From Candidatus Lindowbacteria bacterium RIFCSPLOWO2_12_FULL_62_27 (GTDB lineage Bacteria > Lindowbacteria > 2-12-FULL-62-27): a stretch of 64,000 nt of DNA. This document shows positions 1 to 64,000 of the stretch, piece by piece (the first letter of the stretch is position 1; the number at the start of each line of letters is the position of its first letter). The position numbers were made by a program, and so were the translations under genes. The notes under the pieces are model-generated. The model was given only the letters and a program-made list of their open reading frames with translations. It was not told where the DNA came from and ran no database searches. The stretch is taken from contig MFPR01000004.1 of the NCBI GenBank assembly GCA_001784175.1, positions 1 to 64,000 of the forward strand, written 5' to 3'.

Positions 1-810
1 GAGCTCCGACGGGGCGAAGATCACGAACGCGAGGAGAATCCCCAGAAAAATCGTGAAGACGCTCATTTCCTTGAGGACATGCTCCGGGAAAAACCGGAGG
101 CTCCGGTCCGGATGAAAGACCGGTTCGACGCCGACGGGATCCATCGTCGAAAGATTCTGCACGCGCATCAAAAACAAATGGATGGAAACCAACCCCACGA
201 TCACCCACGGCAGGACCACCACGTGCAGGACGTAGAATCTCGCCAGCGTCTCGCCGCTGACCGTTTCCCCGCCGCGCAAAAGGAGCGACAGGTGGTTGCC
301 GATCAGCGGCACCGCGCGCGTGACTTCCGTGCCGACCGTCGTGGCCCAGTAGGAGAGCTGGTTCCAGGGGAGAAGATACCCGGTGAAGCCGAACGTGACG
401 GTGACGCCGAGAAGCGCCACGCCGGTGACCCACGTCAGTTCCCGGGGTTTTTTGTAGCTGCCCATGACGAACACGCGAAGCATATGGAGCATGAGCATGA
501 CGATCATGAGGGTGGCGCCCCAGGAGTGCAACCCCCGGATGAGCCAGCCCGCCGGGACTTCGATCTGGATGAATTTGATCGAATCGAAGGCGTGATCGGC
601 CGTGGGCCGGTAATAGACCATGAGGAGGATGCCGGTGACGATCTGGTTGACGAGCAAAAACAGCGCGAGGCTTCCGAAAGTGTGCCACCAGGAGACGTGC
701 GGCGGGAGCGGTTTTTGGGCCTGATGCCGGGCGAAGTCTTTGACGGCGTCCCACGGGTAGCGATCGCGCAAAAAGCCTTCGACGGCGGCCTTGAGTTTCC
801 CGAGACTCAT
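1..810 (-). CDS. petB: Cytochrome b of a bc/b6-type complex (partial, runs off left edge)
   Basis: Not in the ORF track because it has no stop in the window. Manual translation from ATG 810: MSLGKLKAAV...QIVTGILLMVYYRPT...GWLIRGLHSWGA...HMLRVFVMGSYKKPRELTWVTG. Its start overlaps the Rieske gene stop. Confidence 0.93.
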   Translation of the reverse strand, partial: MSLGKLKAAVEGFLRDRYPWDAVKDFARHQAQKPLPPHVSWWHTFGSLALFLLVNQIVTGILLMVYYRPTADHAFDSIKFIQIEVPAGWLIRGLHSWGATLMIVMLMLHMLRVFVMGSYKKPRELTWVTGVALLGVTVTFGFTGYLLPWNQLSYWATTVGTEVTRAVPLIGNHLSLLLRGGETVSGETLARFYVLHVVVLPWVIVGLVSIHLFLMRVQNLSTMDPVGVEPVFHPDRSLRFFPEHVLKEMSVFTIFLGILLAFVIFAPSEL

Positions 811-1259
811 ACCGGCGGCACCTTCACTTTCACGTTGTCGCCCACGACCATCACCTCGTAGGCGAGGAGCGGCCCCGGCGGCGGGCCGGAAACGACTTTG
901 CCGTCCTGCGAAAACACGCCGGCGTGGCACGGGCATTTGAACGTCCGGGTCGGACTGTCCCATTGGACGATGCACCCAAGATGCGGGCAGGCGAGGGAAT
1001 AGGCCTTGAAGTCCGATTCCGAAACGCGGATGACCGAGAACGGATGTCCACCCACCTGGAAATTTTTGGCGGTGGCCACCGGCCAGTCCCGTGTCGGGCC
1101 GGCGTCGATGACATCCTGCGCGCCGCCGCGTTTTCGCGCCGGCCAGAGGTAGGCGCCGACGGGCGCGAGCATGGCGGCCAGGACCGTCGCAAGCCCTCCG
1201 CCCAGAAAGTAGTCGAGGAATTTCCGGCGCGGGAGGCCGTTCTGATTATGGGCGGCCAT
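807..1259 (-). CDS. Rieske [2Fe-2S] protein of bc complex
   Basis: Tat-like RRKFL plus TM helix; CPHLGC and CPCH boxes; GPPPGPL tail. Confidence 0.93.
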   Translation of the reverse strand: MAAHNQNGLPRRKFLDYFLGGGLATVLAAMLAPVGAYLWPARKRGGAQDVIDAGPTRDWPVATAKNFQVGGHPFSVIRVSESDFKAYSLACPHLGCIVQWDSPTRTFKCPCHAGVFSQDGKVVSGPPPGPLLAYEVMVVGDNVKVKVPPV

Positions 1260-2463
1260 TCGTTTGTTCCACCTCGGCGCGTTTGGCGGCGCAGGCGATC
1301 GACAGCACAAGCAGAAATATGAAGATGGGCACGAACATCAGCCGCCGGACGCCCTCGCTCAGAATTTTTTTCTTGATCGATTGCCGTATCTGATCCAACC
1401 GGTCGGTGTTCTCCCGGATGACCTTGGAAAGATCCACCAGATTGAGCGCGTGCTGGGCGGGCGTGAGCGCAATCAGCGCCGTTTTGGCCTCCTCCATCTG
1501 TACCTGCGCCTCGCCGACTTCAAATCCCCGCACGGCGGCCTTGTGCAGTTCGCCCGACACGTCCGAAAGGTCGCGCCGGAGCTGTCCGAATCCGGCAAGA
1601 AACTCGTCCCGGACATCCAGTGCGTTGTCGTCCGGGCGTTGATGGCATTCCCGGCAGGCGGTGCGGAGGAGGTCCTCGGTCGGATGAAGAATGGCGTGGT
1701 TGGAGTGGCAGGACACGCAGGCTTTCATCTTGCCGGCGGCCGTCACCGCCGCGTGCGGGCTTTTCGAAAACGATTCGGCCTCGCGGATGTGACAGCTCCC
1801 GCAAATTTCACTGACATCCCGGACGCCCGGCGGCACGGCGCCGTGATTGCCGTGACAAGTGGCGCACGTCGGCGCCGAGAGGTCCTTGCGGACGCGCAGG
1901 GCGTGCGCGTGGACGCTGCGCTCGTAATCGGCCGGATGGGCCGCGGACAATTTGTACTTCGACATTTTCGCCGCATCCGAGTGGCATTGGCCGCACGTGG
2001 CCGGGACGTTCGTCGGATGGACGCTCGACGCCGGATCCTTGGGGCGCTTGATGCCGTGCGACCCGTGGCAGTCGGCGCAGACGGCGACGTTGTCGTCCCC
2101 CGCGCCGAAAAGGCGCTCGCCGTGTTTGGACGTTTTGTAATGGGCCAACTGGTCAGTCGGGAGGCGGAACGGATTCATCTTGCGGACGTCGCTGTGGCAT
2201 CCGCCGCAAAAATTCGGGATGTCCTTGCGGTCCGGTTTGCCTTTGAACGACGGGTCGTCCGTCATCGCCGCCTCGTCGGCGACGGCCGGATTGCCCCCGT
2301 GACAGCCGTGGCATCCCACCTGGGCGTGGACACTGGAGCGCACGCCCTCCACCAAGGCCGGGTCGGATTCGAAATGGCATGATTCGCAACTGGAGGCGAA
2401 GGCCGCCGGTTGCGCGGCGAACAGAAGAACGCCGCCGAAGAGGAGTACGCCCCGCCGCATCAT
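1246..2463 (-). CDS. Membrane-anchored nonaheme cytochrome c
   Basis: Signal peptide, 9 CxxCH motifs, helical coiled region and C-terminal TM helix; start probably 2463 or 2460. Confidence 0.88.
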   Translation of the reverse strand: MMRRGVLLFGGVLLFAAQPAAFASSCESCHFESDPALVEGVRSSVHAQVGCHGCHGGNPAVADEAAMTDDPSFKGKPDRKDIPNFCGGCHSDVRKMNPFRLPTDQLAHYKTSKHGERLFGAGDDNVAVCADCHGSHGIKRPKDPASSVHPTNVPATCGQCHSDAAKMSKYKLSAAHPADYERSVHAHALRVRKDLSAPTCATCHGNHGAVPPGVRDVSEICGSCHIREAESFSKSPHAAVTAAGKMKACVSCHSNHAILHPTEDLLRTACRECHQRPDDNALDVRDEFLAGFGQLRRDLSDVSGELHKAAVRGFEVGEAQVQMEEAKTALIALTPAQHALNLVDLSKVIRENTDRLDQIRQSIKKKILSEGVRRLMFVPIFIFLLVLSIACAAKRAEVEQTNGRP

Positions 2464-2483
2464 GCGCCGCACGCGAATGCCTT

Positions 2484-3125
2484 CTATTTGGCGGGCTTGG
2501 CCGGCGCCTCCTTGGCCGTGGGTGCCGCCGGCTTCTTGTGGGCGACCTTCTTCCACATTTCCTTGAAATCAAATCCCTTGAAACCCGGCGCGGATTCGTT
2601 GTGGCACCGCGTGCAGGTCTTCTCGTCCGGAATGATCATCCCGTTTTCGACGGCCTTTTTGCGGTCTTTCATGACGGGCACTTTCGCGTAATCTCCTCCC
2701 GCGCCATGGCAGGCCTCGCACTGAACGCCGTCTGACATTTTGAATTTCTCGCCCAAGAGGGACGCGGCGGCACCAAAGGCCGTGACGTGGCACTTGAGAC
2801 ACTCCGGCGCTTTCTGCGGGTCGCCCTTCACGCCGGCTTTTTCGGCCACCTCTTTCGCTTCCTTTGTCGCCAGCGTCTGGTACGCATGCGAATGCTTGCT
2901 GCCCTGCCACTGCTTGAGCTGGTTGCCCTTGGCGTCGCTCTTGTGGCAGGCGCCGCACTTTTCGGCGCCGATGAATTTGTGCGGGGCCGGCTCTGCGGCG
3001 GACGCGCCATTGGACGGCCAGAACAGAATGACCAGGCAGGCCAGCGAAAACACGATGGCCAGCGCCACGCCCGTGATCACAAACGTGCGCTCAATGAGCG
3101 AAACCTCTCTCTCGTCCAGTTCCAT
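2484..3125 (-). CDS. Tetraheme cytochrome c, c554-like family
   Basis: N-terminal TM; CGACH, CLKCH, CEACH, CTRCH; W..SKH..A and GVQCEACHGAG signatures. Confidence 0.88.
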   Translation of the reverse strand: MELDEREVSLIERTFVITGVALAIVFSLACLVILFWPSNGASAAEPAPHKFIGAEKCGACHKSDAKGNQLKQWQGSKHSHAYQTLATKEAKEVAEKAGVKGDPQKAPECLKCHVTAFGAAASLLGEKFKMSDGVQCEACHGAGGDYAKVPVMKDRKKAVENGMIIPDEKTCTRCHNESAPGFKGFDFKEMWKKVAHKKPAAPTAKEAPAKPAK

Positions 3126-3351
3126 CGGATGCACTTCCTTTCCCATACTTCGTGTCACCTCAGCCTTCGCTTGCCCCGCCCGGGATATGCCCTTTGCCGA
3201 TAAATTCGGCAGTCTTGGTGCAGACTACCGGGAGAATTGCAAAAGTGGTTCCTCGGCAAGAGACGGAGGTTAAAAACAGGGTTACTGGTTGGAGTTGAAA
3301 GCGATAGAGGTCAAGGATGAGCGCGGCGGATGTGGACGAAACGTCATGTTC

Positions 3352-3367
3352 TGTGACAAATGTCATG
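3352..3367. promoter_or_regulatory. Possible Crp/Fnr-family box
   Basis: TGTGA-caaatg-TCATG in a divergent intergenic region; a Crp/Fnr regulator is encoded at 22252. Confidence 0.4.
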
Positions 3368-3526
3368 AATAGAGACAGATCATCCGCCTTCCGTCAGCGG
3401 GAGCATTCCCAAGACATCCCGTCTTATGATTCCGATGTTGAGCGTGTTAAGCAATCTTGCGGTGCGGCGCCGTCAATGGACTGAAAATTGCTCTATCAAG
3501 AGACAGGTGGGTTTGAAAGGAGCGTG

Positions 3527-3931
3527 ATGGCCATGCAGTTGACACCGGTAGAACTTGTGGAGTATCGACGGGATCTCAAGGACCGCATCTGCTCGATTTG
3601 CCGCAAGTTCGGCTACGATGACGTGTGCGGGGTGGGAGCGGAAGGCGAATGTCCCTTTGATGTGCATCTCGCCCGGCTGGTCGACGCCGTTTTGTCGACG
3701 CCCCGGAGCAACCTGGTCGCCGATTACGTGCCGAAAATCCGCGAGTTGGTCTGCGCCTCGTGCCCGAACCAGAACGAGCAGGGCGTCTGCAAGTCGCGCG
3801 ACCGGGCCTACTGCGGCCTCGACAGCTTCCTCGTGCTCGTCGTCCAGACCATCGAGGACACGTACGACCGGCTGCACGCACGACCGGCCGCATCCAGCCA
3901 ACGGGAGACGCTCAGACAGAACGTGGCTTAG
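3527..3931 (+). CDS. Small Cys-rich protein with two CxxC-x8-C-x7-C repeats
   Basis: RBS aaggag before ATG 3527; 8 Cys in two identically spaced units. Confidence 0.75.
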   Translation: MAMQLTPVELVEYRRDLKDRICSICRKFGYDDVCGVGAEGECPFDVHLARLVDAVLSTPRSNLVADYVPKIRELVCASCPNQNEQGVCKSRDRAYCGLDSFLVLVVQTIEDTYDRLHARPAASSQRETLRQNVA

Positions 3932-3976
3932 CCGTGTAACAAAATGAACATTTGGCCGGGGATATTCACGCGCGTA

Positions 3977-4513
3977 CTAACCGGTTGGGTATCTCTCAAG
4001 ATACTTCAGAACGGCCCGTTCAACCGCCGACGGGGACAGGTTCGGATATTTCTGATAGATCTCTTTTGGAATCCGGCCCAGCAGGCTTTTCATCCGTTCA
4101 GGGACCACCAGACCCGAACGGATCAGGCTGTCCGCATCCCGCAGATCCTTTTCAAACCCGCGGACGACCTTCGATAAAAATTGCCCGTAGGGATCGTAGT
4201 GATAAAAACTGACGTTCTGCAGCGTCAGGATATGGACATGACGGTCGTCCGATCCCGGAAGGGCCGGAACAAAATCGGCCGGGCTTGCCAGTTCGATGTT
4301 GATATTGAGTTTCTCCTTGATGGCCTGCACGTCCCGCAAAACGTCTTCGCGATCCACAGACAAATCGACGTCCAATGTGCTTTCCCGCCATCCCATTTCG
4401 ACGGCGGTGCCTCCTCCGGTGATGTAGATCCGGTAATGGCCGCGCGTCGGCGCCGAGGCCGCGATGGCCCGCATGAACTTCTTGAGGCCCGACTTGTCCA
4501 GCGCATTTCTCAT
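3977..4513 (-). CDS. Nucleotidyltransferase-like protein (DUF6036-like)
   Basis: GGGTA...R.ST.DVD motif; K..RG..KD..D C-terminal motif. Confidence 0.75.
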   Translation of the reverse strand: MRNALDKSGLKKFMRAIAASAPTRGHYRIYITGGGTAVEMGWRESTLDVDLSVDREDVLRDVQAIKEKLNINIELASPADFVPALPGSDDRHVHILTLQNVSFYHYDPYGQFLSKVVRGFEKDLRDADSLIRSGLVVPERMKSLLGRIPKEIYQKYPNLSPSAVERAVLKYLERYPTG

Positions 4514-4956
4514 GACCCCGTCCCCTGCAGCCGATCCAGCGCGTCCGCGAAACTGCTGATCCTTCGAAGATGCGCGGTATATCGCGCATGGGCCAGGTCA
4601 TCGCCCGATTCCTTTTCCAGAAGACGATAGAGCTCCACGTCGGACCGGGGGAACGCCATTTTCGGCAGCGCGACTCCCTGACGACGGAGCCGCGGAAAGG
4701 CGATGGAAATCAAAAGCGCGGGGATGGTCTTTCGGCCCATCGACAAATCCCGGATGCCTTCGTCCACCATTTCCCCGCCCGGCAGGCCCATTTTTTGAAA
4801 GGATGCCGACCCGAATCGCGCCCTCTGCCATCGGGCGCAGACCGCCGCGCAGGCGCCGGCGGACCTGTCCCTCGCCCGCATCCTCCGCGCGCGCGTCCGG
4901 CCGCCCTGCCGGCCCCAATCCCGAAACAGGCGACGAACCCTCGCAGGCAAGATCAT
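4510..4956 (-). CDS. Hypothetical partner of the nucleotidyltransferase
   Basis: 4-nt overlap with the downstream gene; consensus promoter ends 6 nt before ATG 4956. Confidence 0.65.
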   Translation of the reverse strand: MILPARVRRLFRDWGRQGGRTRARRMRARDRSAGACAAVCARWQRARFGSASFQKMGLPGGEMVDEGIRDLSMGRKTIPALLISIAFPRLRRQGVALPKMAFPRSDVELYRLLEKESGDDLAHARYTAHLRRISSFADALDRLQGTGS

Positions 4957-4962
4957 GGGATG

Positions 4963-4991
4963 ATTATATACGTATGGGGTACGTATTGCAA
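4963..4991 (-). promoter_or_regulatory. sigma70 promoter with two TACGTA palindromes in the spacer
   Basis: TTGCAA-17 nt-TATAAT on the minus strand. Confidence 0.65.
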
Positions 4992-5028
4992 GTATTCGTC
5001 CCGTTGTCTCCGGTTGTCTCCGGGCCGC

Positions 5029-5442
5029 CTATCCCTTTTTGTGCGCGCCGACCGTCCGGGTGAGGAGAGAGTAGTATCGAAGGGTGGCCGGCATGTGGGA
5101 TCCGACGGAACCGAGGATGAGGACGGCCGACAGGATCCAGACCCGCTGCTCCCAGAGAAGCGGAACCAGCAGGACCAAGCCGATTTTGGCCAGCGTGAGC
5201 AGACCCCGGACCTGAAACAGCCAGTTGAAACTGCAATAGAGTTCGATCACCGCATAGGCCGCGCCCGTGCCGGCCGTCCAGAGCATGGCCGGGAAGAGCC
5301 TCTCCGCCGGCAGGTCAAAGACGTGGCCGCCCAAGAGGATTCCCATCGACGCCAGATGCGCCGTCCGGACCGCGATTCGAAGCGCCCGCTCGCCGCGGAA
5401 GGCCCGGTCTTTTTCGGGGAACAGGACGTCCCGGATACTCAT
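5029..5442 (-). CDS. Hypothetical membrane protein (about 4 TM)
   Basis: Hydrophobic helices; RBS aaggag; cotranscribed after mobA. Confidence 0.7.
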   Translation of the reverse strand: MSIRDVLFPEKDRAFRGERALRIAVRTAHLASMGILLGGHVFDLPAERLFPAMLWTAGTGAAYAVIELYCSFNWLFQVRGLLTLAKIGLVLLVPLLWEQRVWILSAVLILGSVGSHMPATLRYYSLLTRTVGAHKKG

Positions 5443-5467
5443 GCTTGCTCCTTGTCCTGTTTCGGGA

Positions 5468-6079
5468 CTACCGGCAGACCGTCAAACGGCGGGCGGGCGG
5501 CGGGCGGCGCGCTTGCCGTTCAAACGACGCCGGATCGTTCAGATTCCGGAACGTGGCCAGCTCTGGATCCAAGTCCCGGACCCGGCGATCGTCCAAAATG
5601 GCGGGAAACCCGGACACGAAAAGATTCTCCTGGATGGACAGCACGCCGTACGAGAACGAGTCCGCGACCGCGTCCAGCAGATCCGTGGAGAAAATCAGCG
5701 GAAACGGCCGCAGCCTCCGGTCGGCCTCGCAGACGACCACATCGCCCGGCGTCGCGATCATGACCCGAAGCAGTCGCGGCGAAAGGAACGGCTGGTCGCA
5801 GGCCGTGATGAGGACCCGGCGGGTGGCGGCATGCCGGAGCGCGGCATGGACGCCGGCCAGGGCGCATCGGTAGGGCATGGCGTCCCGCGCGACTGCCAGT
5901 CCGAGCGACTCATATTTTTTGGGGCACTTGGCGACCAGAAACGGATCCGTTCCCGTTACGCGTTTCAAAATCCCCGCAATGAAGAGCGCCATGGGCCTGC
6001 CACGGATGGGCAGGAGGGCCTTGTCACTCCCCATCCGGCGGGACAGCCCGCCGGTCAGGATGGCCGCGGAAATCGTCAT
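5468..6079 (-). CDS. mobA: Molybdenum cofactor guanylyltransferase
   Basis: ILTGGLSRRMGSDKA, ACDQP, FRNLNDP motifs. Confidence 0.92.
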   Translation of the reverse strand: MTISAAILTGGLSRRMGSDKALLPIRGRPMALFIAGILKRVTGTDPFLVAKCPKKYESLGLAVARDAMPYRCALAGVHAALRHAATRRVLITACDQPFLSPRLLRVMIATPGDVVVCEADRRLRPFPLIFSTDLLDAVADSFSYGVLSIQENLFVSGFPAILDDRRVRDLDPELATFRNLNDPASFERQARRPPPARRLTVCR

Positions 6080-6600
6080 GACCGCCGGCCCACGGCCGCC
6101 GCCCCGAGCTTGTCCAGGACAAATCCGGCAATGCGGTCGACCTCGTCGGCCCAGAACCGCGGGACGCGCGAATCGGGAGGATTGGCGTTCGGCGTCCGGC
6201 GCAGGACAAATCCGATGACCGTGCTTTCGCGCTCAAGCCCCATGTCGGCCAGTTCGGCGGCGTCGCGGAGCACCACGAGTTTGGGAAATCCCAGCCGCTT
6301 GTAGCCCTCGAGGATGACGAGGTCCGGCGACTCCAGCCGGCTGAGAATGTCGGCGACCTCGATGGGCGCCTCCAGCCTTCGCATGTGAGCCACCTGTGAA
6401 CTCGATGCGATCACAACTTCGTCCGCGCCGGCCTGCCGGAACCGCCACGTGTCCTTGCCCTTCTGGTCGATGGAAAAATCATGGGCGTCGTGCTTGATCA
6501 CCGCCACGGCGAGGCCCTGCGCGCGGAAGAGAGGAATCATCCGCTCGATCAGCGTCGTCTTGCCGCTGTTTTTTCTCCCGACAACGGAAATGATTTTCAT
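6076..6600 (-). CDS. mobB: Molybdopterin-guanine dinucleotide biosynthesis protein B
   Basis: GRKNSGKTT P-loop, IKHDAH, GKDT.R...AGA, DLVILEGYK. Confidence 0.93.
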   Translation of the reverse strand: MKIISVVGRKNSGKTTLIERMIPLFRAQGLAVAVIKHDAHDFSIDQKGKDTWRFRQAGADEVVIASSSQVAHMRRLEAPIEVADILSRLESPDLVILEGYKRLGFPKLVVLRDAAELADMGLERESTVIGFVLRRTPNANPPDSRVPRFWADEVDRIAGFVLDKLGAAAVGRRS

Positions 6601-6844
6601 ATGTGAGGATTCGTTCTGCATAAAGTGGGCCATGAAGGCCCTCTGAGCAGAAGTTGGGCATTATTGATTGAATGAGTGTCGGTTGTCGATCTATGGCGGG
6701 CGAGCCGGACAAAGTCGGCGAAGCAAAAATTGCCCTGTAACAGGACAATTGTAAATCGACGCGGCCAAGTCCATTCCACGGACACACGAGACTTCTGTAT
6801 TGAAACACAACCGGTTAAGCACGAAGTCTCATCGGCGGACCGGG

Positions 6845-6860
6845 CGGAATAGTCTTTGCA
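6845..6860 (+). promoter_or_regulatory. Putative sigma54 -24/-12 promoter
   Basis: cGGaatagtcttTGCa (GG-N10-GC); near-identical copy at 8948. Confidence 0.55.
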
Positions 6861-6873
6861 ACTCGGTAATTTA

Positions 6874-6906
6874 TCACCTCCTCTCTCCCCCCGCGGGGAC
6901 AAGGAG
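6874..6906. repeat. Truncated copy of the CCTCTCCC/GGGAGAGG palindromic repeat
   Basis: tcacctcctctctccccccgcgggg matches the starts of the 8976 and 28042 copies. Confidence 0.6.
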
Positions 6907-6929
6907 AACTACGGATTGAAGGACGGGAC

Positions 6930-8810
6930 ATGGTCGACATCTCTCCATATAATAATGACCCTCTCCACGCATACGCCGAGGGCTTGCGGTCGAAGTACCT
7001 CCGGAACAGGAACGTCCTTTTGGTGCAGGCGTTGCAGTTTCTGCCGTACTCGACGAATCTCGAGGTGATCTTCCGCAAGGGCTATCCCGCCTGGCCGCCC
7101 ACGGGCATCCAGCGGATCGCCAATGCGCTTGCGGGCAGAGGACTCAACATCAAGATCGTCGATTTGAATTATGAAACGCTCGAACACGTTTTCGAAACGC
7201 GCGCCTACAAGCCGGAAGACAGCCTCGAGATTCTGGACCGGCACATTGCGGAGGTCCAGCCGTCGATCATCGGCGTGTCATGCATCTGCATGTTCAGCGA
7301 CCTGCACGCGCCCACCAATCCGCTGACGATGCTGTTGGACCACTTGAAGAAGCTCGACCGGTTTGTGGTGGTGGCCGGCGGCACGGCCCTGAACAACGAC
7401 ATCGGCGGTTTTTTGCGAAGAGAGATGTGCCATTTCGCCGTGGCCGGCGAAGGCGAGGACAAAGTCCGCTACCTGATGGACGTTCTTCTCGACGACGGCG
7501 GGAAGGCGGCGCCGCGCAAGGGAATTTACTTCAAACCCGCCGACCGTCTCGAGCAGACTGACGGCGGGACCGAATGGGCGGTCCTGACCGGAGACCTGAT
7601 CGGCACGTACCAGTCGCTTCCGATTGAGAAATACCACCGGGTCGGGTGCCTGAACACGTTCTCGAGGTTCGCCGGCATGGATCGGCCCTACGGGGTGCTC
7701 CAGCTCAATCGCGGATGCCGGGCCCGGTGCCTCTTCTGCGGCGTCCCGAAATTCATGGGCCGGCCGACGCGGCACTATCCCGTTGCGGAAGTTCTGGCGG
7801 AGGTGCGGTACCAGGTGGAGGAGCGGGGCATCCGGCATCTGGACGTGATCGACGACGATTTCATCGGCGACCGGCGAACGACCTCCGAGCTGATCCAGGG
7901 GCTGATCGATCTTCGCGCCCGATACGACTTCACGTGGTCGGCCTACAACGGCCTGATCGCCTCCCAGATCACGGAGGACCTGCTGGAGCTTCTCCGGAAG
8001 GCCGGCTGTATCGGGTTTTCGATGGGCATCGAATCCGGCAATCCCGATCTTCTGCGCCGGACGCGCAAGCCCTCGAACCTGCGGGCGCTGCGGAAGGCCA
8101 GCGACATGCTGCAGCGGTTTCCGGAACTCTTCGTGGTCGGCAACTACATCCTCGGGCTTTACGATGAGGAAACCTTCGGCCAGATGCTGGATTCGTTCCG
8201 GTTCACCTTCGAGATGAAACTCGACTGGTCCGCCTTCGCGGCATTTCAGATCACCAGTTTCGGCACCGCCGTCGAGCTGGAGCGGCAGTCGGACGTCAAC
8301 CGGGCCACGCACGTTTTGCCGGCGCGCGACCGGCCGGACGGCGAAGTGGCGATCGCGGAGGGCGTGCTGGCCGGACCGGACGTGTTCCGTCTGGATCCGG
8401 ACAAAGTCCCGGCGCGCCGCCAGATTTCCCAGATATGGTTCACGTTCAATCTGGTGTCAAACTACATCGGCAACAAGCATCTGCGGCCGGGGGGCGATCC
8501 GGCCAAGTACGTCGCGTGGGTCGAGACGATCCAAGGCATCTACCCGGCCAATCCCTACATGCCGCTCTTCGCCGCGCTGGGCCGCCGGCTGATGCAAGAC
8601 CACGCCCGCGTCCCGGCGCTTCTGGAGATCGCGCGAACCAACGTGGACAAATCCGACTACTGGAGAACACGGTTCGAGCAGTTCGACCTGATGTCGGTCC
8701 TGGAAAATTTCCCCGACAGCGCGCCCGGCGCGGCCGAAACTCTGGAGGCGATGAGGGAGCGGTACGCGCCATGGATGGAGGCGGATGGACATTTAAGTCA
8801 CAAGGAGTAA
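6930..8810 (+). CDS. B12-binding-domain radical SAM protein
   Basis: N-terminal WPPTG...IGVS...VAGG...GEGE domain; RGCRARCLFC; IDDDF; GIESG. Confidence 0.88.
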   Translation: MVDISPYNNDPLHAYAEGLRSKYLRNRNVLLVQALQFLPYSTNLEVIFRKGYPAWPPTGIQRIANALAGRGLNIKIVDLNYETLEHVFETRAYKPEDSLEILDRHIAEVQPSIIGVSCICMFSDLHAPTNPLTMLLDHLKKLDRFVVVAGGTALNNDIGGFLRREMCHFAVAGEGEDKVRYLMDVLLDDGGKAAPRKGIYFKPADRLEQTDGGTEWAVLTGDLIGTYQSLPIEKYHRVGCLNTFSRFAGMDRPYGVLQLNRGCRARCLFCGVPKFMGRPTRHYPVAEVLAEVRYQVEERGIRHLDVIDDDFIGDRRTTSELIQGLIDLRARYDFTWSAYNGLIASQITEDLLELLRKAGCIGFSMGIESGNPDLLRRTRKPSNLRALRKASDMLQRFPELFVVGNYILGLYDEETFGQMLDSFRFTFEMKLDWSAFAAFQITSFGTAVELERQSDVNRATHVLPARDRPDGEVAIAEGVLAGPDVFRLDPDKVPARRQISQIWFTFNLVSNYIGNKHLRPGGDPAKYVAWVETIQGIYPANPYMPLFAALGRRLMQDHARVPALLEIARTNVDKSDYWRTRFEQFDLMSVLENFPDSAPGAAETLEAMRERYAPWMEADGHLSHKE

Positions 8811-8947
8811 TCCAAGTAATCCGGAGCAGAAAATGGCTTGAATTGAGACACTTGCTCGTCTCGATTTGTCGCGTGACACATATGTCCATAAAAAGCATTC
8901 GAAAGAGAATCAGTCCATTAAGAACGAAGTCCCTGCCGGCGGATGGA

Positions 8948-8963
8948 CGGAATGGTCTTTGCA
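8948..8963 (+). promoter_or_regulatory. Putative sigma54 -24/-12 promoter upstream of the cox-nap operon
   Basis: cGGaatggtcttTGCa; a sigma54 activator is encoded downstream in the same gene run. Confidence 0.6.
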
Positions 8964-8975
8964 CGTTCTGTACAC

Positions 8976-9096
8976 TCACCTCCTCTCCCCCCGCAGGGGG
9001 GAGAGGAATGAGGTGAGGGGGGAGGACGCGGACAGCGAGAGCCGTCGTCTGCCACCCTCACCCCAACCCTCTCCCGCCGGAAGCGGGAGAGGGGGG
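8976..9096. repeat. Palindromic REP-like element
   Basis: Hairpins cctctcccccc-gca-ggggggagagg and ccctctcccgc-cggaa-gcgggagaggg; a similar copy lies at 28042. Confidence 0.85.
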
Positions 9097-9130
9097 AACA
9101 GTTACAACGGAGTCGGGGTGACGGGCGGGC

Positions 9131-9808
9131 ATGTTTAACAATCTTCCGCAAAATATCTCAACCTATGGCGCGGACATCGACGGGATACTGTACCTGATTT
9201 ACGCCATCGTCGGGTTCTTCTTCGTGACGATGGAGGGGTACCTCGTCTATGCGGTGGTGCGATACCGCCGCCGGGAGGGCGTCCGGGCTGTGTATCAGAC
9301 GGGCGAAACGTGGCGCGAGATGCGCTGGGTGGTCGGGCTGGTGGCGGTCGTGGTGTTTCTCGATTTTCTGATCGACTTTCGTGGCGCAGACACGTGGGCG
9401 AAGGTGAAACAGGATTTTCCCTCCGGAGATGTCGAGATTCTGGTCAAGGCCAAACAGTTTGCGTGGACGTTTGTCTATCCGGGCGCGGACGGGCAGTTCG
9501 ACACGAAGGACGACCTGACCGTGCCGAGGATTCTACACGTGCCGGTCCACCGCAAGATCCGCCTGACGCTCACATCCGAAGACGTGATCCACAGTTTTTG
9601 TCTGCCGGAGGTCCGGCTGAAGCAGGACATTCTGCCGGGGCGCCGGACGCCCGCATGGTTTGAGGTCACGCGCACGGGAACCTTCAGCCTTGTCTGCGCC
9701 GAGCTGTGCGGGCTCGGCCACACGAAGATGCTCGGCGTGCTGGAAGTCCACGACGACTCCGGCTATGAACGCTGGCTGGCCGAAACGGCGAAGGAGATGT
9801 TCGAATGA
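9131..9808 (+). CDS. coxB: Heme-copper oxidase subunit II (CuA)
   Basis: Two TM helices, QFAW, DVIHSF, CAELCGLGHTKM. Confidence 0.93.
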   Translation: MFNNLPQNISTYGADIDGILYLIYAIVGFFFVTMEGYLVYAVVRYRRREGVRAVYQTGETWREMRWVVGLVAVVVFLDFLIDFRGADTWAKVKQDFPSGDVEILVKAKQFAWTFVYPGADGQFDTKDDLTVPRILHVPVHRKIRLTLTSEDVIHSFCLPEVRLKQDILPGRRTPAWFEVTRTGTFSLVCAELCGLGHTKMLGVLEVHDDSGYERWLAETAKEMFE

Positions 9809-11505
9809 CGAACGATCCGCACGGCCCGCAGAAATTCATATGGAAATACATCTTATCGACCGACCACAAGATGATCGCCAAGCAGTATCTGCTGACGGGG
9901 CTGGTCATGGCGCTGGTCGGCGCCTTCACCGCCTATCTCATGCGCTGGCAGCTCGGATATCCGAACACGAATGCGCCCGGATGGGGATTGGTCACGCCGG
10001 ACAAGTTCAACATGCTGGTCACGATGCACGGCACCATCATGGTCTTCTTCGTCGGCATGCCGCTTCTCGTCGCGGCCTTGTCGAATTTCGTCATCCCGCT
10101 CCAGATCGGCGCGCGCGACATGGCCTTCCCGCGTCTCAACATGCTCTCATACTGGATTTTCGTTCTCTCGTGCGTGGCGCTGCTCGCGTCGTTTTTCGTG
10201 CCCGGCGGCGCGCCCGCCGGCGGCTGGACCGGTTATCCGCCGCTGTCGGCGAGCGAGCAGTACACGGGCGTCCACTGGGGCATGGTGCTGTGGATCACGG
10301 CCCTGGCGCTGGAGTTCGCGTCCTTCACGATGGGCGGGATCAATTATCTCGCGACCTTCATGTGCCTTCGCGTTCCCGGCATGACGTACTTCCGGGTGCC
10401 GATGGCGACGTGGTTTCTGATCGGCGCGTCTTTGGCGTTTTTCTTTTCGGTCGGTCCCCTGATTGCCGGCGCGGTGATGCTGCTTTTGGACAACGTGGCG
10501 GGCACGGGATTTTATATTCCGGCGCAGGGCGGCGAGCCGCTCCTGTGGCAGCACCTGTTCTGGTTTTTCGGCCATCCGGAGGTCTACGTGATTTTCCTGC
10601 CGGCGGTGGGCTGTGTTCTGGAGATTCTGCCGGTTTTTTCGCGCAAGCCCATTTTCGGATACCGGGCGATCGTGTGGAGCATGGGGGCGGCCCTGGCGCT
10701 GTCCTACATTGTTTGGGCGCATCACATGTTCATCAGCGGGATGAATCCGCGCCTCGCGACGCCGTTTTCGATCACGACCATTCTGATCTCGGTCCCGTTC
10801 GCCGTCATCATCTTCTGCATGTTGGCGTCGCTTCGGCAGGGATCGATCCGCCTCGACACGCCGATGCTCTGGGGACTCGGGTTTCTGGCGACCTTCCTCA
10901 TCGGCGGGCTGACCGGCATATTCTTAGGCTCGGCTTCGGCCGACATTTACCTTCACGACACCTATTTCGTGGTCGCGCACTTCCATTACACGTTCTTCCC
11001 ATCGGTCTTTTTCGGCGGATTCGCCGGCATCTATTTCTGGTACCCGAAACTGTTCGGACGGCGGTACAATGAAACGCTCGGCAAAATCCATTTCTGGATG
11101 ACCTTCATTTTCTTCAACGCCACCTTCTGGCCCATCTTCCGTGTCGGCGCCGGCGGGATGCTCCGCCGCATCGCCGACCCCACGCAGTACAGGATCCTCG
11201 ACCAGTTCAAGGAAATGAATTCGATGATCAGCGTCGCGGCCTTCATCCTGATCCTCGGGCAGGTTCCGTTCGTGTGGAATTTTTTCTGGAGCATGTTTCG
11301 CGGTCCCGCGGCGGACGCCAATCCCTGGCGGGCCGGCACGCTCGAATGGCTCGCGCCCTCGCCGCCTCCGCACGGAAACTGGGGACCGGGTCTGCCGACC
11401 GTCTACGTCGGGCCCTACGAGTACAGCCGGCCGGACATGGCCGACGATTTCGTGCCGCAGTACCGGCCGGTCGGCGTGCTGGGCGGCCCAGCGGGTCAGG
11501 CCTGA
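9805..11505 (+). CDS. coxA: Heme-copper oxidase subunit I, A1-type motif with atypical K-channel
   Basis: TMHGTIM, RDMAFPRLN, WFFGHPEVY, WAHHMF, HDTYFVVAHFHY, MLRR. Confidence 0.95.
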   Translation: MTNDPHGPQKFIWKYILSTDHKMIAKQYLLTGLVMALVGAFTAYLMRWQLGYPNTNAPGWGLVTPDKFNMLVTMHGTIMVFFVGMPLLVAALSNFVIPLQIGARDMAFPRLNMLSYWIFVLSCVALLASFFVPGGAPAGGWTGYPPLSASEQYTGVHWGMVLWITALALEFASFTMGGINYLATFMCLRVPGMTYFRVPMATWFLIGASLAFFFSVGPLIAGAVMLLLDNVAGTGFYIPAQGGEPLLWQHLFWFFGHPEVYVIFLPAVGCVLEILPVFSRKPIFGYRAIVWSMGAALALSYIVWAHHMFISGMNPRLATPFSITTILISVPFAVIIFCMLASLRQGSIRLDTPMLWGLGFLATFLIGGLTGIFLGSASADIYLHDTYFVVAHFHYTFFPSVFFGGFAGIYFWYPKLFGRRYNETLGKIHFWMTFIFFNATFWPIFRVGAGGMLRRIADPTQYRILDQFKEMNSMISVAAFILILGQVPFVWNFFWSMFRGPAADANPWRAGTLEWLAPSPPPHGNWGPGLPTVYVGPYEYSRPDMADDFVPQYRPVGVLGGPAGQA

Positions 11506-11507
11506 TC

Positions 11508-12095
11508 ATGGACGGCGCGGCGCACTCGGATTCGGCGCAGATGCCGACGGCGCACTTCACCGCCAAGCTGGCGATCTGGTGGCTGATCGGGTCGGAGATC
11601 ATGATCTTCGGCGGGCTCATCGGATCGTTCATCCTGTTTCGGCTGGCCCGCCCGCAGTGGGCGGAGATGGCGCATCATCTCAGCGTGCCCATCGGGTCCT
11701 TCAATACGCTGATTCTGCTGACCAGCAGCTACACCATGGTACGGGCCTTCGTGTCCTCCGGACGCCGCGACCGGACCGCCACCTGCTGGAATCTTCTGGT
11801 GACGGCGCTTCTGGGACTCACGTTTCTGTGCGTGAAGGGATACGAGTACGCCGGAAAATTCTCGCACGGATATTACCCGAACGCGGGACTCTTCTGGGCG
11901 TTTTATTTCACGATGACCGGCCTGCACGCGCTGCACGTGCTGATCGGGATCATCGCGATTCTCATTCTGTTCGTGTTCGGCCTGCGCGACCGGCTGTGGC
12001 CGATCGCGAGCCGCGTCGAGTTCACGGGCCTCTACTGGCATTTCGTCGACGTGGTGTGGATCTTCCTATTTCCGTTGTTGTATCTGACATCATGA
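11508..12095 (+). CDS. coxC: Heme-copper oxidase subunit III-like protein
   Basis: SEIMIF, NTLILLTSS, TGLHALHV, YWHFVDVVW. Confidence 0.9.
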   Translation: MDGAAHSDSAQMPTAHFTAKLAIWWLIGSEIMIFGGLIGSFILFRLARPQWAEMAHHLSVPIGSFNTLILLTSSYTMVRAFVSSGRRDRTATCWNLLVTALLGLTFLCVKGYEYAGKFSHGYYPNAGLFWAFYFTMTGLHALHVLIGIIAILILFVFGLRDRLWPIASRVEFTGLYWHFVDVVWIFLFPLLYLTS

Positions 12096-12382
12096 CCGAG
12101 TCCGGCGCGGCGCGCCCCCGGTATTTCACGATCTGGGTGTGGCTGGTGGTATTGACGCTCGCGTATCTCGCGGAGCGGCTGATCGGCGTGCCTCACCGGA
12201 TCGCGCTGGGCCTGGTGTTCGGAATTGCGCTCGTGAAGGCGCTCTTGGTGGCATGGAACTACATGCATCTTCGGCACGAAAGCCGGATGATTTTCGTCAT
12301 TCTTCTCATTCCGATTCTTCTCTTCGCGATTCTGGTCACGCTCTTGCTCCCGGACATCGCATTCGTCGGAGTCGGGAAATGA
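12092..12382 (+). CDS. Oxidase subunit IV family protein
   Basis: 3 TM; KALLVAWNYMHLRHE motif; ATGA coupling. Confidence 0.85.
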   Translation: MTESGAARPRYFTIWVWLVVLTLAYLAERLIGVPHRIALGLVFGIALVKALLVAWNYMHLRHESRMIFVILLIPILLFAILVTLLLPDIAFVGVGK

Positions 12383-12969
12383 CGGCGGCGCCCGCGGACT
12401 CGATCGCGTCCGACCGGCCCGCGCCGCTCGTTTCCAAAGTGGGGATGGCGCTCTTCATCGGCACGGAAGCCATGTTTTTCGCCGGCCTCATCAGCGCCTA
12501 CCTGGTGTTCCGGGTCGGCAATCCGAACTGGCCGCCGGCCGGCCAGCCGCGGCTGCCGGTGGAATCGACCGCGTTCAACACGCTGATCCTGCTCCTCAGC
12601 GCCGCGTTCTGCCATCGGGCGGTCTCGACGCTCCGCGCCGGTCTCGCCAGATCCTCCGCGTACTGGCTGGGACTCACTGCCGTCTTCGGCCTGTTTTTTC
12701 TCGTCCTTCAGGGCCGGGAATGGATCCGGCTGGTGCAATTCGGCCTGACGCTGACCTCGAGCGTTTACGGCGGCCTTTTTTATACCCTCATCGGCGTCCA
12801 CGGTCTTCACGTGCTCGCCGGTACGGCGCTGGTTCTGTACGTCCTGAAACGATCCGTGGAGGGCCGGTATTCGGCGGCGTATCCGCTCGGCGTGGAGCTT
12901 GCCCGAATGTACTGGAACTTCGTCGTCGCCCTCTGGCCGGGCCTCTACTTCCTGGTTTACCTCTTGTGA
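12379..12969 (+). CDS. Second subunit III-like protein
   Basis: TEAMFFAGL, NTLILLLS, GVHGLHV, YWNFV. Confidence 0.88.
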   Translation: MTAAPADSIASDRPAPLVSKVGMALFIGTEAMFFAGLISAYLVFRVGNPNWPPAGQPRLPVESTAFNTLILLLSAAFCHRAVSTLRAGLARSSAYWLGLTAVFGLFFLVLQGREWIRLVQFGLTLTSSVYGGLFYTLIGVHGLHVLAGTALVLYVLKRSVEGRYSAAYPLGVELARMYWNFVVALWPGLYFLVYLL

Positions 12970-12971
12970 TC

Positions 12972-13172
12972 ATGCGCCGCATGGCGCTGTTCACGTTTGT
13001 GTTCGCCGTTGTCTCGCCGGCCTTCGGCTGTCCGCTCTGTTTCGGTTCAACGCCCTATGAGTTGGGTCTCTACTGGTCGGTGCTTTTTCTTCTTCCCGTG
13101 CCGTTTGTCATTGTCGGTGTGCTGATCGCATGGATTCGCCGTCAGTCTGACGGAAATATTAAGGAGGGATAA
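12972..13172 (+). CDS. Small membrane protein with CPLC motif
   Basis: Signal-like N-terminus, AFGCPLCFG, C-terminal TM; fills the gap in the operon. Confidence 0.65.
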   Translation: MRRMALFTFVFAVVSPAFGCPLCFGSTPYELGLYWSVLFLLPVPFVIVGVLIAWIRRQSDGNIKEG

Positions 13173-13175
13173 AAC

Positions 13176-15500
13176 ATGAGTGTTTACGGAGACCGCCGCG
13201 ATTTTCTTAAAAGAATGGCCTGGTATTCGTCCGCCGGCGCCGCGATATCCCTGATGCCGGGGGTGTCAATGGAGGCGTGGAGCGACTTCGAAGGCGACGC
13301 GGCCGAAATTGTGTGGAAGAAATCGCCGTGCCGATTCTGCGGCACCGGCTGTGGCCTTCTGATCGGCCTTGCGAGGGACCGCGCCGTCGCCGTGAAAGGC
13401 GATCCGAACTCGCCCGTCAACAAGGGGCTCTGCTGCGTCAAGGGCTACCACTCCGTCCAGATGCTGTACGGGAAGGACCGCCTGACGAAGGCCTTGGTGC
13501 GAAAGAACGGCGAGCTCGTCGAAACGCCGATTCAAGACGCGCTCGATCTTGTGGCCGCCAAAATGAAGGAGACCATCGGCGCGCGCGGCAAGGACGCCGT
13601 CGCGATTTACGGGTCCGGCCAGTGGACCATTCCCGACGGATACGTCGCGACCAAATTTTTCAAGGCGGGACTGGGGACGAACAACATTGAAGCCAACGCG
13701 CGGCTCTGCATGGCCAGCGCCGTGACGGGATTTATGACCACGTTCGGGTTGGACGAGCCGATGGGCTGTTACGACGACATCGATCACGCCGACACCTTTA
13801 TCCTCTGGGGCAACAACATGCCGGAAATGCATCCGATTCTTTTTTCCCGTGCGCTCGAAACCCGCCGCCAGAAGGAGTCGGGACTCATCATCGACCTCGG
13901 CACCCGGACAACCCGGGCCAGCTACGGCGCCGACAAATCGATCCTCTTCAAGCCGCAGACGGACCTGGCGCTGGCCAACGCGATCTGCCGGGAACTCTTC
14001 CGCACGGGGCTGGTCAACCAGGATTTCGTGAAGAAGCACGTGACGTTCAAAAAAGGCAAGACCAACATCGGATACGGCCTCGAGGACAAATTCAAATTCG
14101 ACGACGAGGCCGTCGAGATCGGCGTGAGGGAGTATCAGGCCTTTCTCGAGGACTACACACCGGAAAACGTGGAAAAAATTTCCGGCGTCCCGGCGACGGA
14201 CATCCGGTACCTGGCGCAACTGTACGGCGACCCGAAACGAAAGGTTGTCTCGTTCTGGTGCATGGGAATGAACCAGCACACGCGCGGCACATGGATCAAC
14301 AACCTCGTCTACAACCTGCACCTTCTGACCGGAAAAATCTCCACGCCCGGCAACAGCCCCTTTTCCCTCACCGGCCAGCCCAGCGCCTGCGGCACGTCAC
14401 GCGAGGTCGGCACGTTCACGCACCGGCTGCCGCACGGCGTCGTGACCAACGAGCACGATCGCGAGATGGCCGCCAAAATCTGGAAAGTGCCGGTCGAAAA
14501 AATCCCGGCGAAGCCCACCTACCACACCGTCGAGATGTTCCGGGCGCTGGACCGCGGGGACATCCAGTTTCTCTGGATACAGGCGACCAACCCGTTTCTC
14601 ACGATGCCGAAACTGCGGCGGTACCGGGACGGCGCCAAAAAGGAGGGCCGGTTCATCGTCGTGTCGGACGTCTATCCCACGCCGACCACCGACATCGCCG
14701 ACGTGATTTTGCCGTCCGCGCTCTGGATCGAGCGCGAAGGCATGTTCGGCAACGCGGAGCGCCGCACGCAGCATTTCGAGAAGATGGTCGACCCGCCCGG
14801 CGACGCGATGCCGGACGGCTGGCAGCTCATCGAGGTCGCGCGGAGGCTCGGGTACGGAGAGCTTCTGCCTTATTCGAAGAAGACCTGGGTTCAGGAGGTC
14901 TGGGAGGAGTACCGGCAGTTTCAACACGGCCCCGCGCATGAGATGGCGTCCTACGAGGACCTCCGCCGCCAGCCGGGCGTGATGTGGCCGCACGTGAACG
15001 GCAAGTCCACCAAGTGGCGGTACAACACGGCATACGATCCGGCGGCGAAGGGAGAGGGTGAATTTGATTTTTACGGGAACAAGGACCACCGCGCGGTCGT
15101 CTGGCAGCGTCCGTATGAGCCGCCGCCCGAATCGCCGGATGGGGAGTTTCCGTTCTGGCTCTGCACCGGGCGCGTGCTCGAACACTGGCACAGCGGGTCA
15201 CTCACCCGGCGGATCCCCACGCTGCACCGGGCCGTGCCGGAGGCGTATGTCGAGATCCATCCCGCCGACGCGGACCGGCTCGGCATCCGCAACAAGGACC
15301 CGGTCCGGCTGACGACCCGCCGAGGGACCCTGACGCTGCCGGCCAGCATCAATGGCCGGGCCGTGCCGCCGGCCGGCATGGTGTTCGTGCCGTTTTTTGA
15401 CGAGCGCTACCTGATCAACGAGCTGACGCTCGACGCATTCTGCCCGATCTCGAGACAGCCCGACTACAAGAAGTGCTCCGTGAAAGTGGAGCGCGCATGA
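13176..15500 (+). CDS. napA: Periplasmic nitrate reductase catalytic subunit
   Basis: Tat RRDFLK; CRFCGTGC...C; NARLCMASAV; MGMNQH; LTGQPSACGT; DYKKC.V terminus. Confidence 0.92.
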   Translation: MSVYGDRRDFLKRMAWYSSAGAAISLMPGVSMEAWSDFEGDAAEIVWKKSPCRFCGTGCGLLIGLARDRAVAVKGDPNSPVNKGLCCVKGYHSVQMLYGKDRLTKALVRKNGELVETPIQDALDLVAAKMKETIGARGKDAVAIYGSGQWTIPDGYVATKFFKAGLGTNNIEANARLCMASAVTGFMTTFGLDEPMGCYDDIDHADTFILWGNNMPEMHPILFSRALETRRQKESGLIIDLGTRTTRASYGADKSILFKPQTDLALANAICRELFRTGLVNQDFVKKHVTFKKGKTNIGYGLEDKFKFDDEAVEIGVREYQAFLEDYTPENVEKISGVPATDIRYLAQLYGDPKRKVVSFWCMGMNQHTRGTWINNLVYNLHLLTGKISTPGNSPFSLTGQPSACGTSREVGTFTHRLPHGVVTNEHDREMAAKIWKVPVEKIPAKPTYHTVEMFRALDRGDIQFLWIQATNPFLTMPKLRRYRDGAKKEGRFIVVSDVYPTPTTDIADVILPSALWIEREGMFGNAERRTQHFEKMVDPPGDAMPDGWQLIEVARRLGYGELLPYSKKTWVQEVWEEYRQFQHGPAHEMASYEDLRRQPGVMWPHVNGKSTKWRYNTAYDPAAKGEGEFDFYGNKDHRAVVWQRPYEPPPESPDGEFPFWLCTGRVLEHWHSGSLTRRIPTLHRAVPEAYVEIHPADADRLGIRNKDPVRLTTRRGTLTLPASINGRAVPPAGMVFVPFFDERYLINELTLDAFCPISRQPDYKKCSVKVERA

Positions 15501-16174
15501 TCTGGGAATCGGACCGGCGGATTTTTTTCGTCGGCCTGGGAATCGCCGCGATGGCCGTGCTGGTCATGTTCGTGGGTCCGGAACTTTTCGATTACCGGCC
15601 GGTCGCGTCGCGCGCCGACCCCCGCAGCGTCGACCTTCCGACCTCGAAACGCGATGTGGCGGCGGAGGCGGAGCCGATGCGGAAGCCGGCGTACGTCGTC
15701 CCGGCGCGCGCCGACGCGGACACGCGGACGTGGACCAAGTACGAAAGCCGCCGGGCCTTTCCCGGCGCGCCGCCGGCCATTCCCCATCCGGTGTCTGACG
15801 GGCCGGCATGGGAAAGCGGGAAAGTCTGCACCGCATGCCACGCCAGGGGCGGATATGTCCCGAAATACAACGCGTACGCCCCTGTGACGCCGCATCCGAA
15901 TTTCTCCTCTTGCCGCCAGTGCCACGTGCCGCGCCTGACAGACAAGTTATTTCGCGAAACCGCCTGGGCCACCGTCGCGCGTCCGAAAACCGGCCTCCGG
16001 GCCATGCCCGGCGCGCCGCCGGCGATCCCGCATTCCCTGCAGATGCGCGAAAACTGTCTCGCCTGCCATTCGGGTCCCAGCTCGGTGCCGGCCATCCGGT
16101 CGAGCCACCCGGACCGCGGCAACTGCCGGCAGTGTCATGTGCCGCGAGTCACCGATGAGCCGTTTGAACGGTGA
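15497..16174 (+). CDS. Tetraheme NapB-like cytochrome (two tandem diheme units)
   Basis: Two GAPPAIPH...CxxCH...CRQCHVP repeats; N-terminal TM. Confidence 0.85.
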   Translation: MIWESDRRIFFVGLGIAAMAVLVMFVGPELFDYRPVASRADPRSVDLPTSKRDVAAEAEPMRKPAYVVPARADADTRTWTKYESRRAFPGAPPAIPHPVSDGPAWESGKVCTACHARGGYVPKYNAYAPVTPHPNFSSCRQCHVPRLTDKLFRETAWATVARPKTGLRAMPGAPPAIPHSLQMRENCLACHSGPSSVPAIRSSHPDRGNCRQCHVPRVTDEPFER

Positions 16175-16743
16175 AACATATGACGATACAGTTCTTTGCC
16201 ATTCTCCTCCTCGCTTGCATCGGCTGCGGCAGCGAGCATCACATGTCATTGATGGAAAAAATCGAGCGCGCGGCGCCGGCGGCAGCCGCACCGGCGACGG
16301 ACTCGGGCGTGCGCCTGTTTTCGGTCCTGAGCCGCCAGGACAAGCTGGCCCACTTTCCCTGCCGAGGCTGTCATACCGACGGATTCAACCTGTCCGCCGC
16401 GGCCAAGCGCCCGCAGGAGAGGCGATCGCACTGGGACGTGGAGCTTCGGCACGCGCCGGCCGACGTCATGACCTGCGCGACCTGTCATGACTACCGCGAT
16501 TTAAATCATTTGAATAAAAACAACGGCGAGGCCGTGTCCTTCGACGAGCCCTCCGCGGTCTGCCGGTCATGCCATTTCCAGCAGTTCAAGGACTGGTCCG
16601 GCGGCGCGCACGGGAAGCAATTCAAATCCTGGACTCCGCCGCGCGTCCGCTACAACTGCACCACCTGCCACAATCCGCATCGCCCGGCGTTCCAGAAACG
16701 CTGGCCGGTGACGTATCCGAGCGTGCCGAGGAGGTATCCATGA
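16171..16743 (+). CDS. Tetraheme cytochrome c lipoprotein
   Basis: Lipobox-like IGC; CRGCH, CATCH, CRSCH, CTTCH. Confidence 0.85.
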   Translation: MKHMTIQFFAILLLACIGCGSEHHMSLMEKIERAAPAAAAPATDSGVRLFSVLSRQDKLAHFPCRGCHTDGFNLSAAAKRPQERRSHWDVELRHAPADVMTCATCHDYRDLNHLNKNNGEAVSFDEPSAVCRSCHFQQFKDWSGGAHGKQFKSWTPPRVRYNCTTCHNPHRPAFQKRWPVTYPSVPRRYP

Positions 16744-17750
16744 GCGGCGGGGCGAAGGCATGGTTTCAATCGTGGCTGCGGAAATGGAACGGCCCGGCGG
16801 GCGGTTGCGGTGCAGGTCTCTTGTCGAAATCCATCGGCCGGCGCGACGCGCTGAAAATGCTCGGCGGCGGCGCGGCGGCGAGCGGGGCGGTCGTGAACGC
16901 GTTCGCGCCGGTGAATCTCCTCTCCGGCTCATCCGAAGAGCGGGAAAAGGCCGTGATCGACTGGAAGGAATTTTTCAAAACCAACTACCGTTTGATGAAC
17001 GACCGGGAGCGCGCGGACACCATCGAGCGACTCGAACGCAAATACAAACTCGAACGCAACCTCGACGTGAAGATCAGCACCGCAGGGCCGCTGCCGAACG
17101 TCCTGTACGGATACGCCTTCAACCTGTCCAAGTGCAAAGGCTACCGCGAATGCATCCGGGCCTGCATTCAGGAGAACAACCAGGACCGCGCCAGCAACAT
17201 GCAATACATCCGGATTTTCGAAAAGCCCATGGGGTCGATGAGCGTGGAAAGCGGCGACGCCCGGTATTATCACGAGGTGCCGGCCGAGGGCCACTTCTAC
17301 ATGGGAACCCAGTGTTTCCAGTGCGACAATCCGCCCTGCGTGCGGGTCTGCCCGACGGGCGCGACGTGGAAGGAACAGGACGGGATCGTCGTGATCGACT
17401 ACGACTGGTGCATCGGCTGCCGGTACTGCCAGGCCGCCTGTCCCTACTGGGCGCGGCGGTTCAACTGGAAGGAGCCGACGGTCCCCAACGAGGAGGTCAA
17501 TCCGAACCAGCACTATCTCGGGAATCGCCTGCGAAAAAAAGGCGTGATGGAAAAATGCACGTACTGCATCCAGCGCACGCGCCAGGGACGCCTGCCGGCC
17601 TGCGCCGAGGCCTGTCCCACCGGCGCGCGCACGTTCGGCAATCTCCTCGACCCCGGCAGCGAGATCCGGTACATCCTCGCGCACAAGAAGGTCTTCCGGC
17701 TGAAGGAAGACCTGAATACCGAACCGAAGTTCTGGTACTACATGGACTGA
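16740..17750 (+). CDS. NrfC/TtrB-like 4Fe-4S dicluster protein
   Basis: Tat RRDALK; CFQCDNPPC..VCP, CIGCRYC..ACP, KCTYC...PAC..ACP. Confidence 0.9.
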   Translation: MSGGAKAWFQSWLRKWNGPAGGCGAGLLSKSIGRRDALKMLGGGAAASGAVVNAFAPVNLLSGSSEEREKAVIDWKEFFKTNYRLMNDRERADTIERLERKYKLERNLDVKISTAGPLPNVLYGYAFNLSKCKGYRECIRACIQENNQDRASNMQYIRIFEKPMGSMSVESGDARYYHEVPAEGHFYMGTQCFQCDNPPCVRVCPTGATWKEQDGIVVIDYDWCIGCRYCQAACPYWARRFNWKEPTVPNEEVNPNQHYLGNRLRKKGVMEKCTYCIQRTRQGRLPACAEACPTGARTFGNLLDPGSEIRYILAHKKVFRLKEDLNTEPKFWYYMD

Positions 17751-18970
17751 TGCCAATGACTCTCATCTATTTCCTCCGGGACGCCTTGCGTGAAGCCACG
17801 AGCGGCGGGCGCAAATATCATCTCTGGATGGGCGCGCTCACGCTCGTCATGCTGACCGGCGCCTACGCCTACTCGATCCAGTTCCGCGAAGGGCTTGGCG
17901 TGACCGGCATGACCGACCACGTGAGCTGGGGTCTCTACATTTCGAACTTCACCTTTCTCGTCGGCGTCGCAGCGGCGGCCGTCATGCTCGTGATGCCGGC
18001 CTACATCCTGCACGACGTCGATTTCAAGCGCGCGGTGATGCTGGGCGAGGGCGTGGCGGTGTCGGCGGTCGTCATGTGCCTCTGTTTCGTGATGGCGGAC
18101 ATGGGCGGGCCGCACCGGGGATGGCATCTCATCCCGGTGATCGGCTATTTCAACTGGCCGCAGTCGATGCTGACGTGGGACGTGATCGTGCTGAACGGAT
18201 ACCTCGCGCTGAATCTGCTCATTCCATTTTACATCCTGTTTTCGCATTATCGAAACCGCGATCCCAATCCAACGCTCTACGTGCCGTTCGTGATCCTGTC
18301 GGTTTTCTGGGCGGTCAGCATTCATCTCGTGACCGCCTTCCTGTACGCGGGGCTCGTCGCCCGGCCGTTCTGGAACAGCGCCCTGATGGGGCCGCGGTTT
18401 CTCGCGTCCGCCTTCGCCGCGGGCCCGGCGCTCATCCTGCTGGCGCTCGCCGTCATCCGCTCGCAGACGTCCTTCGCGATCGAGGACACGACGATCCGGA
18501 AACTCAGCCTGGTCATCACGGTGGCCGCGCAGATCAATCTGATCATGCTGGGCTGCGAGGTCTTCAAGGAATTCTACTGGCCATCGGAACATAGCGCGAG
18601 CGCCGTCTACCTCTTTTTCGGCCACCACGGCCATCATGCGCTGAATCCATGGATATGGACGTCCATCGCGATGAATGTCGTCGCCACGGGGATCATGACC
18701 GTTCACTCGGCGCGGCGATGCCATCACCTCCTGTATCCCGCCTGCGTCCTGCTGTTCACGGCGATCTGGATCGAAAAGGGCATGGGACTCATCGTGCCGG
18801 GATTCATCCCCTCCCCGCTCGGCGAGCTGGTCGAATACATGCCGACATGGATCGAGGTCGCGGTGACGCTGGGCATCTGGGCGACCGGGCTCTTCGTCTT
18901 CACCGTGCTGGTCCGGGTCGCCCTGCCGATTGAACTTGGGCGCCTCCGGGCGCCGGGGACGAATCGATGA
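17750..18970 (+). CDS. NrfD/PsrC family membrane anchor
   Basis: TGMTD.VSWGLYI.NF.F.VG; DMG.P.R; P.S...WD; about 10 TM. Confidence 0.9.
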   Translation: MPMTLIYFLRDALREATSGGRKYHLWMGALTLVMLTGAYAYSIQFREGLGVTGMTDHVSWGLYISNFTFLVGVAAAAVMLVMPAYILHDVDFKRAVMLGEGVAVSAVVMCLCFVMADMGGPHRGWHLIPVIGYFNWPQSMLTWDVIVLNGYLALNLLIPFYILFSHYRNRDPNPTLYVPFVILSVFWAVSIHLVTAFLYAGLVARPFWNSALMGPRFLASAFAAGPALILLALAVIRSQTSFAIEDTTIRKLSLVITVAAQINLIMLGCEVFKEFYWPSEHSASAVYLFFGHHGHHALNPWIWTSIAMNVVATGIMTVHSARRCHHLLYPACVLLFTAIWIEKGMGLIVPGFIPSPLGELVEYMPTWIEVAVTLGIWATGLFVFTVLVRVALPIELGRLRAPGTNR

Positions 18971-20361
18971 CAGGCGCGCAACCCGTCGTGCGGTCCGGCA
19001 GTCCGTGGCCTTTCTGGACAGGGCTTGCGTTGCAGCTCATCCTTGCGTGGGCGGCGGTTTTCGGCGCCTACGAGCTGATCGAACGATATTATCTTCAGGA
19101 TACCGGCCCCGCGCTCTTGCATCGGCTGCACATTCTGCGCGGGAGCGGCACGTCATTTTTGCTGGCGCTTCTGGCCGCGCGCGCCATGTACCGGCGGCGG
19201 GAGGAGCTGATCGTCGAGGCGAAGAACCGGCTGGCGGCGGAAAAATCGCGGCAGGACGAGATTCTGGCGGGACTCGGCGCCGGCCTCATCGTGCTCGACG
19301 CGTCGTTCAAGGTGACGTACGCGAACGCCCAGGCGCAAAAATGGCTGGGGACGAAACTCGCGAATTGCCTCTGCATCGTCGAGGATTGCCCGATGGGCCG
19401 GGACACCGGCGTGTGCCCGGCGCGGGTTTCGGCGCTTCAAAAAGGATGGGTGTCGTTTGAGGAAAAAATTGAAACGCCCGACGGGACGCGATACCTGTAC
19501 ATCACGGCGTCGCCCATCGGAGGCGGCAACGGCCGGCCGCCGGACGCCATCATCGAACTCGTTCAGGACATCAGCCCCATCAAGGCCATGGAGGCGAAAC
19601 TCCGGCAGACGATCATGGCCGCGCGCGTCGGCGCCATCGCCGCCGGCGTCGCACACCAGCTCGGCAATCCCCTCGCCTCGCTCACCGCGGCGGTCGAACG
19701 GCTTCTCAGCCTGGGCGCCGACAAGCAGGACGCGTACGCGCGATACCTGCGGCGCATCGAGGTCGAGGCCGAGCGGGCCGTCCACATCGTGCGGTCCCTG
19801 ATGGACCTGGCGCGCCGCGTCAAGGACCAGGAGTCGCGCCCGGAAGACTGCACGCATCAGGCCGACCTTCACGCAACCGTCACCGAGGCGGTCGAGATCG
19901 TTTCGGAAACATACAGCGAGATTCGTTCCTTTCTCAAACTCCATCTGCCCGACCATCCCCTGCCGGTCCGGGCCAACCCGACGGACGTCCGGGAGGTGCT
20001 GGTGAACCTGCTGGAAAACGCCGTCGAAGCCATGGTGGGTCGCGACGCGCAGCGGCTGGCCATCCATGCCGCCGAGGACCGCGGATCGGTGCTTCTGCAG
20101 GTGTGCGACAGCGGGCCGGGCATCGAAGAGGCGGCTCGCGACAAGATTTTCGAACCATTTTTCTCGACGCGCCGGGAGGGCACCGGCCTGGGCCTTTATC
20201 TGTGCCGGCAGATCGTCGAATCCTACGGTGGAGAGATCCGCGCGGACAACCTGCCGGCCGGCGGTGCGCGGATTCTGGTCCGGTGGCCGGCCGGTCGGCC
20301 GGCCGGTCGATCGCCGGTCGCCGGTGGCGCGCACACCGGCGCGCAGGCGGATCATCCATGA
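18967..20361 (+). CDS. PAS-containing sensor histidine kinase
   Basis: 2 TM, PAS, AHQLGNPL, NLLENA, DSGPG, GTGLGL. Confidence 0.92.
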   Translation: MTGAQPVVRSGSPWPFWTGLALQLILAWAAVFGAYELIERYYLQDTGPALLHRLHILRGSGTSFLLALLAARAMYRRREELIVEAKNRLAAEKSRQDEILAGLGAGLIVLDASFKVTYANAQAQKWLGTKLANCLCIVEDCPMGRDTGVCPARVSALQKGWVSFEEKIETPDGTRYLYITASPIGGGNGRPPDAIIELVQDISPIKAMEAKLRQTIMAARVGAIAAGVAHQLGNPLASLTAAVERLLSLGADKQDAYARYLRRIEVEAERAVHIVRSLMDLARRVKDQESRPEDCTHQADLHATVTEAVEIVSETYSEIRSFLKLHLPDHPLPVRANPTDVREVLVNLLENAVEAMVGRDAQRLAIHAAEDRGSVLLQVCDSGPGIEEAARDKIFEPFFSTRREGTGLGLYLCRQIVESYGGEIRADNLPAGGARILVRWPAGRPAGRSPVAGGAHTGAQADHP

Positions 20362-21758
20362 CCTCGCCCGCGCAGGCGTCGCAATCGGCGCCGTCGGCGC
20401 CTCATCCGCACCCGCGGCCGCTCCGGATCCTTCTGGTGGACGACGAGGCGGGCTTTCGGGAAATGGCGGCGGAACATCTCGAATCGGCCGGCTTCGAGGT
20501 CGAGCAGGCGGGCGGCGGGAGAGAGGCGCTGGAGATTCTGAAGGTGCGGACGTTCGATCTGGCGGTATTTGACCTCAAGATGCCCGACATGAGCGGGCTG
20601 GACCTTCTGACCAGGGTAAAATCCGACTTGCCCGAAATCGAAGTCCTCATTCTGACGGCGCACGGCGGCGTCGACACCGCGGTTGAGGCGATCCGGCGCG
20701 GCGCGCACCATTACCTTGTCAAACCGATCAAGCTCGCGGAACTGCAGGCTGCGCTGGAACGCGCGGCCGAGAAAACCGCGCTGAACCGCCGGCAGGCCGG
20801 GGAAACGGCGGTCCGCGCGCACCGTCAAAGCTACAGGGCCGGCGAATTTCTAGCGACGGGTCCGCGCACGCGGGAGCTTTTGGAAACTACGGCGCACGCC
20901 GCGGCGGGCGCCTTTCCGGTCCTGATCGAGGGCGAGACCGGCACGGGCAAGGAGCTTCTGGCGCAGTTCGTCCATCGGCGATCCCCGCGACATCAGGGCC
21001 CGATGGTGGCAGTCAACTGTGGGCTTCTGTCCGAAAGTCTCCTCGAGCGGGAGCTGTTCGGTCACAGCAGGGGCGCGTTCACAGGCGCCAGCGACAGCCG
21101 CGCGGGTCTGTTTGAGGCGGCCGACGGCGGCACCCTCTTTCTGGACGAGATCGGAGAGGCCAGCCCCAACGTGCAGGTGGCGCTGCTTCGCGCCATCGAA
21201 ACCGGCATGTTCCGGCGGATCGGGGAAGTTCGGGAGAGGTTTGCGGATGTGCGCATCGTCGCGGCCTCCAATCAGCCGCTGGCGAAATCCGCCGAAACCG
21301 GCAGGTTCCGCACCGATCTCTATCATCGCCTGAACGTCGTGAACCTTCGCATCCCGCCGCTGCGCGAGCGGCCGGAGGAGATCGTGCCGCTGGCCGAGAC
21401 GTTTTTGTCCCGGCTGTGGCCCGAATCCCGGTTTCTGGACGACGCCCGGGCGGCGCTCCAGTCCCATCCATGGCCCGGGAACGTCCGGGAATTGCAGAAC
21501 GCCATCGAACGCACCGTCTATTTATGCCGCGCAGGATCGGCCGGAAAAATGACGGGAACCGTGACGGCGCAGATGCTGGGCCTGACCGCCGCCGTGCCGC
21601 CGCCGGGTCCGGCCATGGATCTCGACGGGGCTGAACGCGCCCACATCCAGGCCACGATCCTGCATTTCAACGGCGACAAGCGCGCCGCCGCGGGCGCGTT
21701 GGGCATCACGCTCCGGCATCTGTACCGCAAACTCAAGAAACACGATTTGAGCGTCTGA
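20358..21758 (+). CDS. sigma54-dependent response regulator (NtrC family)
   Basis: REC domain; [23 protein letters not shown]-terminal HTH. Confidence 0.94.
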
Positions 21759-22238
21759 ATGGATCCCGGGCGCCGCCCCCGCGTCCTGTTTCTTTGCACG
21801 GGCAACTCGTGCCGGTCCCAGATCGCCGAGGGTCTCATGCGGTCCTTGTACGGCGACCGGTACGATGTGTTCAGCGCGGGGACCCGACCCGCCGCCGGCC
21901 ATGGATGGCCAAGTGCCGAAGGTGACAGGGATGTCAGACCTTCGGCCGCCGTCCATCCCTGGGCGGTGCGGGCCATGCGTGAAATCGACATCGACATTTC
22001 CGGCCGACGCGCAAAATCCATCGCCGATCTGCCGGGCGCGCCGTTTGATATCGTGGTCACGGTTTGCGACAACGCCCATCGAGAGTGCGTAAGCCTGCCG
22101 GCCCGGTCCCGCAGAATCCATTGGCCGATCCCGGACCCCGCCGCCGCCGGCGGCACGCAGCGGGAAATCGAATCGGCGTTCCGGCGCGCGCGCGAACTCA
22201 TCCGGGAGAATCTGCTGGCCGAATTCGGCAAACCTTGA
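21759..22238 (+). CDS. arsC: Thioredoxin-type arsenate reductase (LMW-PTP fold) with an internal repeat insertion
   Basis: [13 protein letters not shown]...C, HW..PDP. Confidence 0.85.
   Translation: MDPGRRPRVLFLCTGNSCRSQIAEGLMRSLYGDRYDVFSAGTRPAAGHGWPSAEGDRDVRPSAAVHPWAVRAMREIDIDISGRRAKSIADLPGAPFDIVVTVCDNAHRECVSLPARSRRIHWPIPDPAAAGGTQREIESAFRRARELIRENLLAEFGKP
21894..21946. repeat. Intragenic double-hairpin repeat (CCAAGTGCCG family)
   Basis: ggccatggatggcc-aagtgccgaaggt-gacagggatgtc-agaccttcggc. Confidence 0.7.
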
Positions 22239-22251
22239 TAGAAAAACCCGC

Positions 22252-22941
22252 ATGGCCGAGCTGACGAAGTTCTGGTACCTGAAACGGATCAATCTCTTTT
22301 CCGAGCTGACGCGCGAGGATATGCAGATGATGGCCGACATGACCACCATGTCCTCCTTTCCCGCCAAAGAGGTCCTCTATTTTCCGGGCGACCCCTCCGA
22401 TTCGGTCTTTCTGCTTAAAGAGGGCAACGTCAAAATTTCTCAGCTCACGCCGGACGGAAAAAAGCTGACGCTCGACATCCTCAATCCCGGGGAACTTTTC
22501 GGCGAGGCCGCGATCACGGGGCCGGACGCGGAACGGGACACGATGGCGGAGGCGCTCACGCCGGTGCATGTGTGCGTCGCGTCGAAAGACCGGTTCATGC
22601 AGTTTCTGGATCGCCGGCCGGCCCTCGTGATGCGGATCACCAAGCTCATGGGATTTCGATTGAAGAGAATCGAGACCCGTCTGCAGTCGCTCCTGTTCAA
22701 ATCCGTGCCGGCGCGCCTCGCGGAACTGATCCTCCGGCTGGCCGACGATTACGGCAAAGAGACGCCGAACGGCGTCGAGATCAGCCTGAAACTGACGCAT
22801 CAGGAATTGGCCGAGCTGATCGGATCCACCCGCGAAACCACCAGCGCCATCATGGGCCGGTTCCGGGACAAAAAACTGATCGACACCGACGGCCGCCGGA
22901 TTAGCGTTCTCAACCGGCAAAAGTTGTCCGCTATCGTCTGA
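22252..22941 (+). CDS. Crp/Fnr family transcriptional regulator
   Basis: cNMP domain (G.VKI, PGELFGE); LTHQELAELIGSTRET HTH. Confidence 0.93.
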   Translation: MAELTKFWYLKRINLFSELTREDMQMMADMTTMSSFPAKEVLYFPGDPSDSVFLLKEGNVKISQLTPDGKKLTLDILNPGELFGEAAITGPDAERDTMAEALTPVHVCVASKDRFMQFLDRRPALVMRITKLMGFRLKRIETRLQSLLFKSVPARLAELILRLADDYGKETPNGVEISLKLTHQELAELIGSTRETTSAIMGRFRDKKLIDTDGRRISVLNRQKLSAIV

Positions 22942-22953
22942 CGCCGCGTCTCT

Positions 22954-22989
22954 GACCGAAAACCGGCCGGGGCCGGCCGGTTTTCGGTC
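22954..22989. terminator. Perfect 17-bp stem hairpin, probable terminator
   Basis: gaccgaaaaccggccgg-gg-ccggccggttttcggtc right after the last gene of the run. Confidence 0.65.
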
Positions 22990-23108
22990 GGTCGTCCACC
23001 CCCTCCTCAAAATTTGCCATCCCTGTCCATTAAACTTTTCGCCTTCCGATTCAATCTGTTACGCTCGATTTTTCAGCGCGTCCCGGAGTATGCACGGCAT
23101 TTGCAACT

Positions 23109-23630
23109 ATGCGGGTGATGAGACAAGCGATGTTCGTTCTGGTCGTGGTTGTTCTGTTTGCCGTGGCGGGCGTTTGGGCGAATGGTCGGAGCGCCGACGA
23201 GCCGCAGACGCGCATCATTCACATGACGGCGCGGCAGTATGCGTTTGAGCCGTCGACGATTCGCGCGAATCTCGGCGATACGCTGGTGTTTCGATTGCAG
23301 TCGGCGGACGTCATGCACGGGTTTTATCTGGAGGGACATGATGTCGAGGCGGTCATCACACCGCAGAGTCCCTACGTCGAGCTTCGCCGGCCGTCGGAAC
23401 CGGATGCGCGGCCGCAAAAAGTGGAGGAAATAGTCGTGACGGCGGACCGGACGGGCAAGTTCCGTTACCGGTGCTCCCACACGTGCGGGACGATGCATCC
23501 ATTCATGATGGGCGAACTTGTCGTGGCGCCCAACCGCCTGTTTATCGCCTCAAGCTGGGGGATCGTCGGCCTGACGGCAGGCCTTGCGGGTACCGCCCTG
23601 TCGTCGAGGAAAAAACAAAATGGCGCGTAA
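23109..23630 (+). CDS. CuA-type cupredoxin with C-terminal membrane anchor
   Basis: Signal peptide; DVMHGF; CSHTCGTMHPFM (CxxxCxxxHxxM). Confidence 0.82.
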   Translation: MRVMRQAMFVLVVVVLFAVAGVWANGRSADEPQTRIIHMTARQYAFEPSTIRANLGDTLVFRLQSADVMHGFYLEGHDVEAVITPQSPYVELRRPSEPDARPQKVEEIVVTADRTGKFRYRCSHTCGTMHPFMMGELVVAPNRLFIASSWGIVGLTAGLAGTALSSRKKQNGA

Positions 23631-24111
23631 ATTTTCGGATTTGACGCCGGAAGAAGTCTTGCGGGTCGCCATTGGGGTTGAGATTGCCAACGGGGAGAGG
23701 CTGCGGACATTTGCGGACATGTTTTCTCAACAGTCGCCGGAAGCGTCGTCTGTTTTCAAGGAAATGGCGGAGGAGGAGGATCAGCACAAGGCTGTGCTGG
23801 TGGCGAGATACGCGCAAATCTACGCCAAGCTGGCCGACCCATTGCCGGAATCCGAAATCTCGGATGTCCTGGAGGCCCACGATCTTCAGGATGCGGAGCA
23901 TTTTATTTTCGACGATATGGACGCCCGCGCGGCGCTCAAAGCGGTGTTGGCGGCGGAGAATGTCGCGATGGATTTTTATCGCCGCGCCGTTCCTACCGCC
24001 GCCACGGATGAGCTGCGCGCGGTTTATGCGGAACTGGCCGATGGCGAGGCGGACCACGTCCGGCGCGTTCAGGAGCGGTTGGCGGCGCAGGGGATGCGAG
24101 ATGCCGGATGA
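23620..24111 (+). CDS. Rubrerythrin/ferritin-like diiron protein
   Basis: AI..E, MAEEEDQH, AE.....FY, LADGEADH motifs. Confidence 0.85.
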   Translation: MARKFSDLTPEEVLRVAIGVEIANGERLRTFADMFSQQSPEASSVFKEMAEEEDQHKAVLVARYAQIYAKLADPLPESEISDVLEAHDLQDAEHFIFDDMDARAALKAVLAAENVAMDFYRRAVPTAATDELRAVYAELADGEADHVRRVQERLAAQGMRDAG

Positions 24112-25589
24112 ATGCGCTCGAAACGATCGAGCGGCGGAGCGCCGCGGCGCCGACGGGATTACCCGAACCGTCCAAGCGCACGTTCCTGACCGGCCGGCGA
24201 ATGGAACTGTTCGAAAAATTCCCCCGGCTCTACTGGCTGGTCACGCGGCGGTGGTTTCAGTTTGCTGTCGTGGTCCCCAACCTGCTTTTCTTCTACGCGT
24301 TTCTGATCGCCGGCGTGTTTGGATCTCCGGTCGGCAACCGGAACATCATCATCATTTTTATCTGGATTCTCTGGTGGTTCGCGCTGATTACGGCGCTGGT
24401 GCCGTTCGCATCGCGAGTCTGGTGCACCGTGTGTCCCCTGCCGTTTTTCGGCGACTGGATCCAGCGCCGGGCGCTCATCAATGTCCGAACCGGCCGAACC
24501 TGCGGGCTTCAAAATCAAATGTACGGATTAAACAAGAAGTGGCCGAAGGCCCTGTCCAACATCTGGCTTCAGAACATCGCATTCCTGGGTCTTTGCACTT
24601 TTTCCGCCATGCTGGTGACCCGGCCGATCGTGACGGTGTGGGTGCTGGGCAGTCTCATCGTCCTTGCGGCGCTCATGGCGGGGGTCTTTCGCGGGCGAAC
24701 CTTCTGCAATTACGTTTGTCCCATCAGCGGATTTCTGTCGCTGTTTTCCATGACGTCGACGCTGGCGTTGCGGTCAAAGGATCTCGACGTGTGCGCCAAA
24801 TGCAAAACGAAGTCGTGCTCGGTCGGGAGCGACAAGGGCTGGGCCTGCCCCTGGGGCATCTACATGGGCAAACTCGATCGCAACAATTATTGCGGGCTGT
24901 GCATGGAATGCGTCAAATCCTGCCCCAACGACAACATCGGGTTGTTCCTCCGGCCGGCGATGTCCGACACGCGGATCAAGGGGTACGACGAATCCTGGAA
25001 GGCGTTCATCATGCTGACGCTCGCGGCCGCCTACTCGATCGTTTTGCTCGGGCCTTACGGAATCGTGAAGGACTTCGCGAACGTCGCCGAGGTCGGCGAC
25101 TGGAAGGGATTTGGAATCTATGCCGGCGGGCTGTGGTTGACGGCGCTGGCGGCGCTGCCGGCCGCGTTCGCCGCATGCGTGTGGATCGGACGGCGTCTTG
25201 CCGGTCGAAGCGACCTTGGGCAGAAAGAAATATTTCTGGGACTGAGTTACGTCTTCGTTCCTATGGGCCTTTTGGCGTGGATCGCGTTCAGCTTTCCCCT
25301 CATCATGATCAACGGCTCGTACATTCTGAACGTGATGTCGGATCCGATGGGTCGCGGCTGGGATTTGTTCAGGACGGCGCAAATTCACTGGTCGCCCATT
25401 CTGCCGGAATATGTCGGTTGCATCCAGGCGCCGCTCCTTTTCCTCGGCGCCTTCTACGCGATTCGCGCCGGATACAGGTTCGCGCTCGAAAAAACAGGGA
25501 CACCGGCCGTCGCGGTTCGGCTGGCCGCGCCCGTTTCGATTCTCGTTACGGCGATCACGCTCGCGTTTCTGAAGCTGTTTGTGGGATGA
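24108..25589 (+). CDS. Polytopic 4Fe-4S membrane protein (NapH/NosR/CcoG-like)
   Basis: WCTVCP, FCNYVCP, CAKC....C, CP, CGLCMEC..SCP; many TM helices. Confidence 0.85.
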   Translation: MNALETIERRSAAAPTGLPEPSKRTFLTGRRMELFEKFPRLYWLVTRRWFQFAVVVPNLLFFYAFLIAGVFGSPVGNRNIIIIFIWILWWFALITALVPFASRVWCTVCPLPFFGDWIQRRALINVRTGRTCGLQNQMYGLNKKWPKALSNIWLQNIAFLGLCTFSAMLVTRPIVTVWVLGSLIVLAALMAGVFRGRTFCNYVCPISGFLSLFSMTSTLALRSKDLDVCAKCKTKSCSVGSDKGWACPWGIYMGKLDRNNYCGLCMECVKSCPNDNIGLFLRPAMSDTRIKGYDESWKAFIMLTLAAAYSIVLLGPYGIVKDFANVAEVGDWKGFGIYAGGLWLTALAALPAAFAACVWIGRRLAGRSDLGQKEIFLGLSYVFVPMGLLAWIAFSFPLIMINGSYILNVMSDPMGRGWDLFRTAQIHWSPILPEYVGCIQAPLLFLGAFYAIRAGYRFALEKTGTPAVAVRLAAPVSILVTAITLAFLKLFVG

Positions 25590-25590
25590 C

Positions 25591-25656
25591 GGCGACATGG
25601 ATGACGCCGTACCCGGAGTCGGGAATTCTGCGACACAGGGACGTGGAGCAGCCGAC
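25591..25656. repeat. Intergenic GGATG-loop double hairpin
   Basis: ggcgacatggatgacgcc ... cacagggacgtg, same loop words as the 21894 element. Confidence 0.5.
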
Positions 25657-25668
25657 GGAGGGTGGCCC

Positions 25669-26172
25669 GTGGAAAAAATAGGAGTGATTCTGACGGTGGC
25701 GGTTTTGATTCTGACGCCGGTCGGCATGATCGCCGCGGATCGGCACTTTGCGTCGGGCGAACCGGCGGACGTGACGTTCACGCTGACGGGCGTGTCGGAC
25801 GGCGGCGTGTGGACGGAGGAGGCGGTCGTCGGACACAACTACTGGCGCCGGACGCCCAAGCCTGCGCGGCTCGTCGCGCGCGCGGGTCAGAAGGTGCGCA
25901 TCCGGCTCCAGAGCGCCGATGTGACGCACGGGTTCAGCATCCCGGACTTGGATGTCGGCCCCATCCTGATCGAACCGGGCCACGTCGTCGAAGCCGTGTT
26001 CACGCCGGAAGAGCCCGGCGAATATCTGTTTCAGTGCACCACGCGATGCGGCAAGTGCCATGAAGAAATGCTCGGCAGTCTCGTCGTTCTGGGCGAAGGC
26101 GAAACCCTTGAGAACTACCCGGGCGGCCTCATCAAGCCCAGAACCAAATGTCTGCTTCACGGGAGGTCGTGA
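25669..26172 (+). CDS. CuA-type cupredoxin with N-terminal TM
   Basis: GTG after ggagg; DVTHGF; CTTRCGKCHEEM. Confidence 0.8.
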   Translation: MEKIGVILTVAVLILTPVGMIAADRHFASGEPADVTFTLTGVSDGGVWTEEAVVGHNYWRRTPKPARLVARAGQKVRIRLQSADVTHGFSIPDLDVGPILIEPGHVVEAVFTPEEPGEYLFQCTTRCGKCHEEMLGSLVVLGEGETLENYPGGLIKPRTKCLLHGRS

Positions 26173-26173
26173 A

Positions 26174-26890
26174 ATGAAAACCGGAAAATGGATCGGGCGC
26201 GCCGGTCTGGCCGGCATGATTTTGTTGTCTTTCAATGTGGCCCATGCCGTCGAAAACGGCGGGATCGTCTCCGGCGCCGTCACTTATAAGGGCAAAGGCC
26301 GGCCAGCGAATCTCAAGGTGGATCACGACCTCGAGGTCTGCGGCAAACATCCGATCCGGGACGAATCGCTCCTCGTGGCGGCGGACGGCGGATTGGCCAA
26401 CGCCGTGGTGTGGCTGGAAGGCGTTTCGGGAGGAAAAGAGATGCCGACATCGGAGGCGGCCATGGATCAGTCGGGATGCGCCTACGTTCCGCACGTGTTG
26501 GCCATCGGCGTCGGTCAAAAGATTCTTTTCAAGAACAGCGATGCGGTGCTTCACAATATCAACAGTTTTCCAAAGGAGAACCGGCCCTTGAACCTCTCAC
26601 TCCTCGCCGCCGGGCAGGGAAGGCCGCTCAAGCGTTCGTTTCCGCTGGCGGACGAAATCAAAGTGACCTGCGACGCGCACAAGTGGATGAGCGCGTGGAT
26701 CGTTGTTCGGGACAATCCGTATTTCGCGGTGACGGATTCTAAGGGCCGTTACAAAATCGCCGACATCCCGCCCGGCAAATACCGGCTGGTCGTTTGGCAC
26801 GAAACCGCCGGCCGGATGCAAAAAGATATTGTCGTACAACCCAAAAAGGCCGCGACGGAAAATCTTGCCCTGCCGGCGGCGAAAAGATGA
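26174..26890 (+). CDS. Secreted cupredoxin/carboxypeptidase-regulatory-like protein (type-1 Cu motif)
   Basis: Signal peptide; DQ.GC.Y.PHV; HNIN; CDAHKWM; PPGKY.L.VWHE. Confidence 0.8.
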   Translation: MKTGKWIGRAGLAGMILLSFNVAHAVENGGIVSGAVTYKGKGRPANLKVDHDLEVCGKHPIRDESLLVAADGGLANAVVWLEGVSGGKEMPTSEAAMDQSGCAYVPHVLAIGVGQKILFKNSDAVLHNINSFPKENRPLNLSLLAAGQGRPLKRSFPLADEIKVTCDAHKWMSAWIVVRDNPYFAVTDSKGRYKIADIPPGKYRLVVWHETAGRMQKDIVVQPKKAATENLALPAAKR

Positions 26891-27999
26891 ACGGTCGGCG
26901 CCGGGGGTTTCTCTTGCTTTCCGTCACCGCGCTGATTTCGTGCGTCGCACTCGTCTGCGAACGGACGGGTTTCGGCGAGGAGCCGTACAAACTGGAGCCC
27001 CTGCCTCCGGCGCAAAGCGTAAACCCGGAACAGGCGGCGCTGGGTCGCCGGCTGTTTTTCGATCCGCGGCTTTCCGGCGACGGATCGATGTCCTGCGCCA
27101 CCTGCCACAAACCGGACGCCGGATGGGCGGACGGCCTGCCGCTGTCGATCGGGTACCCCGGTTCGCTCTACTTCCGAAACACGCCGACTGTGTTGAATGC
27201 GGCGCACGGCGCCTATTCGTATTGGGACGGCCGGCTCCCCGCCGCTGATCTGCCGACGGTCGTAAGGGATCATCTGACCGAAGCACATTTTCTGCAGTTG
27301 GACGGCCGGTTGGGGATCGAACGCCTTCGGCAGATTCCGGAATATGAGGAAGGATTTAAGAAAGCCTTCGGTGGCGTGCCGGGCTACGGTAAAATTCTGA
27401 ACGCCGTCGCCGCCTACCTCAAGACTCTGCGGTCCAAAAATATTCCGTTCGACCGATTCCTGGCCGGAGAGGAATCGGCATTATCGGCCGACGCCAAAAC
27501 CGGCATGGATCTATTCAAGGGCAGGGCCGGCTGTATCCGCTGTCACAGCGGCGGCATGCTGAGCGACGGCCGATTCCATGCCACAGGCGCGCCCGAAAAT
27601 CCGGACGTGTTCGCAACGCCCGAACGGCACATTACATTCCGTCGGTTTCTCAAAACGCTCGGCGTTTCCGATTACGCGACCCTGCGTGAGGATATCGGCC
27701 GCTCCGCCGTCACAAAGGAACCGCAGGACCGAAACGCGTTTCGGACGCCGACCTTGCGCGAACTCACGCGCACCGCGCCGTACATGCATAACGGGACTTT
27801 CAAATCGCTGGACGACGTAGTTGAGTTTTACAATCGCGGCGGGGGAAAAGAAAATCGCGCCGGACTCAAACCCCTCGGCCTTTCATCCCGGGAGAAAAAA
27901 GCCCTCGTCGAATTTCTGAAATCCTTGTCGGGCGACGAAGTCCTCGACGATCCCGGCCTCAGTCCCATGTATCAAGTCCGAACGCTGGGGAAAAACTAA
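26887..27999 (+). CDS. Diheme cytochrome c peroxidase family protein (IdrP-like)
   Basis: LGRRLFFDPRLS, SCATCH, RNTPT, WDGR, CIRCH, FRTPTLR, PYMHNG. Confidence 0.9.
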   Translation: MNGRRRGFLLLSVTALISCVALVCERTGFGEEPYKLEPLPPAQSVNPEQAALGRRLFFDPRLSGDGSMSCATCHKPDAGWADGLPLSIGYPGSLYFRNTPTVLNAAHGAYSYWDGRLPAADLPTVVRDHLTEAHFLQLDGRLGIERLRQIPEYEEGFKKAFGGVPGYGKILNAVAAYLKTLRSKNIPFDRFLAGEESALSADAKTGMDLFKGRAGCIRCHSGGMLSDGRFHATGAPENPDVFATPERHITFRRFLKTLGVSDYATLREDIGRSAVTKEPQDRNAFRTPTLRELTRTAPYMHNGTFKSLDDVVEFYNRGGGKENRAGLKPLGLSSREKKALVEFLKSLSGDEVLDDPGLSPMYQVRTLGKN

Positions 28000-28000
28000 G

Positions 28001-29314
28001 ATGGCGCAAACACGGAGGGGTCATAGCTGCAGTTTGTCCATTCACCTCCTCTCCCCCCGCAGGGGGGAGAGGATTGAGGTGAGGGGGGCAACTGGCGTTC
28101 GGCCACCCTCACCCCTACCCTCTCCCGCCGAAAGCGGGAGAGGGAGACAGAGTCAACAGCAACAGAGGGGTCATACTTGCAGTTTTGCAGTTTTGGCTGC
28201 GCTGGTGACAGTACTGATTGTCGGATGTGGGAAAGGCGCGGTTGAACCGCAACATGCTGTTGACCCGGAATTCCCGCCGCTGGCCGCGCTCGGGCCCGTC
28301 TCCGTGCCGCAGGACAACCCGATCACGCCGGCCAAGGTCAAACTCGGGCGGCTCCTCTTTTTCGATCAGCGCACGTCCGGCGACGTTTCGACCTCGTGTA
28401 AATCCTGCCACACGCCGGAACTCGGCTGGGGCGACGGCCAGGCCATCTCGCGGGGATATCCGGGCACGCGGCATTGGCGCAACTCTCAGACCGTCGTCAA
28501 CTCGGCCTATCTCACCAAATTGTTCTGGGGCGGCGAGGTCACGTCGCTGGAGAGCCAGGCCAACAGCGCCATCACGGGCAATCTCGCCGGAAACGGCGAC
28601 CCCGTGATGATCGAAGAGCGGCTGGCGCAGATTCCCGAATACGTCGCATTGTTCAAAGAAGTCTTCGGCGTCGACCAGCCGACGTACAATCTTGCGCTGA
28701 AGGCCATCGCAACATTCGAGCGCGCCGAGGTCGTGGACAACAACACGCCGTTCGACCGATACATGCGCGGAGACAAAAACGCCATTTCGCCGTCGGCCGT
28801 GCGGGGAAAGACATTGTTTGAAGGAAAGGCCAACTGTATCCGCTGCCATAACGGGGCGCTGCTATCAGACGAAAATTATCACAACTTGGGAGTTCCGCCG
28901 CCGCCGCAGTTCGAAAAGGACGTCCTCATGCAGGTGTCCCTCCGATACCAGCACTACAGCCGCGGCGTGCCGGAAGAGGTGTACCTGAAGGCCGACCGGG
29001 ATCTGGGTCTGTACTACACAACGAAGCGCGAAGAGGACAAAGGCCGGTTGCGCACACCGCCGCTTCGATACATCCGATACACGGCGCCCTACATGCACAA
29101 CGGCGTGTTCGCGACGTTGGAGAAGGTCGTCGATTTCTATAACAAAGGCGGCGGAGACGACCCGGCCAGGAGCATACTTCTCGCGCCGCTGAATCTCACA
29201 CCGCCTGAAAAAGCGGATCTTCTCGAATTCCTCCAGACCTTGAGCGGCCCGGAAATTCTCATGGAACCGCCGGCCATGCCGGAATACAAACCCATTGAAG
29301 TGGGGAGGCGATAA
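28001..29314 (+). CDS. Second diheme cytochrome c peroxidase family lipoprotein (IdrP-like), with a repeat in its 5' end
   Basis: Lipobox IVGC; CKSCH, CIRCH, PYMHNG. Confidence 0.9.
   Translation: MAQTRRGHSCSLSIHLLSPRRGERIEVRGATGVRPPSPLPSPAESGRGRQSQQQQRGHTCSFAVLAALVTVLIVGCGKGAVEPQHAVDPEFPPLAALGPVSVPQDNPITPAKVKLGRLLFFDQRTSGDVSTSCKSCHTPELGWGDGQAISRGYPGTRHWRNSQTVVNSAYLTKLFWGGEVTSLESQANSAITGNLAGNGDPVMIEERLAQIPEYVALFKEVFGVDQPTYNLALKAIATFERAEVVDNNTPFDRYMRGDKNAISPSAVRGKTLFEGKANCIRCHNGALLSDENYHNLGVPPPPQFEKDVLMQVSLRYQHYSRGVPEEVYLKADRDLGLYYTTKREEDKGRLRTPPLRYIRYTAPYMHNGVFATLEKVVDFYNKGGGDDPARSILLAPLNLTPPEKADLLEFLQTLSGPEILMEPPAMPEYKPIEVGRR
28042..28146. repeat. Palindromic REP-like element inside the ORF 5' end
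   Basis: Similar to 8976-9096; flanked by imperfect direct repeats gaggggtcata..tgcagttt. Confidence 0.85.
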
Positions 29315-29317
29315 CGG

Positions 29318-29869
29318 ATGGACGTCCAGACACCCTGCGTGAACCGCCGCCAATTTTTGCTGGCCGGCGCAGTCTCGGCGATGACGGTAACGCTTGGCTC
29401 GCTCTTCAAAGGCCGCGTGTTCGCCGCGGACGAGCACAAAACCGCGACCGTCTACGGATTTGAAAAGAAATGGATCGCCAAACTTTCGGAAATCAAAACT
29501 GGCGACACGATCGTGTTCCTGTTTCCGCGCGAAGACGCCCATTCGCTCTGCACGCTCTACAAACTGGGCGTCCGGGCCGGAGGCGGCATCGGGCCGGATC
29601 AGGACATCGTCGCTTTCAGCGATCTGTGCACCCACATGGGCGGGCTTTTGCGCGGCAACGTTGATTTCAAATCCGCGGTTGCCGGACCGTGCCCCATGCA
29701 CCTGACGACGTTCGACCTGCGGCGGCACGGCATGGTCGTGAGCGGCCAAGCCACGCAGAACCTGCCGCAGATTGTGCTCGAAACCGACGGCAACGATGTT
29801 TTCGCCGCCGGCGTCGTAGGACTCCTCTACGGCCACCATAATAATATGGAGAGGCGGGACCGGGCATGA
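29318..29869 (+). CDS. idrB: AioB/IdrB-like Rieske subunit
   Basis: Tat RRQFL; GGIGPDQDIVAFS; CTHMGG and CPMH (no disulfide Cys); GQATQNLP. Confidence 0.8.
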   Translation: MDVQTPCVNRRQFLLAGAVSAMTVTLGSLFKGRVFAADEHKTATVYGFEKKWIAKLSEIKTGDTIVFLFPREDAHSLCTLYKLGVRAGGGIGPDQDIVAFSDLCTHMGGLLRGNVDFKSAVAGPCPMHLTTFDLRRHGMVVSGQATQNLPQIVLETDGNDVFAAGVVGLLYGHHNNMERRDRA

Positions 29870-32583
29870 CGGCAAAATACGAACCGAAGGACCACGTGCC
29901 TCTGCCTCCGAAAGATGCCAGCGTTCATACGACCGCGTGCGATTACTGCATCGTCGGCTGCGGCTACAAGGCCTTTGTCTGGCCCAAAGGACGTGAGGGT
30001 GGGCCTGGCAAAGCCGAAAACGCGCTCGGGATCGATTTCCCCGTTCCGGCGCTCTCAGGCCGATGGCCCAGTCCCAATCAGCACAACGAGTGTCTGGTCG
30101 GCGGCAAGAAACACAACGTGATCGTCCTGCCCGACCCAGATGCGACCGTGGTCAACCGCGGCGGCAATCACTCGATCCGCGGCGGATGCCTCGCGCAGAA
30201 AGTCTACAACCCCGACGGCCCGACCGCGGACCGGCTCAAGACGCCGCAGATCCGGGTGAACGGAACGCTCGTTCCGGTTTCGTGGGATGCGGCCTTTGAC
30301 ATCATGGCCGGCGTTTCACGGCACGTTCTGTCGAACTTCGGCGAGTCGGCGTGGGCGATGAAGACATATTCCTACCAGTATTTCGAAAACACCTATGCCA
30401 TCTCAAAACTGGCGTTCGAGTCCATCCAGACACCGGCCTATTCGGAGCACGACAAGCCTGGACCCGGCAACGACACGGCCGGCGTTGATGACTCGGGGAT
30501 CGTGACGTTCAGCGCGTCGTATCACGACTGGGAGCAGGCGGCCGTTTTATTTATTTCCGGCACCGATCCCTACGAGACGAAAACGATCATTTTCACGGAA
30601 TGGATGATGAAAGGCGCGCCGAACAAGATCATCATGGTCAATCCCAGGCGCACGGCCGGCGCGGCCTACGCCGAAAAAACCGGCGGGCTGTATCTGCCGA
30701 TCATTCCCGGCACTGACACGATTCTGCATCTGGCGCTGGCGCGGATCATTCTCGAAAACGGCTGGGAGGACCGCGAGTTCATCGATCACTGGATCGCGAC
30801 CAAATGGGAGATCGATTCCGGGTTCGGCCGCGGCCCCCGCAATACGCCGGTGGAGTGGCGGACGACCTGGGACAAAATCGGCGTCACCGATTTCGCCGCC
30901 TACAAAGAATGGCTGCTCGCCCAGCCGTATTCGGACTTGAACACCGCGGCGCAACTGACGGGCATCCCCGCGAAAAAAATCCGGGCGACGGCCGAACTCA
31001 TCGCCAAACCCATCGGCGGCGTACACCCGAAAACGTCTTTTGGATTCGAAAAGGGAAATTACTGGAGCAATAATTATCTGAATACCGCGTCCTTCGCCGC
31101 GCTGGCGCTCCTCTGTGGCGCCGGCAACCGTCCCGGCCGCGTGATTTCGCGTCTCGGCGGCCACCAGCGCGGCTGGGCCTCGAACGCCGCGTCTTATCCG
31201 CGCATCCAGTCGCCGAACAAATACCAGGGCCGGCGAAAACAGGAGATCGATCTGGACCGATGGGTCGAGGCCGGGCATGTCCGCTTTGCCTACGTCATCG
31301 GCACCACGTGGCTTCAGGCAATGGCCGCCAGCCAGGAACTGGCGCGGACATTCCAAAAACTTACGCGGGATAATCCTCATCAGGTTTCGTCATCGGACGC
31401 ATCTTCGGCGGTGGACGCGCTGAAAAAACGCGCCGACTCCGGCGGCATGGTCGTGGTCCATCAGGACATCTATCCGGTTGATCCGATCGCCACCGAGTAC
31501 GCGGACCTCGTGTTGCCGGCGGCCACGTGGGGCGAGGAGGATTTCTCGAGGGCCAACGGCGAGCGGCGGATCAGGCTCTATTCGAAATTTTGCGACGCGC
31601 CGGGCGAGGCCAAACCGGACTGGTGGATCATCTCGGGTTTCGCGCGGAAAATGGGGTTCAAGGATTACGACTGGAAAGATTCGAATCAGGTGTTCGAGGA
31701 GGGCGCGCGATTTTCCCGCGGCGGCGTCCTCAATTATCATCCGCTGGTCTGGTACGCCAAACAAATCGGCATGCGGGGGCATGACGTCCTGCGGGCGATG
31801 GGCACGCGAGGGATTCAGGGGCCGGTTCGGTTTAGAGAGAAACCGACGGAAAACGCCGAGTATCTGGACTACGCCGGATTTTTTTCCTCGCCCAAACGGC
31901 GCGGCATGATCGTCGGCACCAAACGCCTGCACGACCCCGATCACGATTTCGGCGCGCCGGAAGGCCCGACCGTTCACCAAAAATGGCTTTCGGCGTTCGG
32001 CTCGCACAGCGGCAAGGCGCTTCTGCACAAGACGCCGTGGGATTTGTATTCAGATTTTTTTGAACGGATCACGCCCCGCGAGGACGAGTTGTGGGTGACA
32101 AGCGGCCGGATCAACGAGCGCTGGCAGTCAGCATTCGACGATTCTCGGCGGCCGTACATCATGCAGCGCTGGCCCGGGCAATTCGTCGAAGTCCACTCGG
32201 AGGACGCCCAAAAACGCGGGATCGAAAGCGGCGACGAGGTGCTGATCTGGAGCGACGACGTGCTGATTCAAACCGGCGGATTCGTCGCCACCAAAGACGG
32301 CGAGATGACGTACACGGAACTGGAGAAGGCCGGCCGGATCCGGATCGGGCACGGCGAATTCAAAGGCGTGGCGATCGTCACCGATGACATCAGGCCCGGC
32401 GTGGTCTTCGCCGATTTTCTCTGGCCGGCCGCGCCCGCCAACAGCGTCGTCCACCGCGTTCCCGATCCGATCACACTCCGATACCGGTTCAAACTTGGCA
32501 AAGGCAGGATCAAAAAAATCGGCGAATCGCCCTACAAGAAAACGTTCGATGAAATGAGTTTCGCCCCGAGGACGGTGATGTAA
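29866..32583 (+). CDS. idrA: AioA-family molybdoenzyme, most like iodate reductase IdrA
   Basis: VPLPPKDA, CDYCIVGC...HSIRGG [3Fe-4S] motif, KTYSYQYFENTYAI, HDKP...ND, EKGNYWSNNY, GGHQRG; adjacent Rieske gene and two peroxidase genes. Confidence 0.78.
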   Translation: MTAKYEPKDHVPLPPKDASVHTTACDYCIVGCGYKAFVWPKGREGGPGKAENALGIDFPVPALSGRWPSPNQHNECLVGGKKHNVIVLPDPDATVVNRGGNHSIRGGCLAQKVYNPDGPTADRLKTPQIRVNGTLVPVSWDAAFDIMAGVSRHVLSNFGESAWAMKTYSYQYFENTYAISKLAFESIQTPAYSEHDKPGPGNDTAGVDDSGIVTFSASYHDWEQAAVLFISGTDPYETKTIIFTEWMMKGAPNKIIMVNPRRTAGAAYAEKTGGLYLPIIPGTDTILHLALARIILENGWEDREFIDHWIATKWEIDSGFGRGPRNTPVEWRTTWDKIGVTDFAAYKEWLLAQPYSDLNTAAQLTGIPAKKIRATAELIAKPIGGVHPKTSFGFEKGNYWSNNYLNTASFAALALLCGAGNRPGRVISRLGGHQRGWASNAASYPRIQSPNKYQGRRKQEIDLDRWVEAGHVRFAYVIGTTWLQAMAASQELARTFQKLTRDNPHQVSSSDASSAVDALKKRADSGGMVVVHQDIYPVDPIATEYADLVLPAATWGEEDFSRANGERRIRLYSKFCDAPGEAKPDWWIISGFARKMGFKDYDWKDSNQVFEEGARFSRGGVLNYHPLVWYAKQIGMRGHDVLRAMGTRGIQGPVRFREKPTENAEYLDYAGFFSSPKRRGMIVGTKRLHDPDHDFGAPEGPTVHQKWLSAFGSHSGKALLHKTPWDLYSDFFERITPREDELWVTSGRINERWQSAFDDSRRPYIMQRWPGQFVEVHSEDAQKRGIESGDEVLIWSDDVLIQTGGFVATKDGEMTYTELEKAGRIRIGHGEFKGVAIVTDDIRPGVVFADFLWPAAPANSVVHRVPDPITLRYRFKLGKGRIKKIGESPYKKTFDEMSFAPRTVM

Positions 32584-33414
32584 ATGGGAGAGCACCGTCG
32601 ATCTTTCCGCGCCGCTCTTATTCTTTCGTCGTCGCTGATGTGGGCGGCCTGCGGCTCTCCACCAAAATCCATCGCTCCGTCGGGACCGCCGATTTGGGAG
32701 GAACTGGCGCAGGCGCGCCCGGTGGGTGAGTCTTCCGGTTCGTCGGCGCATGGCCGGGCGGCCTACGAGGCGCACTGCGCCGCCTGTCACGGCATTCGCG
32801 GGGACGGCGGAGGGCCGGCGGCGCAATTTCTCGCCACGCCGCCGCGCGATTTCACCAGGGGCGTCTTCCGGTTTCGGACGACCGTCGGCGAAGGCATGCC
32901 GCAGGATGAGGATTTGTTCCGCAGTGTCACTGCCGGTTTTTCCGCCTACGGGATGCCGTCCTTCGCGTATCTGCCGGCCGGAGAACGCTGGGCGCTGGTC
33001 GATTACGTCAAAACTTTTTATCCGAAGTGGGACGCGTTCGGTGTCGGAGAAACTCTGGCCATCGGCGCGGAGCCGCCGCGGTTGCCCGGCTGGGAAGAGC
33101 GCGGCCGGCGACTCTATGAAACCAAATTCGACTGCAAAAAATGCCATGGCCTCACCGGGCATGGCGACGGGCCATCGGCGAAGGACCTCAAGGACGAACA
33201 CGGCCGAAGGATACGTCCCCGCGATTACTCGCTGGGACCGGTGTTTCGCAAATCCGGATGGCGCCCGCGCGACACCGTGCGCGTCATGGCCACCGGATTG
33301 CCCGGCACGCCCATGACGGGTTACTTCGAACAATTGAACGATCCAAACGACCTCACGGAATTCTGGGAGGCCGCGTGGTACGTCGAGCGGCTGGATCAAT
33401 CGACCCGGAGATGA
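32584..33414 (+). CDS. Diheme cytochrome c lipoprotein
   Basis: WAAC lipobox-like; CAACH and CKKCH; PRDFTRG, GTPM. Confidence 0.85.
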   Translation: MGEHRRSFRAALILSSSLMWAACGSPPKSIAPSGPPIWEELAQARPVGESSGSSAHGRAAYEAHCAACHGIRGDGGGPAAQFLATPPRDFTRGVFRFRTTVGEGMPQDEDLFRSVTAGFSAYGMPSFAYLPAGERWALVDYVKTFYPKWDAFGVGETLAIGAEPPRLPGWEERGRRLYETKFDCKKCHGLTGHGDGPSAKDLKDEHGRRIRPRDYSLGPVFRKSGWRPRDTVRVMATGLPGTPMTGYFEQLNDPNDLTEFWEAAWYVERLDQSTRR

Positions 33415-33482
33415 GAAAATTCCAAGCACGGTCGCCGCAGGGGACAGGGGCCAAACCCCGATGCGGCATGGCGGCTTGATTT

Positions 33483-33511
33483 ATACACATTTTATCGATA
33501 TTATTGTGTAT
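33483..33511. promoter_or_regulatory. Inverted repeat operator upstream of vapBC
   Basis: atacaca...tgtgtat overlapping an AT-rich promoter. Confidence 0.5.
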
Positions 33512-33528
33512 CGAGGAGGTGATGAGAA

Positions 33529-33738
33529 ATGTCGAAGGTCCGAACCAATGTTGTTTTGGACGAGCCCCTGGTCCGCCGCGCGATGAAAATTTTGGGCGCG
33601 AAAAGCAAGCGCGAGGCGATTCATACGGCGCTGAAAAAGGCGGTGGAGTTGGGCGCAGTCTATTCGAAGGCCCTTGCGTCGGGCGGCAAGTTGACGTGGG
33701 AGGGGGAACTGCGGCGTGAAGCGCGAATCCGCGCCTGA
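33529..33738 (+). CDS. vapB: VapB antitoxin
   Basis: RTNVVLDE.L...A....G.KSKRE.I..AL; W.G.L motif. Confidence 0.85.
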   Translation: MSKVRTNVVLDEPLVRRAMKILGAKSKREAIHTALKKAVELGAVYSKALASGGKLTWEGELRREARIRA

Positions 33739-34136
33739 TGCTTGTTGACTCTTCCGTCTGGATCGATCACTATGCCGGGCGCCATTCGGCGGTCTGCGGC
33801 GTCCTGCGCGAAGCGCTCGCAAGCGGCCGGCCGATATTTGTCACAGATATCATCGTGGTCGAAGTTTTACAGGGATTCCGTTCCGACGGAGACTTTGACA
33901 CGGCCGCCGGCCAACTCCCCAAGTTTCCACGGCTGGCGCTTGACGACAAGGGTCATCTGGCGGCGGCGGGGCTATCCCGCCAACTCCGCGCCAAAGGCGT
34001 CAATTTCGGAAGCGTCATAGACATTCTGATCGCGCAAATCGCTCTCACACACAATCAGCCGCTCCTCACGGGTGACGCCGGGTTCAAGCGAATTGCCGAG
34101 CACACCAACCTGCGCCTGCTCGTGCAACCGGCGTAA
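33738..34136 (+). CDS. vapC: VapC PIN-domain toxin
   Basis: LVDSSVWI, EVLQG, IDILIA, LLTGD.GF. Confidence 0.9.
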   Translation: MLVDSSVWIDHYAGRHSAVCGVLREALASGRPIFVTDIIVVEVLQGFRSDGDFDTAAGQLPKFPRLALDDKGHLAAAGLSRQLRAKGVNFGSVIDILIAQIALTHNQPLLTGDAGFKRIAEHTNLRLLVQPA

Positions 34137-34302
34137 ACCAAGCGGCCTTCAGTGGATTGTAACGAAACAGGTCATAACATGTCTGCGGCTTCGGGATAGG
34201 GCCGCCCCCAGAATATAATATCGCACCTCCTGACAAGCAGATACGACGTTCTTCGCCTCTGCGTGAAATGGATGGTGTGTTTTTTGCAGATCTGTAGGAC
34301 TG

Positions 34303-36597
34303 ATGGAGAGCAAATCGCCTGACACGCCTGTTTCGAGACAGAAAAGCCATGAGAAGTCCAAGCCGGGGAATAAGGATCGGCCTTGGACCGCGGTTCTGGC
34401 CGTCCTCCTTTTTCTGGCCGCCTTTTTCGGCGGATTCGAAATCATCGAACGGGTTTACCTTCGGGATGTTTCGGAGATGTGGCTCCATAAAATGCATCTA
34501 TTTCGCGGGATCCTGGCGAGCGTGGCGACTGGTGGGCTGGTCGCCTATCTTCTGGAGGTTCGATTCCGGTCCGGGTCGACGGCGCGGCGCTTCGCCAACG
34601 ATGTCAACCCCTGGATCCACCGGCTTCAGGAAGTCAGCATTCGGACGAAGCTCATCGTTCCGTTCATCCTCCTCTCCACGCTGCCGGCCGCTGTTGTCGG
34701 CTATTATGCCATCGCTCATACCGGAAATACGTTGAAGAACGAAATTGTCAGCCAGGTCCAAAGCGAGGCTGTTGCCCGGGCGAACGATATGCAGGAATTT
34801 TTGCTTCAGGTGGAGACGGACGCGCGATTTCTGGCGAGTCTGGCGCCCATCCGGTCATTGGCCGGCCACAGGTCGGAGGCGTCCCGGTGCAAGGCCGAGG
34901 ATGCTCTGCTTGTTTTTTCACAGGGCCGTCGCGCGTTTTATCAAGTCCGGTATCTTGATAGCCGCGGAATGGAAATGGTCCGATTGAATCTGAAGGACGG
35001 CCGGCCCCTGCCGGTTCCGGCGGAGTTGCTTCAAGACAAATCGGACCGCTATTATTTTCGTGAAGGGATGGAGGCAAACGCAGGCGGAGTCTATGCGTCG
35101 CCGATGGACCTGAACATGGAATTCGGCCGGATCGAATCCCCGCCGAATCCGGTTGTCCGCTATGCGTCCCCTGTTCTGGACGAGCGCGGCGAGAAGGCCG
35201 GCCTCATCGTGATCAATCTCTTCGCCGAACATCTCTTTTCCGTTCTCAGGCCTTTTCCCAACCAAACGCGGATCATGATCCTGGACCGGTCGGGAGTTGT
35301 TCTGGCGTCCTCTCCCGAACAGCCGACAGGCGCAACCCGGATTCTGTTTCAGCCGGGACTAACTCTTTCGGAACTGGGATTATCCGGCGCATCCCGTCGG
35401 ATTCTCGCCGACACCGCCGGCATCCTCGAATCCAACGAATCGTTCATGATTCATGCGCCCATCCGGCGCACGGCGGATGAGGCGTGGGCAGGATGGATTT
35501 TCGCGGCCAAGACGCCTTTTTCCGCGGTGATTGCGCCTCTGCATCATCAAAAAGCGCTTTTGTATCTGGCGCTCAGCGCGATGATCGTCCTTGCGTGTCT
35601 GGTCGGCCTGCTCATCGGGCATTACATCACGCGTCCAATCATCCGGCTGGCGCGGGGGATGGAGGAGATCGCCGCGGGGCAATTTGACCTGCGCCTGAAC
35701 ATCGCCACCGGCGACGAGATCGAATTTCTGGCCCAGCAGGCCAACCGGATGGCGGAGAAACTCGGCGAGTCCGACCGCCGGCTTCGGAATTGGAACGACG
35801 AACTCCAAAAAGAGGTGTCCCGCCAGACGGAGGAAATCAGGCGGTCGCAGGAACATCTGGCAAGCGCCCAACATCTCGCCGCCATGGGCCAGTTCGCCGC
35901 CGGTGTCGCTCACGAGATCGGCAATCCGCTTGGCGCCATGAAACTCGCCGCACAGGCCATCGACGCCACAGCGGTCGCGTGGCCCCGCCCGGCCGATCCT
36001 GACCGTTGCAAAATCTGCGAGCCGGTTGTCGCGCATCCACGCATTCACACACTGGCCATGCGGCTGGTTGAAGAAATCGACCGGCTCGCCGGCATCGTCC
36101 GGAACTTCAACGCCTTCGCCCGGCCCGCGCCGACCCGGCTTGCGCCGTGCCAGCTTGAGGATATGATTGGGCCGCTGGTTGATCTGTCGAAAAAGACGGC
36201 GGAAAAGGCGGGCATCCGGATTGAAACCGACATTTCTCCCCGCCTTCCGGAAATCCTCGTCGATTTTCAGCAGGCGCGGCAGATTATTCTGAATCTCATT
36301 CTGAACGCCATTCAGGCGCAGCCCGGCGGCGGCCGGATCCTCGTGAGCGCCGCGCCGAACGGCGGGAACAAAGTGGCGGTCCATGTCAGCGACATGGGCG
36401 GAGGTATTCGGCCGGAGGACCGCGAAAAGATTTTTCAACCGTTTTACACGACACGCGCGGACGGCACAGGCCTGGGGCTTTCGGTCGCCCGGCGTCTGGC
36501 GGCGCAAAACAACGCCGAGTTGTACCTCGGCCATGCCAATGGCTGGAATACGGTGTTCACGCTGGAACTCAGGGCAATGGCGGGGGCGGCGACTTAG
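34303..36597 (+). CDS. Cache/HAMP sensor histidine kinase
   Basis: TM helices; QVRYLD..G.E, LQDKSDRYYF Cache domain; HAMP; AHEIGNPL; GTGLGL. Confidence 0.92.
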   Translation: MESKSPDTPVSRQKSHEKSKPGNKDRPWTAVLAVLLFLAAFFGGFEIIERVYLRDVSEMWLHKMHLFRGILASVATGGLVAYLLEVRFRSGSTARRFANDVNPWIHRLQEVSIRTKLIVPFILLSTLPAAVVGYYAIAHTGNTLKNEIVSQVQSEAVARANDMQEFLLQVETDARFLASLAPIRSLAGHRSEASRCKAEDALLVFSQGRRAFYQVRYLDSRGMEMVRLNLKDGRPLPVPAELLQDKSDRYYFREGMEANAGGVYASPMDLNMEFGRIESPPNPVVRYASPVLDERGEKAGLIVINLFAEHLFSVLRPFPNQTRIMILDRSGVVLASSPEQPTGATRILFQPGLTLSELGLSGASRRILADTAGILESNESFMIHAPIRRTADEAWAGWIFAAKTPFSAVIAPLHHQKALLYLALSAMIVLACLVGLLIGHYITRPIIRLARGMEEIAAGQFDLRLNIATGDEIEFLAQQANRMAEKLGESDRRLRNWNDELQKEVSRQTEEIRRSQEHLASAQHLAAMGQFAAGVAHEIGNPLGAMKLAAQAIDATAVAWPRPADPDRCKICEPVVAHPRIHTLAMRLVEEIDRLAGIVRNFNAFARPAPTRLAPCQLEDMIGPLVDLSKKTAEKAGIRIETDISPRLPEILVDFQQARQIILNLILNAIQAQPGGGRILVSAAPNGGNKVAVHVSDMGGGIRPEDREKIFQPFYTTRADGTGLGLSVARRLAAQNNAELYLGHANGWNTVFTLELRAMAGAAT

Positions 36598-37935
36598 ATG
36601 GCGCGGATTCTGGTGATCGAAGACGACAAGAATCTCCGGCTCACCATCGACGATGTGTTGACGGGCGCAGGTCAGCACGTGACCGCCGCGGTCAGCGCCG
36701 GCGATGGGTGGGATCGCTTTTCCGCCGCTCACTTCGATCTTGCGCTCCTGGACATCCGCCTGCCGGATGGCAGCGGCGTTGATCTTTTCTCGAAGATCCG
36801 TTCTGTCGATCCAAATATGCCGGTGATCCTGATGACGGCCTTCCCCGACGCGTCGGCGGCCGTTGCCGCCATGAAAGCCGGCGCGACCGACTACCTAATC
36901 AAACCCTTCGATCTCGACGAGCTTCTCGTGACCGTCTCCAAGGCGCTCGAAGTGTCGCAACTCAAACACCTGGTGGCGTCCCAGCGCCGGCTCGCGGGCG
37001 CCGCCGCGTCGGAGATCATCGGCGAATCTGAAGTGGTCCGGCAAGTGCGGGATCTGATCTCGCGCGTCGCGCCGGCCTCTAACACCACCGTTCTCGTTCT
37101 CGGCGAAACCGGCGTGGGCAAGGAACTCGTCGCGAGCAGCATCCACGCGCAAAGTCCCCGCGCCGCCAAATCCATCATCCGGCTCAACTGCAGCGCCATC
37201 CCGGAAAATCTGCTCGAAGCGGAATTGTTCGGCGTCGAACGTGGCGCGTTCACGGACGCCAGGGAATCCCGCGAGGGACTCCTTCAGATGGCCGACGGCG
37301 GCACGCTCTACCTCGACGAAATCGGCGACATGTCTCTGGCGCTTCAACCCAAACTTCTTCGAGTCATTGAAGACAAAACCTATCGGAGGCTCGGCGGCCG
37401 GCGGGAATTTGTCGCCGATATCCGCATTCTGGCCTCCACCAACCACGACCTCGCGGCGGCCGTCGCGGCCGGGCGATTCCGCGAGGACCTCTATTATCGC
37501 CTCAAAGTCATGGTGATTCACGTGCCGCCGCTTAAAGCCAGGGGAAATGACATCCTCCTTCTGGCGCGGCATTTCCTCCGCCGATTCGGGAGCGAGCGCG
37601 GGCGGACGAATTTCAGCCTGTCTCCCGAGACCGAACAACGGCTTCTCTCCTATCACTGGCCGGGCAACGTCCGGGAACTCCGCAATCTTCTCGAACGCGC
37701 CGTCCTCCTGGCGCCATCCGATACCATCACGCCCGACCTCATTGTTCTTGACACGCCCACGCTCGGCCCGCCCGATAACGGCAACGCGTCGTTATCGGCC
37801 GCCGAAAAGCGCCACATCTTTTCGGTCCTCGCCCGCGCCGGCGGCAACAAAAGCCGCGCCGCCGAAGTGCTGGGCATCTCGCGTTCGACATTGAAAGAAA
37901 AACTGAAGGAGTACGGCGGGGAAATGATTTTGTGA
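36598..37935 (+). CDS. sigma54-dependent response regulator
   Basis: [25 protein letters not shown]; Fis-type HTH. Confidence 0.94.
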   Translation: MARILVIEDDKNLRLTIDDVLTGAGQHVTAAVSAGDGWDRFSAAHFDLALLDIRLPDGSGVDLFSKIRSVDPNMPVILMTAFPDASAAVAAMKAGATDYLIKPFDLDELLVTVSKALEVSQLKHLVASQRRLAGAAASEIIGESEVVRQVRDLISRVAPASNTTVLVLGETGVGKELVASSIHAQSPRAAKSIIRLNCSAIPENLLEAELFGVERGAFTDARESREGLLQMADGGTLYLDEIGDMSLALQPKLLRVIEDKTYRRLGGRREFVADIRILASTNHDLAAAVAAGRFREDLYYRLKVMVIHVPPLKARGNDILLLARHFLRRFGSERGRTNFSLSPETEQRLLSYHWPGNVRELRNLLERAVLLAPSDTITPDLIVLDTPTLGPPDNGNASLSAAEKRHIFSVLARAGGNKSRAAEVLGISRSTLKEKLKEYGGEMIL

Positions 37936-38056
37936 CCACCGGCAAGTAATTTGGGCTGTCCTTGCCGGGAGTGAAAATAGCGTTCAGAAAAATCATGTGA
38001 ATTTGTAATCTTCCTTACCGCCCCCCCGTTGCCTGCCTGTTAGTCTTGTCACTGTC

Positions 38057-38998
38057 ATGAGAAACGTACGGGTTCGACATCTGTTGTCGGTTGCTTTGTT
38101 ATTGACCGCGATCCATCCGGCGCAAGCGGCCGCACTGAACGGGTTCGACCTGTCCAAAACGGATGTGCCGGCGGATGAAATTCTTTCCGGCGGGCCGGGG
38201 CGGGACGGGATTCCGGCTATTTTGCGGCCGGAGTTCGACCGCGCGTCCGTCGCGGCGTGGCTTGCGCCGTCCGACCGGGTACTGTCGATTGAAATCGACA
38301 GCGACGCGCGGGCCTATCCGATCCGCATTCTGAACTGGCATGAGATCGTCAATGATGTGGTTGGAGGAGTTCCGGTTGTGATTTCATTCTGTCCTCTATG
38401 TGGAACGGGGATGGCATTTGACCGGCGCGCCGGGGATAAACCCCTCACCTTCGGCGTGTCCGGTCTGCTTTATAACAGCGACGTGCTCATGTACGACCAT
38501 CAGACTGAAAGTCTCTGGTCGCAGATTTTGATGAAGGCCATCAGCGGGGAAATGCGTGGAAAGCCGCTCCGGATTCTCCCGCTGGACCAGACAACCCTCG
38601 CTGATTTCAAAGCGCGTCATCCGTCCGGCAAAGTCCTCTCCACTCGAACAGAGCACGACAGGGACTACGGCAGAAGTCCTTACCGCGATTATGCCTATTC
38701 CCCGCTTATTTATTTTCCGGTGTCCAATCGCGACGAGCGGCTCCCGACCAAAGAGCCGGTGGCGGGAATCATCGTCGGTGGGCGGGCCAAGGCTTATCCC
38801 ATCCGGAGGCTCGAAACGGGTCCGGACCGATTCCAAGATCGCATCGGCGGCGTCGCCCTTGACATCGAATATGATAAAGGTGCGGATCTGATTCGGGTGA
38901 ACGATCCCGCCGGCCGGCCCATTCCCGTGGTGCGGGCGTTCTGGTTTGCCTGGGCAGCCTTCCATCCGCGCACGGAGATTTTTTCGACCGGCAGATAA
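38057..38998 (+). CDS. DUF3179-like secreted protein
   Basis: GGPGRDGIPAI, HEIVND, FCPLCGTG, FGVSGLLYNS, WFAWAAFHP. Confidence 0.82.
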   Translation: MRNVRVRHLLSVALLLTAIHPAQAAALNGFDLSKTDVPADEILSGGPGRDGIPAILRPEFDRASVAAWLAPSDRVLSIEIDSDARAYPIRILNWHEIVNDVVGGVPVVISFCPLCGTGMAFDRRAGDKPLTFGVSGLLYNSDVLMYDHQTESLWSQILMKAISGEMRGKPLRILPLDQTTLADFKARHPSGKVLSTRTEHDRDYGRSPYRDYAYSPLIYFPVSNRDERLPTKEPVAGIIVGGRAKAYPIRRLETGPDRFQDRIGGVALDIEYDKGADLIRVNDPAGRPIPVVRAFWFAWAAFHPRTEIFSTGR

Positions 38999-39070
38999 AT
39001 TAAAAAGTTTTAACCGGTTTCCGTTCTGATTTGGCTTTGTTGTAATTCCCTGGGCAGCGGAAGAGACGAT

Positions 39071-39099
39071 TTGACTTGGTTTACTAATTAGTCTAAAAT
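39071..39099 (+). promoter_or_regulatory. sigma70 promoter with internal palindrome
   Basis: TTGACT-17 nt-TAAAAT; actaattagt palindrome; ATG 6 nt downstream. Confidence 0.65.
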
Positions 39100-39105
39100 G
39101 TAGTC

Positions 39106-39351
39106 ATGGTCAAACTGAACATGCATGCCGCCAAGACCCATCTGTCGCGGTACATCAAGCGCGTCCAGAAGGGCGAGACGATTCTCATCTGCCGCCGCAA
39201 CATCCCCATCGCGGAGATCCGGCCGGTCCCGCAACCTCCCGCCCGCAGACGCCCGGTCGGGTTGGACAAGGGAAAAATCCGGATTCCGAAATCGTTTTAC
39301 GACCCTCTTCCCGACGACCTCACCAATCTCTTCAACGGCAGGAAATCTTGA
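39106..39351 (+). CDS. Phd/YefM antitoxin
   Basis: NMH.AKTHLS....V..GE.I.I.R...P.A. Confidence 0.88.
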   Translation: MVKLNMHAAKTHLSRYIKRVQKGETILICRRNIPIAEIRPVPQPPARRRPVGLDKGKIRIPKSFYDPLPDDLTNLFNGRKS

Positions 39352-39734
39352 AGATTCTGCTCGACACCTGCGCGTTTTTGTGGATCGCTTCGGACGATAA
39401 AAATTTGTCCGCCGCGGCCCGCGATTGTTTTCAAGACACCGGCAATGAAGTGTGGTTGAGCGCCGCATCCGAGTGGGAAATCGTGGTCAAGCATGGCGCA
39501 AAAAAACTTGTCCTCCCCGAGCCACCGGATGATTTTCTTCCGGCCCGCCGCCGCGCGTATGGGATCTCGGCGCTGGCGATTTCCGAGGAAGCGGTGCTCC
39601 GGCTGGCCCGCCTGCCCGGGCTTCATAAAGACCCCTTCGACAGGATGCTCGTCTGTCAGGCCATCGTCGAGGGATGCGTCATTCTCACCCCCGACCCATT
39701 GATCCGGCAATATCCCGTCCGGTGCGAATGGTGA
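39348..39734 (+). CDS. vapC: VapC PIN toxin
   Basis: LLDT.AFLW, S.WEI..K, HKDPFDRML..QA. Confidence 0.9.
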   Translation: MKILLDTCAFLWIASDDKNLSAAARDCFQDTGNEVWLSAASEWEIVVKHGAKKLVLPEPPDDFLPARRRAYGISALAISEEAVLRLARLPGLHKDPFDRMLVCQAIVEGCVILTPDPLIRQYPVRCEW

Positions 39735-39841
39735 AAAATCCATGGCCGATGCCGTCATGCCGGGGGTCATTCTTACCCGCGTCGAGATTGAAAGTGTAAA
39801 AGAGGAAGAACGACCCCCTCAACCGCACGCGTCATTGTCGG

Positions 39842-40654
39842 TCAGGCCGTGCCGGAAACGGGCAGGCCGCGCTTGCGCGTCATCCGCGGCCGCCTCCGAA
39901 TCTGCGCCTTGCGGGCCGGCCGTGACCGCGCCTCGGCAGGTTCCCCGATGTCGATGCCAAACACATCCGAGAGCGCCTTCTCGTCCAGCACGCGGCCCTT
40001 CCCGGCCGGCGCGCGTGTGACGACAGCCCGGGCGGCGTCTTCGCTTACCAGCTCGGCGTGATCAACGCCGCGCAGAAGAAACAGCAGTTCCGGTTTTTTG
40101 TCCAGCCGCGCGCCCACGCCGTAAAGGACCGCGGCCACGTGCTTGCACATGTCGGCCCAGTCCGGACAGGAACAGTCAAGGTCGATCTCCTTCGGGAGCG
40201 GGAAAAGCCCGCTTGATCTGTCCGTGACGATCGACATCACCTGATTCGAAATCCTGCCCTGCAGAAGCTCCAGCATCGACCCGACCTGCCCGGCGCAGCG
40301 CTTTTTCAGCGCCTTCCACTTCTGCGGCGCCAGCGTCTTCACCGCGATCTCGACATCATAAATCCTCGACCCGCGCACCTTCGCTTCGATCGTCCCTTTC
40401 CGGATATCGAGATGGCAGACCGAGCCGTTGCGCACGTACGTGCAGCCGCGCGGCAGGCGGTTCTCGTAGTCGCTGAATTTTTCGAGATGCCCGCACCACG
40501 CCTTGCCCCAGAAAGTTTCGGCAATCTTGCGGCCCTCAAGAACGACGGGCTGGATGTTCACGCCTTTTTTGCGCAATTTGTCCATGGCCTTCTCGGCGTT
40601 CCGCCGGCGCTTCCACACCGGAACGTACGGCCGCCACATTCCCCAATAGGACAT
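39842..40654 (-). CDS. SWIM zinc-finger protein
   Basis: CSCPDWADMCKH; NRL.RG..Y. Confidence 0.9.
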   Translation of the reverse strand: MSYWGMWRPYVPVWKRRRNAEKAMDKLRKKGVNIQPVVLEGRKIAETFWGKAWCGHLEKFSDYENRLPRGCTYVRNGSVCHLDIRKGTIEAKVRGSRIYDVEIAVKTLAPQKWKALKKRCAGQVGSMLELLQGRISNQVMSIVTDRSSGLFPLPKEIDLDCSCPDWADMCKHVAAVLYGVGARLDKKPELLFLLRGVDHAELVSEDAARAVVTRAPAGKGRVLDEKALSDVFGIDIGEPAEARSRPARKAQIRRRPRMTRKRGLPVSGTA

Positions 40655-40657
40655 CGG

Positions 40658-43444
40658 TTACTCCTCCCCCACCGTTGACGCGTCCAGCCGGACCATCTTC
40701 AACAGTTCCTTGTCGTCCATCTCCGTGATCAGTTTCGGCGCGCCGCCTTCCAATATCTCGCCGGCGAGCGCCGTCTTGTCCCGGATAAGCGCGTCGATTT
40801 TCTCCTCAATCGTACCTTGGCAGATGAATTTGTGCACCATGACATTTTTTTTCTGGCCGATCCGGAACGCGCGGTCGGTGGCCTGATTTTCGACTGCGGG
40901 ATTCCACCAGCGGTCGAAATGAATGACGTGCGAGGCGGCCGTGAGGTTGAGGCCGGTACCGCCCGCCTTGAGGGACAACACGAAAAACGGCGGCCCCTGC
41001 TCGCGCTGAAAATCGTCCACCAGCGCCTTGCGTTTGCCGACGGCGACCTGCCCATGCAGCACGAGTCCGGGCCGGCCGAAGGCTGTCTTGAGGAATCCCG
41101 CCAGCGGTTCGGTCATTTCTCGAAACTGCGAGAAGATCAGCGCCTTCTCCTGTCGCGCGGCGATCTCCTCGCAAATTTCCCGCAGGCGGATGAACTTGCC
41201 GCTCTCCTCCGGCGCGTAGCCGCCCGACGCGAGCCACTGGGCCGGGTGATTGCAGATCTGTTTAAAACGCAGGATGAATGCGAGGATCACGCCGCGCCGC
41301 CGGATTCCCTCATCGGCGTCCGCGAGCGCCCTCGCCAGTTCCTTGACCGACTGCTCGTATAGAACCGCCTGCTTTTTCGTGAGCCGGCAGAACGCCTGCA
41401 CCTCCGTTTTGTCCGGCAGGTCGGCGATGACCGACTTGTCCGTCTTCAGCCGCCGAAGGATGTAGGGTCCCACGAGCTTCCGGAGCGGCGCGTACTGTTC
41501 GCTCTCCCGATTTTCAAGACGTTTGACAAACCCGCCGAACGTTTTCGCCGAGCCAAGCAGACCCGGGCAGAGAAAATCAAAGATCGACCAGAGGTCGGTC
41601 AGCCGGTTCTCGACCGGCGTGCCCGTCAGAACGATCCGAGCGCCGGCTTTCAACCGTTTCACCGCCCGAGTCTGGCGCGCGGCGGGATTCTTGATCGCCT
41701 GGGCTTCGTCGAGAACGGCCATGCTCCACTCGACTGCCGTCAGCCATTCCATTCGCGAGACCATGCCGTAGGTCGTGAGGATCGCATCGGCGCCGTCGAG
41801 AAACGCGCGCGGCGAGGTTTCGGCTTTCTTCAGAGTTTCGGGTTTCTCCAGGGAAGGGTGCGCAAACCGGAAGACCAGCGTCGGCGCGAAGCGCTCCATT
41901 TCAGATTTCCAATTGGCCAGAAGCGACGCAGGCAGAACCAGAATCGCCGGCGCGGCCACGAGGCGGCCCGTTTTCCTCTCCCGCTTCATGAGAAGCAGGA
42001 GCGCGATCACCTGGATCGTCTTGCCGAGTCCCATGTCGTCGGCCAGACACGATCCGAGTCCGAGCCGCGACAGAAAACTAAGCCACCGAACGCCCGTCTC
42101 CTGGTATGGCCGAAGCGTCGCGCGAAGGTCGCTTCCGGGAAGCGCGCGTTCGAACGACCCCGGCTCGCGAATTTCGCGCAGGCGATTTTCCAGCCACGCG
42201 CCGGCGTGTACGTCCGACCACGCGGCTGCGTCTGCCTCAAAGAGGCCGTCCAGATTCGCATCCATCGGCGCGCCGGCCAGAAGCCGCATGCCTTCGATGA
42301 ACGAAACGCCGTCCCCGCCTGACTGCCGTTCCACGCGTTTCCAATGTTCCAGCGCGTCTTTGAGTTTCGTCCGGTCCACCTCGACCCAGCGGCCCTTGAG
42401 GAAGACGAGTCCGTCACTGCCGGCAAGCAATTTTTTCCATTCCTCCTCCGTCAGAGTCTCGCCTTCGATGGTCAATCCCACTTTGAAATCGAGCATGGAC
42501 TTCGCGCTGAAATGGGCCCGGCCGGCATCCCCGATGGAAACGCCCACGCGCACGCGCGGCGGCCGCTTCGTCCACCAATCGGGCATGCGTACGAGCAGGC
42601 CGCTCTCCTCGAGCAGGGGCGCGTCCTTCAAGAATCGATAGGCCTCGGCGGGCGACCAGCGAAGCGGGTGAAAAATTTCGCCGGAATCGACAAGCGCCTT
42701 GACCCATGCCGATCGCTCGGCGGCGCGCTGGACGGGAGTCAGGAGATTGACCATCGCGCCGCAGTTTTTTGCGCCTGCGTATTCCTCGAGCGCGCGGCCG
42801 AGTGGCAGGTATTCCACGCGGCGGCCGTCGATGAGGCGCGGGGCGTAGGTGGCGAGGAAGGCGAATGGGCATTCGGCGTCGCGCTTGTTTTCGGCAAGAT
42901 GGAAAGAGACCCGCCCCACGCGATGCCAGAGGGGGCTTCGGGCGCGAAGCCACGCCGACAGGCCGCCGCTGGTGGCCGCGATCTCTGCGCGCGCGTGGGT
43001 GTCCATCTCCACCCAGAGCCGCTCCAGTGTCTCGGTCCGGAGATACTCCCCGCCGCGCATGGGCGGCGCGTCGAGAGCCAGAGCCTTCAGGTCTTCGCGC
43101 GGCGGCGGGATCGCCGCGCGCAGATTTTCGGATCGGCCAGCGCCGGCCGGCTCCGGAATGTGGCAGAGGCCGGTCAGGTATCGTTCGCCGAACCGCCGCC
43201 AATAAGAAAGGTCCGCCGGCAACCCCGCGTCATGCCGGATCAGCGTCTCCGACGACCCAAGTGCCGATGTCTCTGACATCGGCCGGATCGTCGCCAGATG
43301 CAGAAGCCCTTCTGACGGGCTTCTCTCAAACGCCTTTCGAATCGATTGGCCGAGGGCATCGGGCAATCCGGCGGCGTCCTTCGCCGCACCCTCTCTCCCG
43401 GCAATCGCCAGTTTTCCCGACGGCATGATCGCAATCCCGATCAT
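40658..43444 (-). CDS. SNF2-family helicase/ATPase
   Basis: LRPYQ, LADDMGLGKT, DEAQ, TGTPVEN, WWNPAVENQATDRAFRIGQ. Confidence 0.95.
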   Translation of the reverse strand: MIGIAIMPSGKLAIAGREGAAKDAAGLPDALGQSIRKAFERSPSEGLLHLATIRPMSETSALGSSETLIRHDAGLPADLSYWRRFGERYLTGLCHIPEPAGAGRSENLRAAIPPPREDLKALALDAPPMRGGEYLRTETLERLWVEMDTHARAEIAATSGGLSAWLRARSPLWHRVGRVSFHLAENKRDAECPFAFLATYAPRLIDGRRVEYLPLGRALEEYAGAKNCGAMVNLLTPVQRAAERSAWVKALVDSGEIFHPLRWSPAEAYRFLKDAPLLEESGLLVRMPDWWTKRPPRVRVGVSIGDAGRAHFSAKSMLDFKVGLTIEGETLTEEEWKKLLAGSDGLVFLKGRWVEVDRTKLKDALEHWKRVERQSGGDGVSFIEGMRLLAGAPMDANLDGLFEADAAAWSDVHAGAWLENRLREIREPGSFERALPGSDLRATLRPYQETGVRWLSFLSRLGLGSCLADDMGLGKTIQVIALLLLMKRERKTGRLVAAPAILVLPASLLANWKSEMERFAPTLVFRFAHPSLEKPETLKKAETSPRAFLDGADAILTTYGMVSRMEWLTAVEWSMAVLDEAQAIKNPAARQTRAVKRLKAGARIVLTGTPVENRLTDLWSIFDFLCPGLLGSAKTFGGFVKRLENRESEQYAPLRKLVGPYILRRLKTDKSVIADLPDKTEVQAFCRLTKKQAVLYEQSVKELARALADADEGIRRRGVILAFILRFKQICNHPAQWLASGGYAPEESGKFIRLREICEEIAARQEKALIFSQFREMTEPLAGFLKTAFGRPGLVLHGQVAVGKRKALVDDFQREQGPPFFVLSLKAGGTGLNLTAASHVIHFDRWWNPAVENQATDRAFRIGQKKNVMVHKFICQGTIEEKIDALIRDKTALAGEILEGGAPKLITEMDDKELLKMVRLDASTVGEE
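43234..43289. repeat. Intragenic CCAAGTGCCG-family repeat
   Basis: gccggatcagcgtctccgacgacccaagtgccg-atgtctctgacat-cggc; gccggatc repeated 48 nt apart. Confidence 0.75.
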
Positions 43445-43782
43445 GGCGCGCACTATCTCATGCGGGAGGGTTCGCGATCAATCCGTTTGTAATCTTACGC
43501 GGCCATCAGACGTATTGGGAAAATGTTCCTTTCAGACCGTAAGCGGTGAAGGGCAACCCCCTTTGCGGTAAGGTCTCAATAAGACCTTTGGTCAAACCGG
43601 CGCACAACACGCCGTATTACTGGGGAATTGCAAAAAAAGTTCTAATCGGCGGCGGGGTCCGTAAGTTGTTAAGTTTGGACGGTGGGGTTCGATGGCGGCA
43701 TATCAGGTGGAACAACTTACGGTCTGAGCTGACAACCAGGCAGGAGATCATCTTGGCGGCGTCAATCTTTCGTACTGAAGTC

Positions 43783-44022
43783 TCACCCTCTTAACATCCG
43801 CAAGATCAATGTTGATTTTCCCCCGAGTTTTTCAATGTCATAGTACAGGGTCATCCCGCTCGGGGTTGTGATTTCAAAGCACTTCCCATTCGGGATGCCA
43901 TTTATTTCCCCGGCACGCAAACGATAAATCAACAAATCGACTTCCTGTAATCTCCCCGTTTCAATATCCCGGCAGTCCTCCCGGAATTCCGGGTTGATCA
44001 GAATGTCAAACCGCAATCCCAA
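43783..44022 (-). CDS. Small hypothetical protein, candidate RelE/ParE-like toxin
   Basis: Overlaps the antitoxin 3' end; size and predicted strand/helix pattern are compatible; no diagnostic motif. Confidence 0.45.
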   Translation of the reverse strand: MGLRFDILINPEFREDCRDIETGRLQEVDLLIYRLRAGEINGIPNGKCFEITTPSGMTLYYDIEKLGGKSTLILRMLRG

Positions 44023-44284
44023 CCGAGCGCCTCCATTCGTCGTAACTCAACATATCCTTGCGGCTGCGGGTTCGGCGAGCTTCGATATGCCTTTGCAATT
44101 CCAAGTCCCGCAACATCCGCTGACTGGCTTCAATCGATTCAAACTCCAGCCCCGACATCATGACGACCACCCCATTTTCACGGTGGCGAATAAACACCCG
44201 TTCACCCCGCGCCGCCGCGCCCACCAGTTTGGTGAATTTCTCCCTTGCATCCGAGGCGTTTAGAACCTCTTTCTGCTTGGACAT
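44006..44284 (-). CDS. Phd/YefM antitoxin
   Basis: NASDAREKF..LV..A..GE.V.I......VVMMS..EFES; RBS aaggagg. Confidence 0.82.
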   Translation of the reverse strand: MSKQKEVLNASDAREKFTKLVGAAARGERVFIRHRENGVVVMMSGLEFESIEASQRMLRDLELQRHIEARRTRSRKDMLSYDEWRRSVGIAV

Positions 44285-44309
44285 TGTTCCCGTCACCTCC
44301 TTTCTTGTT

Positions 44310-44355
44310 CAAGTATATTACATCACAAGTATATTACATCAAGTGTACAATATCA
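44310..44355. repeat. 16-bp tandem repeat, probable operator
   Basis: caagtatattacatca x2 plus one degenerate copy, just upstream of the antitoxin. Confidence 0.7.
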
Positions 44356-44825
44356 ATTTTGCAGGAGTGACCGTGTGCCGTGCACACGCCTTTCCCGCCT
44401 TTCCGAAGACTTCTGCGCGACCCACCGGCCGCGGGCATGAACGAGGAAATGATCCAGTCGCTGGTCGGCAAACCGGCCCGGATCGAATCGGACACCGAGA
44501 GCGGTGACGTGACGTGGAAGTGGGGCCGGGTGCGGAATTGGAGCGACACTGTCGTTCAGCACTGTCGTTCAGCACAGACCGTAAGTTGTTAAGTTTTGAA
44601 GCAACCAGAGATAACAAGAGGGCGGCGAAGGCCGAAAGAAAGGAGGTCGAGGCGGCTCCACCGCCCGGCTGAAATCAAAAACGGTTTCATTATATGCCGC
44701 CGCCGGCCCCTTGCATGTCCAGAATCCTGCCTGAAACAAATTTGAAAGTATGTAAGGCGTATTACAGAACGGCAACTGAAGATGTGCGATAAGTGAGCCA
44801 TCACAGATGAGGAAAGGAGACCGCA

Positions 44826-45101
44826 TTGAACTTGTTGGAACTGTTTTTCGTCCCGAATTGCCTTTCCTGTCCGGACACGGACGACCTCTGGGACAAACTT
44901 CAACTCGTGAGGAGGGATCGCTGGCATCTGCGGATGGTCCGGCGGAACATGAGGCAATGGCGGGATCGAGCCGCCCGGGCGCGGGTGTTCGCATCGCCGA
45001 GTTTCGTGTTGAACGGCAAGGTCATCTTTATCGGCGTTCCCACACTTGAGAAAATGACTCAAAAGATCGGCGCGGCTGTGAACGGAACGGCGCGCGCATG
45101 A
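44826..45101 (+). CDS. Small thioredoxin-fold protein
   Basis: CLSCP; SPSFVLNGKVIFIGVP; RBS aaggag, TTG start. Confidence 0.7.
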   Translation: MNLLELFFVPNCLSCPDTDDLWDKLQLVRRDRWHLRMVRRNMRQWRDRAARARVFASPSFVLNGKVIFIGVPTLEKMTQKIGAAVNGTARA

Positions 45102-45474
45102 CCTCTGTCCGCACAAAACTTCTCGTTCACATCACGCTTGCCATTTTCTTTGTGGAAGCGGTCCTTCTCGCATTCTCCATCATGGCCAGAAAACGCCGGC
45201 TTCTGGCGGCCGAAACGGAAACCATCCAGATGAATGGATTGAGCTGAAAGTGAAAGACAACGGCATGGGGATGGCCCCGGAAATTCAGGAGCGCATTTTC
45301 GAGGCGTTCTACACCACAAAACCGTTGGATAAGGGAACGGGGCTGGGGCTTTCTCTGGTCCGGCAGATTGTCGAGGATCTGGGCGGAGAGATTCGAGTTT
45401 TTTCCGAGCCGGGAAACGGAAGCGAGTTCTCGGTTCTGTTTAAGAAGGCTGAAATACAGGCCGTCCATACATGA
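45098..45474 (+). pseudogene. Internally deleted sensor histidine kinase
   Basis: MTSVRTKLL plus TM helix (stop at 45246) followed out of frame by a HATPase tail (DNG.G, FYTTK, GTGLGL); no H-box. Confidence 0.7.
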
Positions 45475-45833
45475 GGAGTTAAGATACGACGGATTTTGCC
45501 GAACACGCCTGCGGAGGTTGAGGGGACATCGCGAAAGGATTCAGCGACCGCCTCACCTCCCATGAAACCCAAGAAACCCACTTCGTCCGTCATGCGAACG
45601 AATTCGACCCTTTCAACCTATGAGCAACTGTTGTCGCCCTTCGGCAAGAACCATCTGTTCATCGCGGCGCTGCCGGTGCTGGCGGCGTTTGTCGCGCTGT
45701 TCATGCTCCGGGAATTCGACACCTTCTGCGCGTTTGGCCGCCGGCCGGCCAAGAGAGATGAGGGCTGACGCGGGCAGCCCGTCAATCCTCTCATAAAGTG
45801 TCGAGAAGGGATCGAACCTCCCCGGTCATCTAT

Positions 45834-45992
45834 TTACTTCACAGGACATTTCGACATGTCGCCGCCGCACTTGCCGCAACATTCGTCCGCCGACTTGCCG
45901 CAACAGGAACCGTCTTTGGCGTGGGTGTACGCAACACCGCCGCCGACCAACAGGGCGACCGCTACCAGCGCGAGCAAAATCTTCTTTTTCAT
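45834..45992 (-). CDS. 52-aa secreted Cys-rich peptide (metal-binding candidate)
   Basis: Manual translation MKKKILLALVAVALLVGGGVAYTHAKDGSCCGKSADECCGKCGGDMSKCPVK; RBS aaggagg; below the ORF-track size limit. Confidence 0.75.
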   Translation of the reverse strand: MKKKILLALVAVALLVGGGVAYTHAKDGSCCGKSADECCGKCGGDMSKCPVK

Positions 45993-46014
45993 CTCCGTGC
46001 CTCCTTCCCTTCCG

Positions 46015-46587
46015 TCATGGCCTCGCCTCCAACTGCGACACCTGATATCCGGTTGCGTTGATCGCCTCTTCGATCCGCGGGCGACCCACCCTGGCCGGAT
46101 CGAACCGGACCGTCACGCGGCCGGCCTTTGAGTTGGCGTCGACGTACAAAACTCCGGGCAGTTTCTGAAGCTGGGTTTTCAGCGCCACCTCGCACGTGAA
46201 GCACACCATCCCGTCAACCCCAATCACAGCGACCTCGCCGGCCGGCTGAGTCTGGGTCGCGCCCGATCCCGCGCGCATGTGATGGGTCCAGACGTTCAAC
46301 ACCAGAAAAAACGCCAACACCGCGCTTGCGCCCATGAGCACCCCGCGGGTCTTGCGCGGCGTCGACAGATCGCAGCCTGTTTCACATGCGGTTTTTGATT
46401 CTTTGCGATGCCGCATCCATCCGGCGGTCAACATCACAGCGGCAATCGCCAGCCACACCCAATGATACTTGCCGAAAAACGCCGCCAGTCCCACTCCGCC
46501 CAGCCCCAGCATGACCGCCACCAGCGGTCCGACACAACAGACCGACGCAAAAACAGACGACAGAATGCCCAGCCGCGACGATTTCAT
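46015..46587 (-). CDS. MerT-like transporter fused to an HMA domain
   Basis: ASVCCVGP in TM1, loop C...C, C-terminal GMVCFTC. Confidence 0.85.
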   Translation of the reverse strand: MKSSRLGILSSVFASVCCVGPLVAVMLGLGGVGLAAFFGKYHWVWLAIAAVMLTAGWMRHRKESKTACETGCDLSTPRKTRGVLMGASAVLAFFLVLNVWTHHMRAGSGATQTQPAGEVAVIGVDGMVCFTCEVALKTQLQKLPGVLYVDANSKAGRVTVRFDPARVGRPRIEEAINATGYQVSQLEARP

Positions 46588-47126
46588 GATGTCGTCACGC
46601 CCTTCGCTTTGCGCAACCAATCGAGCGCCGCTCGAACCACCTGCCCGACATTTCCGAGACAACACGTTCCCTGCGGGTTCCTGGTCTCGCAGGCGCAGAG
46701 GCCCGCTTTCACCTTCTGTTTGATGTCCTCCAGCACCGTGCTCTTGCCCGTCCCCGCAATTTCCGCCGCAATCGACCGCCGCGTATGGTTGAAACAGTAG
46801 CAGGCCGGAACGTCCGGCCCGGCGTCTTTTTGAAAGACCGGCGACCGAATTTCGCCCGTACGTACAGCAGTGCCGTCGCCATTGAAATACACAACCTCGC
46901 AATCCGCCGACGCGCAGAAAAAGAAACCGCTCGGCGATCCCCGTTTCTCGATGAGACCCGGATTCGCCAGAGCATGGACTGTCTCCCGCCCCACCCGTTT
47001 TCCGTTCTTGCCGCACAGAAAACAGGAAAGTTTATTGTCACCCGATGCGGCTGTTTTCGATTCGCCGGGGTCGGGCATATCCTGCGGCGAAGGACAACAT
47101 CCTCCTGTCATTTTGAGGAATTTCAT
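46584..47126 (-). CDS. Cys-rich zinc/[2Fe-2S] metallochaperone-like protein (CopZ N-terminal-like)
   Basis: CxxC, FC....C.VVYF, CYCF, CAC...NP.G.CC. Confidence 0.8.
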   Translation of the reverse strand: MKFLKMTGGCCPSPQDMPDPGESKTAASGDNKLSCFLCGKNGKRVGRETVHALANPGLIEKRGSPSGFFFCASADCEVVYFNGDGTAVRTGEIRSPVFQKDAGPDVPACYCFNHTRRSIAAEIAGTGKSTVLEDIKQKVKAGLCACETRNPQGTCCLGNVGQVVRAALDWLRKAKGVTTS

Positions 47127-47551
47127 ACCGGCCGGCCACCCAGGGTGTCGAGGCTCCGCAGCACGGGGCATGGGTCGGTCTTGCGGCGGCATCGGCAATC
47201 GCGGATCAGGCGCTCCAGCGTCCCCCGGAGGGCGTTGAGGGTCGAAATCTTGTCCTCAACCTGCCGCAGTTTCTCTCCGGCTTTTTTCAGGACCTCGTCG
47301 CAATTGGAATTTGACACGCGGAGTTTGAGGAGGGCGGACATTTCCGCCAGCGTAAACCCGAGGGTCTGCGCGTTTTTGATGAACCGGAGTTTCCTCACCG
47401 CCTCCGGCGTGTAGAGCCGGTATCCGGATTCCATGCGCTCCGCCGGGATGAGAATCCCGCGCCGCTCGTAATACCGCACGGTCTGGATGTTGACCCCGGC
47501 CTCTTTGGCCACCTCGCCGATCTTGAGAAACCGCCGCTCTTGTCGGTTCAT
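47123..47551 (-). CDS. MerR-family heavy-metal-responsive regulator
   Basis: IGEVAK.AGV...TVRYYERRG; GYRLY; Cys at SNC, DCRC and CPVL. Confidence 0.93.
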   Translation of the reverse strand: MNRQERRFLKIGEVAKEAGVNIQTVRYYERRGILIPAERMESGYRLYTPEAVRKLRFIKNAQTLGFTLAEMSALLKLRVSNSNCDEVLKKAGEKLRQVEDKISTLNALRGTLERLIRDCRCRRKTDPCPVLRSLDTLGGRPV

Positions 47552-47557
47552 GCCGGG

Positions 47558-47589
47558 AGCATACACCCTATACTATGGTATAGAGTCAA
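47558..47589 (-). promoter_or_regulatory. MerR-type promoter/operator
   Basis: TTGACT-20 nt-TATGCT with dyad ctatac-cata-gtatag next to the -35 box. Confidence 0.8.
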
Positions 47590-47636
47590 GCGTTTTCTTC
47601 ATTTTTTTTGTCGAACGATGATAAATGGGAGGACGT

Positions 47637-48371
47637 ATGGAGAAGCTGACGAGCGTGGCCGTCATTGTCCCGGCGCTGAATGAGGAGCTGTCGCTGGGGT
47701 CCGTCCTGGAGGATATCCGGGCGGTGTTGGTGTCGCGTGTGATCGTCGCGGACAATGGGAGCGTGGATCGCACCGCGGATGTGGCGCGCGCGGCCGGTGC
47801 GGAGGTGGTGTCCGCGCCGCGGCGGGGATACGGGTCGGCGTGTTTGGCGGGAGTGGCGGCGCTGAAGGACGAATCGATGGTTGTCTTCATCGACGCCGAC
47901 GGTTCCTCCGATCCCGCCGAGATGCCGGCGCTGATCGCGCCCATTGAGCGAGGCGATGCGGATTTCGTGATCGGCTCGCGCAAACTCGGCCGGGTCGAAC
48001 CCGGCGCGATGTCCCTTCCGGCGCGTGTCGGGAACCGGCTGGCGCCTTTTTTGATTCACGTCATCTGGGGATTTCGGTATACCGACCTCGGGCCGTTTCG
48101 CGCCATCCGCGTCGATGCCCTGCGGCGGCTCGGCATGCAGGATCCCGACTACGGCTGGACGGTCGAGATGCAGATCAAGGCCGTTCGGCACGGACTGAAA
48201 ATCGTGGAAGTGCCCGTGACGTGGCGAAACCGGCGCGGCGGCGCGTCCAAGATCAGCCGGACGGTTCGCGGCGTCGTGGGGGCGTCGTGCAAAATCATCT
48301 GGACGATTCTAAACTACGCCATCGACGACCGCCGCGCCGGAGACGAAGCGCGACATGGACGAGGCCTATGA
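47637..48371 (+). CDS. Glycosyltransferase family 2
   Basis: [37 protein letters not shown]. Confidence 0.9.
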
Positions 48372-49815
48372 GAACCGGCACCTCGACGAGCGGGCCGATG
48401 ACGGCGGCGAAGGCGGCGCCGGAATTGATTCCGAACACGGCAATGGCGACCGCAATGGCCAATTCGAAATTGTTGCTGGCGGCTGTAAAGGAAAGGGTCG
48501 CAGTTTTCGCGTAGTCGGCGCCCGCCAACTTGCACATCCAGAAACTGACCAGAAACATCGAGACAAAATAGATCACGAGCGGAACGGCGACGCGAAGCGC
48601 GTCCATCGGAAGTTGAACGATCAGATTGCCTTTCAGGCTGAACATCACCATGATCGTGAAGAGCAGAGCGATGAGCGTAATCGGGCTGATCCTGGGAATG
48701 AAACGGGCGTGATACCATTCCTTCCCCCTCGCCCGGATCAGAACGAATCGCGTCAGGATTCCGGCCATGAACGGAATCCCGAGGTAAATGAACACGCTTT
48801 CGGCAATTTGTCCGATGCGAACGTCCACAACGCTGCCTGACAGGCCGAACAGCGGCGGCAAGACGGCGATGAAGAACCACGCATAGAGGCTGTAGAAGAT
48901 TACCTGGAAGATGCTGTTGAACGCCACCAGACCCGCGCAGTATTCAGTGTTCCCGCCGGCCAATTCGTTCCAGACAATGACCATCGCGATGCAGCGCGCC
49001 AATCCGATCATGATCAGTCCGGTCATGTACTCGGGACGATCGCGCAGAAAGACGACGGCGAGCAGGAACATCAGGATGGGACCCACGATCCAGTTCTGAA
49101 CGAGAGAAAGGCCGAGAACCTTTTTGTTTCGGAAAACGTCGCCCAGTTCCTCGTATCGCACTTTGGCCAGCGCCGGATACATCATGAGGATGAGGCCAAA
49201 TGCGATGGGAATATTTGTTGTACCCGCCTGAAAGCTGTTCATAAACATCTCCGCACCGGGGAAGAAACGCCCGATTGCGATTCCCATGCCGACCGCGAGA
49301 AAAATCCAAAGGGTCAGGAAACGATCCAGAAACGAAAGCCGGCCGACGACGGTCTGTGAGTTCCCTCTTCGGCCGCTTTCGAGGTTCACCATGCATTCGG
49401 GCATTGTCTCCACAAACGCGCGGATTTCGTCCCGGACCCGGCGGTAATGACCCAGCGCATCTTCATCGCTCCGGGCGTCCTTTGCCAGTTTCGGAGGATC
49501 GTCGAACCCTCGATGGACGACCTTCGCTTGTCGAGGAAAGACCGGGCAAGTCTCGTGGGCGTGTGCGCAGACCGTCACGACATAATCGAATTCGATTCTC
49601 GCCAGTTCATTCAGCGTCTTGGATGTGTGGCCGCTGATATCGATGCCCGCTTCGGCCATCACCCGGACGGCGTTTGGATTCAACCCGTGCCTCTCGACGC
49701 CCGCCGAATAGGCTTCGATTTCGCTTGATTTGAGCGCCTTGACCCACCCTTCCGCCATCTGGCTGCGGCAGGAGTTGCCCGTGCACAAAAAAAGCACCCT
49801 GAGTTTGTCCGTCAT
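48295..49815 (-). CDS. acr3: ArsC arsenate reductase fused to Acr3 arsenite efflux transporter
   Basis: N-terminal CTGNSCRSQ...CPVFP...DDP; then [43 protein letters not shown]; no stop between the domains. Confidence 0.88.
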
Positions 49816-49819
49816 CCGT

Positions 49820-50161
49820 TCATCCCTTTTTTGTCGGACAGCGCGCCCCGGAAAGGCGTTTGAGGTCGCGCTTGATGCCCGGATGACGCCCGAGGCATTC
49901 GCGCAGACATCGTTGCATGAATTTCACCAGCAACCCTTGAGGCCGGACCAAACGGTAGTGCATCCAGGTGCCCTCACGCCGGCACTCGACGAACCCGGCC
50001 GACTTCAGGATGCCCAAATGTCTGGATATCTTGAAATCGGCCTCCCCCAAAGCCCCGGCCAGAGCGCACACGCAGGTCTCCCCGTGGGCGGCCAGAAGGG
50101 CCGCCAGCCGCAAGCGCGTCGGTTCTCCAAGACTCCTGAGGAGACCGGCCTCGTCTTTCAT
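49820..50161 (-). CDS. arsR: ArsR/SmtB repressor
   Basis: L.EPTRL, ETCVCAL, SRHL..LK.AG, REG.W.HY. Confidence 0.9.
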
Positions 50162-50171
50162 GCCCAACTGC

Positions 50172-50229
50172 TATATGCATATCTGCGCATATATGCATAT
50201 AATAGCCGACGGCAGGCGAGGCTGTCAAG
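50172..50229 (-). promoter_or_regulatory. ars promoter and operator
   Basis: TTGACA-18 nt-TATTAT; 11-bp inverted repeat tatatgcatat/atatgcatata. Confidence 0.75.
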
Positions 50230-50328
50230 TCACAATATGATATTCTGCGGTGAGCGCTTCGATGGAATGGAGGAATTGAAAAACGTGCGGAAACATTTGC
50301 CGGCCCGGACGCCCACGTCACGCGGGTC

Positions 50329-51825
50329 GTGAAACGGATGCTGTTGTTTCTCGGATGTTCGATGCTTTCCGTCTATGCGCTCATGGCCTGGACGGCCGCC
50401 GGAATCGGCGAACGCTCGGCCGCCGTGTTGCGGTCCATCCTTCCGCACTTCCTTCATCCGACCATCGGCCGGTGGGAGAACGGCTTCGCCCGATTTTACG
50501 ACCTACCCAACAGCGCTGTTCCCATCGGAACTTTTCTTGCCTTGCTCGCCGCCGCCTTCGTCCTCTACGTCGCCGCGGTCCATGTCATCGCACCCTCCGT
50601 CAAGCGGCGCATCCGGCGCCGCTCCGGGTACGACGACATCCCTGTCGTCGTCAAATCGCGGGATCGATCCGATTCCCTGAAACTCATCCTCGTCTTCGGT
50701 GTCGCGTTCCGGCTCGTCCTGTTTCCGACGCCGCTCATCCTCGAGAACGACCTCTATCGCTATCTCTGGGAGGGCAAAGTCGCGGCGGCCGGGATCAGCC
50801 CCTACGCCCATGCGCCCCGCGAGGCTCTCTGCGATCCGTGTGAAACGGATGTAGGACTTCGATTGTCCGGTCTGCGATCCGAGTCGTCACAAAGCGAAGC
50901 CGTCTTCGGACGCATCGGCCGAAAAGATGTTCCGGCCGTCTACCCGCCGGTTTCGATGGGGTTTTTCTCGCTGGTGGCCGCGATCCGGCCCGATTCGGAA
51001 TTGGCGATGAAAGGCTTGATATTCGGATTTGACGTCGCCACGATGATTCTGCTGGCTGTGATTTTGAAGGCGATGAACCGTCCGCCCGGCGCGGTCCTCA
51101 TCTACGCCTGGTCGCCGCTCGTCATCAAGGAATTCGCCAACAGCGGCCATCTCGACGCCATCGGTATATTTTTCCTGATGCTTGCGTTTTGGTTCTGGAT
51201 TCGACGGAGTCGGTTCGGCGTGATCGCCGGCTGGACGGGCTCGATCCTGTCCAAATATTTCGCCGTGGTGCTGGCGCCCATCTTCTGGCGGCGAATCGGG
51301 GTTACCGGCCTGATTGCGGCTGGAATCGTATCGGTGTTGTCATTCGTCCCGTTTCTTCTGATGGACACGGGCGGCATGGCGGGAATTTCCAACACGTTTT
51401 CAGGGTTCGTGACCTTCGGGCGGGAATGGAAATTCAACGCGGGTCTCTTTCGGATCATCGAGTTTGTCGTCGGAACACCAACGGCCAAATTCATCGTCAC
51501 CGCGGTGATTCTCGGTCTGATGGCGCTTCTTGCGCGAAACAGATTCGACAGCCCCCGCCGTGCGGCCCAAGCCGTCCTCATCCTGCTCTTTGCGTCGCTC
51601 GCGCTCTCCCCGATCGTCAATCCCTGGTATGTGACATGGATCGTGCCTTTCCTCTGTCTGACGATTTCTCCCGCCATGTTGGCGCTCACGGCGCTGGTCA
51701 ACGTCTCATACACCGGCTTCATCGACAGCCGGGAAATCCTCTGCCTGACAGCTCTCGAATGGGGTATCGTCTTACTGTTGGTGATCCGCGAAATTCGCCG
51801 ATGGAGATATTTATTCGGCCCATGA
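50329..51825 (+). CDS. Polytopic GT-C glycosyltransferase (GT87-like)
   Basis: [23 protein letters not shown]...E...GH.D, PWY. Confidence 0.8.
50603..50651. repeat. Intragenic GGATG-loop double hairpin (reverse orientation)
   Basis: agcggcgcatccggcgccgct ... acgacgacatccctgtcgtcgt. Confidence 0.55.
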
Positions 51826-51844
51826 TGAAAGCCGAGGTGTTGAG

Positions 51845-54058
51845 ATGACATCCCCAAGAATTGCCGGTTCGCTGCTCATCGTATTTTGTGCCGGATTCGG
51901 TCAATCGGCGTTCGCAAAGGACGTGGATACCTCAACGGCGATTTCCATGTCCTCCAAACCGTCCACGCGCAAACCCCCTGCGAAATACAACCGCCTCATC
52001 CACGAAAAAAGCCCGTATCTTTTGCAGCACGCGCACAATCCCATCTGGTGGTATTCGTGGGGCGACGAGGCGCTTGCGGCGGCCAAACGAGAAAACAAAC
52101 CGATCTTTCTCTCCATCGGCTATTCCACCTGCTACTGGTGCCATTTCATGGAGAAGGATTCCTTTGAAAAAGAGGACGTGGCGGCGGTTCTCAACGAGCA
52201 TTTCATCTCGATCAAGGTCGACCGCGAGGAGCGGCCGGACGTGGACAACATCTACATGACGGCGCTCGTGTCGATGACGGGAAGCGGCGGCTGGCCGATG
52301 TCGATGTTTTTGACGCCGGAAGGCCAACCCTTTTTCGGCGCGAGCACCATTCAGCACGACCGATTCATCGGGATTCTTGGACAAATCGCGGCGGTGTGGA
52401 AGAACGAGTCGGCGAAAATCCGTGAAAGCGGCGAGCGGGTCACCTCGGCGCTGCGGCAATATCTGAATCCCGCGGGCGGCCGGGTCAGCGTCTCCGACGC
52501 CCCAAGTGCCGCGAGCCCTGCGAGCGCCCGGCGGGACATCGGCGAGGAGGCTTTGATCTCATTTTACAACACGGCCGAAAGCCAGTTCGACAAAACGTAT
52601 GGCGGCTTCGGCGGCGGAAACAAATTTCCGAGGCCACACGTGTTCATGGCCCTGCTTCGCTACCACCGGCGCGCCGGCGATCCACAAGCCCTCAAAATTG
52701 TGGCCGAAACCTTGAAGGCCATGGCGCGGGGCGGCATCCATGATGTTCTGGTCGGCGGATTTCACCGTTACAGCGTGGACGGCAAATGGGAGGTGCCCCA
52801 TTTTGAGAAAATGCTCTACGACAACGCCGGACTCATCGTCGCGTATCTGGAGGCGTACCAGGTAACGAGGGACCCGGAGTTCGCGCGGATCGCCCGAAAG
52901 ACGATGGACTGGGTACTGGCCGAGATGACGCATCCCGCCGGCGGTTTCTACAGCGCGCAAGACGCCGGCGATTTCGGCGAGGAGGGCGACTACTACGCGT
53001 GGCGGTACGACGAGGCGCAGCAGATCCTTACGCCGGAGGAATTCGAGCATGTCCGGAAATTTTTCCGCCTGACTCCCGAAGGCAACTTCGACCACAACCG
53101 CAACGTCATCCACGTTCCGGCCGACGTTTCCTTTCCGGGCCCGGCCGCCGATACGCTCTACGCCGCCGCTCATGGCAAACTCCTGGCCATCCGCGCGAAA
53201 CGCGAACGCCCCAGGCTCGATGACAAGGTGCTGGTGGACTGGAACGGACTCATGATTGCGGCGATGGCCCGCGGGTATCAGGTGCTGGGTGATGAGAAGT
53301 ATCTGCGCGCTGCGCAAAGGGCGGCCGGATTCATCCGTAAGAACGTGACAAAAAAAGACGGCAGGCTCCATCGTCGCTGGCGGGAGGGTGAGGCGTCCAA
53401 CCGGGCGGTCGTGAACGACTACGCGTTTTTGATCCACGGCCTGATTGAACTGTACCAATCCGATTTCGATCCGCGTTGGTTTGAATGGGCGATTCAGTTG
53501 CAGGAACTCCAGGACAAGGATTTTTGGGACGAACAAAACGGCGGGTACTTTTTTGACGACGCCAAAGACGCGACGCTCTTGTCCCGCTCTAAAGAATACG
53601 ACGACATGGCGATGCCGTCGGGGAATTCCATTGCGGCGTTGAACCTCCTCCGCCTGGCCGATTTCACCTATGACGACAAATATAAAAAACGCGCCGATGA
53701 CGTCATTCGTTCGGCGGCCGGTCAGGTCGCCAGGTCTCCTTTCGCGTATGCCCAGACGCTGGTCGCTCTGGATTACGCGCTCGATCGGTCCAAGGAAATC
53801 GCCATTGCCGGAAAACTCGACGATGCGCGAACCCGGAAAATCGTCCGCGCCTTGCGTTCAAAGTTCCTGCCCAACAAAGTCGTCGCCGTTTCGGACGGCC
53901 GGAAACCCGCCGCCACGCTTATTTTGCTCGACGGCAAAACGCCGACCCGGGGCGATCCGACGGCCTATGTCTGCGAGGAGGGGGTCTGCCAACTGCCGAC
54001 GACGGACGCCGCAACGGTCCTCAAACAGGCCGAGACGCATGTGCCGATCAAAAAATAA
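51845..54058 (+). CDS. YyaL/SPATA20-like thioredoxin-domain protein
   Basis: [43 protein letters not shown]. Confidence 0.93.
52479..52543. repeat. Intragenic CCAAGTGCCG-family repeat
   Basis: 31/33 nt match to 43234-43266; both copies end gacatcggc. Confidence 0.75.
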
Positions 54059-54163
54059 ATGTAAGGCCCATTACAGACGGATCGGGGTCTGACATGATTG
54101 AGTTGGCGATTACAAAGGCTCAATATTGAGCCTTGAAGAAAGAGATTCAGAGGAGGTCCAACC

Positions 54164-54892
54164 ATGTTTTACGGCAGAGGTTTTACGGCGGACAGGGAAG
54201 TCCTGTCCCCAACGCTACAGTCTCAGAAAATTCCAGGAGGGAATTTTCTTCATTACGCGTTGGGGGCGGTTTTGATGGCGTTCGCCCTCATGCTGTTTGG
54301 CGGGCGTATCGCCATGGCGGGGGAACACCCCACGGAGCACCCGAGCGAGCATCCGGCGGCCGGCAAGGCGAAGGCGGAGCATCCGGAACATCCGGCCAAG
54401 ACGGACAAGGCGGGCAAGGCGGAAAAGTCCGTCGGTCTCAGCAAGGAGGATATGGCGGAGGCCATCTCCGGGTATGTTTCCAAGGACGCGGATTTGAAGG
54501 GCGGATATTTTCTGGTGTTTGACAAGGAGTCGGGGCAGCCGCTGGCGCTTACGCTGGAGAAAGTCCACAAGGACCGGCTGTCGAGAGTGGCCAAAGATGT
54601 GTATTTCGCCTGCGCCGATTTCCGGACGCACGACGGCAAGAAGGTCTACGATCTCGATGTGTTCATGCACGGGCCGGACAAGAAGCACCTGAAGGTCACG
54701 GAAATTTCCGTTCACAAGGAGGACGGCGACGCGCGATACGGCTGGGTGGAGAAGGATGGCGTCTGGTCGAAGAGTCCGATCGAGGGAAAGAAGGCGCCGG
54801 AGATGAAGGACTGGAAGGGAAGCGATCACGAGGGCGGATCCTCCGGTGAGCATCCGAAGGAACATCCGAGCGAGCAACCGAAGGGCAAATAG
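54164..54892 (+). CDS. Secreted hypothetical protein with EHP repeats
   Basis: Hydrophobic signal; 7 EHP units split between both termini; YFACADF core. Confidence 0.75.
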   Translation: MFYGRGFTADREVLSPTLQSQKIPGGNFLHYALGAVLMAFALMLFGGRIAMAGEHPTEHPSEHPAAGKAKAEHPEHPAKTDKAGKAEKSVGLSKEDMAEAISGYVSKDADLKGGYFLVFDKESGQPLALTLEKVHKDRLSRVAKDVYFACADFRTHDGKKVYDLDVFMHGPDKKHLKVTEISVHKEDGDARYGWVEKDGVWSKSPIEGKKAPEMKDWKGSDHEGGSSGEHPKEHPSEQPKGK

Positions 54893-54898
54893 GGTGGA

Positions 54899-55912
54899 TT
54901 GATTTTGAGCAGGAGAAAATTGGCATGGGGCGCCGTTGCCGGACTTGTGTTTTTGTCCGGCATGGCGCTCTGGCCCGCTTTTCAGCGCGCATCGCTTCGG
55001 CCTGAGGAGAATTCCACGCGTGAGGTGCGATTTCGATATCGGGTGACGATTCCCTCCGTCCCATCCTCCGCGCGGCGCGTGATGGTTTGGGCGCCCATGC
55101 CGTTTACGGACACGTATCAAACACTGAACGGCTTTGAGGTCAGGGGCCCGGCAACCTATACCATCGCGGAAGAACCCGAATACGGAAACCGCTTTCTGGT
55201 GTTCGATCTTTCTCCCGCCGCAACATCCAAGCGGGACTCGATATTGGTGGAGATCGACTATCGAGTGAGCCGGCGCAGGTACAGGGTGGTTTCAGGGACG
55301 AATGCGCACCCTCCGAACGCGAACACGGATAAATTCCTCCGGCCGTCGGGGCTGATTCCCATCGACGGCCGGATTGCCGCCGAGGCGGCGACGGTGGCCG
55401 GTCGATTCGATGATCCGATGCGGCAGGCGCGGGCGCTGTATGATCACATCGTTGAGAGCGTGCTGTACGACAAGAGCGGCCATGGTTGGGGAAAAGGCGA
55501 CGCGGTTTACGCGTGTGATTTCCGAAAAGGCAACTGCACCGATTTCCATTCTCTGTTCATCGGCGAGTCGCGGGCGCTCGGGATTCCCGCCCGGTTCGTG
55601 ATGGGATTTCCGTTGCCGGCGCGTCAGAAGAACGGTTCGATTCCGGGCTATCACTGCTGGGCCGAATTTTTTGTCGAGCCGTACGGCTGGGTTCCGATTG
55701 ACGCCTCGGAAGCGCAGAAGGACCGGTCGCGTCAGGAGGAACTATTTGGCGGCCTGGATGCCAACCGGATCGGATTCACCATCGGCCGGGACATTCGCCT
55801 GCCGGGCGCCTCGTCGGGTCCGCTCAACTACGTCATCTACCCGCACGTCGAAATCGACGGCCAGGCCTATTCGAATGTCCGCGCCGAATTCGAGTTTTCG
55901 GACGCAAATTAA
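54899..55912 (+). CDS. Transglutaminase-like domain protein
   Basis: GNCTDFH, GYHCWAE, WVPID catalytic triad. Confidence 0.88.
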   Translation: MILSRRKLAWGAVAGLVFLSGMALWPAFQRASLRPEENSTREVRFRYRVTIPSVPSSARRVMVWAPMPFTDTYQTLNGFEVRGPATYTIAEEPEYGNRFLVFDLSPAATSKRDSILVEIDYRVSRRRYRVVSGTNAHPPNANTDKFLRPSGLIPIDGRIAAEAATVAGRFDDPMRQARALYDHIVESVLYDKSGHGWGKGDAVYACDFRKGNCTDFHSLFIGESRALGIPARFVMGFPLPARQKNGSIPGYHCWAEFFVEPYGWVPIDASEAQKDRSRQEELFGGLDANRIGFTIGRDIRLPGASSGPLNYVIYPHVEIDGQAYSNVRAEFEFSDAN

Positions 55913-55944
55913 TCTTTTCGATTTCGTAATGCCGCTTACGGCGT

Positions 55945-55960
55945 TGGAATGCAATCTGCG
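55945..55960 (+). promoter_or_regulatory. Possible sigma54 promoter
   Basis: tGGaatgcaatctGC (GG-N10-GC). Confidence 0.35.
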
Positions 55961-56012
55961 GTAACCTTCAAGTAGGATGGCAGACGACGAAATGGGTTCG
56001 AGGAGGACTGTC

Positions 56013-56801
56013 ATGAACAATCATCGATATGCCGGATGGATACTTGGAATGCTCATCCTGACCGCCGGCGTGCCGACAGCATTCGCCGTGGAAAATCTCC
56101 ATTCCCCGTGGACAGGTCTTCTTCAAAAATACGTTTCTCAAAACGGGCTTGTCGCTTATTCGTCATGGAAGAAGAACGATACAGACGTTCGGAAACTCGA
56201 ACGCTATCTGCAGGCAATGTCGCCCGTGAATGCGGATTCCTTGTCCCGGCCGCAGGCGCTTGCGTATTACCTGAACCTTTACAACGCCTCGATGGTCAAG
56301 CTGGTGCTGGATCATCATCCGATCCCGAGCGTGAAAAAGATCGGAGGCTTTGGCGGGCCGTGGAAGGTTCAATTTATCGAAACGCCGAAAGGTCTGATCT
56401 CCCTGAATGACATTGAACACGGCATCCTTCGGAAAAAATTCAAGGAGCCGCGCATTCATTTCGCGCTGGTCTGCGCTTCGACCAGTTGTCCGTCGCTTCG
56501 ACTGGAGGCCTACGAGGGCCATCGAATCGACACGCAATTGGCGGACCAGGAGAAAACTTTTCTGATGGACACCGCCAAAAATCGATGGCGGATTGCCGCG
56601 TCCGGACTTCTGTCCAAAGAGGACCGGCTCGAGTTGGAGCTTTCCTCCATATTCAAATGGTTCGGCGAGGATTTCGGAGGCGAAGCAGGCGTGGTTCGGC
56701 GCGTCAGGCCCTTTCTGGATCCAGCCGGGCGCGCGCTCCTGGATCAATCCCGATATGACGTTGATTATCTTGACTACGATTGGTCACTAAACGAAAAGTG
56801 A
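56013..56801 (+). CDS. DUF547-like protein
   Basis: NLYNA, SLNDIEH, EPRIHFALVCASTSCP, SSIFKWF, YDWSLN. Confidence 0.88.
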   Translation: MNNHRYAGWILGMLILTAGVPTAFAVENLHSPWTGLLQKYVSQNGLVAYSSWKKNDTDVRKLERYLQAMSPVNADSLSRPQALAYYLNLYNASMVKLVLDHHPIPSVKKIGGFGGPWKVQFIETPKGLISLNDIEHGILRKKFKEPRIHFALVCASTSCPSLRLEAYEGHRIDTQLADQEKTFLMDTAKNRWRIAASGLLSKEDRLELELSSIFKWFGEDFGGEAGVVRRVRPFLDPAGRALLDQSRYDVDYLDYDWSLNEK

Positions 56802-56809
56802 GGCAGGCC

Positions 56810-59314
56810 ATGAACGAAGAAACAGTCCTTCACGCAATGCCATACATCAAGGAAATCGTTGATGACACCGTATTTCTTCTCGCGCCGTCCGTTCCAAACT
56901 GGATTGCCACAGATGAGCGCGGCGCGAAGATTCTCTCATTCGTGGATGGTCGCCGCACGGCTGGCCGGATCACGGATCGTTATTGCCGTGATATGAGCAT
57001 CGACCGAACGCGCGGGTGGCTCCATGTCCACACATTTCTCAAGGACGCGCTTCGCCATCAATTTGTCTCCCCGAATCCCGTCACGCCGCAGGTCTACAAA
57101 GGCCGCGCCGCATATCTCGAACCCACGGCGCTTCGGGAACTCTGGATTCACACGAACAATTCCTGCAACCTGGCCTGCACGCACTGTCTTGTTCGCTCCG
57201 GCCCGAACGGTGACGCGGGGCCTGAAACGCGGAAGATTCTGAAATGGATTGACGAGGGTCTCGCGCTCGGTGTCGAGCGATTTTATTTCACCGGCGGCGA
57301 GCCGATGGCGCGGAAGGATTTCTGGGAACTGGTCGAATATGTGACCTCGCTGGCCGAGATGGCAGTGCTGACCAACGGAACGCTTATTTCAGGCGAGCGG
57401 CTGGAGCGCCTCCGCCAGTGCGATCCGAACCTTTTGAAACTCCAGATCAGCCTCGACGGTTCGACCCCGGAAACCAATGATCCGATCCGAGGCCCCGGAA
57501 GTTTTCGCCGCGCGGTGGAGGGAATCCGAAATGCGGTCTCCGCCGGATTTTACCCAACGCTGACAACGGTTGTGACGCGCCAAAACGTGGATGATCTGTC
57601 CGGCATCGTACGGCTTGCGGCTGACCTGCGCCTCACAGCCGTTCATTTCATGTGGATGCATCTCAAAGGCCGGGCGGCCGAAAATAATCAGATGGCGGCC
57701 GGCATTCTGGAAATGATTGAAGCGGTGGAAAAAGCCCGCCGGACCGCCGCTGAACTTGGCGTCTATGTGGACAACATCGAAGCCGCAAAGACACGGATGG
57801 GCGGGCCCGCCGGGCTTAAAATGGATCTTTCCAACGCCGCCTGGGAAAGCCTCTGCATCTACTCGGACGGAGGAGTCTATCCGTCCGCCGCTACTGTTCA
57901 GGTGGCCGAGCTTCGGCTGGGCGACGCCAATCGCGCATCACTGAAAGAGATTTGGTTGACATCGCCCGTCGCGCGAAAAATGCGCGAGGCGAGCGTCGAG
58001 CAAATGGATCAATGCAGGGGATGCCGTTACAAATTCCTCTGCGGGGGCGGTGACATTGAGCACAGGTATTTTTTTGGACGAAACGGACACGCGGATAGCC
58101 GCCGGAACGGTACCGCCTTCATTGGCGACGATCCCTACTGCGGTCTCTACCAGAGTCTCATCGGAACGGCGATGCGCGAAATGGCCCGGCGCGGCGATCA
58201 ACGGAACGGTCCCAAGACCGGCTTTGACGCCCCGACCGTCTTTGCCGGAATGGGCGATGTTCGGACGCATGATTTTGGACTCCGGAACGGCCACGCCGCC
58301 GAGCCTGCGGATAAAATACGAGTTGCGGTCAAACATTCCAACTGCGTGCTGGCCTTCGATCTCGACACGTATCGCCGACCCGTTCGGGAATTTTACGGCG
58401 AAGCCGCCGAAAAACCGCAGGCCGATCTTTGCTGTCCGATCAAATACAACTCCGAATTTCTCGACCACATCCCGAAAGAGGCCATTGAAGTTTTCTACGG
58501 TTGCGGCGGTCCCATGCAGGAGGCGGACATCCGCGAAGGCCAGACAGTGGTCGATCTCGGATCGGGCGGCGGCATCGACTGTTTCATCGCCGCCAAACGC
58601 GTTGGACCGGCCGGGCGGGTGATCGGCGTCGACATGACGGACAAGATGCTGAATCTGGCCGGGCAGAATCGCGTCAAAGTCGCCGCGAATCTCGGCTATG
58701 ACAACGTCGAATTTCGAAAAGGATTTCTTGAATCGGTTCCCGTCGATGACAAATCCGCCGATCTGGTCACCTCGAACTGCGTCGTCAATCTGTCGCCGGA
58801 CAAGCGCAAGGTTTTCCGCGAAATCTGGCGGATCCTCAAGGATACGGGAACGGTTCTCATTTCCGATATCGTGACCGAGCGGGAATTGCCCCTGCACCTC
58901 GCCGTGAACAACCGGCTGGTGGGCGAATGCATCGGCCAGGCTCTGACCGAGGAGCAATTTCTCGCCTATCTCGAGCAGGCCGGATTCTACGGCATCACCG
59001 TCACCAAGAAGTTTTTCTGGAAGGATGTGGAAGGTCATCCCGTCTATTCCATCACCGTGCGCGGGCAAAAATTCGAAAAAACGAAAGGGTGCGTCTTTAT
59101 CGGTCAGCAAGCGATTTATCACGGCCCGTTCAAGTCCGTGACGGACGAGGAAGGGCACCTTTTTCCAAGAAACGAGCCTGTCGAAATCTGCACCGACACC
59201 GCCGCCAAACTCTCCGCGCCGCCTTACAACGCCTTTTTCACGGTTACGTCGCCGGACGGCAAGGTCGAGAGCGCGTGTTGTCTGGCCGGAACCGACGGCA
59301 AATCCTGTTGCTGA
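56810..59314 (+). CDS. Radical SAM/SPASM domain fused to ArsM-like methyltransferase
   Basis: CNLACTHC, TGGEP; CRGC.....CGGG...C; then LCCP, FYGCGGP, DLGSGGG, SNCVVNL, GECI; C-terminal CC...CC. Confidence 0.85.
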   Translation: MNEETVLHAMPYIKEIVDDTVFLLAPSVPNWIATDERGAKILSFVDGRRTAGRITDRYCRDMSIDRTRGWLHVHTFLKDALRHQFVSPNPVTPQVYKGRAAYLEPTALRELWIHTNNSCNLACTHCLVRSGPNGDAGPETRKILKWIDEGLALGVERFYFTGGEPMARKDFWELVEYVTSLAEMAVLTNGTLISGERLERLRQCDPNLLKLQISLDGSTPETNDPIRGPGSFRRAVEGIRNAVSAGFYPTLTTVVTRQNVDDLSGIVRLAADLRLTAVHFMWMHLKGRAAENNQMAAGILEMIEAVEKARRTAAELGVYVDNIEAAKTRMGGPAGLKMDLSNAAWESLCIYSDGGVYPSAATVQVAELRLGDANRASLKEIWLTSPVARKMREASVEQMDQCRGCRYKFLCGGGDIEHRYFFGRNGHADSRRNGTAFIGDDPYCGLYQSLIGTAMREMARRGDQRNGPKTGFDAPTVFAGMGDVRTHDFGLRNGHAAEPADKIRVAVKHSNCVLAFDLDTYRRPVREFYGEAAEKPQADLCCPIKYNSEFLDHIPKEAIEVFYGCGGPMQEADIREGQTVVDLGSGGGIDCFIAAKRVGPAGRVIGVDMTDKMLNLAGQNRVKVAANLGYDNVEFRKGFLESVPVDDKSADLVTSNCVVNLSPDKRKVFREIWRILKDTGTVLISDIVTERELPLHLAVNNRLVGECIGQALTEEQFLAYLEQAGFYGITVTKKFFWKDVEGHPVYSITVRGQKFEKTKGCVFIGQQAIYHGPFKSVTDEEGHLFPRNEPVEICTDTAAKLSAPPYNAFFTVTSPDGKVESACCLAGTDGKSCC

Positions 59315-59345
59315 ACGAGGCCGCCGGATTGGTCGCAAAATAAAT

Positions 59346-60857
59346 ATGGAGAAGATCGACCTTCGGCCGGACGACGAACATAACCGCACGCTTCTGAAAA
59401 ACGCCCGACCGCCGGACTGGATCAATCCCACGCCCGCGGCCAAATACCATCTCGTCGTGATCGGCGCCGGCACGGCGGGACTTGTGACCGCGGCCGGCGC
59501 GGCCGGACTCGGCGCGAAAGTTGCGCTTGTGGAAAAGCACCTCATGGGCGGCGATTGCCTCAACTACGGATGCGTCCCCTCCAAGGCCCTCATTCGTTCA
59601 GCCCGTGCCGCGGCGGCCGCGCGGAGTGCCGCGTCGTTCGGCGTCCAAACGGGCAACGTCTCCGTCAATTTCCCGGCCGTCATGGAACGAATGCGCCGCC
59701 TGCGCGCCGACATCAGCCCGAACGACTCGGCCACGCGTTTCAGGAAACTGGGTGTGGATGTGTTCATCGGCGCCGGCAAGTTCACCGGCTCCGACACGGT
59801 TCAGGTGGGAGATAAAACGCTCCGTTTTAAGAAAGCCGTCATCGCCACCGGCGCCCGCGCCTCGGCGCCGCCTGTTCCCGGATTGAATGAGGTCCCTCAT
59901 CTGACGAACGAAACGCTTTTCTCGCTGACCGGCCTCCCGAAACGTTTCGGCGTTATCGGCGCGGGTCCGATCGGCTGCGAGATGGCTCAAAGCTTCTCGC
60001 GTTTCGGTTCGGAGGTATATCTCGTCGAAGCATTGCACGGCATCCTGCCGCGCGAAGACCGGGATGCCGCCGGCATTGTGCAGGCTGCCCTTGCGCGCGA
60101 CGGAGTCAAATTGTGGTGTTGCGGTAAAGGCCTGAAACTTTCAAAAACGGAGGGCGGGGGTCGGATGCAAGTCGAATCCCACGGAACAAACTACGACGTG
60201 GTGGTGGACCAGCTTCTTGTGGCCGTCGGCCGTGCGCCTAACGTCGAGGGATTAAGACTGGAAACCGTGGGTGTCGAATTTGACAAAAAGGGCGTGAAAG
60301 TGAACGACCGCCTCCAAACAACCAACCCCCGCATCTTCGCCTGCGGCGACGTCTGTTCACCCTATCAGTTCACCCACGCGGCGGATTTCATGGCGCGAAT
60401 CGTAATCCAAAACGCCCTGTTCCTCGGCCGCGCCCGCGTTGGGGCGTTGACGATCCCCTGGTGCACCTACACCGATCCCGAATTGGCCCACGTGGGACTC
60501 TCCGAAACGGAAGCAAAGACCAAAAACATCCCCATCCAAACTTTTACGCAAGAACTCAAAGACGTAGATCGGGCCGTATTGGACGGCGAGCCTGAAGGCC
60601 TGGTCAAAGTGCATGTCGAACCCGGCGGCAAGCGAATCCTTGGCGCAACCATCGTCGCCGGCCATGCAGGTGAAATGATCGACGAACTGACGCTTGCGAT
60701 GAATGCCGGCCTCGGCCTTTCCGCGATCGCAAAAACCATCCATCCCTACCCCACACAGGCCGAAGCCATCCGGCGCACCGGCGATGCGTGGAACCGGACG
60801 CGGCTGACACCGGTGGCGAAAAAGCTTCTGAATCTCTGGCTGAAGATCAGCGGTTAG
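59346..60857 (+). CDS. FAD-dependent disulfide oxidoreductase (MerA/Lpd-like, lacks MerA C-terminal CC)
   Basis: GAGTAG, GGDCLNYGCVPSK, GAGPIG, HPYPT. Confidence 0.88.
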   Translation: MEKIDLRPDDEHNRTLLKNARPPDWINPTPAAKYHLVVIGAGTAGLVTAAGAAGLGAKVALVEKHLMGGDCLNYGCVPSKALIRSARAAAAARSAASFGVQTGNVSVNFPAVMERMRRLRADISPNDSATRFRKLGVDVFIGAGKFTGSDTVQVGDKTLRFKKAVIATGARASAPPVPGLNEVPHLTNETLFSLTGLPKRFGVIGAGPIGCEMAQSFSRFGSEVYLVEALHGILPREDRDAAGIVQAALARDGVKLWCCGKGLKLSKTEGGGRMQVESHGTNYDVVVDQLLVAVGRAPNVEGLRLETVGVEFDKKGVKVNDRLQTTNPRIFACGDVCSPYQFTHAADFMARIVIQNALFLGRARVGALTIPWCTYTDPELAHVGLSETEAKTKNIPIQTFTQELKDVDRAVLDGEPEGLVKVHVEPGGKRILGATIVAGHAGEMIDELTLAMNAGLGLSAIAKTIHPYPTQAEAIRRTGDAWNRTRLTPVAKKLLNLWLKISG

Positions 60858-61009
60858 CGCCGGACTGACTGAACGCGACCGAAAGGTCAACGCCAAAGAC
60901 CAATCGGTCCGTGTTTGTGAGATGACAGCCTTCATGGTGCGCCGGTCACTCGTTTCTTAACACGCCGTTCACCAAGCAGAAATAAAAACTTTTGCTCCGC
61001 AGGGTCGGT

Positions 61010-61025
61010 TGGACCGCTGTTTGCA
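61010..61025 (+). promoter_or_regulatory. Possible sigma54 promoter of the nxr-like cluster
   Basis: tGGaccgctgttTGCa. Confidence 0.4.
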
Positions 61026-61038
61026 TTGAATCTGTGCA

Positions 61039-62580
61039 ATGAATCGGAACGTGACTCTGGCTTGCGTTTTGACGATTTTCGTCTCCGCCTGCGGGCAGGC
61101 GCCCTCTCGCGATACTGGGCAGAAAGTTTACTCCGCCTCCTGCGCGCCGTGTCACGGCGCATCCGGCAAAGGCGACGGTGAGCTTGCGGCGTTTTTGTAT
61201 CCCCGGCCGCGCGATTTTACGCGGGGCACATACAAGATCCGGTCGGTCATGGACGCAACGCCGGCCGACGCGGACCTTCGGCGCGTGATCGAGCACGGCA
61301 TGTCGGGGTCTGCGATGCCGGCGTGGAAGGGGCGGCTTTCCGATCAGGAAATATCGTCCGTCCTTTCCTATATTAAGACGCTTGCGCCGGACGCCTTTTC
61401 AACGCCGCCGACCCAGCCGGTCAGGGTGGGCACGCCTCCGGACCCTACGCCCGAACGGCTCTCCTCCGGCAAACTCGTCTACCAAAAAATGCAGTGCGCC
61501 AAATGCCACGGCGAGCGCGGCGTGGGGGACGGGCCGTCGGCTGCGGCCCTCAAGGACGATCTGGGGATGCCCATCCCGCCGGCCGATTTCACGCTCGGGA
61601 TTTTCAAGGGCGGCGACGATCCGCGCGATATCTACACGCGATTTACGACCGGCATGCTCGGCACGCCCATGCCGAGTTTCGGAGACTTGCTGACCGACGA
61701 CGACCGCTGGAACCTCACGCTCTACGTGAAATCGCTTGCGACGGAATCGATCCTCGACGACGAACCGCAGACCATCGTGGCGGCGATGACCTCCAAAATC
61801 ACCGACAACCCCTACGACCCGGTCTGGACCAAACTTCCACCCGTGCGCGTCGCGCTCCGGCCGCTCTGGCAGCGGGCGCGGTACGCAAGGCTCGCGGAAG
61901 TGCGTGCGGCGCACGACGGCAAAACGCTTGCGGTTCATCTCGTCTGGTATGATCCGAGCGAGGACGCGAGCAACGTCGAAGTCGACCGGTTCACGGACGC
62001 GGCGGCCGTGCAGTTTCCGCTGTCGACCACGCCGGGATTTTTCGGCATGGGCGCCGTCCTGTCGCCGTCCAATATATGGCATTGGAAGGCGGACATTCAG
62101 GCGGACATCGATCTCCGAAAGGCGGACCACCGGCGCCGGGACGTCGAAACCGCCTATCCCAACATGGCGGCCGACGCGTATCCGTTTTTGGGCAAGGATT
62201 GGAGCGGCGCCGCGCATGACGACCGGCGGCGGCCCGCAAAAGATTATGACGACCCCGCGTTCCTCACGGCCTGGGCGGCCGACAATCCCCTCGCCGATCC
62301 CGAACGGAAAAGTCCCTGCACCGAATACAACGCCGAAGGACCCGGCAGCCTGACGGTCCAGCCGCATGGCCATCAGAGCATCAACGGCGCCGGCGTCTGG
62401 CGCGGCGGCGTCTGGACGCTCGTGCTCCTGCACGAGCTGCACTCCGGCGACGAGATGGACGCGATGTTCACGATGGGCGACGAGCGGCCGGTGGCGTTCG
62501 CGATCTGGGACGGCGCCGCCGGCGACCGCGACGGCCAGAAGGTCGTGTCGCAGTGGCACAAGATGGTGCTGCGGCCGTGA
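61039..62580 (+). CDS. Diheme cytochrome c fused to an EbdC/NxrC-like (DMSO reductase gamma) heme domain, lipoprotein
   Basis: VSAC lipobox; CAPCH, CAKCH; DAAAVQFP...MG, WHWKAD, AFAIWDG...RDGQK. Confidence 0.82.
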   Translation: MNRNVTLACVLTIFVSACGQAPSRDTGQKVYSASCAPCHGASGKGDGELAAFLYPRPRDFTRGTYKIRSVMDATPADADLRRVIEHGMSGSAMPAWKGRLSDQEISSVLSYIKTLAPDAFSTPPTQPVRVGTPPDPTPERLSSGKLVYQKMQCAKCHGERGVGDGPSAAALKDDLGMPIPPADFTLGIFKGGDDPRDIYTRFTTGMLGTPMPSFGDLLTDDDRWNLTLYVKSLATESILDDEPQTIVAAMTSKITDNPYDPVWTKLPPVRVALRPLWQRARYARLAEVRAAHDGKTLAVHLVWYDPSEDASNVEVDRFTDAAAVQFPLSTTPGFFGMGAVLSPSNIWHWKADIQADIDLRKADHRRRDVETAYPNMAADAYPFLGKDWSGAAHDDRRRPAKDYDDPAFLTAWAADNPLADPERKSPCTEYNAEGPGSLTVQPHGHQSINGAGVWRGGVWTLVLLHELHSGDEMDAMFTMGDERPVAFAIWDGAAGDRDGQKVVSQWHKMVLRP

Positions 62581-63503
62581 AATCCGAAATCCGTAATCTG
62601 AAATCCGCACAGCCGTGTCCGTTGGTCACCTACGACCCGGCGCTGATCGAGGCCCTCGTCCGGTCGAAGGTCGATGCGGCGGCGGACGCGGATCAGAGCT
62701 GGATCAACGCCTACCGGGACGAGCTGGACGACATCTATGAGCGCAGCCCGGAAGAGCGCGAATCGCTCTTCGCCTCCCTGGATCGCCGCTATTTTCAGCG
62801 CGTCGGCATTCCGGCGATTGTGGAGGAGTGCCTTGCGGAGCGCGCCGGGGCGCTGCCCAAAACATGCAATGTGACCATGCTGTCGGCACAAGACCGGTCG
62901 GAAGAGGGCGCGGACGTAAACCGCGCCGGCCAGATGATCCTGCGCTTCCGGACCGCGACGCTGGCCGACTCGGAAAAATTTCGGCGGCGGCTGCGCAGGG
63001 AGATTGTCCAGGCGGCCGATTGTTTCAACCCGGAATTCGGCCATGCCCCGGAATTGCTGGACGCGCTGCTTCCATCCGAAAGAGAGCGCATCCGCGCGGC
63101 CCTGACCCTGCTCTGGGCGCTGACGGCGCAGATTCGGCTCTGCGCCGAGGAACCGTTGAAGACCGGCGCAACCGCGCAGGTTGAGAAAGAACGCCTGGAC
63201 CGGCTGGCCGCGGATCTGCGCGCCGCGCTGTGCGGCGACGCCCATGCGCCGCTGGCCGAACTTCTCCAGGACCTCCCGGCTCGGCCGCCGGCCTTCGGCC
63301 GGATGCTTGAGTTTTGCCGCCGGCACGCGGGCTCGGAGGCCGCGGCCTCCGGCATCTGCGATCTCTGCCGCTTTCCCTCCGAGGACGTTCAGACGTTGAG
63401 CGTCCTGCCGGACAACGTCCGCCGGGCGCTGACAGCGGAATTTACGTCACTCCAAAATATGTCACACGTCTGCGCACGCTGCGCCGAACGGTCCGCGATA
63501 TGA
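62577..63503 (+). CDS. Hypothetical protein with C-terminal CxxC...CxxC
   Basis: 4-nt overlaps with both neighbours; CDLCRFP and CARC; start uncertain. Confidence 0.65.
   Translation: MKSEIRNLKSAQPCPLVTYDPALIEALVRSKVDAAADADQSWINAYRDELDDIYERSPEERESLFASLDRRYFQRVGIPAIVEECLAERAGALPKTCNVTMLSAQDRSEEGADVNRAGQMILRFRTATLADSEKFRRRLRREIVQAADCFNPEFGHAPELLDALLPSERERIRAALTLLWALTAQIRLCAEEPLKTGATAQVEKERLDRLAADLRAALCGDAHAPLAELLQDLPARPPAFGRMLEFCRRHAGSEAAASGICDLCRFPSEDVQTLSVLPDNVRRALTAEFTSLQNMSHVCARCAERSAI
62579..62610. repeat. Heptamer tandem repeat (GAAATCC-like x4)
   Basis: gaaatcc gaaatcc gtaatct gaaatcc gcac. Confidence 0.7.
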
Positions 63504-64000
63504 CCTGGTCCGTATCCCGCCGCGCGTTCCTCCAGGCCGGCAGCCTCGCCGCGCTCCTCGCCGCCTGCGGCAAATCCAATCTCCGCCAGCTCAAAGGCAT
63601 CGTGGGCGTCGAGAACCCGCTCGAATATTATCCGGAACGCGGCTGGGAAAAAGTCTATCGGGACCAGTACCGGTACGACCGTTCCTTCACCTACGTGTGC
63701 TCTCCGAACGACACCCACGCCTGCCGCGTGCGGGCCTTTGTTCGAAACGGCGTGATCGTCCGCGTCGAGCAGAATTACGACATCCAGAATTACGCCGACC
63801 TCTACGGCAACAAGGCCACGCGCAACTGGAACCCGCGGATGTGCCCCAAGGGCATGACGTTCCCCCGCCGCGTCTACGGGCCCTACCGCCTCAAGCAACC
63901 GCTCATGCGGAAGGGCTGGAAGGCATGGGCGGACGACGGCTTTCCGTATCTGACGGCGGCGCTTCGGACCAAATACAAATTCGACAGCCGCGGCGCGGAC
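63500..64000 (+). CDS. nxrA: Periplasmic nitrite oxidoreductase/nitrate reductase alpha subunit, Nitrospira/anammox type (partial)
   Basis: Manual translation: SRRAFLQ Tat...NPLEYYPERGWEKVYRDQYRYD...CSPNDTHACR...VEQNYD...DLYGNKATRNWNPRMC...RRVYGPYRL...RKGW. Confidence 0.88.
   Translation, partial: MTWSVSRRAFLQAGSLAALLAACGKSNLRQLKGIVGVENPLEYYPERGWEKVYRDQYRYDRSFTYVCSPNDTHACRVRAFVRNGVIVRVEQNYDIQNYADLYGNKATRNWNPRMCPKGMTFPRRVYGPYRLKQPLMRKGWKAWADDGFPYLTAALRTKYKFDSRGAD

Follow-up and report, generated by a model that had tools for sequence, protein, structure and literature searches.

The canonical A1-type aa3 oxidases (R. sphaeroides 1m56, P. denitrificans 1ar1 and mycobacterial 7rh5) are described in textbooks as depending on the K-channel Lys, which is held to be indispensable for delivering protons to the active site, and K362M mutants of canonical enzymes are nearly inactive with O2 and keep peroxidase activity. 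Lysine-less A-type oxidases are nonetheless already in print, so that the subunit I described here (CoxI), unusual by the textbook, is not new and the gain is incremental. A1 oxidases with a "KC" or a "modified" K-channel have been tabulated by Degli Esposti et al. (2021; Front Microbiol 12:664216, PMC8239418). In those tables the Calescamantes HR19 enzyme, like CoxI an HPEVY-type A1 oxidase, has F, T and F at the positions of P. denitrificans S291, K354 and T351, where CoxI has L, I and F. The Aeropyrum COX13 clade, entered in a row for A. camini, has Ala at the Lys and Phe at the Thr position and is marked "no, modified"; an A-type aa3 cytochrome c oxidase (aoxABC) has been isolated from Aeropyrum pernix (PMC3062577, citing Ishikawa et al., 2002). 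Unlike CoxI, these archaeal COX13 forms have subunits I and III fused, and their loss of the Lys is independent. The aa3 enzymes of acidophilic iron oxidisers (rus operon, Acidithiobacillus and relatives) are described as likewise having I, V, L or M in place of the Lys and a retained D-channel, with the subunit II Glu replaced (bioRxiv 10.1101/2020.03.01.968255). They differ from CoxI in keeping Thr at T351, in their extra N-terminal helices, in being A2 by the HCO classifier and in their acidophile hosts, and they are not close relatives of the CoxI clade. B-family ba3 oxidases have no D-channel and use a lysine-free K-analog as their sole proton path, whereas in the enzyme described here the D-channel is fully present.

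The window analyzed is a stretch of 64,000 nucleotides from Candidatus Lindowbacteria bacterium RIFCSPLOWO2_12_FULL_62_27 (contig MFPR01000004.1, positions 1 to 64,000), and its features considered here are as follows.

9131-9808, + strand: coxII, subunit II with a CuA centre, 225 aa (PF00116; TIGR02866 150.5 bits, over the cut-off)
9805-11505, + strand: coxI, A1-type heme-copper oxidase subunit I without the canonical K-channel, 566 aa
10312-10326, + strand: codons of E170-F171-A172-S173-F174 in helix IV of CoxI, the S197 to S201 positions of the D-channel
10618-10620, + strand: codon of L272 in helix VI of CoxI, the S299 position
10777-10815, + strand: helix VIII stretch TILISVPFAVIIF of CoxI, residues 325-337, with F332 at the T359 and I335 at the K362 position
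11508-12095, + strand: first coxIII-like gene, 195 aa (PF00510, E 3.6e-16)
12092-12382, + strand: coxIV, caa3-type subunit IV, 96 aa (PF03626; TIGR02229 41.4 bits, above the cut-off of 37.25)
12379-12969, + strand: second coxIII-like gene, 196 aa (PF00510, E 5.3e-23)
12972-13172, + strand: small ORF between the cox and nap genes, 66 aa, with one predicted TM helix and a CPLC motif
13176-18970, + strand: downstream genes for napA, a napB-like cytochrome c, a multihaem cytochrome, a DsrO-like FeS protein and a DsrP/NrfD-like membrane protein

CoxI matched PF00115 over residues 24-481 in a Pfam search (E 1.2e-135), and its matches to PDB chains of canonical A1 oxidases had E 1e-116 to 1e-131, the best being mycobacterial CtaD (7rh5_R, E 2.9e-131). 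The top ba3 match, 4gp8_A, reached 27 bits (E 1.1e-5) versus 442 bits for A-type chains, which speaks against the B family. F332 and I335 are assigned to the K-channel Thr and Lys positions because of the HMMER alignment to 7rh5_R, which places "fsittilisvpfaviif" of CoxI on "fsfmtfliavptgikff" of CtaD. For R. sphaeroides numbering we used the 1m56_A match, which begins at query residue 67 and chain residue 94 and so gives an offset of 27. E286, Y288 and H333/H334 then correspond to E259, Y261 and H306/H307; on the K-channel side S299, T359, K362, S365 and W366 of the canonical enzymes are replaced by L272, F332, I335, C338 and M339, and in helix IV E and F take the places of S197 and S201. 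With the canonical A1 enzymes CoxI shares a common fold family by sequence, the metal ligands, the cross-link Tyr, the D-channel, the CuA subunit and subunits III/IV, although subunit III is here present as two short copies.

Conservation was counted in a set of 121 sequences, consisting of CoxI and the best 120 of 8000 scored homologs. A preliminary description of this DNA had listed six His ligands, the Glu and Tyr of HPEVY, an N/D/N set in the D-channel and an Arg pair, and all of these were found: H75, H257, H306, H307, H392 and H394 (each in 120-121 of 121), E259 and Y261 of the active-site motif H257-P-E259-V-Y261 (the A1 mark, 121/121), N94/D105/N112, and R454/R455. Thus the COX1 match, the six His, the HPEVY Tyr and Glu, the D-channel, a CuA subunit II, subunit III and heme A synthesis (heme A synthase COX15/CtaA on contig C20, 107 bits) place the enzyme in A1, and the A1 feature that it does not show is the K-channel (S299, T359 and K362 in subunit I; the Glu of this channel in subunit II TM2 is present, as E63). 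It appears to descend from A1 oxidases and to work as they do, yet without this textbook feature; the K-channel Lys is likewise missing in 46 of 116 representative relatives.

The helix VIII without K-channel Thr and Lys had been placed at 10777-10815, which proved exact. F332 occurs in all 121 homologs, and none has Lys at position 335, where I (81), M (25), V (11) and L (4) were found. Position 272 is Leu in 106 of the 121 and Ser in one, and the equivalent S299 position is Ser in 105 of 114 K-containing relatives. The lower K-path in subunit I of this enzyme is therefore hydrophobic throughout (L272, F332, I335, C338, M339), and nearly all clade members have hydrophobic residues at the same positions below S329 (F332, I335, C338/A338, M339, L272). 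The helix VIII codons of coxI showed 0 differing letters in contigs of the other sequencing runs X3, X5 and X6; replacement of the K-channel is a conserved feature and not a sequence error. A compensating Lys, named beforehand as the finding that would speak against a missing K-channel, is absent from helix VIII and TM6-7, and neither Lys nor Arg was found in TM6-TM8 among the clade-specific conserved positions. The sole clade-specific Lys is K26, which lies in TM1 near the D-channel and outside the K-path. The motif HFHYTFFP, earlier called atypical, is indeed so, as T396 is present in 41/41 sequences of the K-less clade, whereas of the 175 outside it 131 have Val and 14 have Thr.

One might attribute such replacements to relaxed selection in a decaying or non-catalytic paralog, given that CoxI scored 590 bits against NCBIfam TIGR02891 (CtaD_CoxA equivalog), below the curated cut-off of 670.75, and that the genome holds a second A-type paralog. 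We regard this as extremely improbable and count decay as ruled out, because the catalytic and D-channel residues are kept in 120-121 of 121 homologs and F332 in 121/121. The replacement residues are conserved, and so are the ligands; the coxI frame is intact and translationally coupled, its ATG overlapping the coxII stop; and the order of the cox operon is kept across phyla, with a second COX3-like gene after coxI in 18/21 K-less loci. Moreover, the Lys is missing from the second paralog too, and from its orthologs in G001 (the closest genome), G002 and G003. CoxI and this paralog are encoded by the only strong HCO genes in the 94%-complete genome, in which a bd-like oxidase gave a weak match only.

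In a FastTree tree of 216 sequences, rooted at the midpoint, CoxI falls in a clade of 41 (support 1.0) in which the Lys is present in 0/41, and the sister clade has it in 24/24 (support for the sisterhood 0.64). The K-path was probably lost once, in the ancestor of a large old clade, and this forms part of our best explanation. Source names in the CoxI subclade include NC10, Methylomirabilales, Binatia, Deltaproteobacteria and Nitrospira. A Calescibacterium locus (L024, helix VIII "VPFSMTLV") lies inside the 41-member clade and, from its near-matching pattern and taxon name, is probably the HR19 entry. The tables of Degli Esposti et al. (PMC8239418) do not enter the CoxI subclade itself as K-less; they give the K-channel as "generally yes" for the "Gemmatimonadetes" subtype, to which the K-containing neighbours of CoxI seem to belong, and as "yes" for the "a-III" subtype, which the two-COX3 gene order here resembles. 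The literature found on this clade or on the helix IV Glu consisted of the Degli Esposti papers, Murali et al. and one simulation paper; the Supplementary Figures of PMC8239418 and the bioRxiv report may show more clade sequences.

The D-channel, by comparison with the K-channel, is present at the positions of D132, N121, N139, S142, Y33, S200 and N207. D105, N94, N112, N180 and S115 were each found in 121/121 homologs, S173 in 113/121 and Y28 in 102/121 (Phe in 17). Its upper part differs from that of canonical enzymes in helix IV, where S197, S200 and S201 have been given as D-channel residues (PMC10341450). E170 occurs in 37/41 sequences of the K-less clade and in 0/175 outside it, and it covaries with position 174, as 102 of the 121 homologs combine E170 with F174 and the other 19 combine a non-E residue with S or T at 174. 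Glu170/Phe174 is a D-channel pair specific to the K-less clade; Degli Esposti et al. make no mention of it in their tables. That two interchangeable forms of the upper D-channel exist argues that this channel is under selection. Glu170 was also considered as a general substitute for the Lys and was rejected, since it is absent in 19/121 K-less members.

From these data, the coxII-coxI-coxIII-coxIV-coxIII cluster probably encodes a working aa3-type, CuA-containing, O2-reducing terminal oxidase in which the K-path was closed once in an ancestor and the D-channel supplies the protons. Electrons would pass from a periplasmic donor to CuA and the conserved subunit II Trp, then to the low-spin heme and the heme-CuB-Tyr site, as the conserved ligands suggest (in subunit II H154, C189, C193, H197 and M200 with W112, all in 121/121 homologs). 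At the sequence level, the K-path would offer no proton relay because L272, F332, I335, C338 and M339 fill its lower part. The D-channel (D105, N94, N112, S115, Y28, S173, N180, E259), being fully kept, would carry both the pumped and the substrate protons, including the substrate protons of the reductive half-cycle that the K-channel usually delivers. At its top it has either Glu170 and Phe174 or, interchangeably, a small residue and Ser174, and hydroxyls gained around the active-site Tyr (S292, S300, S329) may hold water that passes protons on. The behavior of K362M mutants indicates that a D-only route is not trivially sufficient. More tentatively, the clade may represent a natural single-channel A-type proton pump in which all eight protons per O2 move through the D-channel, its upper end having been rebuilt in two ways to feed the pump site and the active-site Tyr; this is a possibility to which we give somewhat less than even weight. 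If true, such a pump would mirror the B family with its K-analog only, and would provide a natural test of why canonical oxidases require two channels.

Protons might alternatively enter under helices VI-VIII near E63 of subunit II and reach Tyr261 via water at S322, T324, T325, S329, S292 and S300, a substitute path akin to the K-analog without Lys in B-family oxidases or to the "KC" pattern of Degli Esposti et al., in whose table similar residue patterns, those of Elusimicrobia and Calescamantes HR19, come under "KC-channel". S329, at the A356 position, is present in 41/41 of the clade, and Ser is enriched there in other K-less lineages (21/47 K-less versus 1/128 K-containing sequences outside the clade, associations that, like all those reported here, were counted without regard to kinship). 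By our mapping, S329 would correspond to S309 of T. thermophilus ba3, a conserved Ser noted by Murali et al. (2024; PMC11214002). S292 and S300 are likewise frequent (110/121 and 119/121), although both occur in K-containing enzymes too, S292 in some and S300 in 38/114 relatives. In the alignment to R. sphaeroides 1m56_B, E63 falls on the Glu of "pleiaw"; it is retained in CoxII and in its closest relative, G001, so that a residual entry site is possible. However, the hydroxyls are confined to the upper half of such a path, with the hydrophobic F332, I335, C338/A338, M339 and L272 below them. Moreover, the subunit II Glu column holds Glu in 68 and Gln in 49 of the 121 homologs and is variable in the sister subclade, and the K-entry position is Glu in 40/40 K-containing versus 4/22 K-less loci. 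We therefore consider a substitute path of this kind unlikely. The hydrophobic lower K-path and the mixed Glu/Gln column of subunit II do make altered proton delivery, as put forward in the preliminary description, a fair interpretation; the other half of that interpretation, a different substrate, is not supported.

The proposed substrates were NO or peroxide, and the position of the oxidase next to napA had been taken as support. A shift to H2O2 or NO as oxidant, in partnership with the adjacent periplasmic nitrate reductase, would make the K-channel unneeded, and canonical oxidases mutated in the K-channel retain peroxidase activity. Both here and in G001, where CoxI is 80% identical (tblastn), the cox genes stand immediately beside the nap genes (NapA, NF010055 979 bits; DsrP, NF045798 419 bits; NCBIfam). 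Gaps or overlaps between the packed genes are of 4 bases or less, except for a 28-base overlap, as called, between napA and the napB-like gene. No terminator-like site was found between 12969 and 13176, and a terminator and promoter scan of 8700-19600, which is weak evidence, gave only intragenic consensus matches. In addition, A-family oxidases can reduce NO slowly, according to Murali et al. (PMC11214002). Against this, nap was found beside cox in 0/21 K-less loci elsewhere (flanks up to 10 kb), and in G001 napA is a frameshifted remnant (residues 210-505 of 774) while the cox genes are intact: the nap genes adjoin cox without being conserved partners of the oxidase. The active site is that of an O2 reductase, with Tyr261 and the three CuB His kept in 120-121 of 121 homologs, whereas the NO reductases of the HCO superfamily (cNOR, qNOR, eNOR, sNOR, gNOR, bNOR and nNOR) are described by Murali et al. 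(2024; PMC11214002) as lacking the active-site Tyr and/or having altered CuB/FeB ligands. The 94%-complete genome yielded no nirK, no NosZ over the cut-off and a single marginal nirS/cd1-like match (25.3 bits), and two dedicated di-haem cytochrome c peroxidases are encoded 14 kb downstream. Lysine-less A-family oxidases are also common and catalogued. A change of oxidant seems to us quite improbable.

CoxI, in the reading that we prefer an O2-reducing oxidase fed through the D-channel, belongs to a widespread, conserved bacterial A1 lineage that lacks the K-channel Lys and retains the D-channel, and in this genome both paralogs are without the Lys. Such a lineage offers natural material for asking how one channel serves both catalytic half-cycles, and the alternation of Glu170/Phe174 with Ala/Ser174 provides specific targets for mutation. 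Annotation pipelines score these proteins below the CtaD cut-off and tag some as "cbb3-type", which can skew surveys of aerobic respiration in metagenomes from groundwater and soil. Several CoxI homologs are labelled "cbb3-type cytochrome c oxidase subunit I" in their sources; the label is unfitting because the enzyme has HPEVY and a CuA subunit.

Two further candidates for heme-copper oxidases were discarded. The third PF00115 match in the genome (C4:69726, L003) is an NnrS/DUF1858 protein and not an oxidase, and a 493-aa protein (24108-25589), considered as a divergent HCO, had no Pfam match at E <= 1e-5 and is a membrane protein with cysteine-rich ferredoxin-like motifs. The 66-aa ORF at 12972-13172 had no match in Pfam or NCBIfam, and it is conserved at the same place in G001 with 52% identity.

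The product of coxI (566 amino acids, hereafter CoxI) matched Pfam COX1 with an E-value of 1.2e-135; its top NCBIfam model, CtaD_CoxA (TIGR02891), scored 590 bits, below the model cut-off of 670.75. From coxII to the DsrP/NrfD-like gene, neighbours are spaced by gaps or overlaps of 4 bases or less, except for napA and the napB-like gene, which overlap by 28 bases as called, and a terminator scan found no terminator-like site between coxIIIb and napA.

Genes of the cox and nap row
9131-9808, coxII, all CuA ligands present, first gene of the translationally coupled row
9805-11505, + strand, coxI
11508-12095, short coxIII-like gene, after coxI in the coupled row
12092-12382, caa3-type subunit IV, coupled row
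12379-12969, second short coxIII-like gene (coxIIIb), coupled row
12972-13172, 66-codon ORF between coxIIIb and napA
13176-18970, napA, then a napB-like cytochrome, a multihaem cytochrome, a DsrO-like FeS protein and a DsrP/NrfD-like membrane protein

HMMER aligned 'fsittilisvpfaviif' of CoxI on 'fsfmtfliavptgikff' of the mycobacterial CtaD 7rh5_R (E 2.9e-131), while the match to R. sphaeroides 1m56_A starts at query residue 67 and chain residue 94, giving an offset of 27 that also sets E259, Y261, H306/H307 and N180 on E286, Y288, H333/H334 and N207 (R. sphaeroides residue names follow PMC10341450 and common usage). The alignment to these solved structures is unambiguous. It places L272, F332, I335, C338 and M339 of CoxI at the positions of S299, T359, K362, S365 and W366, confirming the preliminary description, which had claimed loss of the K-channel Thr and Lys and had located the helix VIII stretch exactly (10777-10815, residues 325-337). 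Also as described there, the six His ligands, the Glu and Tyr of HPEVY, the D-channel residues (N94, D105, N112) and the Arg pair R454/R455 are all present. The helix VIII codons showed no differing letter in contigs from three other public sequencing runs (X3 record 5, X5 record 17 and X6 record 26), which excludes an assembly artefact as the source of the lysine-less sequence.

The 120 closest homologs among 8000 scored were 62-80% identical to CoxI, and their source names included NC10/Methylomirabilales, Deltaproteobacteria, Binatia, Acidoferrales, Nitrospira and Alphaproteobacteria MAGs. Together with CoxI, these 121 sequences all have Phe at 332 (121/121); residue 335 is I in 81, M in 25, V in 11 and L in 4, residue 272 is Leu in 106/121, and the ligands and D-channel residues are each found in 120-121. 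By these sequence comparisons CoxI is a member of a conserved clade and no one-off. Ten of the homologs (P0022, P0030, P0040, P0058, P0060, P0067, P0069, P0082, P0096 and P0106) carry the public name 'cbb3-type cytochrome c oxidase subunit I'. They are CuA-type, HPEVY-containing subunits I, so the label is misleading; it likely stems from scores under the CtaD equivalog cut-off.

A midpoint-rooted FastTree phylogeny of 216 sequences was built from CoxI, proteins from 80 genome loci, every sixth of the 120 homologs (20 sequences) and a set of 116 full-length representatives at 50% identity, leaving out rows with under 400 of CoxI positions 60-499 covered. CoxI fell in a clade of 41 (support 1.0) with Lys in 0/41, and the sister clade, of Acidobacteriota type, has Lys in 24/24 (support for sisterhood 0.64), so that Lys loss maps to a single old branch. 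The clade of 41 comprises the window's subclade ('VPFAxIxF'), a subclade with 'VPIAEMxF' and 'WAHHQF' from Gemmatimonadota, Longimicrobiales, Myxococcota, Bdellovibrionaceae, Eisenbacteria and others, the Calescibacterium sequence L024, and locus L004. Across the full-length representatives, Lys was absent from the column in 46/116, with Q, L, I, V, M and others instead; lysine-less A-family enzymes are thus frequent. In the 'VPIAEM' subclade (loci L005-L018, L020, L021, L033, L034 and L040; 'ISVPIAEMxF'), Lys is replaced by Met or Leu and a conserved Glu stands one residue earlier (17/17 in the set of 17 compared below; Ile there in L020), which may be another way of making up for the missing Lys. 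Elsewhere in the tree, L035, a MAG sequence named 'uncultured proteobacterium', is the lone lysine-less member of a Lys-containing clade ('VPAALVTFN'). Gln replaces His at two of its CuB positions ('GQPEIY', 'WGQHM'), and unlike the conserved lysine-less clade it is probably a degenerating copy.

We compared the proton paths across three sets: the window's subclade (121 sequences), the 'VPIAEM' subclade (17) and Lys-containing relatives (114). In the 121, the lower K-path is hydrophobic throughout (Ala in 97 and Cys in 17 at the S365 position; Met in 114 at W366). The upper K-path gains hydroxyls relative to Lys-containing enzymes: S329, at the A356 position, occurs in 121/121 and 17/17 against 1/114, and S292 occurs in 110/121, with Thr in 17/17 'VPIAEM' members and Ala in 100/114 Lys-containing relatives. 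S300 is present in 119/121. Ser329 was also enriched in unrelated lysine-less lineages (21/47, as opposed to 1/128 with Lys), in counts that ignore relatedness. The D-channel is intact with its top rebuilt. Of the lysine-less clade, 37/41 carry Glu170 at the S197 position, against 0/175 sequences outside it, and the S197 and S201 positions covary perfectly, either as E170 with F174 (102/121) or as A, V, L or T170 with S or T174 (19/121). This either-or pattern indicates that the D-channel is under selection. Glu170 as an obligatory substitute for the K-channel Lys is ruled out, since 19/121 lysine-less members do without it. In CoxII, E63 aligned with a Glu of R. sphaeroides 1m56_B that lies in the motif 'pleiaw' and that we take to be E101 in precursor numbering (compare PMC10341450). 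This column holds E in 68 and Q in 49 of 121 CoxII homologs; Glu was found in 4/22 lysine-less loci versus 40/40 Lys-containing loci.

The residue pattern and its conservation are direct observations on CoxI. Going by that pattern, protons would be taken up through the D-channel, and the upper hydroxyl cluster possibly holds water beside Tyr261. Speaking against this route, canonical enzymes with the K362M mutation lose almost all activity with O2 yet keep their peroxidase activity, so a working D-only enzyme must differ from them in ways invisible from sequence. The active site of CoxI has the full set needed for O2 reduction in the superfamily, above all the Tyr, which NO reductases of the superfamily lack (PMC11214002, accessible part). 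The CuA site and Trp of CoxII are invariant among 121 homologs, and a heme A synthase is encoded in the genome. The assembly (4.39 Mb, 94% complete, with the window as positions 1-64000 of contig C4; only three other genera of the genome collection share its family) contains two strong heme-copper oxidase genes, coxI and a paralog on contig C14 that is 49% identical (tblastn) and also lacks Lys (helix VIII 'ISIPSVMVLTC'), as do its orthologs in three related genomes (G001-G003). No heme-copper oxidase with the K-channel Lys, no nirK, and no NosZ above cut-off was found in this 94%-complete genome; a bd-like match was weak (40.9 bits) and a cd1-like match marginal (25.3 bits). The nearest genome, G001, additionally has a cbb3-like CcoN. 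On the Tyr-bearing active site, the invariant CuA and Trp, heme A synthesis and the lack of a Lys-bearing oxidase, we read the complex as most likely a cytochrome c (or cupredoxin) oxidase reducing O2. A third PF00115 match was rejected as an oxidase: just past the window (C4 68226-72392), a narJ-like chaperone gene precedes the gene for a protein of 624 aa whose NnrS core lies between DUF1858 domains, the source of this weak match.

A link to NO, peroxide or nitrate chemistry, as proposed earlier with the adjacent napA in view, was not borne out, given the O2-type active site and the gene neighbourhoods. The order coxII-coxI-coxIII-(coxIV)-coxIII is conserved, with a second COX3-like gene following in 18/21 lysine-less loci of the genome collection, and no napA homolog lies beside the cox genes in any of the 21; the sole match, at L033, is 25% identical, on the opposite strand and 7 kb off. 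Synteny with G001 is complete, including the 66-codon ORF. There the cox genes are intact (CoxI ~80-81% identical; 80% by tblastn), napA is a frameshifted remnant of residues 210-505 of 774 and the napB-like gene has shrunk to its last 100 residues (133-233; both remnants at G001:C53 11714-12875). A 20-kb stretch of this locus showed none of the cytochrome, FeS and NrfD genes that lie downstream in the window. The remnant beside an intact CoxI and the lack of nap at 21 loci indicate that the cox-nap junction is family-specific and that the oxidase outlives it.

Loss of the K-channel has occurred repeatedly in family A (Degli Esposti et al., 2021, PMC8239418). That study lists bacterial A1 groups without it as 'Oligoflexia' and 'KC channel' (Elusimicrobia, Ca. 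Calescamantes, Methylacidiphilaceae; Table S1, Fig. S7 table), and tabulates an Aeropyrum COX13 clade (row A. camini) with Ala at the Lys and Phe at the Thr position; an aa3-type A-type oxidase has been isolated from A. pernix (PMC3062577, accessible part). Its 'bacterium HR19 (Calescamantes)' has F, T and F at the S291, K354 and T351 positions, nearly matching L024 of the window's clade, with which we tentatively identify it. On its first six columns plus COX2, CoxI and CoxII of the window read Y, L, I, F, C, E and E. Like the Aeropyrum forms, the enzymes of acidophilic iron oxidisers are a precedent: Ile or a similar residue stands in for Lys, the Glu of subunit II is exchanged, and the D-channel is retained (bioRxiv 10.1101/2020.03.01.968255, accessible part). 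Lysine-less A-family oxidases are thus already catalogued, and CoxI adds a member; its loss of the K-channel residues is genuine, strongly conserved and of biochemical interest. Neither the window's subclade nor the 'VPIAEM' subclade nor the pairing of Glu170 with Phe174 is described in the accessible tables and text of PMC8239418.

Several neighbouring loci merit mention. The 66-codon ORF (CPLC motif, single hydrophobic helix, no family match) lies in the same place in G001 at 52% identity and could encode a small accessory protein of the oxidase or Nap. No NapC or NapGH follows NapA; the napB-like multihaem protein, the other multihaem cytochrome, the DsrO-like protein (183 bits, below the cut-off of 200) and the DsrP-like NrfD protein (419 bits, above 350) probably form an unusual quinol-oxidising module for Nap. 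A 493-aa membrane protein that bears Cys motifs of ferredoxin type and matches no Pfam family at E <= 1e-5 lies between two small cupredoxins, each with the CuA-like motif C-x3-C-x3-H-x2-M, at 23109-26172. By its motifs this is an uncharacterised module of CuA and polyferredoxin type, placed between the gene of a Crp/FNR regulator and those of two peroxidases. The region 26794-37935 begins with two di-haem cytochrome c peroxidase/MauG genes; after them come an arsenite-oxidase-like pair (Rieske protein and Rieske_3/molybdopterin protein) and genes for a cytochrome c, a sensor kinase and a response regulator of sigma-54 type. With ArsC-like and Acr3-like genes at 21759 and 48295-49815, it has the look of an island for arsenite oxidation next to the oxidase and Nap.

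Follow-up and report, generated by a model that had tools for sequence, protein, structure and literature searches.

Five adjacent genes in a Candidatus Lindowbacteria genome appear to encode a membrane complex for electron transfer that is widespread, has no name so far, and includes two purple-copper (CuA) subunits. Most likely they represent a single copy of an autonomous electron-transfer cassette with a wide distribution. The organism appears to have wired this cassette into an iodate-reductase-like (Idr-like) operon, and the cassette does not appear to be a dedicated Idr part. Our literature searches found no description of a polyferredoxin-CuA complex.

The DNA analyzed, here called the window, comprises positions 1 to 64,000 of the forward strand of contig MFPR01000004.1 (Candidatus Lindowbacteria bacterium RIFCSPLOWO2_12_FULL_62_27, assembly GCA_001784175.1). 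The cassette consists of the genes for CuA1, a ferritin-like protein, a polyferredoxin, CuA2, and a type-1 copper protein, which together occupy positions 23109-26890 of the positive strand. The start sites of CuA2, the ferritin-like protein, the type-1 copper protein, and CCPa are our own choices. The genes considered are as follows.

18967-20361, + strand: histidine kinase (Pfam)
ORF 20103-21758, + strand: sigma-54-dependent response regulator (Pfam); the true start is probably later
22252-22941, + strand: Crp/Fnr-family regulator (Pfam, NCBIfam), directly 5' of the cassette
23109-23630, + strand: CuA1, 173 aa; signal or N-terminal helix, periplasmic CuA cupredoxin domain, C-terminal membrane helix
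23620-24111, + strand: ferritin-like diiron protein, erythrin- or rubrerythrin-like, an optional cassette member; ORF 23584-24111, likely start ATG 23620
24108-25589, + strand: polyferredoxin, 493 aa, the core of the cassette; two stretches match Pfam Fer4_5
25597-26172, + strand: CuA2; N-terminal membrane helix, then periplasmic CuA domain; alternative TTG start at 25579
26174-26890, + strand: type-1 cupredoxin; ORF 26060-26890, likely start ATG 26174, then a signal peptide; C-terminal CarboxypepD_reg-like beta-sandwich
26887-27999 and 28001-29314, + strand: two dihaem MauG/CCP-family peroxidases (CCPa, CCPb) in the positions of IdrP2 and IdrP1
29318-29869, + strand: IdrB/AioB-like Tat Rieske subunit
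29866-32583, + strand: IdrA/AioA-like molybdopterin subunit
32584-33414, + strand: lipoprotein-type dihaem cytochrome c (Pfam), the last operon gene

Open reading frames and Pfam matches placed the five cassette genes on the positive strand where the first-pass annotation had put them. Its identifications of two CuA proteins, a type-1 copper protein, a ferritin-like protein, and a NapH/NosR-like polyferredoxin were borne out by Pfam and NCBIfam matches and by conserved metal ligands. It had also placed the module directly 5' of the peroxidase genes with mostly overlapping reading frames, and this arrangement was confirmed: the ten genes from CuA1 to the cytochrome c are translationally coupled, with junctions of -11 to +7 nt. 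Counting from the 5' end, these are -11 (CuA1/ferritin-like), -4 (ferritin-like/polyferredoxin), -11 or +7 (polyferredoxin/CuA2), +1 (CuA2/type-1), -4 (type-1/CCPa), +1 (CCPa/CCPb), +3 (CCPb/IdrB), -4 (IdrB/IdrA), and 0 nt (IdrA/cytochrome c). Because no gap exceeds 7 nt and a terminator scan gave no convincing terminator between the ten genes, the cassette, tightly coupled to the Idr-like genes, is probably co-transcribed with them. The two peroxidases matched Pfam CCP_MauG (1.1e-38 and 3.3e-43) and scored below the cut-offs of the NCBIfam MauG/MbnH-like models. Arsenic genes are also found in the window.

The kinase/regulator pair listed above is inferred to control the operon. Such a pair lies near the cassette in many relatives, and a sigma-54 activator homologue was found within 10 kb of it in 28 of 51 evaluable loci. 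Matches to sigma-54-type promoters are enriched 5' of cassettes (10 versus 1 in the control). The window's own sigma-54-like site at 23090-23105, 5' of CuA1, has two mismatches and is not above chance, the window as a whole having 21 matches versus 24.7 expected. The Crp/Fnr gene is followed by a GC-rich hairpin with a T run at about 22959-22984, which was read from the sequence and was not called by the terminator scan; a Crp-family gene also stands 5' of the cassette in locus L013.

The polyferredoxin has about nine membrane helices, the cysteine motifs C106-x2-C109-P and C200-x3-C204-P, and a cytoplasmic loop that holds a 2x[4Fe-4S] domain. Its invariant residues include 12 cysteines and no histidine in a 26-sequence alignment. 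Relatives are numerous (389 representatives at E<=1e-30); no solved relative was found by sequence or by fold, and the AlphaFold model is of moderate quality (pLDDT 66.2).

CuA1 matched Pfam Cupredoxin_1 (28.4 bits) and COX2 (22.7 bits), and among solved structures it is closest to engineered CuA domains of Thermus ba3 (E 2.9e-14). The ligands of its motif, H70...C122-x3-C126-x3-H130-x2-M133, are invariant in an alignment of 42 sequences, and the complete motif was present in 72 of 72 relatives. CuA2 (COX2, 32.2 bits) carries H111...C147-x3-C151-x3-H155-x2-M158, in which the two histidines and two cysteines are invariant and position 158 is methionine in 31 and leucine in 11 of 42 sequences. 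The CX3CX3H core is kept in 70 of 76 CuA2 relatives, and 40 of the 76 end in a CxxCH cytochrome c domain that the window's CuA2 lacks. Separately, the window contains cox genes at 9131-12969 with their own subunit II.

Co-folding, proposed in the first-pass annotation as a check, supports a physical complex of polyferredoxin, CuA1, and CuA2. With CuA2 as the partner of polyferredoxin plus CuA1, the score was 0.78 in all three runs, as opposed to 0.00 for the best of three controls; the runs shared at least 86% of contacts, and partner pLDDT was at least 77. In calibration, 116 of 157 solved complexes and 2 of 215 mismatched pairs scored this high, figures that apply approximately here, where our own alignments were used. 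In the predicted model, the CuA2 helix packs against polyferredoxin helix 1, and the copper-site loops of CuA2 (105-110, 149-152) contact those of CuA1 (67-69, 124-127) as well as conserved periplasmic loops of the polyferredoxin (67-75, 412-420). Natural fusions of CuA1 to the polyferredoxin occur in four loci (L067, L072, L073, L076).

The remaining two proteins also retain their metal sites. In the ferritin-like protein (Pfam Rubrerythrin, 4.6e-10), which lacks a signal peptide and is cytoplasmic, the diiron site is complete, with E21, E53, H56, E113, E143, and H146 invariant in 33 sequences; its match to the MbfA N-terminal domain (61.8 bits) is far under the NCBIfam cut-off of 450. The type-1 protein is probably a secreted, soluble electron carrier. 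Pfam recognized only its C-terminal CarboxypepD_reg-like domain, and its AlphaFold model (pLDDT 89.6) matched amicyanin, plastocyanin, pseudoazurin, and CuA domains. H127, C166, H169, and M172 are invariant in 48 relatives, CX2HX2M is kept in 67 of 69, and relatives are labelled "plastocyanin" or "plastocyanin/azurin family" in their sources.

We then evaluated how common the cassette is. A genome scan with the polyferredoxin yielded 254 related stretches, the best 80 of which, bearing at least 14 phylum labels, were kept as loci. The same gene set was found again in these 80 fetched loci, far more than by chance. Among these best 80 of 254, 71 of 72 evaluable loci had a CuA gene directly 5' of the polyferredoxin and 73 of 73 had one 3' of it; 66 of 67 had one on each side. 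A gene for the type-1 cupredoxin was found in 45 of 54 evaluable loci. The diiron protein occurred in 32 of 69. Because it is found with or without Idr, its role is probably tied to the polyferredoxin complex rather than specifically to iodate chemistry.

The usual companion of the cassette is an outer-membrane haem-porin (32 of 47 evaluable loci), with one N-terminal CxxCH in 39 of 42 cases. Just 5 of the best 80 loci had Idr genes no farther than 10 kb away, or 4 of the 37 with full flanks. The two companions are mutually exclusive, occurring together in 0 of 80 loci, and the window contains no haem-porin. The first-pass annotation had proposed that the module extends the Idr system; this proposal is not supported, since in the loci surveyed the module normally accompanies something other than Idr.

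The link between cassette and Idr nevertheless looks functional. Idr adjoins the cassette in two gene orders, one shared by L008 and the window and one with Idr upstream (L043, L053, L058, L063), and a single clade of the six Idr-adjacent polyferredoxins was rejected in the polyferredoxin tree (p-AU 0.007). The window's Idr genes sit between cassette-type genes, the type-1 cupredoxin on the 5' side and the dihaem cytochrome c on the 3' side. Homologues of this cytochrome gave tblastn matches in 8 of 80 loci; they stand directly 5' of CuA1 in the Idr-free loci L013, L015, L019, and L050, and after IdrA in L008.

Our best explanation, held with moderate confidence, is a conduit with exchangeable endpoints that would pass electrons from a cytoplasmic-side reductant to periplasmic or outer-membrane partners, here Idr and the peroxidases. 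Its core would be the haem-free polyferredoxin of roughly nine helices, bearing two [4Fe-4S] clusters together with two pairs of conserved cysteines at its cytoplasmic face and two CuA cupredoxin subunits, each with a single-helix anchor, on the periplasmic face. The secreted type-1 cupredoxin would serve as mobile carrier, a role that may fall to the cytochrome c domain fused to CuA2 in many relatives. The diiron protein would be an optional partner of the Fe-S face. Acceptors would be high-potential periplasmic or outer-membrane proteins, usually the haem-porin; in the window and in a few Planctomycetota, that place would be taken by an Idr-like reductase and its two MauG-like peroxidases. 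Locally, electrons may run from the polyferredoxin through the two CuA centres, in either order, to the type-1 cupredoxin or the dihaem cytochrome c, and from these to the Rieske centre of IdrB and to the peroxidases. Azurin or cytochrome c serves as redox partner of Aio-type enzymes, and cupredoxins serve as electron donors to bacterial peroxidases. The path through copper carriers to peroxidases and Idr that the first-pass annotation had drawn is plausible as such; as a path dedicated to Idr it is not supported, 75 of the best 80 loci being without Idr genes within 10 kb.

The reductant may be quinol or an NAD(P)H-type or ferredoxin-type donor, reached from the cytoplasmic side or the quinone pool. 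Quinol oxidation is an analogy only, since the NapH/MauN model TIGR02163 scored 25.4 bits on the polyferredoxin against an NCBIfam cut-off of 213. Domain fusions among 68 long polyferredoxin representatives point to a cytoplasmic NAD(P)H-type donor at least as strongly as to quinol. In seven there is a flavoprotein module resembling GltD (Pyr_redox_2 with or without Fer4_20); in the five of these for which the search aligned two separate profile stretches, it is embedded within the polyferredoxin. In P0247, the order is CuA1-like domain, polyferredoxin N-half, GltD-like module, polyferredoxin C-half, with the module between the second cysteine motif and the [4Fe-4S] domain. A separate GltD-like gene follows the polyferredoxin in 8 of 80 loci (median distance about 3.7 kb from the polyferredoxin start); no such partner was found in the window, the one weak tblastn match there lying inside a MerA-like gene. 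A cupredoxin or COX2 domain is present on 22 of the 68, and further fusions involve periplasmic electron-consuming or copper-binding domains: AhpC/TSA (2), cytochrome c (1), c554 (3), NosL (1), YHS (4), HMBD (1), and YtkA (1, weak). No transmembrane electron-carrying cofactor is evident; the 26-sequence polyferredoxin alignment lacks an invariant histidine.

Several observations count against the outward direction. To our knowledge, CuA is the electron entry site in every characterized enzyme that has it (haem-copper oxidases, NosZ); electrons in the published FtrABCD model reportedly pass from cupredoxin to polyferredoxin; and the haem-porin is similar to Cyc2-type Fe(II) oxidases, from which electrons would flow inward. 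The same complex might work in reverse, as an electron sink for high-potential periplasmic donors, in effect a branch comparable to an oxidase but devoid of a haem-copper subunit. A Cyc2-like, Fe(II)-oxidizing haem-porin or an Aio/Idr-like enzyme working as an oxidase would deliver electrons via cupredoxin or cytochrome c and CuA, and the final acceptor would be either quinone or the diiron protein in the cytoplasm, with the latter reducing O2 or H2O2. This reversal, which we consider unlikely, would suit the caa3-like cytochrome c domain of CuA2 relatives, the closeness of CuA1 to ba3 subunit II, the rus-operon-like layout of haem-porin, cupredoxin, and CuA subunits, the complete diiron site, and the arsenic genes. 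A Rieske/cytochrome b complex with a GltD-like subunit, which follows the cassette in several loci, looks like an "uphill" branch. However, copper centres typically lie above +200 mV, and transfer from them through ferredoxin-type clusters to NAD(P)+ would be strongly uphill as well as opposed by the membrane potential, yet some relatives carry a GltD-like module within the polyferredoxin. Of 69 evaluable loci, 37 lack the diiron protein, and the AhpC/TSA domains fused on the periplasmic side depend on being supplied with electrons. The excerpt of PMC8692401 consulted gives the order P,P,B,A for iodate reductases and not for arsenite oxidases.

Copper handling is a distinctly less probable role, in which the polyferredoxin would reduce Cu(II) in the manner of CcoG or would insert copper, with the cassette serving copper acquisition or cuproprotein assembly. 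The NosL, YHS, HMBD, and YtkA fusions are of copper-binding or chaperone type, a YtkA-like gene occurs in 8 of 80 loci, and the Atlas structural neighbours include a 776-aa Caa3_CtaG cluster (TM 0.84). Yet both CuA proteins have full electron-transfer ligand sets, and CuA1 is fused in many relatives, so a stable redox complex fits better than a chaperone and its client; haem-porin, cytochrome c domains, and Rieske/cytochrome b neighbours also suggest electron flow, and the FixG_C domain of CcoG was not detected by Pfam. Structural neighbours in the Atlas further include polyferredoxin-like modules fused to sigma-54 activator or cyclic-nucleotide-binding domains, which, with the nearby kinase and activator genes and the promoter matches, would fit a sensor of membrane or periplasmic redox state signalling to the sigma-54 two-component system. 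We regard this as very improbable: the polyferredoxin of the cassette lacks an output domain, its gene lies within the regulated operon and is flanked by or fused to those of electron carriers, and a separate sensor kinase is present. Equally improbable is the original reading of a dedicated, undescribed Idr accessory with a quinol link specific to iodate reduction. It draws on the translational coupling and on the identical gene order in L008, and the excerpts of the Idr literature returned by our searches mention neither a quinol link nor a copper protein. Against it stand the cassette-side survey, with its prevailing haem-porin, and the poor conservation of genes around idrABP1P2, for which the excerpt consulted models cytochrome c551 as donor (PMC8692401).

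The preferred reading, a conduit with exchangeable endpoints, has partial counterparts in several known systems. NapH/NapG, NosH/NosG, and NosR are membrane polyferredoxins for periplasmic reductases that likewise have Fer4_5 domains, paired Cys-x-Cys-Pro motifs, two [4Fe-4S] motifs in a cytoplasmic loop, and a gene adjoining that of a periplasmic molybdoenzyme; the enzyme served by NosR and NosH contains CuA. The cassette polyferredoxin differs in having about nine helices rather than four to six, two CuA subunits of its own, and a first motif of C-x2-C-P, and in lacking a NapG-like partner and an FMN-binding domain. Subunit II of ba3 and caa3 cytochrome c oxidases shares the CuA ligands H, C, C, H, and M and the single-helix anchor, and that of caa3 also the C-terminal cytochrome c domain of CuA2 relatives. 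The cassette, in contrast, has no subunit I, places two CuA subunits on an Fe-S protein, and tolerates leucine in place of the axial methionine of CuA2. Iron uptake systems of the FtrABCD and EfeUOB types combine a cupredoxin with a NapH-like polyferredoxin. Compared by description, they share this periplasmic-membrane pairing and a nearby MbfA-like ferritin-like protein, whereas the operon has no FTR1 permease or P19 detectable by Pfam and its copper sites are CuA, not mononuclear. CcoG/FixG, a cupric reductase, belongs to the same Fer4_5 superfamily, and cassette relatives are fused to copper-binding domains; unlike CcoG, the cassette polyferredoxin is without FixG_C and has stable CuA partners. 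The rus operon of Acidithiobacillus encodes Cyc2, Cyc1, CoxBACD, and rusticyanin (cf. the excerpt of PMC10654088). The generic cassette similarly joins a haem-porin that may be related to Cyc2, a cupredoxin, and CuA subunits, but the polyferredoxin replaces CoxA and the window has no porin. The Idr cluster idrABP1P2, finally, is described in the excerpt of PMC8692401 as a four-gene core without the copper/Fe-S cassette and with cytochrome c551 as modelled donor, yet it shares with the window two dihaem peroxidases, a Tat Rieske subunit, and an AioA-like molybdenum subunit, arranged P,P,B,A, as are the idr clusters described in the parts of PMC10989891 and PMC8692401 consulted.

Ten genes, from that of CuA1 to that of a dihaem cytochrome c, follow one another at spacings of -11 to +7 nt. 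The five genes of the cassette and the last of the ten are as follows.

23109-23630, plus strand: CuA1, 173 aa, its cupredoxin domain lying between a hydrophobic N-terminal segment and a membrane helix at the C-terminus
23584 (probable ATG 23620) to 24111, plus strand: ferritin-like protein (Pfam Rubrerythrin)
24108-25589, plus strand: polyferredoxin, 493 aa, with two Fer4_5 stretches (Pfam)
25579 or 25597 to 26172, plus strand: CuA2, with one N-terminal helix and a COX2-type domain
26174 (probable start) to 26890, plus strand: type-1 cupredoxin, with a signal peptide
32584-33414: dihaem cytochrome c, last of the ten genes that start with CuA1

The first-pass annotation described the five module genes correctly in every item, as judged from ORFs, Pfam, NCBIfam, alignments and an AlphaFold model. 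A terminator and promoter scan gave no match at any gene junction within the operon, all of its matches lying inside coding sequence; thus, nothing argues for separate transcription. A GC-rich hairpin followed by a T run was read from the sequence 3' of the upstream crp-family gene and was not called by the terminator scan. Directly after the operon, within 33529-34136, a PIN-domain gene (33738-34136) is abutted upstream by a 69-aa ORF that has no NCBIfam match; the two look like a VapBC-type pair.

CuA1 contains Pfam Cupredoxin_1 and COX2 domains and weakly matches the CoxB and NosZ CuA-domain models of NCBIfam. The solved chains closest to it are engineered CuA domains of Thermus ba3 (E = 2.9e-14). 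Its ligand set was invariant in a 42-sequence alignment, and the full motif was found in 72 of 72 cases. The His, Cys, Cys and His of CuA2 were likewise invariant in 42 sequences, with an axial Met in 31/42 and Leu in 11/42. The CuA2 of the window has the Met (position 158, alignment A3), and CuA1 sequences always keep it. Judged by these residues, both proteins are predicted to carry the CuA ligands His...Cys-x3-Cys-x3-His-x2-Met, and the potential of one site may be set differently from that of the other. Identity with subunit II of a haem-copper oxidase was rejected, as the operon contains no COX1 gene; the nearest one (9805-11505) has a COX2 of its own at 9131-9808.

In the fifth gene product, Pfam recognized only a C-terminal CarboxypepD_reg-like domain, and sequence similarity to plastocyanin was weak (E = 0.02). 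Its AlphaFold model (pLDDT 89.6) matched amicyanin, plastocyanin, pseudoazurin and CuA domains, with a Foldseek TM(target) of about 0.7 to amicyanin and plastocyanin. His127, Cys166, His169 and Met172 were invariant across an alignment of 48 relatives. By predicted fold and ligands, then, the protein is a type-1 cupredoxin. A possible kinship with MauL, of the MauL/MauN/MauG set of mau clusters, gained no support: the protein had no NCBIfam match, and none of the 120 relatives listed bore that name. Names given to these 120 include "plastocyanin," "plastocyanin/azurin family," "carboxypeptidase regulatory-like," "hypothetical protein" and a UniRef name of the rhamnogalacturonan type. In the clade typified by locus L008 and in the window, the type-1 cupredoxins shown (window, L015, L062 and the second L008 copy; alignment A5) have in common an insert of some 30 aa that includes a conserved Cys, and another Cys specific to the clade immediately precedes the first Cu-ligand strand. 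The extra pair could be a disulfide or an additional metal site.

The ferritin-like protein scored 40.5 bits with Pfam Rubrerythrin, above the cut-off, and lacks a signal peptide. E21, E53, H56, E113, E143 and H146, which spell the pattern E...ExxH...E...ExxH, were invariant in 33 sequences, as expected of a ferritin-like diiron carboxylate protein of the rubrerythrin/erythrin type. The iron exporter MbfA was rejected as its identity, since the protein is 163-175 aa long and has no membrane domain (VIT1/CCC1 being expected); the NCBIfam MbfA model NF045676 matched with its N-terminal domain, at 61.8 bits against a cut-off of 450.

For the polyferredoxin, several known identities were rejected. 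NapH/MauN models scored far too low (25.4 bits against 213.05 for TIGR02163 and 19.7 against 234 for NapH, PRK09477), and Pfam found no NapG-like gene, the NapG/MauM partner, in the operon. NosR was dismissed because Pfam reported Fer4_5 only, with no N-terminal periplasmic FMN-binding domain, and CcoG/FixG because Pfam did not match the C-terminal Ig-like FixG_C domain. The sequence search gave no solved relative at E<=1, and the fold search, made with a model of moderate quality (pLDDT 66.2), gave 0 matches at E<=0.001. No invariant His able to bind haem for membrane crossing was present in an alignment of 26 polyferredoxins. Relatives are plentiful: 1,265 of 8,000 scored candidates matched at E<=1e-3, the best 120 at 56-65% identity, and a profile search of a 50%-identity representative library returned 2,943 proteins at E<=1e-3, 1,486 at E<=1e-10 and 389 at E<=1e-30.

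We then located the polyferredoxin in genomes with 10 kb of flanking DNA. Of 306 pattern matches from the scan, 254 encode a relative; the analysis went on with the best 80 loci, cited here by L numbers. These bear 14 or more phylum labels, namely Planctomycetota, Acidobacteriota, Fidelibacterota, Armatimonadota, Binatota, Gemmatimonadota, Myxococcota, Thermodesulfobacteriota, Verrucomicrobiota, Bacteroidota, Ignavibacteriota, Omnitrophota, FCPU426 and Pseudomonadota. One further locus, L001, is a 2.5-kb contig in a bin labelled Aenigmatarchaeota. It holds a bacterial-type cassette at 61% identity that falls beside Planctomycetota rows on the tree, and its archaeal label is probably a binning artefact.

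Genes accompanying the polyferredoxin in the best 80 of 254 loci (tblastn with the window proteins as queries; evaluable loci allow for contig ends)
CuA1: tblastn match in 79/80 loci
CuA2: tblastn match in 79/80 loci
CuA gene directly upstream of the polyferredoxin: 71/72 evaluable loci
CuA gene directly downstream of the polyferredoxin: 73/73 evaluable loci
CuA genes on both sides of the polyferredoxin: 66/67 evaluable loci
Type-1 cupredoxin: tblastn match in 59/80 loci; 45/54 evaluable loci
Diiron protein: tblastn match in 34/80 loci; 32/69 evaluable loci
Sigma-54 activator: tblastn match in 34/80 loci; 28/51 evaluable loci
Histidine kinase: tblastn match in 33/80 loci
Four Idr proteins, each: tblastn match in 5/80 loci
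Idr genes within 10 kb: 4/37 loci with full flanks (5/80 overall)
YtkA-like protein: recurrent neighbour, 8/80 loci
GltD-like NAD(P)-binding Fe-S flavoprotein: recurrent neighbour, 8/80 loci
Rieske, cytochrome b and cytochrome c genes: recurrent neighbours, about 5-7 of 80 loci

The commonest further companion, hereafter the haem-porin, is about 450 aa long and matches nothing in Pfam. One CxxCH lies in the first 120 aa in 32/35 and 7/7 members of its two clusters, a porin-like barrel is predicted, and its Atlas neighbours are porin-like or named "Cytochrome C family." It may resemble the Cyc2-type fused cytochrome-porins, in which a single N-terminal CxxCH is followed by a porin barrel. The haem-porin was present in 45 of the 80 loci overall; tblastn with 12 cluster members (6 per cluster) found none in the window.

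Other surroundings varied. L062 encodes, directly after two type-1 cupredoxins, a 707-aa protein resembling cytochrome bd subunit I (L062:3331-5454) and then cytochrome c genes; the cytochrome bd-like protein may be another exchangeable endpoint. Downstream of its cassette (L062:7363-8754), as at 61039-62580 of the window, a dihaem cytochrome c is fused to an EB_dh domain, the haem b domain of the type II DMSO-reductase gamma subunit. In the Idr-free L013 (4104-6892, 13011-13904), the cassette lies amid genes for a bacterial globin and a Crp-family regulator, with three hemerythrin-domain proteins nearby, one of them ScdA/RIC-like, which hints at an O2- or NO-related setting.

As first annotated, the module lies upstream of an idr-type cluster. 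Pfam and NCBIfam identified two CCP/MauG-family dihaem enzymes (P), a Tat-exported Rieske subunit (B) and an AioA-like molybdenum subunit (A; E = 6e-80 against AioA in the PDB), in the order P, P, B, A. The available portions of two papers describe the same order in Idr clusters (PMC10989891) and state that the two peroxidases separate Idr from Aio (PMC8692401). Going by domains and order, "Idr-like" is a fair label for these genes. The same portions of PMC8692401 count Planctomycetaceae among the deep-branching Idr carriers, describe the idr flanks as poorly conserved with metal-resistance genes nearby, and give cytochrome c551 as the electron donor of IdrAB in their model. In the text available, the word "cupredoxin" is absent from both papers, "quinol" from PMC8692401 and "copper" from PMC10989891.

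The further proposal that the module is an undescribed extension of the Idr system did not hold up. Idr genes were found within 10 kb in only 5/80 loci, the haem-porin occurred in 32/47 evaluable loci, and the two were found together in 0/80. The cassette is not Idr-specific, and gene adjacency within one window is no proof of system membership.

The Idr link of the cassette is nevertheless more than accident. All five Idr-adjacent loci among the best 80 are labelled Planctomycetota. In L008 the order is that of the window, namely CuA1, diiron protein, polyferredoxin, CuA2, type-1 cupredoxin (twice), P, P, B, A and cytochrome c, with identities to the window proteins from 36% (diiron protein) to 70% (IdrA). 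In L043, L053, L058 and L063, P, P, B, A lie upstream of the cassette, which here runs cytochrome c-CuA1 (fused), diiron protein, polyferredoxin, CuA2-cytochrome c (fused) and has no type-1 cupredoxin. On the polyferredoxin tree of 79 rows, the Idr-adjacent label required 3 changes, and a single clade of all six Idr-adjacent rows was rejected (p-AU 0.007). A quick tree placed the window polyferredoxin outside the L008 clade; joining them was not rejected (p-AU 0.296), and the window was therefore not counted as a third independent event. The dihaem cytochrome c that ends the operon of the window has homologues in 8/80 loci. In the Idr-free L013, L015, L019 and L050 the homologue lies directly upstream of CuA1; thus, the Idr genes of the window and L008 sit between cassette genes.

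In L043 (84-2678), the first peroxidase, which adjoins Idr, carries N-terminal MnxG-like multicopper-oxidase domains (PDB 9bxa MnxG, E = 4.9e-83; Pfam Cu-oxidase_3 and CCP_MauG), as does the first CCP gene of L053, L058 and L063.

Matches to a sigma-54-type promoter, with no more than 1 mismatch and with intact GG and GC cores, were present upstream of the polyferredoxin (coding strand, up to 5 kb away) in 10/80 loci; the control on the opposite strand gave 1. In L008 a perfect match directly follows the sigma-54 activator gene and shortly precedes CuA1. A candidate at 23090-23105 of the window was rejected: it has 2 mismatches, and the window contains 21 such matches against 24.7 expected. 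Control of the operon by the upstream kinase and activator pair is only suggested. The window as a whole is a respiratory and metal-resistance island, with these genes around the operon.

100-3158, minus strand: Rieske/cytochrome b complex with multihaem cytochromes
After this complex: MobB
9131-12969: coxBAC-type genes
13176-18970: nap cluster (NapA, 979 bits with the cut-off at 904, and subunits of NapB-like, multihaem and DsrP/NrfD-like type)
Between the nap cluster and the module operon: ArsC-like and Crp-family genes
Beyond the operon: MerR, MerT-like (MerT/HMA) and MerA-like genes
48295-49815, minus strand: ArsC-Acr3 fusion
56780-59314, plus strand: fusion of a radical-SAM/SPASM domain and an ArsM-like methyltransferase

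The nap cluster is without NapC or NapGH. Its 736-aa protein is DsrP/NrfD-like in the C-terminal half (417 bits) and has an N-terminal extension of about 340 aa. The available part of PMC8692401 mentions mer genes near idr loci.

Several observations support, but do not demonstrate, that the polyferredoxin, CuA1 and CuA2 bind one another. Natural CuA1-polyferredoxin fusions occur in four of the best 80 loci. A Cupredoxin_1 or COX2 domain was found by Pfam in 22 of 68 long polyferredoxin representatives (the longest, offset ones among the top 150 of the profile search), and COX2 occurs in 13% of the members of a 648-aa Fer4_5 cluster in the Atlas. Three co-folding runs of polyferredoxin and CuA1 with CuA2, the chain that was scored, all gave 0.78, with at least 86% contact agreement and a partner pLDDT of at least 77; the best of three controls was 0.00. 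The mark applied was reached by 116/157 solved complexes and 2/215 mismatches, a calibration that is only roughly valid with the custom alignments used here. In the model, the CuA2 helix packs on polyferredoxin helix 1, the CuA2 cupredoxin domain rests against two conserved polyferredoxin loops on the periplasmic side (67-75 and 412-420), and the copper-site loops of CuA1 and CuA2 face each other.

The same 68 representatives bear on the direction of electron flow. A GltD-like module was found in 7 of them, as Pyr_redox_2 with Fer4_20 in 6 of those 7. In five the module lies inside the polyferredoxin, the profile aligning as two separate stretches; in the carriers P0242, P0247, P0257, P0273, P0285 and P0307 it is mostly inserted within the cytoplasmic loop, and P0257 also has an N-terminal AhpC/TSA domain. 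P0247 consists of a CuA1-like domain, the N-half of the polyferredoxin, the GltD-like module and the C-half, the polyferredoxin halves being 43% and 38% and the CuA1-like domain, which has the CuA motif, 45% identical to the window proteins. This architecture implies that the Fe-S loop is cytoplasmic and tied to a pyridine-nucleotide-type redox partner. Periplasmic domains fused at the N-terminus also occur in this set of 68: AhpC/TSA (2), cytochrome c (1), cytochrome c554 (3), NosL (1), YHS (4), HMBD (1) and YtkA (1, weak).

Electron transfer from copper centres to NAD(P)+ is strongly uphill. We therefore favour outward flow, from a cytoplasmic reductant or quinol through the CuA centres to periplasmic carriers, which in the window would feed Idr and the peroxidases. 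Several points speak for the opposite direction. To our knowledge, CuA is the entry site in all known enzymes. A haem motif is present in 40/76 CuA2 relatives, so that half look like caa3 subunit II, and the companion haem-porin presumably resembles Fe(II) oxidases. Outward flow is further burdened by the lack of an invariant polyferredoxin His for haem, by a polyferredoxin model that is moderate and has no solved counterpart, and by the window search, which found no GltD-like gene.

The domain families of the cassette are all known, and their assembly appears to be new. A literature search covering few subscription journals found no description of a CuA-polyferredoxin cassette, no copper proteins with Idr and no paper containing both "idrA" and "cupredoxin." In the portion available, a study of "Ca. 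Tenderia electrophaga" reports that a polyferredoxin and three hypothetical genes (Tel_00495-00510) respond to electrode potential (PMC5371394). A Ferrigenium preprint (10.64898/2026.01.22.701106) was set aside as a description of the cassette, its available text dealing with other complexes.

We file the cassette as a membrane Fe-S electron module of the NapH/NosR/CcoG kind, and there is a considerable chance that a separate class is warranted. On a tentative reading, to which we give somewhat less than even weight, it would be an unrecognised class of complex: a haem-free conduit in which the polyferredoxin and two stacked CuA subunits draw electrons from quinol or from NAD(P)H in the cytoplasm and deliver them, beyond the cytoplasm, to high-potential endpoints that can be exchanged. 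Extracellular substrates would be served by the haem-porin of the outer membrane, and iodate by Idr. If so, many uncultured groups, which by their labels include Acidobacteriota, Planctomycetota, Fidelibacterota (Marinimicrobia), FCPU426 and Desulfobacterales, would share an uncharted route between the cell interior and the periplasm or exterior. Such a conduit would offer a concrete source of electrons to the deep-branching Idr-like enzymes found in Planctomycetota, and it would bear on how haem-porins (Cyc2-like) are linked to the inner membrane in models of iron oxidation and extracellular electron transfer. It would also give CuA a third setting, beside those in haem-copper oxidases and N2O reductase, and would count as an alternative to bc1 or ACIII or else as a bacterial counterpart of the NOX/FRE-type electron exporters.

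Follow-up and report, generated by a model that had tools for sequence, protein, structure and literature searches.

The gene at positions 56810–59314 of the window, by which we mean the whole 64,000-nucleotide stretch that was analysed, encodes a single 834-aa protein joining a radical SAM (rSAM) half to an ArsM-type methyltransferase half, and this fusion probably serves to synthesise an organic arsenic compound along an unstudied route. We consider it reasonably likely to be a bifunctional enzyme forming carbon-arsenic (C-As) bonds in an arsenosugar-like or arsenolipid-like pathway, all the chemical steps of which we infer. All coordinates are on the forward strand unless otherwise stated. 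The reading frame is open from position 56780, with an ATG start at 56810, a GAGG sequence 7 nt upstream of it and the stop codon of the preceding DUF547 gene at 56799–56801, and the translation is an exact match to a database protein. From N- to C-terminus the protein comprises an RRE-like domain, a radical SAM core, a SPASM-like domain, a linker, an ArsM domain and a CC...CC tail. Pfam searches recovered the Radical_SAM, SPASM and Methyltransf_31 families and NCBIfam searches the ArsM models, no curated NCBIfam cut-off being exceeded, and the AF2 model of the protein had a pLDDT of 87.8 and a pTM of 0.87. The initial annotation had described one 834-aa polypeptide combining radical SAM and ArsM; this was borne out, since both sites are intact according to Pfam, NCBIfam and the alignment of homologues described below.

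The same domain architecture, with invariant key residues, was found in at least 119 full-length homologues and, as a consequence, the fusion cannot be attributed to chance; the residue counts given here refer to the MAFFT alignment of 119 of them. These homologues come from many phyla, many of them uncultured and anaerobic, and include at least one archaeon. The family is by no means rare: among 401 sampled genomes the fusion was present in 11, eight of them outside the family of the window organism, and the rSAM half was represented by 209 sequences after clustering at 50% identity (E≤1e-30). This rSAM clade is joined to ArsM in both gene orders, and some forms add a GT2 or a DUF5714 domain. 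A single-protein scan of genome contigs recovered only close relatives of the fusion. Five short sequences homologous to the N-terminal half were considered as possible stand-alone enzymes and rejected, as all of them read as broken fusions: one is a fusion cut inside the ArsM domain and the other four look frameshifted. Mean pairwise identity was 0.73 in the ArsM half versus 0.44–0.56 in the N-terminal domains. In a full-text search of the literature outside subscription journals, no paper on an rSAM-SPASM/ArsM fusion was found.

By its predicted fold, the rSAM half belongs with the RRE-rSAM-SPASM enzymes of RiPP-maturase type and resembles CteB and anSME. Residues 1–95 (56810–57094) form a PqqD/RRE-like winged helix with the conserved motif DPxxPNWxxTDxRG, assigned from the fold and from the PF05402 (PqqD) matches of its homologues; this family was found in 24 of 48 homologues, whereas the window protein gave no match to it at E≤0.01. 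Residues 109–330 (57134–57799; PF04055 at 87 bits) are the radical SAM core, with TGGEP and a CX3CX2C motif (C119, C123 and C126), which reads CNLACTHC in the window protein and whose three cysteines are kept in all 119 homologues. Both motifs are invariant, as are 36 of the 222 columns of this core. The SPASM-like domain follows at residues 331–465 (57800–58204; PF13186 at 35 bits). Its second auxiliary site is mostly kept (C402, C405, C411 and C444), and its first one is degenerate, consisting of A344, C349, S359, D415 and H418. Two canonical SPASM cysteines are replaced by Ser359 and Asp415 throughout the 119 homologues; at position 344, only 68 of these have Cys, and the window protein has Ala. 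Consequently, the seven-cysteine SPASM motif for two auxiliary [4Fe-4S] clusters is not found in the 119-homologue alignment, in agreement with the initial annotation, which had read SNAAW and YPS, both visible in the translation, at the places of the missing first-cluster cysteines. The CX3CX2C core and the N-terminal RRE are present by sequence and fold, and the N-terminal half shows the full RRE-rSAM-SPASM fold of CteB, SuiB, TigE and SkfB, with structural matches to CteB (5wgg_A; Z 31.8, rmsd 4.7, 410 aligned residues, model residues 10–462) and to anSME (Z 30.1).

The linker (residues 466–530; 58205–58399), analysed by alignment and by a folding test, is conserved as well, and Cys512 within it is kept in all 119 homologues. 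In the folding test, residues 1–465 were paired with linker residues 470–540 together with three controls. The pairing scored 0.87 and the best control 0.00, and the mark of this test is one that two of 215 mismatched pairs attained, versus 116 of 157 solved complexes; given that the two pieces belong to one chain, that the alignment was one made for this analysis and that the setup resembles the solved RRE-leader complexes of CteB and SuiB, this pass may reflect resemblance rather than fact. The runs had at least 82% of contacts in common, and the pLDDT of the partner was at least 54. The motif Gf.aP.v...MGe (471–483) is predicted in the RRE groove, with linker residues 472–484 facing RRE residues 29–35 and 71–85, and the motif V.t.hSnC512VLsfd (505–517) is predicted on the SPASM strand and at the barrel mouth, where residues 501–518 face residues 327–347, 359–361 and 412–415 besides residues of the barrel. 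The folding model thus supports, short of demonstrating, binding of the linker, which is predicted to fill the leader groove of the RRE and to place the invariant Cys512 beside the degenerate auxiliary-cluster site.

Residues 531–815 (58400–59254) are an ArsM/AS3MT-type methyltransferase with its C-terminal domain, as indicated by NF008823, PDB chains and Foldseek/VIA. The fold of a Class I SAM methyltransferase with the ArsM-specific C-terminal domain was recovered (PF13847 at 110 bits), PDB ArsM chains matched residues 514–812 (E 9e-36), and the structural match to 6cx6_A covered residues 539–816 (VIA Z 27.1, rmsd 6.8, 276 aligned). C541, C542, C565, C657 and C707 are kept in 119 of 119 homologues. 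The four ArsM-type Cys positions proposed at the outset are thereby upheld, LCCP, YGCG, SNCV and GEC being read in the translation; we take these positions to correspond to C44, C72, C174 and C224 of CmArsM. Comparison with ArsM HMMs gave a mixed outcome: the models match, but all of them lie under their curated cut-offs (NF008823, 232.2 versus 263 bits; NF038099, 161 versus 400; NF040538, the arsinothricin ArsM model, 185 versus 500). A stand-alone ArsM located beside ArsS at locus L021 also scores below the NF008823 cut-off (236.5 versus 263), indicating that this cut-off leaves out a whole subgroup. Finally, residues 816–834 (59255–59311) are a flexible tail ending in ACC...SCC (ACCLAGTDGKSCC), with pLDDT below 50 in the AF2 model. 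The translation confirms the CC...CC tail noted previously; the terminal CC is aligned in all 119 homologues and forms exactly the last two residues in 114. The tail was rejected as a fusion-specific trait because the stand-alone ArsM of the ArsS cluster also carries it.

The initial annotation had drawn an analogy with ArsS and ArsL; the rSAM half is, however, neither ArsS-like nor demonstrably ArsL-like. The ArsS model TIGR04167 gave 47.9 bits versus a cut-off of 300, over model positions 3–148 only, and no Pfam match to DUF3641, the C-terminal domain of ArsS, was found in the fusion protein. None of the best 25 of its 91 NCBIfam matches was an ArsL-named model. Members of the ArsL family carry a C-terminal motif of the RCCLKC type straight after the rSAM domain, and ArsL is not known to have an RRE or a SPASM domain. 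Like the fusion, the arsenosugar pair ArsM and ArsS couples an ArsM with a radical SAM enzyme; both share the accessory families TIGR04282/DUF2064, TIGR04283 GT2 and DedA/VTT, and the ArsM of the ArsS cluster has the C-terminal domain and the CC end of the fusion. The fusion differs from ArsS in lacking DUF3641, in its RRE-SPASM fold class and in being joined to ArsM. According to published work (PMC13598754; bioRxiv 10.64898/2026.04.29.721666), the 5'-deoxyadenosyl radical is attached to DMAs(III) by ArsS, and a Cys motif at the C-terminus of ArsL is where As(III) is bound. On the same sources, the arsinothricin system is comparable to the fusion in that a radical SAM enzyme makes the C-As bond on trivalent arsenic that cysteines near a chain end hold and ArsM methylates, and the NF040538 match mentioned above covers the C-terminal part of the fusion; however, no arsQ-like permease occurs at the fusion, where the neighbours are glycosyl and lipid enzymes. 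With the CteB/anSME maturases the fusion has in common the fold over about 450 residues, RRE included, the CX3CX2C motif, the second auxiliary-cluster motif CX2CX5C and, by prediction, a peptide segment that occupies the RRE groove and follows the SPASM strand. In contrast to those enzymes, the groove peptide of the fusion is predicted to be its own linker, the enzyme is joined to ArsM, two cysteines of the first auxiliary site are replaced and no precursor gene was found within 2.5 kb of 23 fusions.

The fusion is the sole ArsM-like gene of its own genome, in which ArsS was not found. ArsS was absent from all 11 fusion-bearing genomes versus 67 of the 401 sampled ones with it, so mutual exclusion of the two is suggestive only, as about 1.8 of the 11 would be expected to have ArsS and some of these genomes are kin, which makes the absence not significant. 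L021 represents the canonical cluster, with the stand-alone ArsM (52% identical to the ArsM half of the fusion) beside ArsS and TIGR04282. At L018 and L019 the fusion lies beside TIGR04282/TIGR04283 and the locus has no ArsS.

Upstream of the fusion in the window, a GT-C membrane glycosyltransferase (50329–51825) of the GT87/MptA_B type was identified with the ESM Atlas (score 0.99, TM 0.80–0.87; about 10 hydrophobic segments), with no Pfam match. It is followed by a YyaL/DUF255 protein with a thioredoxin-like domain, an (alpha/alpha)6 domain and an N-terminal signal-like segment (51845–54058; Pfam and sequence), a His/Pro-rich protein of 242 aa with one N-terminal hydrophobic segment and no Pfam or NCBIfam family match (54164–54892), a transglutaminase-like (Transglut_core) protein (54899–55912; Pfam) and a DUF547 protein that has a CASTSC motif and, at its N-terminus, a hydrophobic segment (55977–56801; Pfam and sequence). 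Downstream of the fusion, an FAD pyridine-nucleotide-disulfide oxidoreductase (59346–60857; NF004991 at 807 bits versus a cut-off of 620) is MerA-like and has a CLNYGC redox pair; it was rejected as MerA itself, since TIGR02053 gave 385 versus 454 bits and its C-terminus has no Cys. A GT2 resembling polyprenyl-phosphate hexose synthases of the AglJ/DPM type lies at 47625–48371 (PF00535) and scores below the cut-offs of both TIGR04182 (137 bits) and TIGR04283 (43 bits), membership of the latter being ruled out. MerR and MerT/HMA genes also occur near the fusion. No Rfam family was above threshold anywhere in the window.

On the reverse strand, an ArsR-family repressor (49820–50167; PF01022 HTH_5 at 31.2 bits versus 22) is the first gene of a divergent ars operon, followed by an arsenate reductase–arsenite efflux fusion of LMW-phosphatase-type ArsC with Acr3 (48295–49815; NCBIfam), in which TIGR00832 gave 451 bits versus a cut-off of 282.8 and TIGR02691 a sub-threshold 147. 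This arsR-arsC/acr3 unit is 161 bp from the operon start, and a near-perfect palindrome of 30 bp (50172–50201) overlapping a promoter-like TTGACA-18-TATTAT site in this intergenic region is a candidate ArsR operator. A forward-strand ORF at 49730–50332 was considered spurious, as it is familyless and of low complexity and arsR occupies the opposite strand. The arsenite oxidase genes aioBA are also found in the window, 25 kb upstream. The link to arsenic proposed in the initial annotation is strong on account of the ArsM cysteines, the divergent arsR-arsC/acr3, aioBA and the PiT and ArsC genes beside relatives of the fusion. Likewise, every neighbour listed there (DUF547, disulfide reductase, GT2, GT-C, YyaL and ars operon) was recovered with Pfam, NCBIfam or the ESM Atlas; that account had omitted the RRE-like domain at the N-terminus as well as two genes, the transglutaminase-like and the His-rich one.

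Comparison of 23 fusion loci showed that the most recurrent neighbours were PiT (9), the NF004991 oxidoreductase (7), DedA/VTT (5) and DUF2064/TIGR04282 (5), the GT2 and GT-C pair being present at four. In 65 stand-alone-ArsM loci PiT, the NF004991 oxidoreductase and DUF547 were absent and VTT and DUF2064 occurred once each, a comparison biased toward the fusion because the neighbour seeds were drawn from its loci. Locus L018, whose fusion is 48% identical, carries almost all genes of the window operon, arranged on a single strand, with ArsC adjoining. DUF547 adjoins the fusion in the window, L001, L002 and L018; the transglutaminase-like gene is kept in these three other loci, the His/Pro-rich gene in L001 and L002 and weakly in L018, and YyaL/DUF255 in L001 and distantly in L115. 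Homologues of the GT-C and of the GT2 (51–55% identical) adjoin the fusion in L018, L108 and L112, and one homologue of the fusion is fused directly to a GT2. TIGR04282/TIGR04283, DedA/VTT and patatin recur at fusion loci, so that glycosyl and lipid neighbours accompany the fusion in independent lineages, which is the outcome of the conservation check suggested by the initial annotation. The recurrent neighbours are absent at two of the 23 loci (L020 and L025), and L024 and L026 have MsrPQ-like genes only; many loci are short contigs, for which such absence is uninformative. In the window organism's own genome, the only TIGR04282 gene (contig C38), which has no obvious partners, and a VTT-methyltransferase pair (contig C10) were discarded as partners, neither being linked to the fusion.

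The proposed function could be carried out as follows. The C-terminal half would act as an ordinary ArsM, binding As(III) on its conserved cysteines and methylating it with SAM. The N-terminal half would descend from RRE-rSAM-SPASM peptide maturases and have been re-tooled: its own linker would occupy the leader-peptide groove of the RRE, and the next linker segment would take the place of the core peptide, which would bring Cys512 beside the invariant Cys349, Ser359, Asp415 and His418 at the former site of the first auxiliary Fe-S cluster. The thiol site at Cys512 might hold methylated As(III) passed from the ArsM site, perhaps via the flexible CC...CC tail, and a SAM-derived radical would then make a second kind of C-As bond, the remaining auxiliary cluster accepting an electron. 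Either 5'-deoxyadenosyl would act directly, as it does with ArsS, or it would raise a carbon radical on a co-substrate. A more specific version, in which the linker is a built-in leader plus core and Cys512/Cys349 present methylated As(III) to a lipid or sugar carbon radical rather than to 5'-deoxyadenosine, seems to us unlikely as it stands. Arsenate would be supplied by the PiT transporter and ArsC, and the product might be handled further by the membrane-tethered MerA-like disulfide or As(V) reductase, DedA/VTT, DUF2064 and the GT2/GT-C glycosyltransferases, to give a membrane-associated compound of the arsenosugar-like or arsenolipid-like kind.

The RRE-rSAM-SPASM fold and the PqqD matches in half of the homologues searched would also suit a true RiPP-type maturase, whose RRE recruits a separate precursor that the rSAM half cross-links or modifies, with the ArsM-like half either methylating a thiol or placing arsenic on it. 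However, comparison of 887 small ORFs within 2.5 kb of 23 fusions revealed no conserved free small ORF, every recurrent cluster being the shadow of a large neighbouring gene. In addition, the RRE groove is predicted to be occupied by the conserved linker, the two SPASM cysteines are replaced throughout the alignment, and the neighbours are transporters, reductases and glycosyltransferases instead of the peptidases and exporters typical of RiPPs, so this alternative appears very improbable.

The superior conservation of the ArsM half, its being the only ArsM-like gene of the genome and the adjoining arsR-arsC/acr3 would be expected if the fusion were a detoxifying ArsM only, the rSAM half being regulatory, redox-supplying or vestigial and forming no C-As bond of its own. 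The invariance of CX3CX2C, TGGEP and the fixed core columns over 119 homologues from many phyla nevertheless argues for a functioning radical enzyme; moreover, the two halves came to be joined in either gene order and the neighbours suggest further processing of a product, and we regard this possibility as distinctly unlikely. Even less probable than either of these is that the enzyme acts physiologically on a metalloid or chalcogen other than arsenic (Sb, Se or Te). Some relatives of ArsM in NCBIfam are selenoproteins, carriers of the PiT type lack strict specificity, and MerR and MerT/HMA genes are nearby, but all As(III)-binding cysteines of ArsM are retained, ArsR, ArsC and Acr3 are adjacent with aioBA within the window, ArsC lies beside the L018 cluster, and NCBIfam associates these accessory families with ArsS.

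Two radical SAM enzymes, ArsS and ArsL, are the only ones known to form carbon-arsenic bonds. If the function proposed for the fusion is correct, it would represent a third lineage of such enzymes, unrelated to either, in which the scaffold of a RiPP maturase has been turned to small-molecule metalloid chemistry, with its peptide ligand internalised and an Fe-S site surrendered. Were the lipid or sugar radical involved, the reaction would be a new way of forming C-As bonds and would supply the route, so far missing, by which anaerobes like Scalindua, Nitrospirota and Zixibacteria make membrane compounds of the arsenolipid type. Being a single clonable gene, the fusion offers a way into the origin of arsenolipids and complex organoarsenicals outside cyanobacteria and algae.

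The fusion is encoded by a single uninterrupted frame on the plus strand (56780/56810 to 59314). Its ATG at position 56810 is preceded by GAGG, lies 8 bases after the stop codon of the DUF547 gene and gives a product of 834 residues which matches a database protein at 100%. Pfam recognized Radical_SAM (87 bits), SPASM (35 bits) and Methyltransf_31 (110 bits) domains. The radical SAM, SPASM-like and CC-tail motifs and the ArsM cysteine positions attributed to this protein by the initial annotation were each found in the translation, which bears CNLACTHC, SNAAW and YPS at the sites where SPASM enzymes have cysteines, LCCP, YGCG, SNCV and GEC, and the C-terminal tail ACCLAGTDGKSCC. The neighbours listed in that annotation are also all present in the window: DUF547, an FAD disulfide oxidoreductase, GT2, YyaL/DUF255, a polytopic membrane protein assigned by the ESM Atlas to the GT87/MptA_B family of GT-C (score 0.99, TM 0.80–0.87), and the ars operon, with arsR (49820–50167) and an arsC-acr3 fusion (48295–49815) on the minus strand. 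Absent from that annotation were the RRE-like domain at the N terminus, two further operon genes (transglutaminase-like and His-rich) and aioBA. The oxidoreductase beside the fusion was considered as a possible MerA and is not MerA. A MerR-family regulator and a MerT/HMA-like membrane protein accompany the cluster in the window (46015–47566, minus strand) and in the closely related locus L002 (6696–8208).

The AlphaFold2 model of the fusion, with 48 homologues as input, was confident (pLDDT 87.8, pTM 0.87). The C-terminal half matched ArsM/AS3MT structures by sequence (E about 1e-35), by Foldseek (E 3e-23) and by VIA (Z 27.1, rmsd 6.8, 276 aligned residues, 539–816). The N-terminal half, RRE included, matched the sactipeptide synthase CteB (Z 31.8, rmsd 4.7, 410 aligned, residues 10–462), with further fold matches to anSME, ChlB, SuiB, TigE and PqqE, and PqqD was found in 24 of the 48 homologues. 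No curated NCBIfam model reached its cut-off on either half. The comparison with ArsS and ArsM profiles proposed in the initial annotation sustained the ArsM part, as the top NCBIfam models on the C-terminal half were without exception ArsM models, all below cut-off. It ruled out ArsS as the identity of the N-terminal half, where TIGR04167 (cut-off 300) gave 47.9 bits, over the generic radical SAM core only.

A homologue search of 5.8 billion proteins listed 120 relatives, 119 of them of at least 780 aa. Among the matches listed, identities were 49–62% with two exceptions, and the named relatives belong to Scalindua/Brocadiales, Zixibacteria, Latescibacteria, Nitrospinota, Acidobacteria and Thermodesulfobacteriota; their database titles are only "methyltransferase domain-containing protein" or "radical SAM protein with SPASM domain". 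No paper on an rSAM-SPASM/ArsM fusion was found in the full-text literature searched, which does not cover subscription journals. In all 119 aligned homologues we found the CX3CX2C cysteines, C541, C542, C565, C657 and C707 of ArsM, C512 of the linker, C349 and H418; the terminal CC was also aligned in all of them, and it is the exact C-terminal end in 114. Positions 359 and 415, which are Cys in canonical SPASM domains, are Ser and Asp, respectively, in 119/119, and position 344 is Cys in 68, Gly in 29, Ala in 21 (as in the fusion itself) and Ser in 1. The reported absence of the first auxiliary-cluster cysteines was therefore correct and, since the counts come from 119 homologues, is true for the whole family. 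The second auxiliary site is largely kept (C402, C405, C411 and C444 in 116, 112, 115 and 94 of 119).

The N-terminal half alone retrieved 209 representatives at E≤1e-30 (50%-identity clustering), and the architecture of 19 of them was scanned. Seven are rSAM-ArsM-DUF5714 proteins of 980–1079 aa (P0240, P0272, P0280, P0284, P0287, P0257 and P0279), the extra C-terminal DUF5714 being present in 7/7 of these long forms. One is rSAM-ArsM-GT2 (P0276), three run in the opposite order, with ArsM before rSAM-SPASM (P0260, P0265 and P0269), and three are stand-alone rSAM-SPASM proteins of 455–464 aa, two of them with a PqqD match. Five short matches that were inspected proved to be truncated or apparently frameshifted fusions. 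The fusion was present in 11 of 401 sampled genomes, 8 of them from outside the window's own family.

The most conserved stretch of the RRE domain is DPxxPNWxxTDxRG, and the strand bearing it is presumably the one that binds the leader peptide in RiPP enzymes. Because of this location, binding of the linker to the RRE was examined by a controlled folding test of residues 1–465 against their own linker (470–540). The score was 0.87 (runs of 0.87, 0.85 and 0.87) and that of the best of three controls 0.00; the runs had at least 82% of contacts in common and a partner pLDDT of at least 54. Among reference cases, 116 of 157 solved complexes pass the mark used, as do 2 of 215 mismatched pairs; these counts are only rough because an author-made alignment was used. 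Both chains are pieces of one protein, and the pass may reflect likeness, since RRE-leader complexes of CteB and SuiB have been solved. In the predicted interface, linker residues 472–484 (Gf.aP.v...MGe, conserved) lie against RRE residues 29–35 and 71–85, and residues 501–518 (V.t.hSnC512VLsfd) against strand 327–347, 359–361, 412 and 414–415, also touching residues at the mouth of the radical SAM barrel. The models support binding of the linker to the RRE/SPASM region of its own N-terminal half. With these caveats, the linker may be a built-in leader and core that would bring Cys512, which is invariant, next to the degenerate auxiliary site. A comparison of the surroundings of the fusions at 23 loci turned up no conserved free small ORF at any of them, which agrees with a built-in leader and core.

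These 23 fusion loci comprise the window, its close relatives L001 and L002, 12 metagenome loci and 8 from other genome families; five are shorter than 5 kb. Neighbours were identified by Pfam, NCBIfam and tblastn with seed proteins. A PiT/PHO4 transporter was the most frequent (9/23), directly adjacent in L015, L016, L017, L028, L109, L113 and L114, fused to DUF547 in L001, and present in L018. It was followed by the NF004991 FAD oxidoreductase (7/23: window, L001, L002, L018, L023, L109 and L114), whose scores where tested (807, 769 and 735) were all over the cut-off of 620. DedA/VTT (L001, L018, L019, L109 and L110) and DUF2064 (L018, L019, L110, L111 and L113, over the TIGR04282 cut-off in L018 and L019) each appeared in 5/23. 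Both a polyprenyl-phosphate-hexose-synthase-like GT2 with a GT87-like GT-C (window, L018, L108 and L112) and DUF547 with transglutaminase-like and His-rich proteins (window, L001, L002 and L018) were found in 4/23, YyaL in 3/23 (window, L001 and L115), patatin in 2/23 (L017 and L111) and a B12-type radical SAM protein in 2/23 (L027 and L115). L024 and L026 had MsrPQ-like genes only. Among 65 loci from the same scan that have a stand-alone ArsM-like gene, none had PiT, the oxidoreductase, DUF547 or the transglutaminase-like protein, and VTT and DUF2064 were seen in one each, a comparison that is biased because the seeds were taken from fusion loci.

The strongest single item of context is L018, whose fusion is only 48% identical to that of the window and which keeps nearly the entire window gene set, so that the extended set of membrane and periplasmic genes is conserved between the two. 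On one strand it carries, in order, transglutaminase-like, His-rich, GT-C, GT2 (55% identical), TIGR04282, the fusion, VTT-oxidoreductase (55% identical), DUF547, PiT and ArsC. Neighbourhood conservation, which the initial annotation had proposed as a check, is seen at L018; none of the recurrent neighbours was found at L020 and L025. In two lineages, the fusion is separated from the GT-C/GT2 pair by a large membrane GT2 (GT21/Glyco_tranf_2_3 type) that resembles lipid glycosyltransferases (L108, 3894–5462; L112, 7560–9020; both minus strand); L112 also has a GH113. The most divergent fusions (33–37% identity) have the B12-binding radical SAM gene nearby (L027, 12331–13812; L115, 3933–5318; both plus strand).

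Locus L021 holds a canonical arsenosugar set of stand-alone ArsM, AhpD-like protein, ArsS (416 bits versus 300) and TIGR04282, and its ArsM, which ends in ...TACC, is 52% identical to the ArsM half of the fusion. In L018, L019, L110, L111 and L113 the fusion adjoins DUF2064, in some also with a TIGR04283-like GT2, and no ArsS was found within these loci. The genome from which the window comes is 94% complete; it has no ArsM-like gene other than the fusion, and ArsS was not found in it. ArsS was detected in 0 of the 11 fusion-bearing genomes versus 67 of the 401 sampled, about 1.8 being expected. These data are consistent with, and not proof of, the replacement of ArsS by the fusion in the genomes that carry it.

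The arsR-arsC/acr3 genes diverge from the operon starting at 50329 with a spacer of 161 bp. At 5 bp upstream of the arsR start, a near-perfect 30-bp palindrome (50172–50201, 93% complementary, TATATGCATATCTGC/GCATATATGCATATA) overlaps a sigma-70-like promoter on the minus strand (TTGACA-18-TATTAT, 11/12 matches) and is a candidate ArsR operator, which may also serve the divergent plus-strand operon. Further genes are found upstream of the ars operon. Those of the arsenite oxidase, aioBA (29318–32583, plus strand), scored over cut-off (aioB Rieske TIGR02694, 112.5 versus 95.65; aioA TIGR02693, 428 versus 359) and extend to 33414 with the c-type cytochrome gene that follows aioA. Two MauG-like di-haem peroxidase genes (26794–29314) lie just upstream of aioB, and a sensor histidine kinase, a sigma-54 response regulator and a DUF3179 protein (34303–38998, plus strand) are encoded downstream of aioBA; DUF3179 also adjoins the fusion in L023, and a stand-alone ArsM with VTT in L022. 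A second, stand-alone ArsC-like gene of the LMW-phosphatase type (21759–22238, plus strand; TIGR02691 111 bits, below cut-off) is flanked by a sigma-54 regulator and a Crp-family regulator. The aio and ars regions are separated by a SNF2-family helicase that bears DUF3670 (40658–43453), and a PIN-domain gene and two Phd/YefM antitoxin-like genes were also observed (33738–34136, 39106–39351 and 44006–44296). The region 61039–64000 (plus strand) encodes first a fusion of a di-haem cytochrome c with a haem b domain resembling ethylbenzene dehydrogenase gamma (type II DMSO-reductase family). After it come a Cys-rich ORF of 316 aa and the beginning of a gene whose product has a weak molybdopterin Fe4S4 match; these genes may represent another oxyanion oxidoreductase.

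ArsM methylates As(III) held on cysteines. According to PMC13598754 and bioRxiv 10.64898/2026.04.29.721666, DMAs(III) is the acceptor of the 5'-deoxyadenosyl radical in the ArsS reaction, the As-centred radical giving an electron back to the cluster, and ArsL attaches a 3-amino-3-carboxypropyl radical to As(III) that is bound by a cysteine motif at its C terminus. By analogy with these three enzymes, the ArsM half of the fusion would produce MAs(III) or DMAs(III), which would then pass by thiol exchange, perhaps by way of the CC...CC tail, which is disordered, to Cys349 and Cys512 where the auxiliary site used to be. There, a SAM-derived radical would make the second C–As bond while the remaining auxiliary cluster would handle the electron. 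The reductase, DedA/VTT, DUF2064 and GT2/GT-C could then process the product and put it in the membrane. A bolder version, in which the radical resides on a lipid or sugar acceptor, appears unlikely. The general reading, that the fusion is a bifunctional C–As bond-forming enzyme of an organoarsenical pathway, is moderately probable, and the fusion can be classed within the known theme of organoarsenical biosynthesis by radical SAM and ArsM enzymes.
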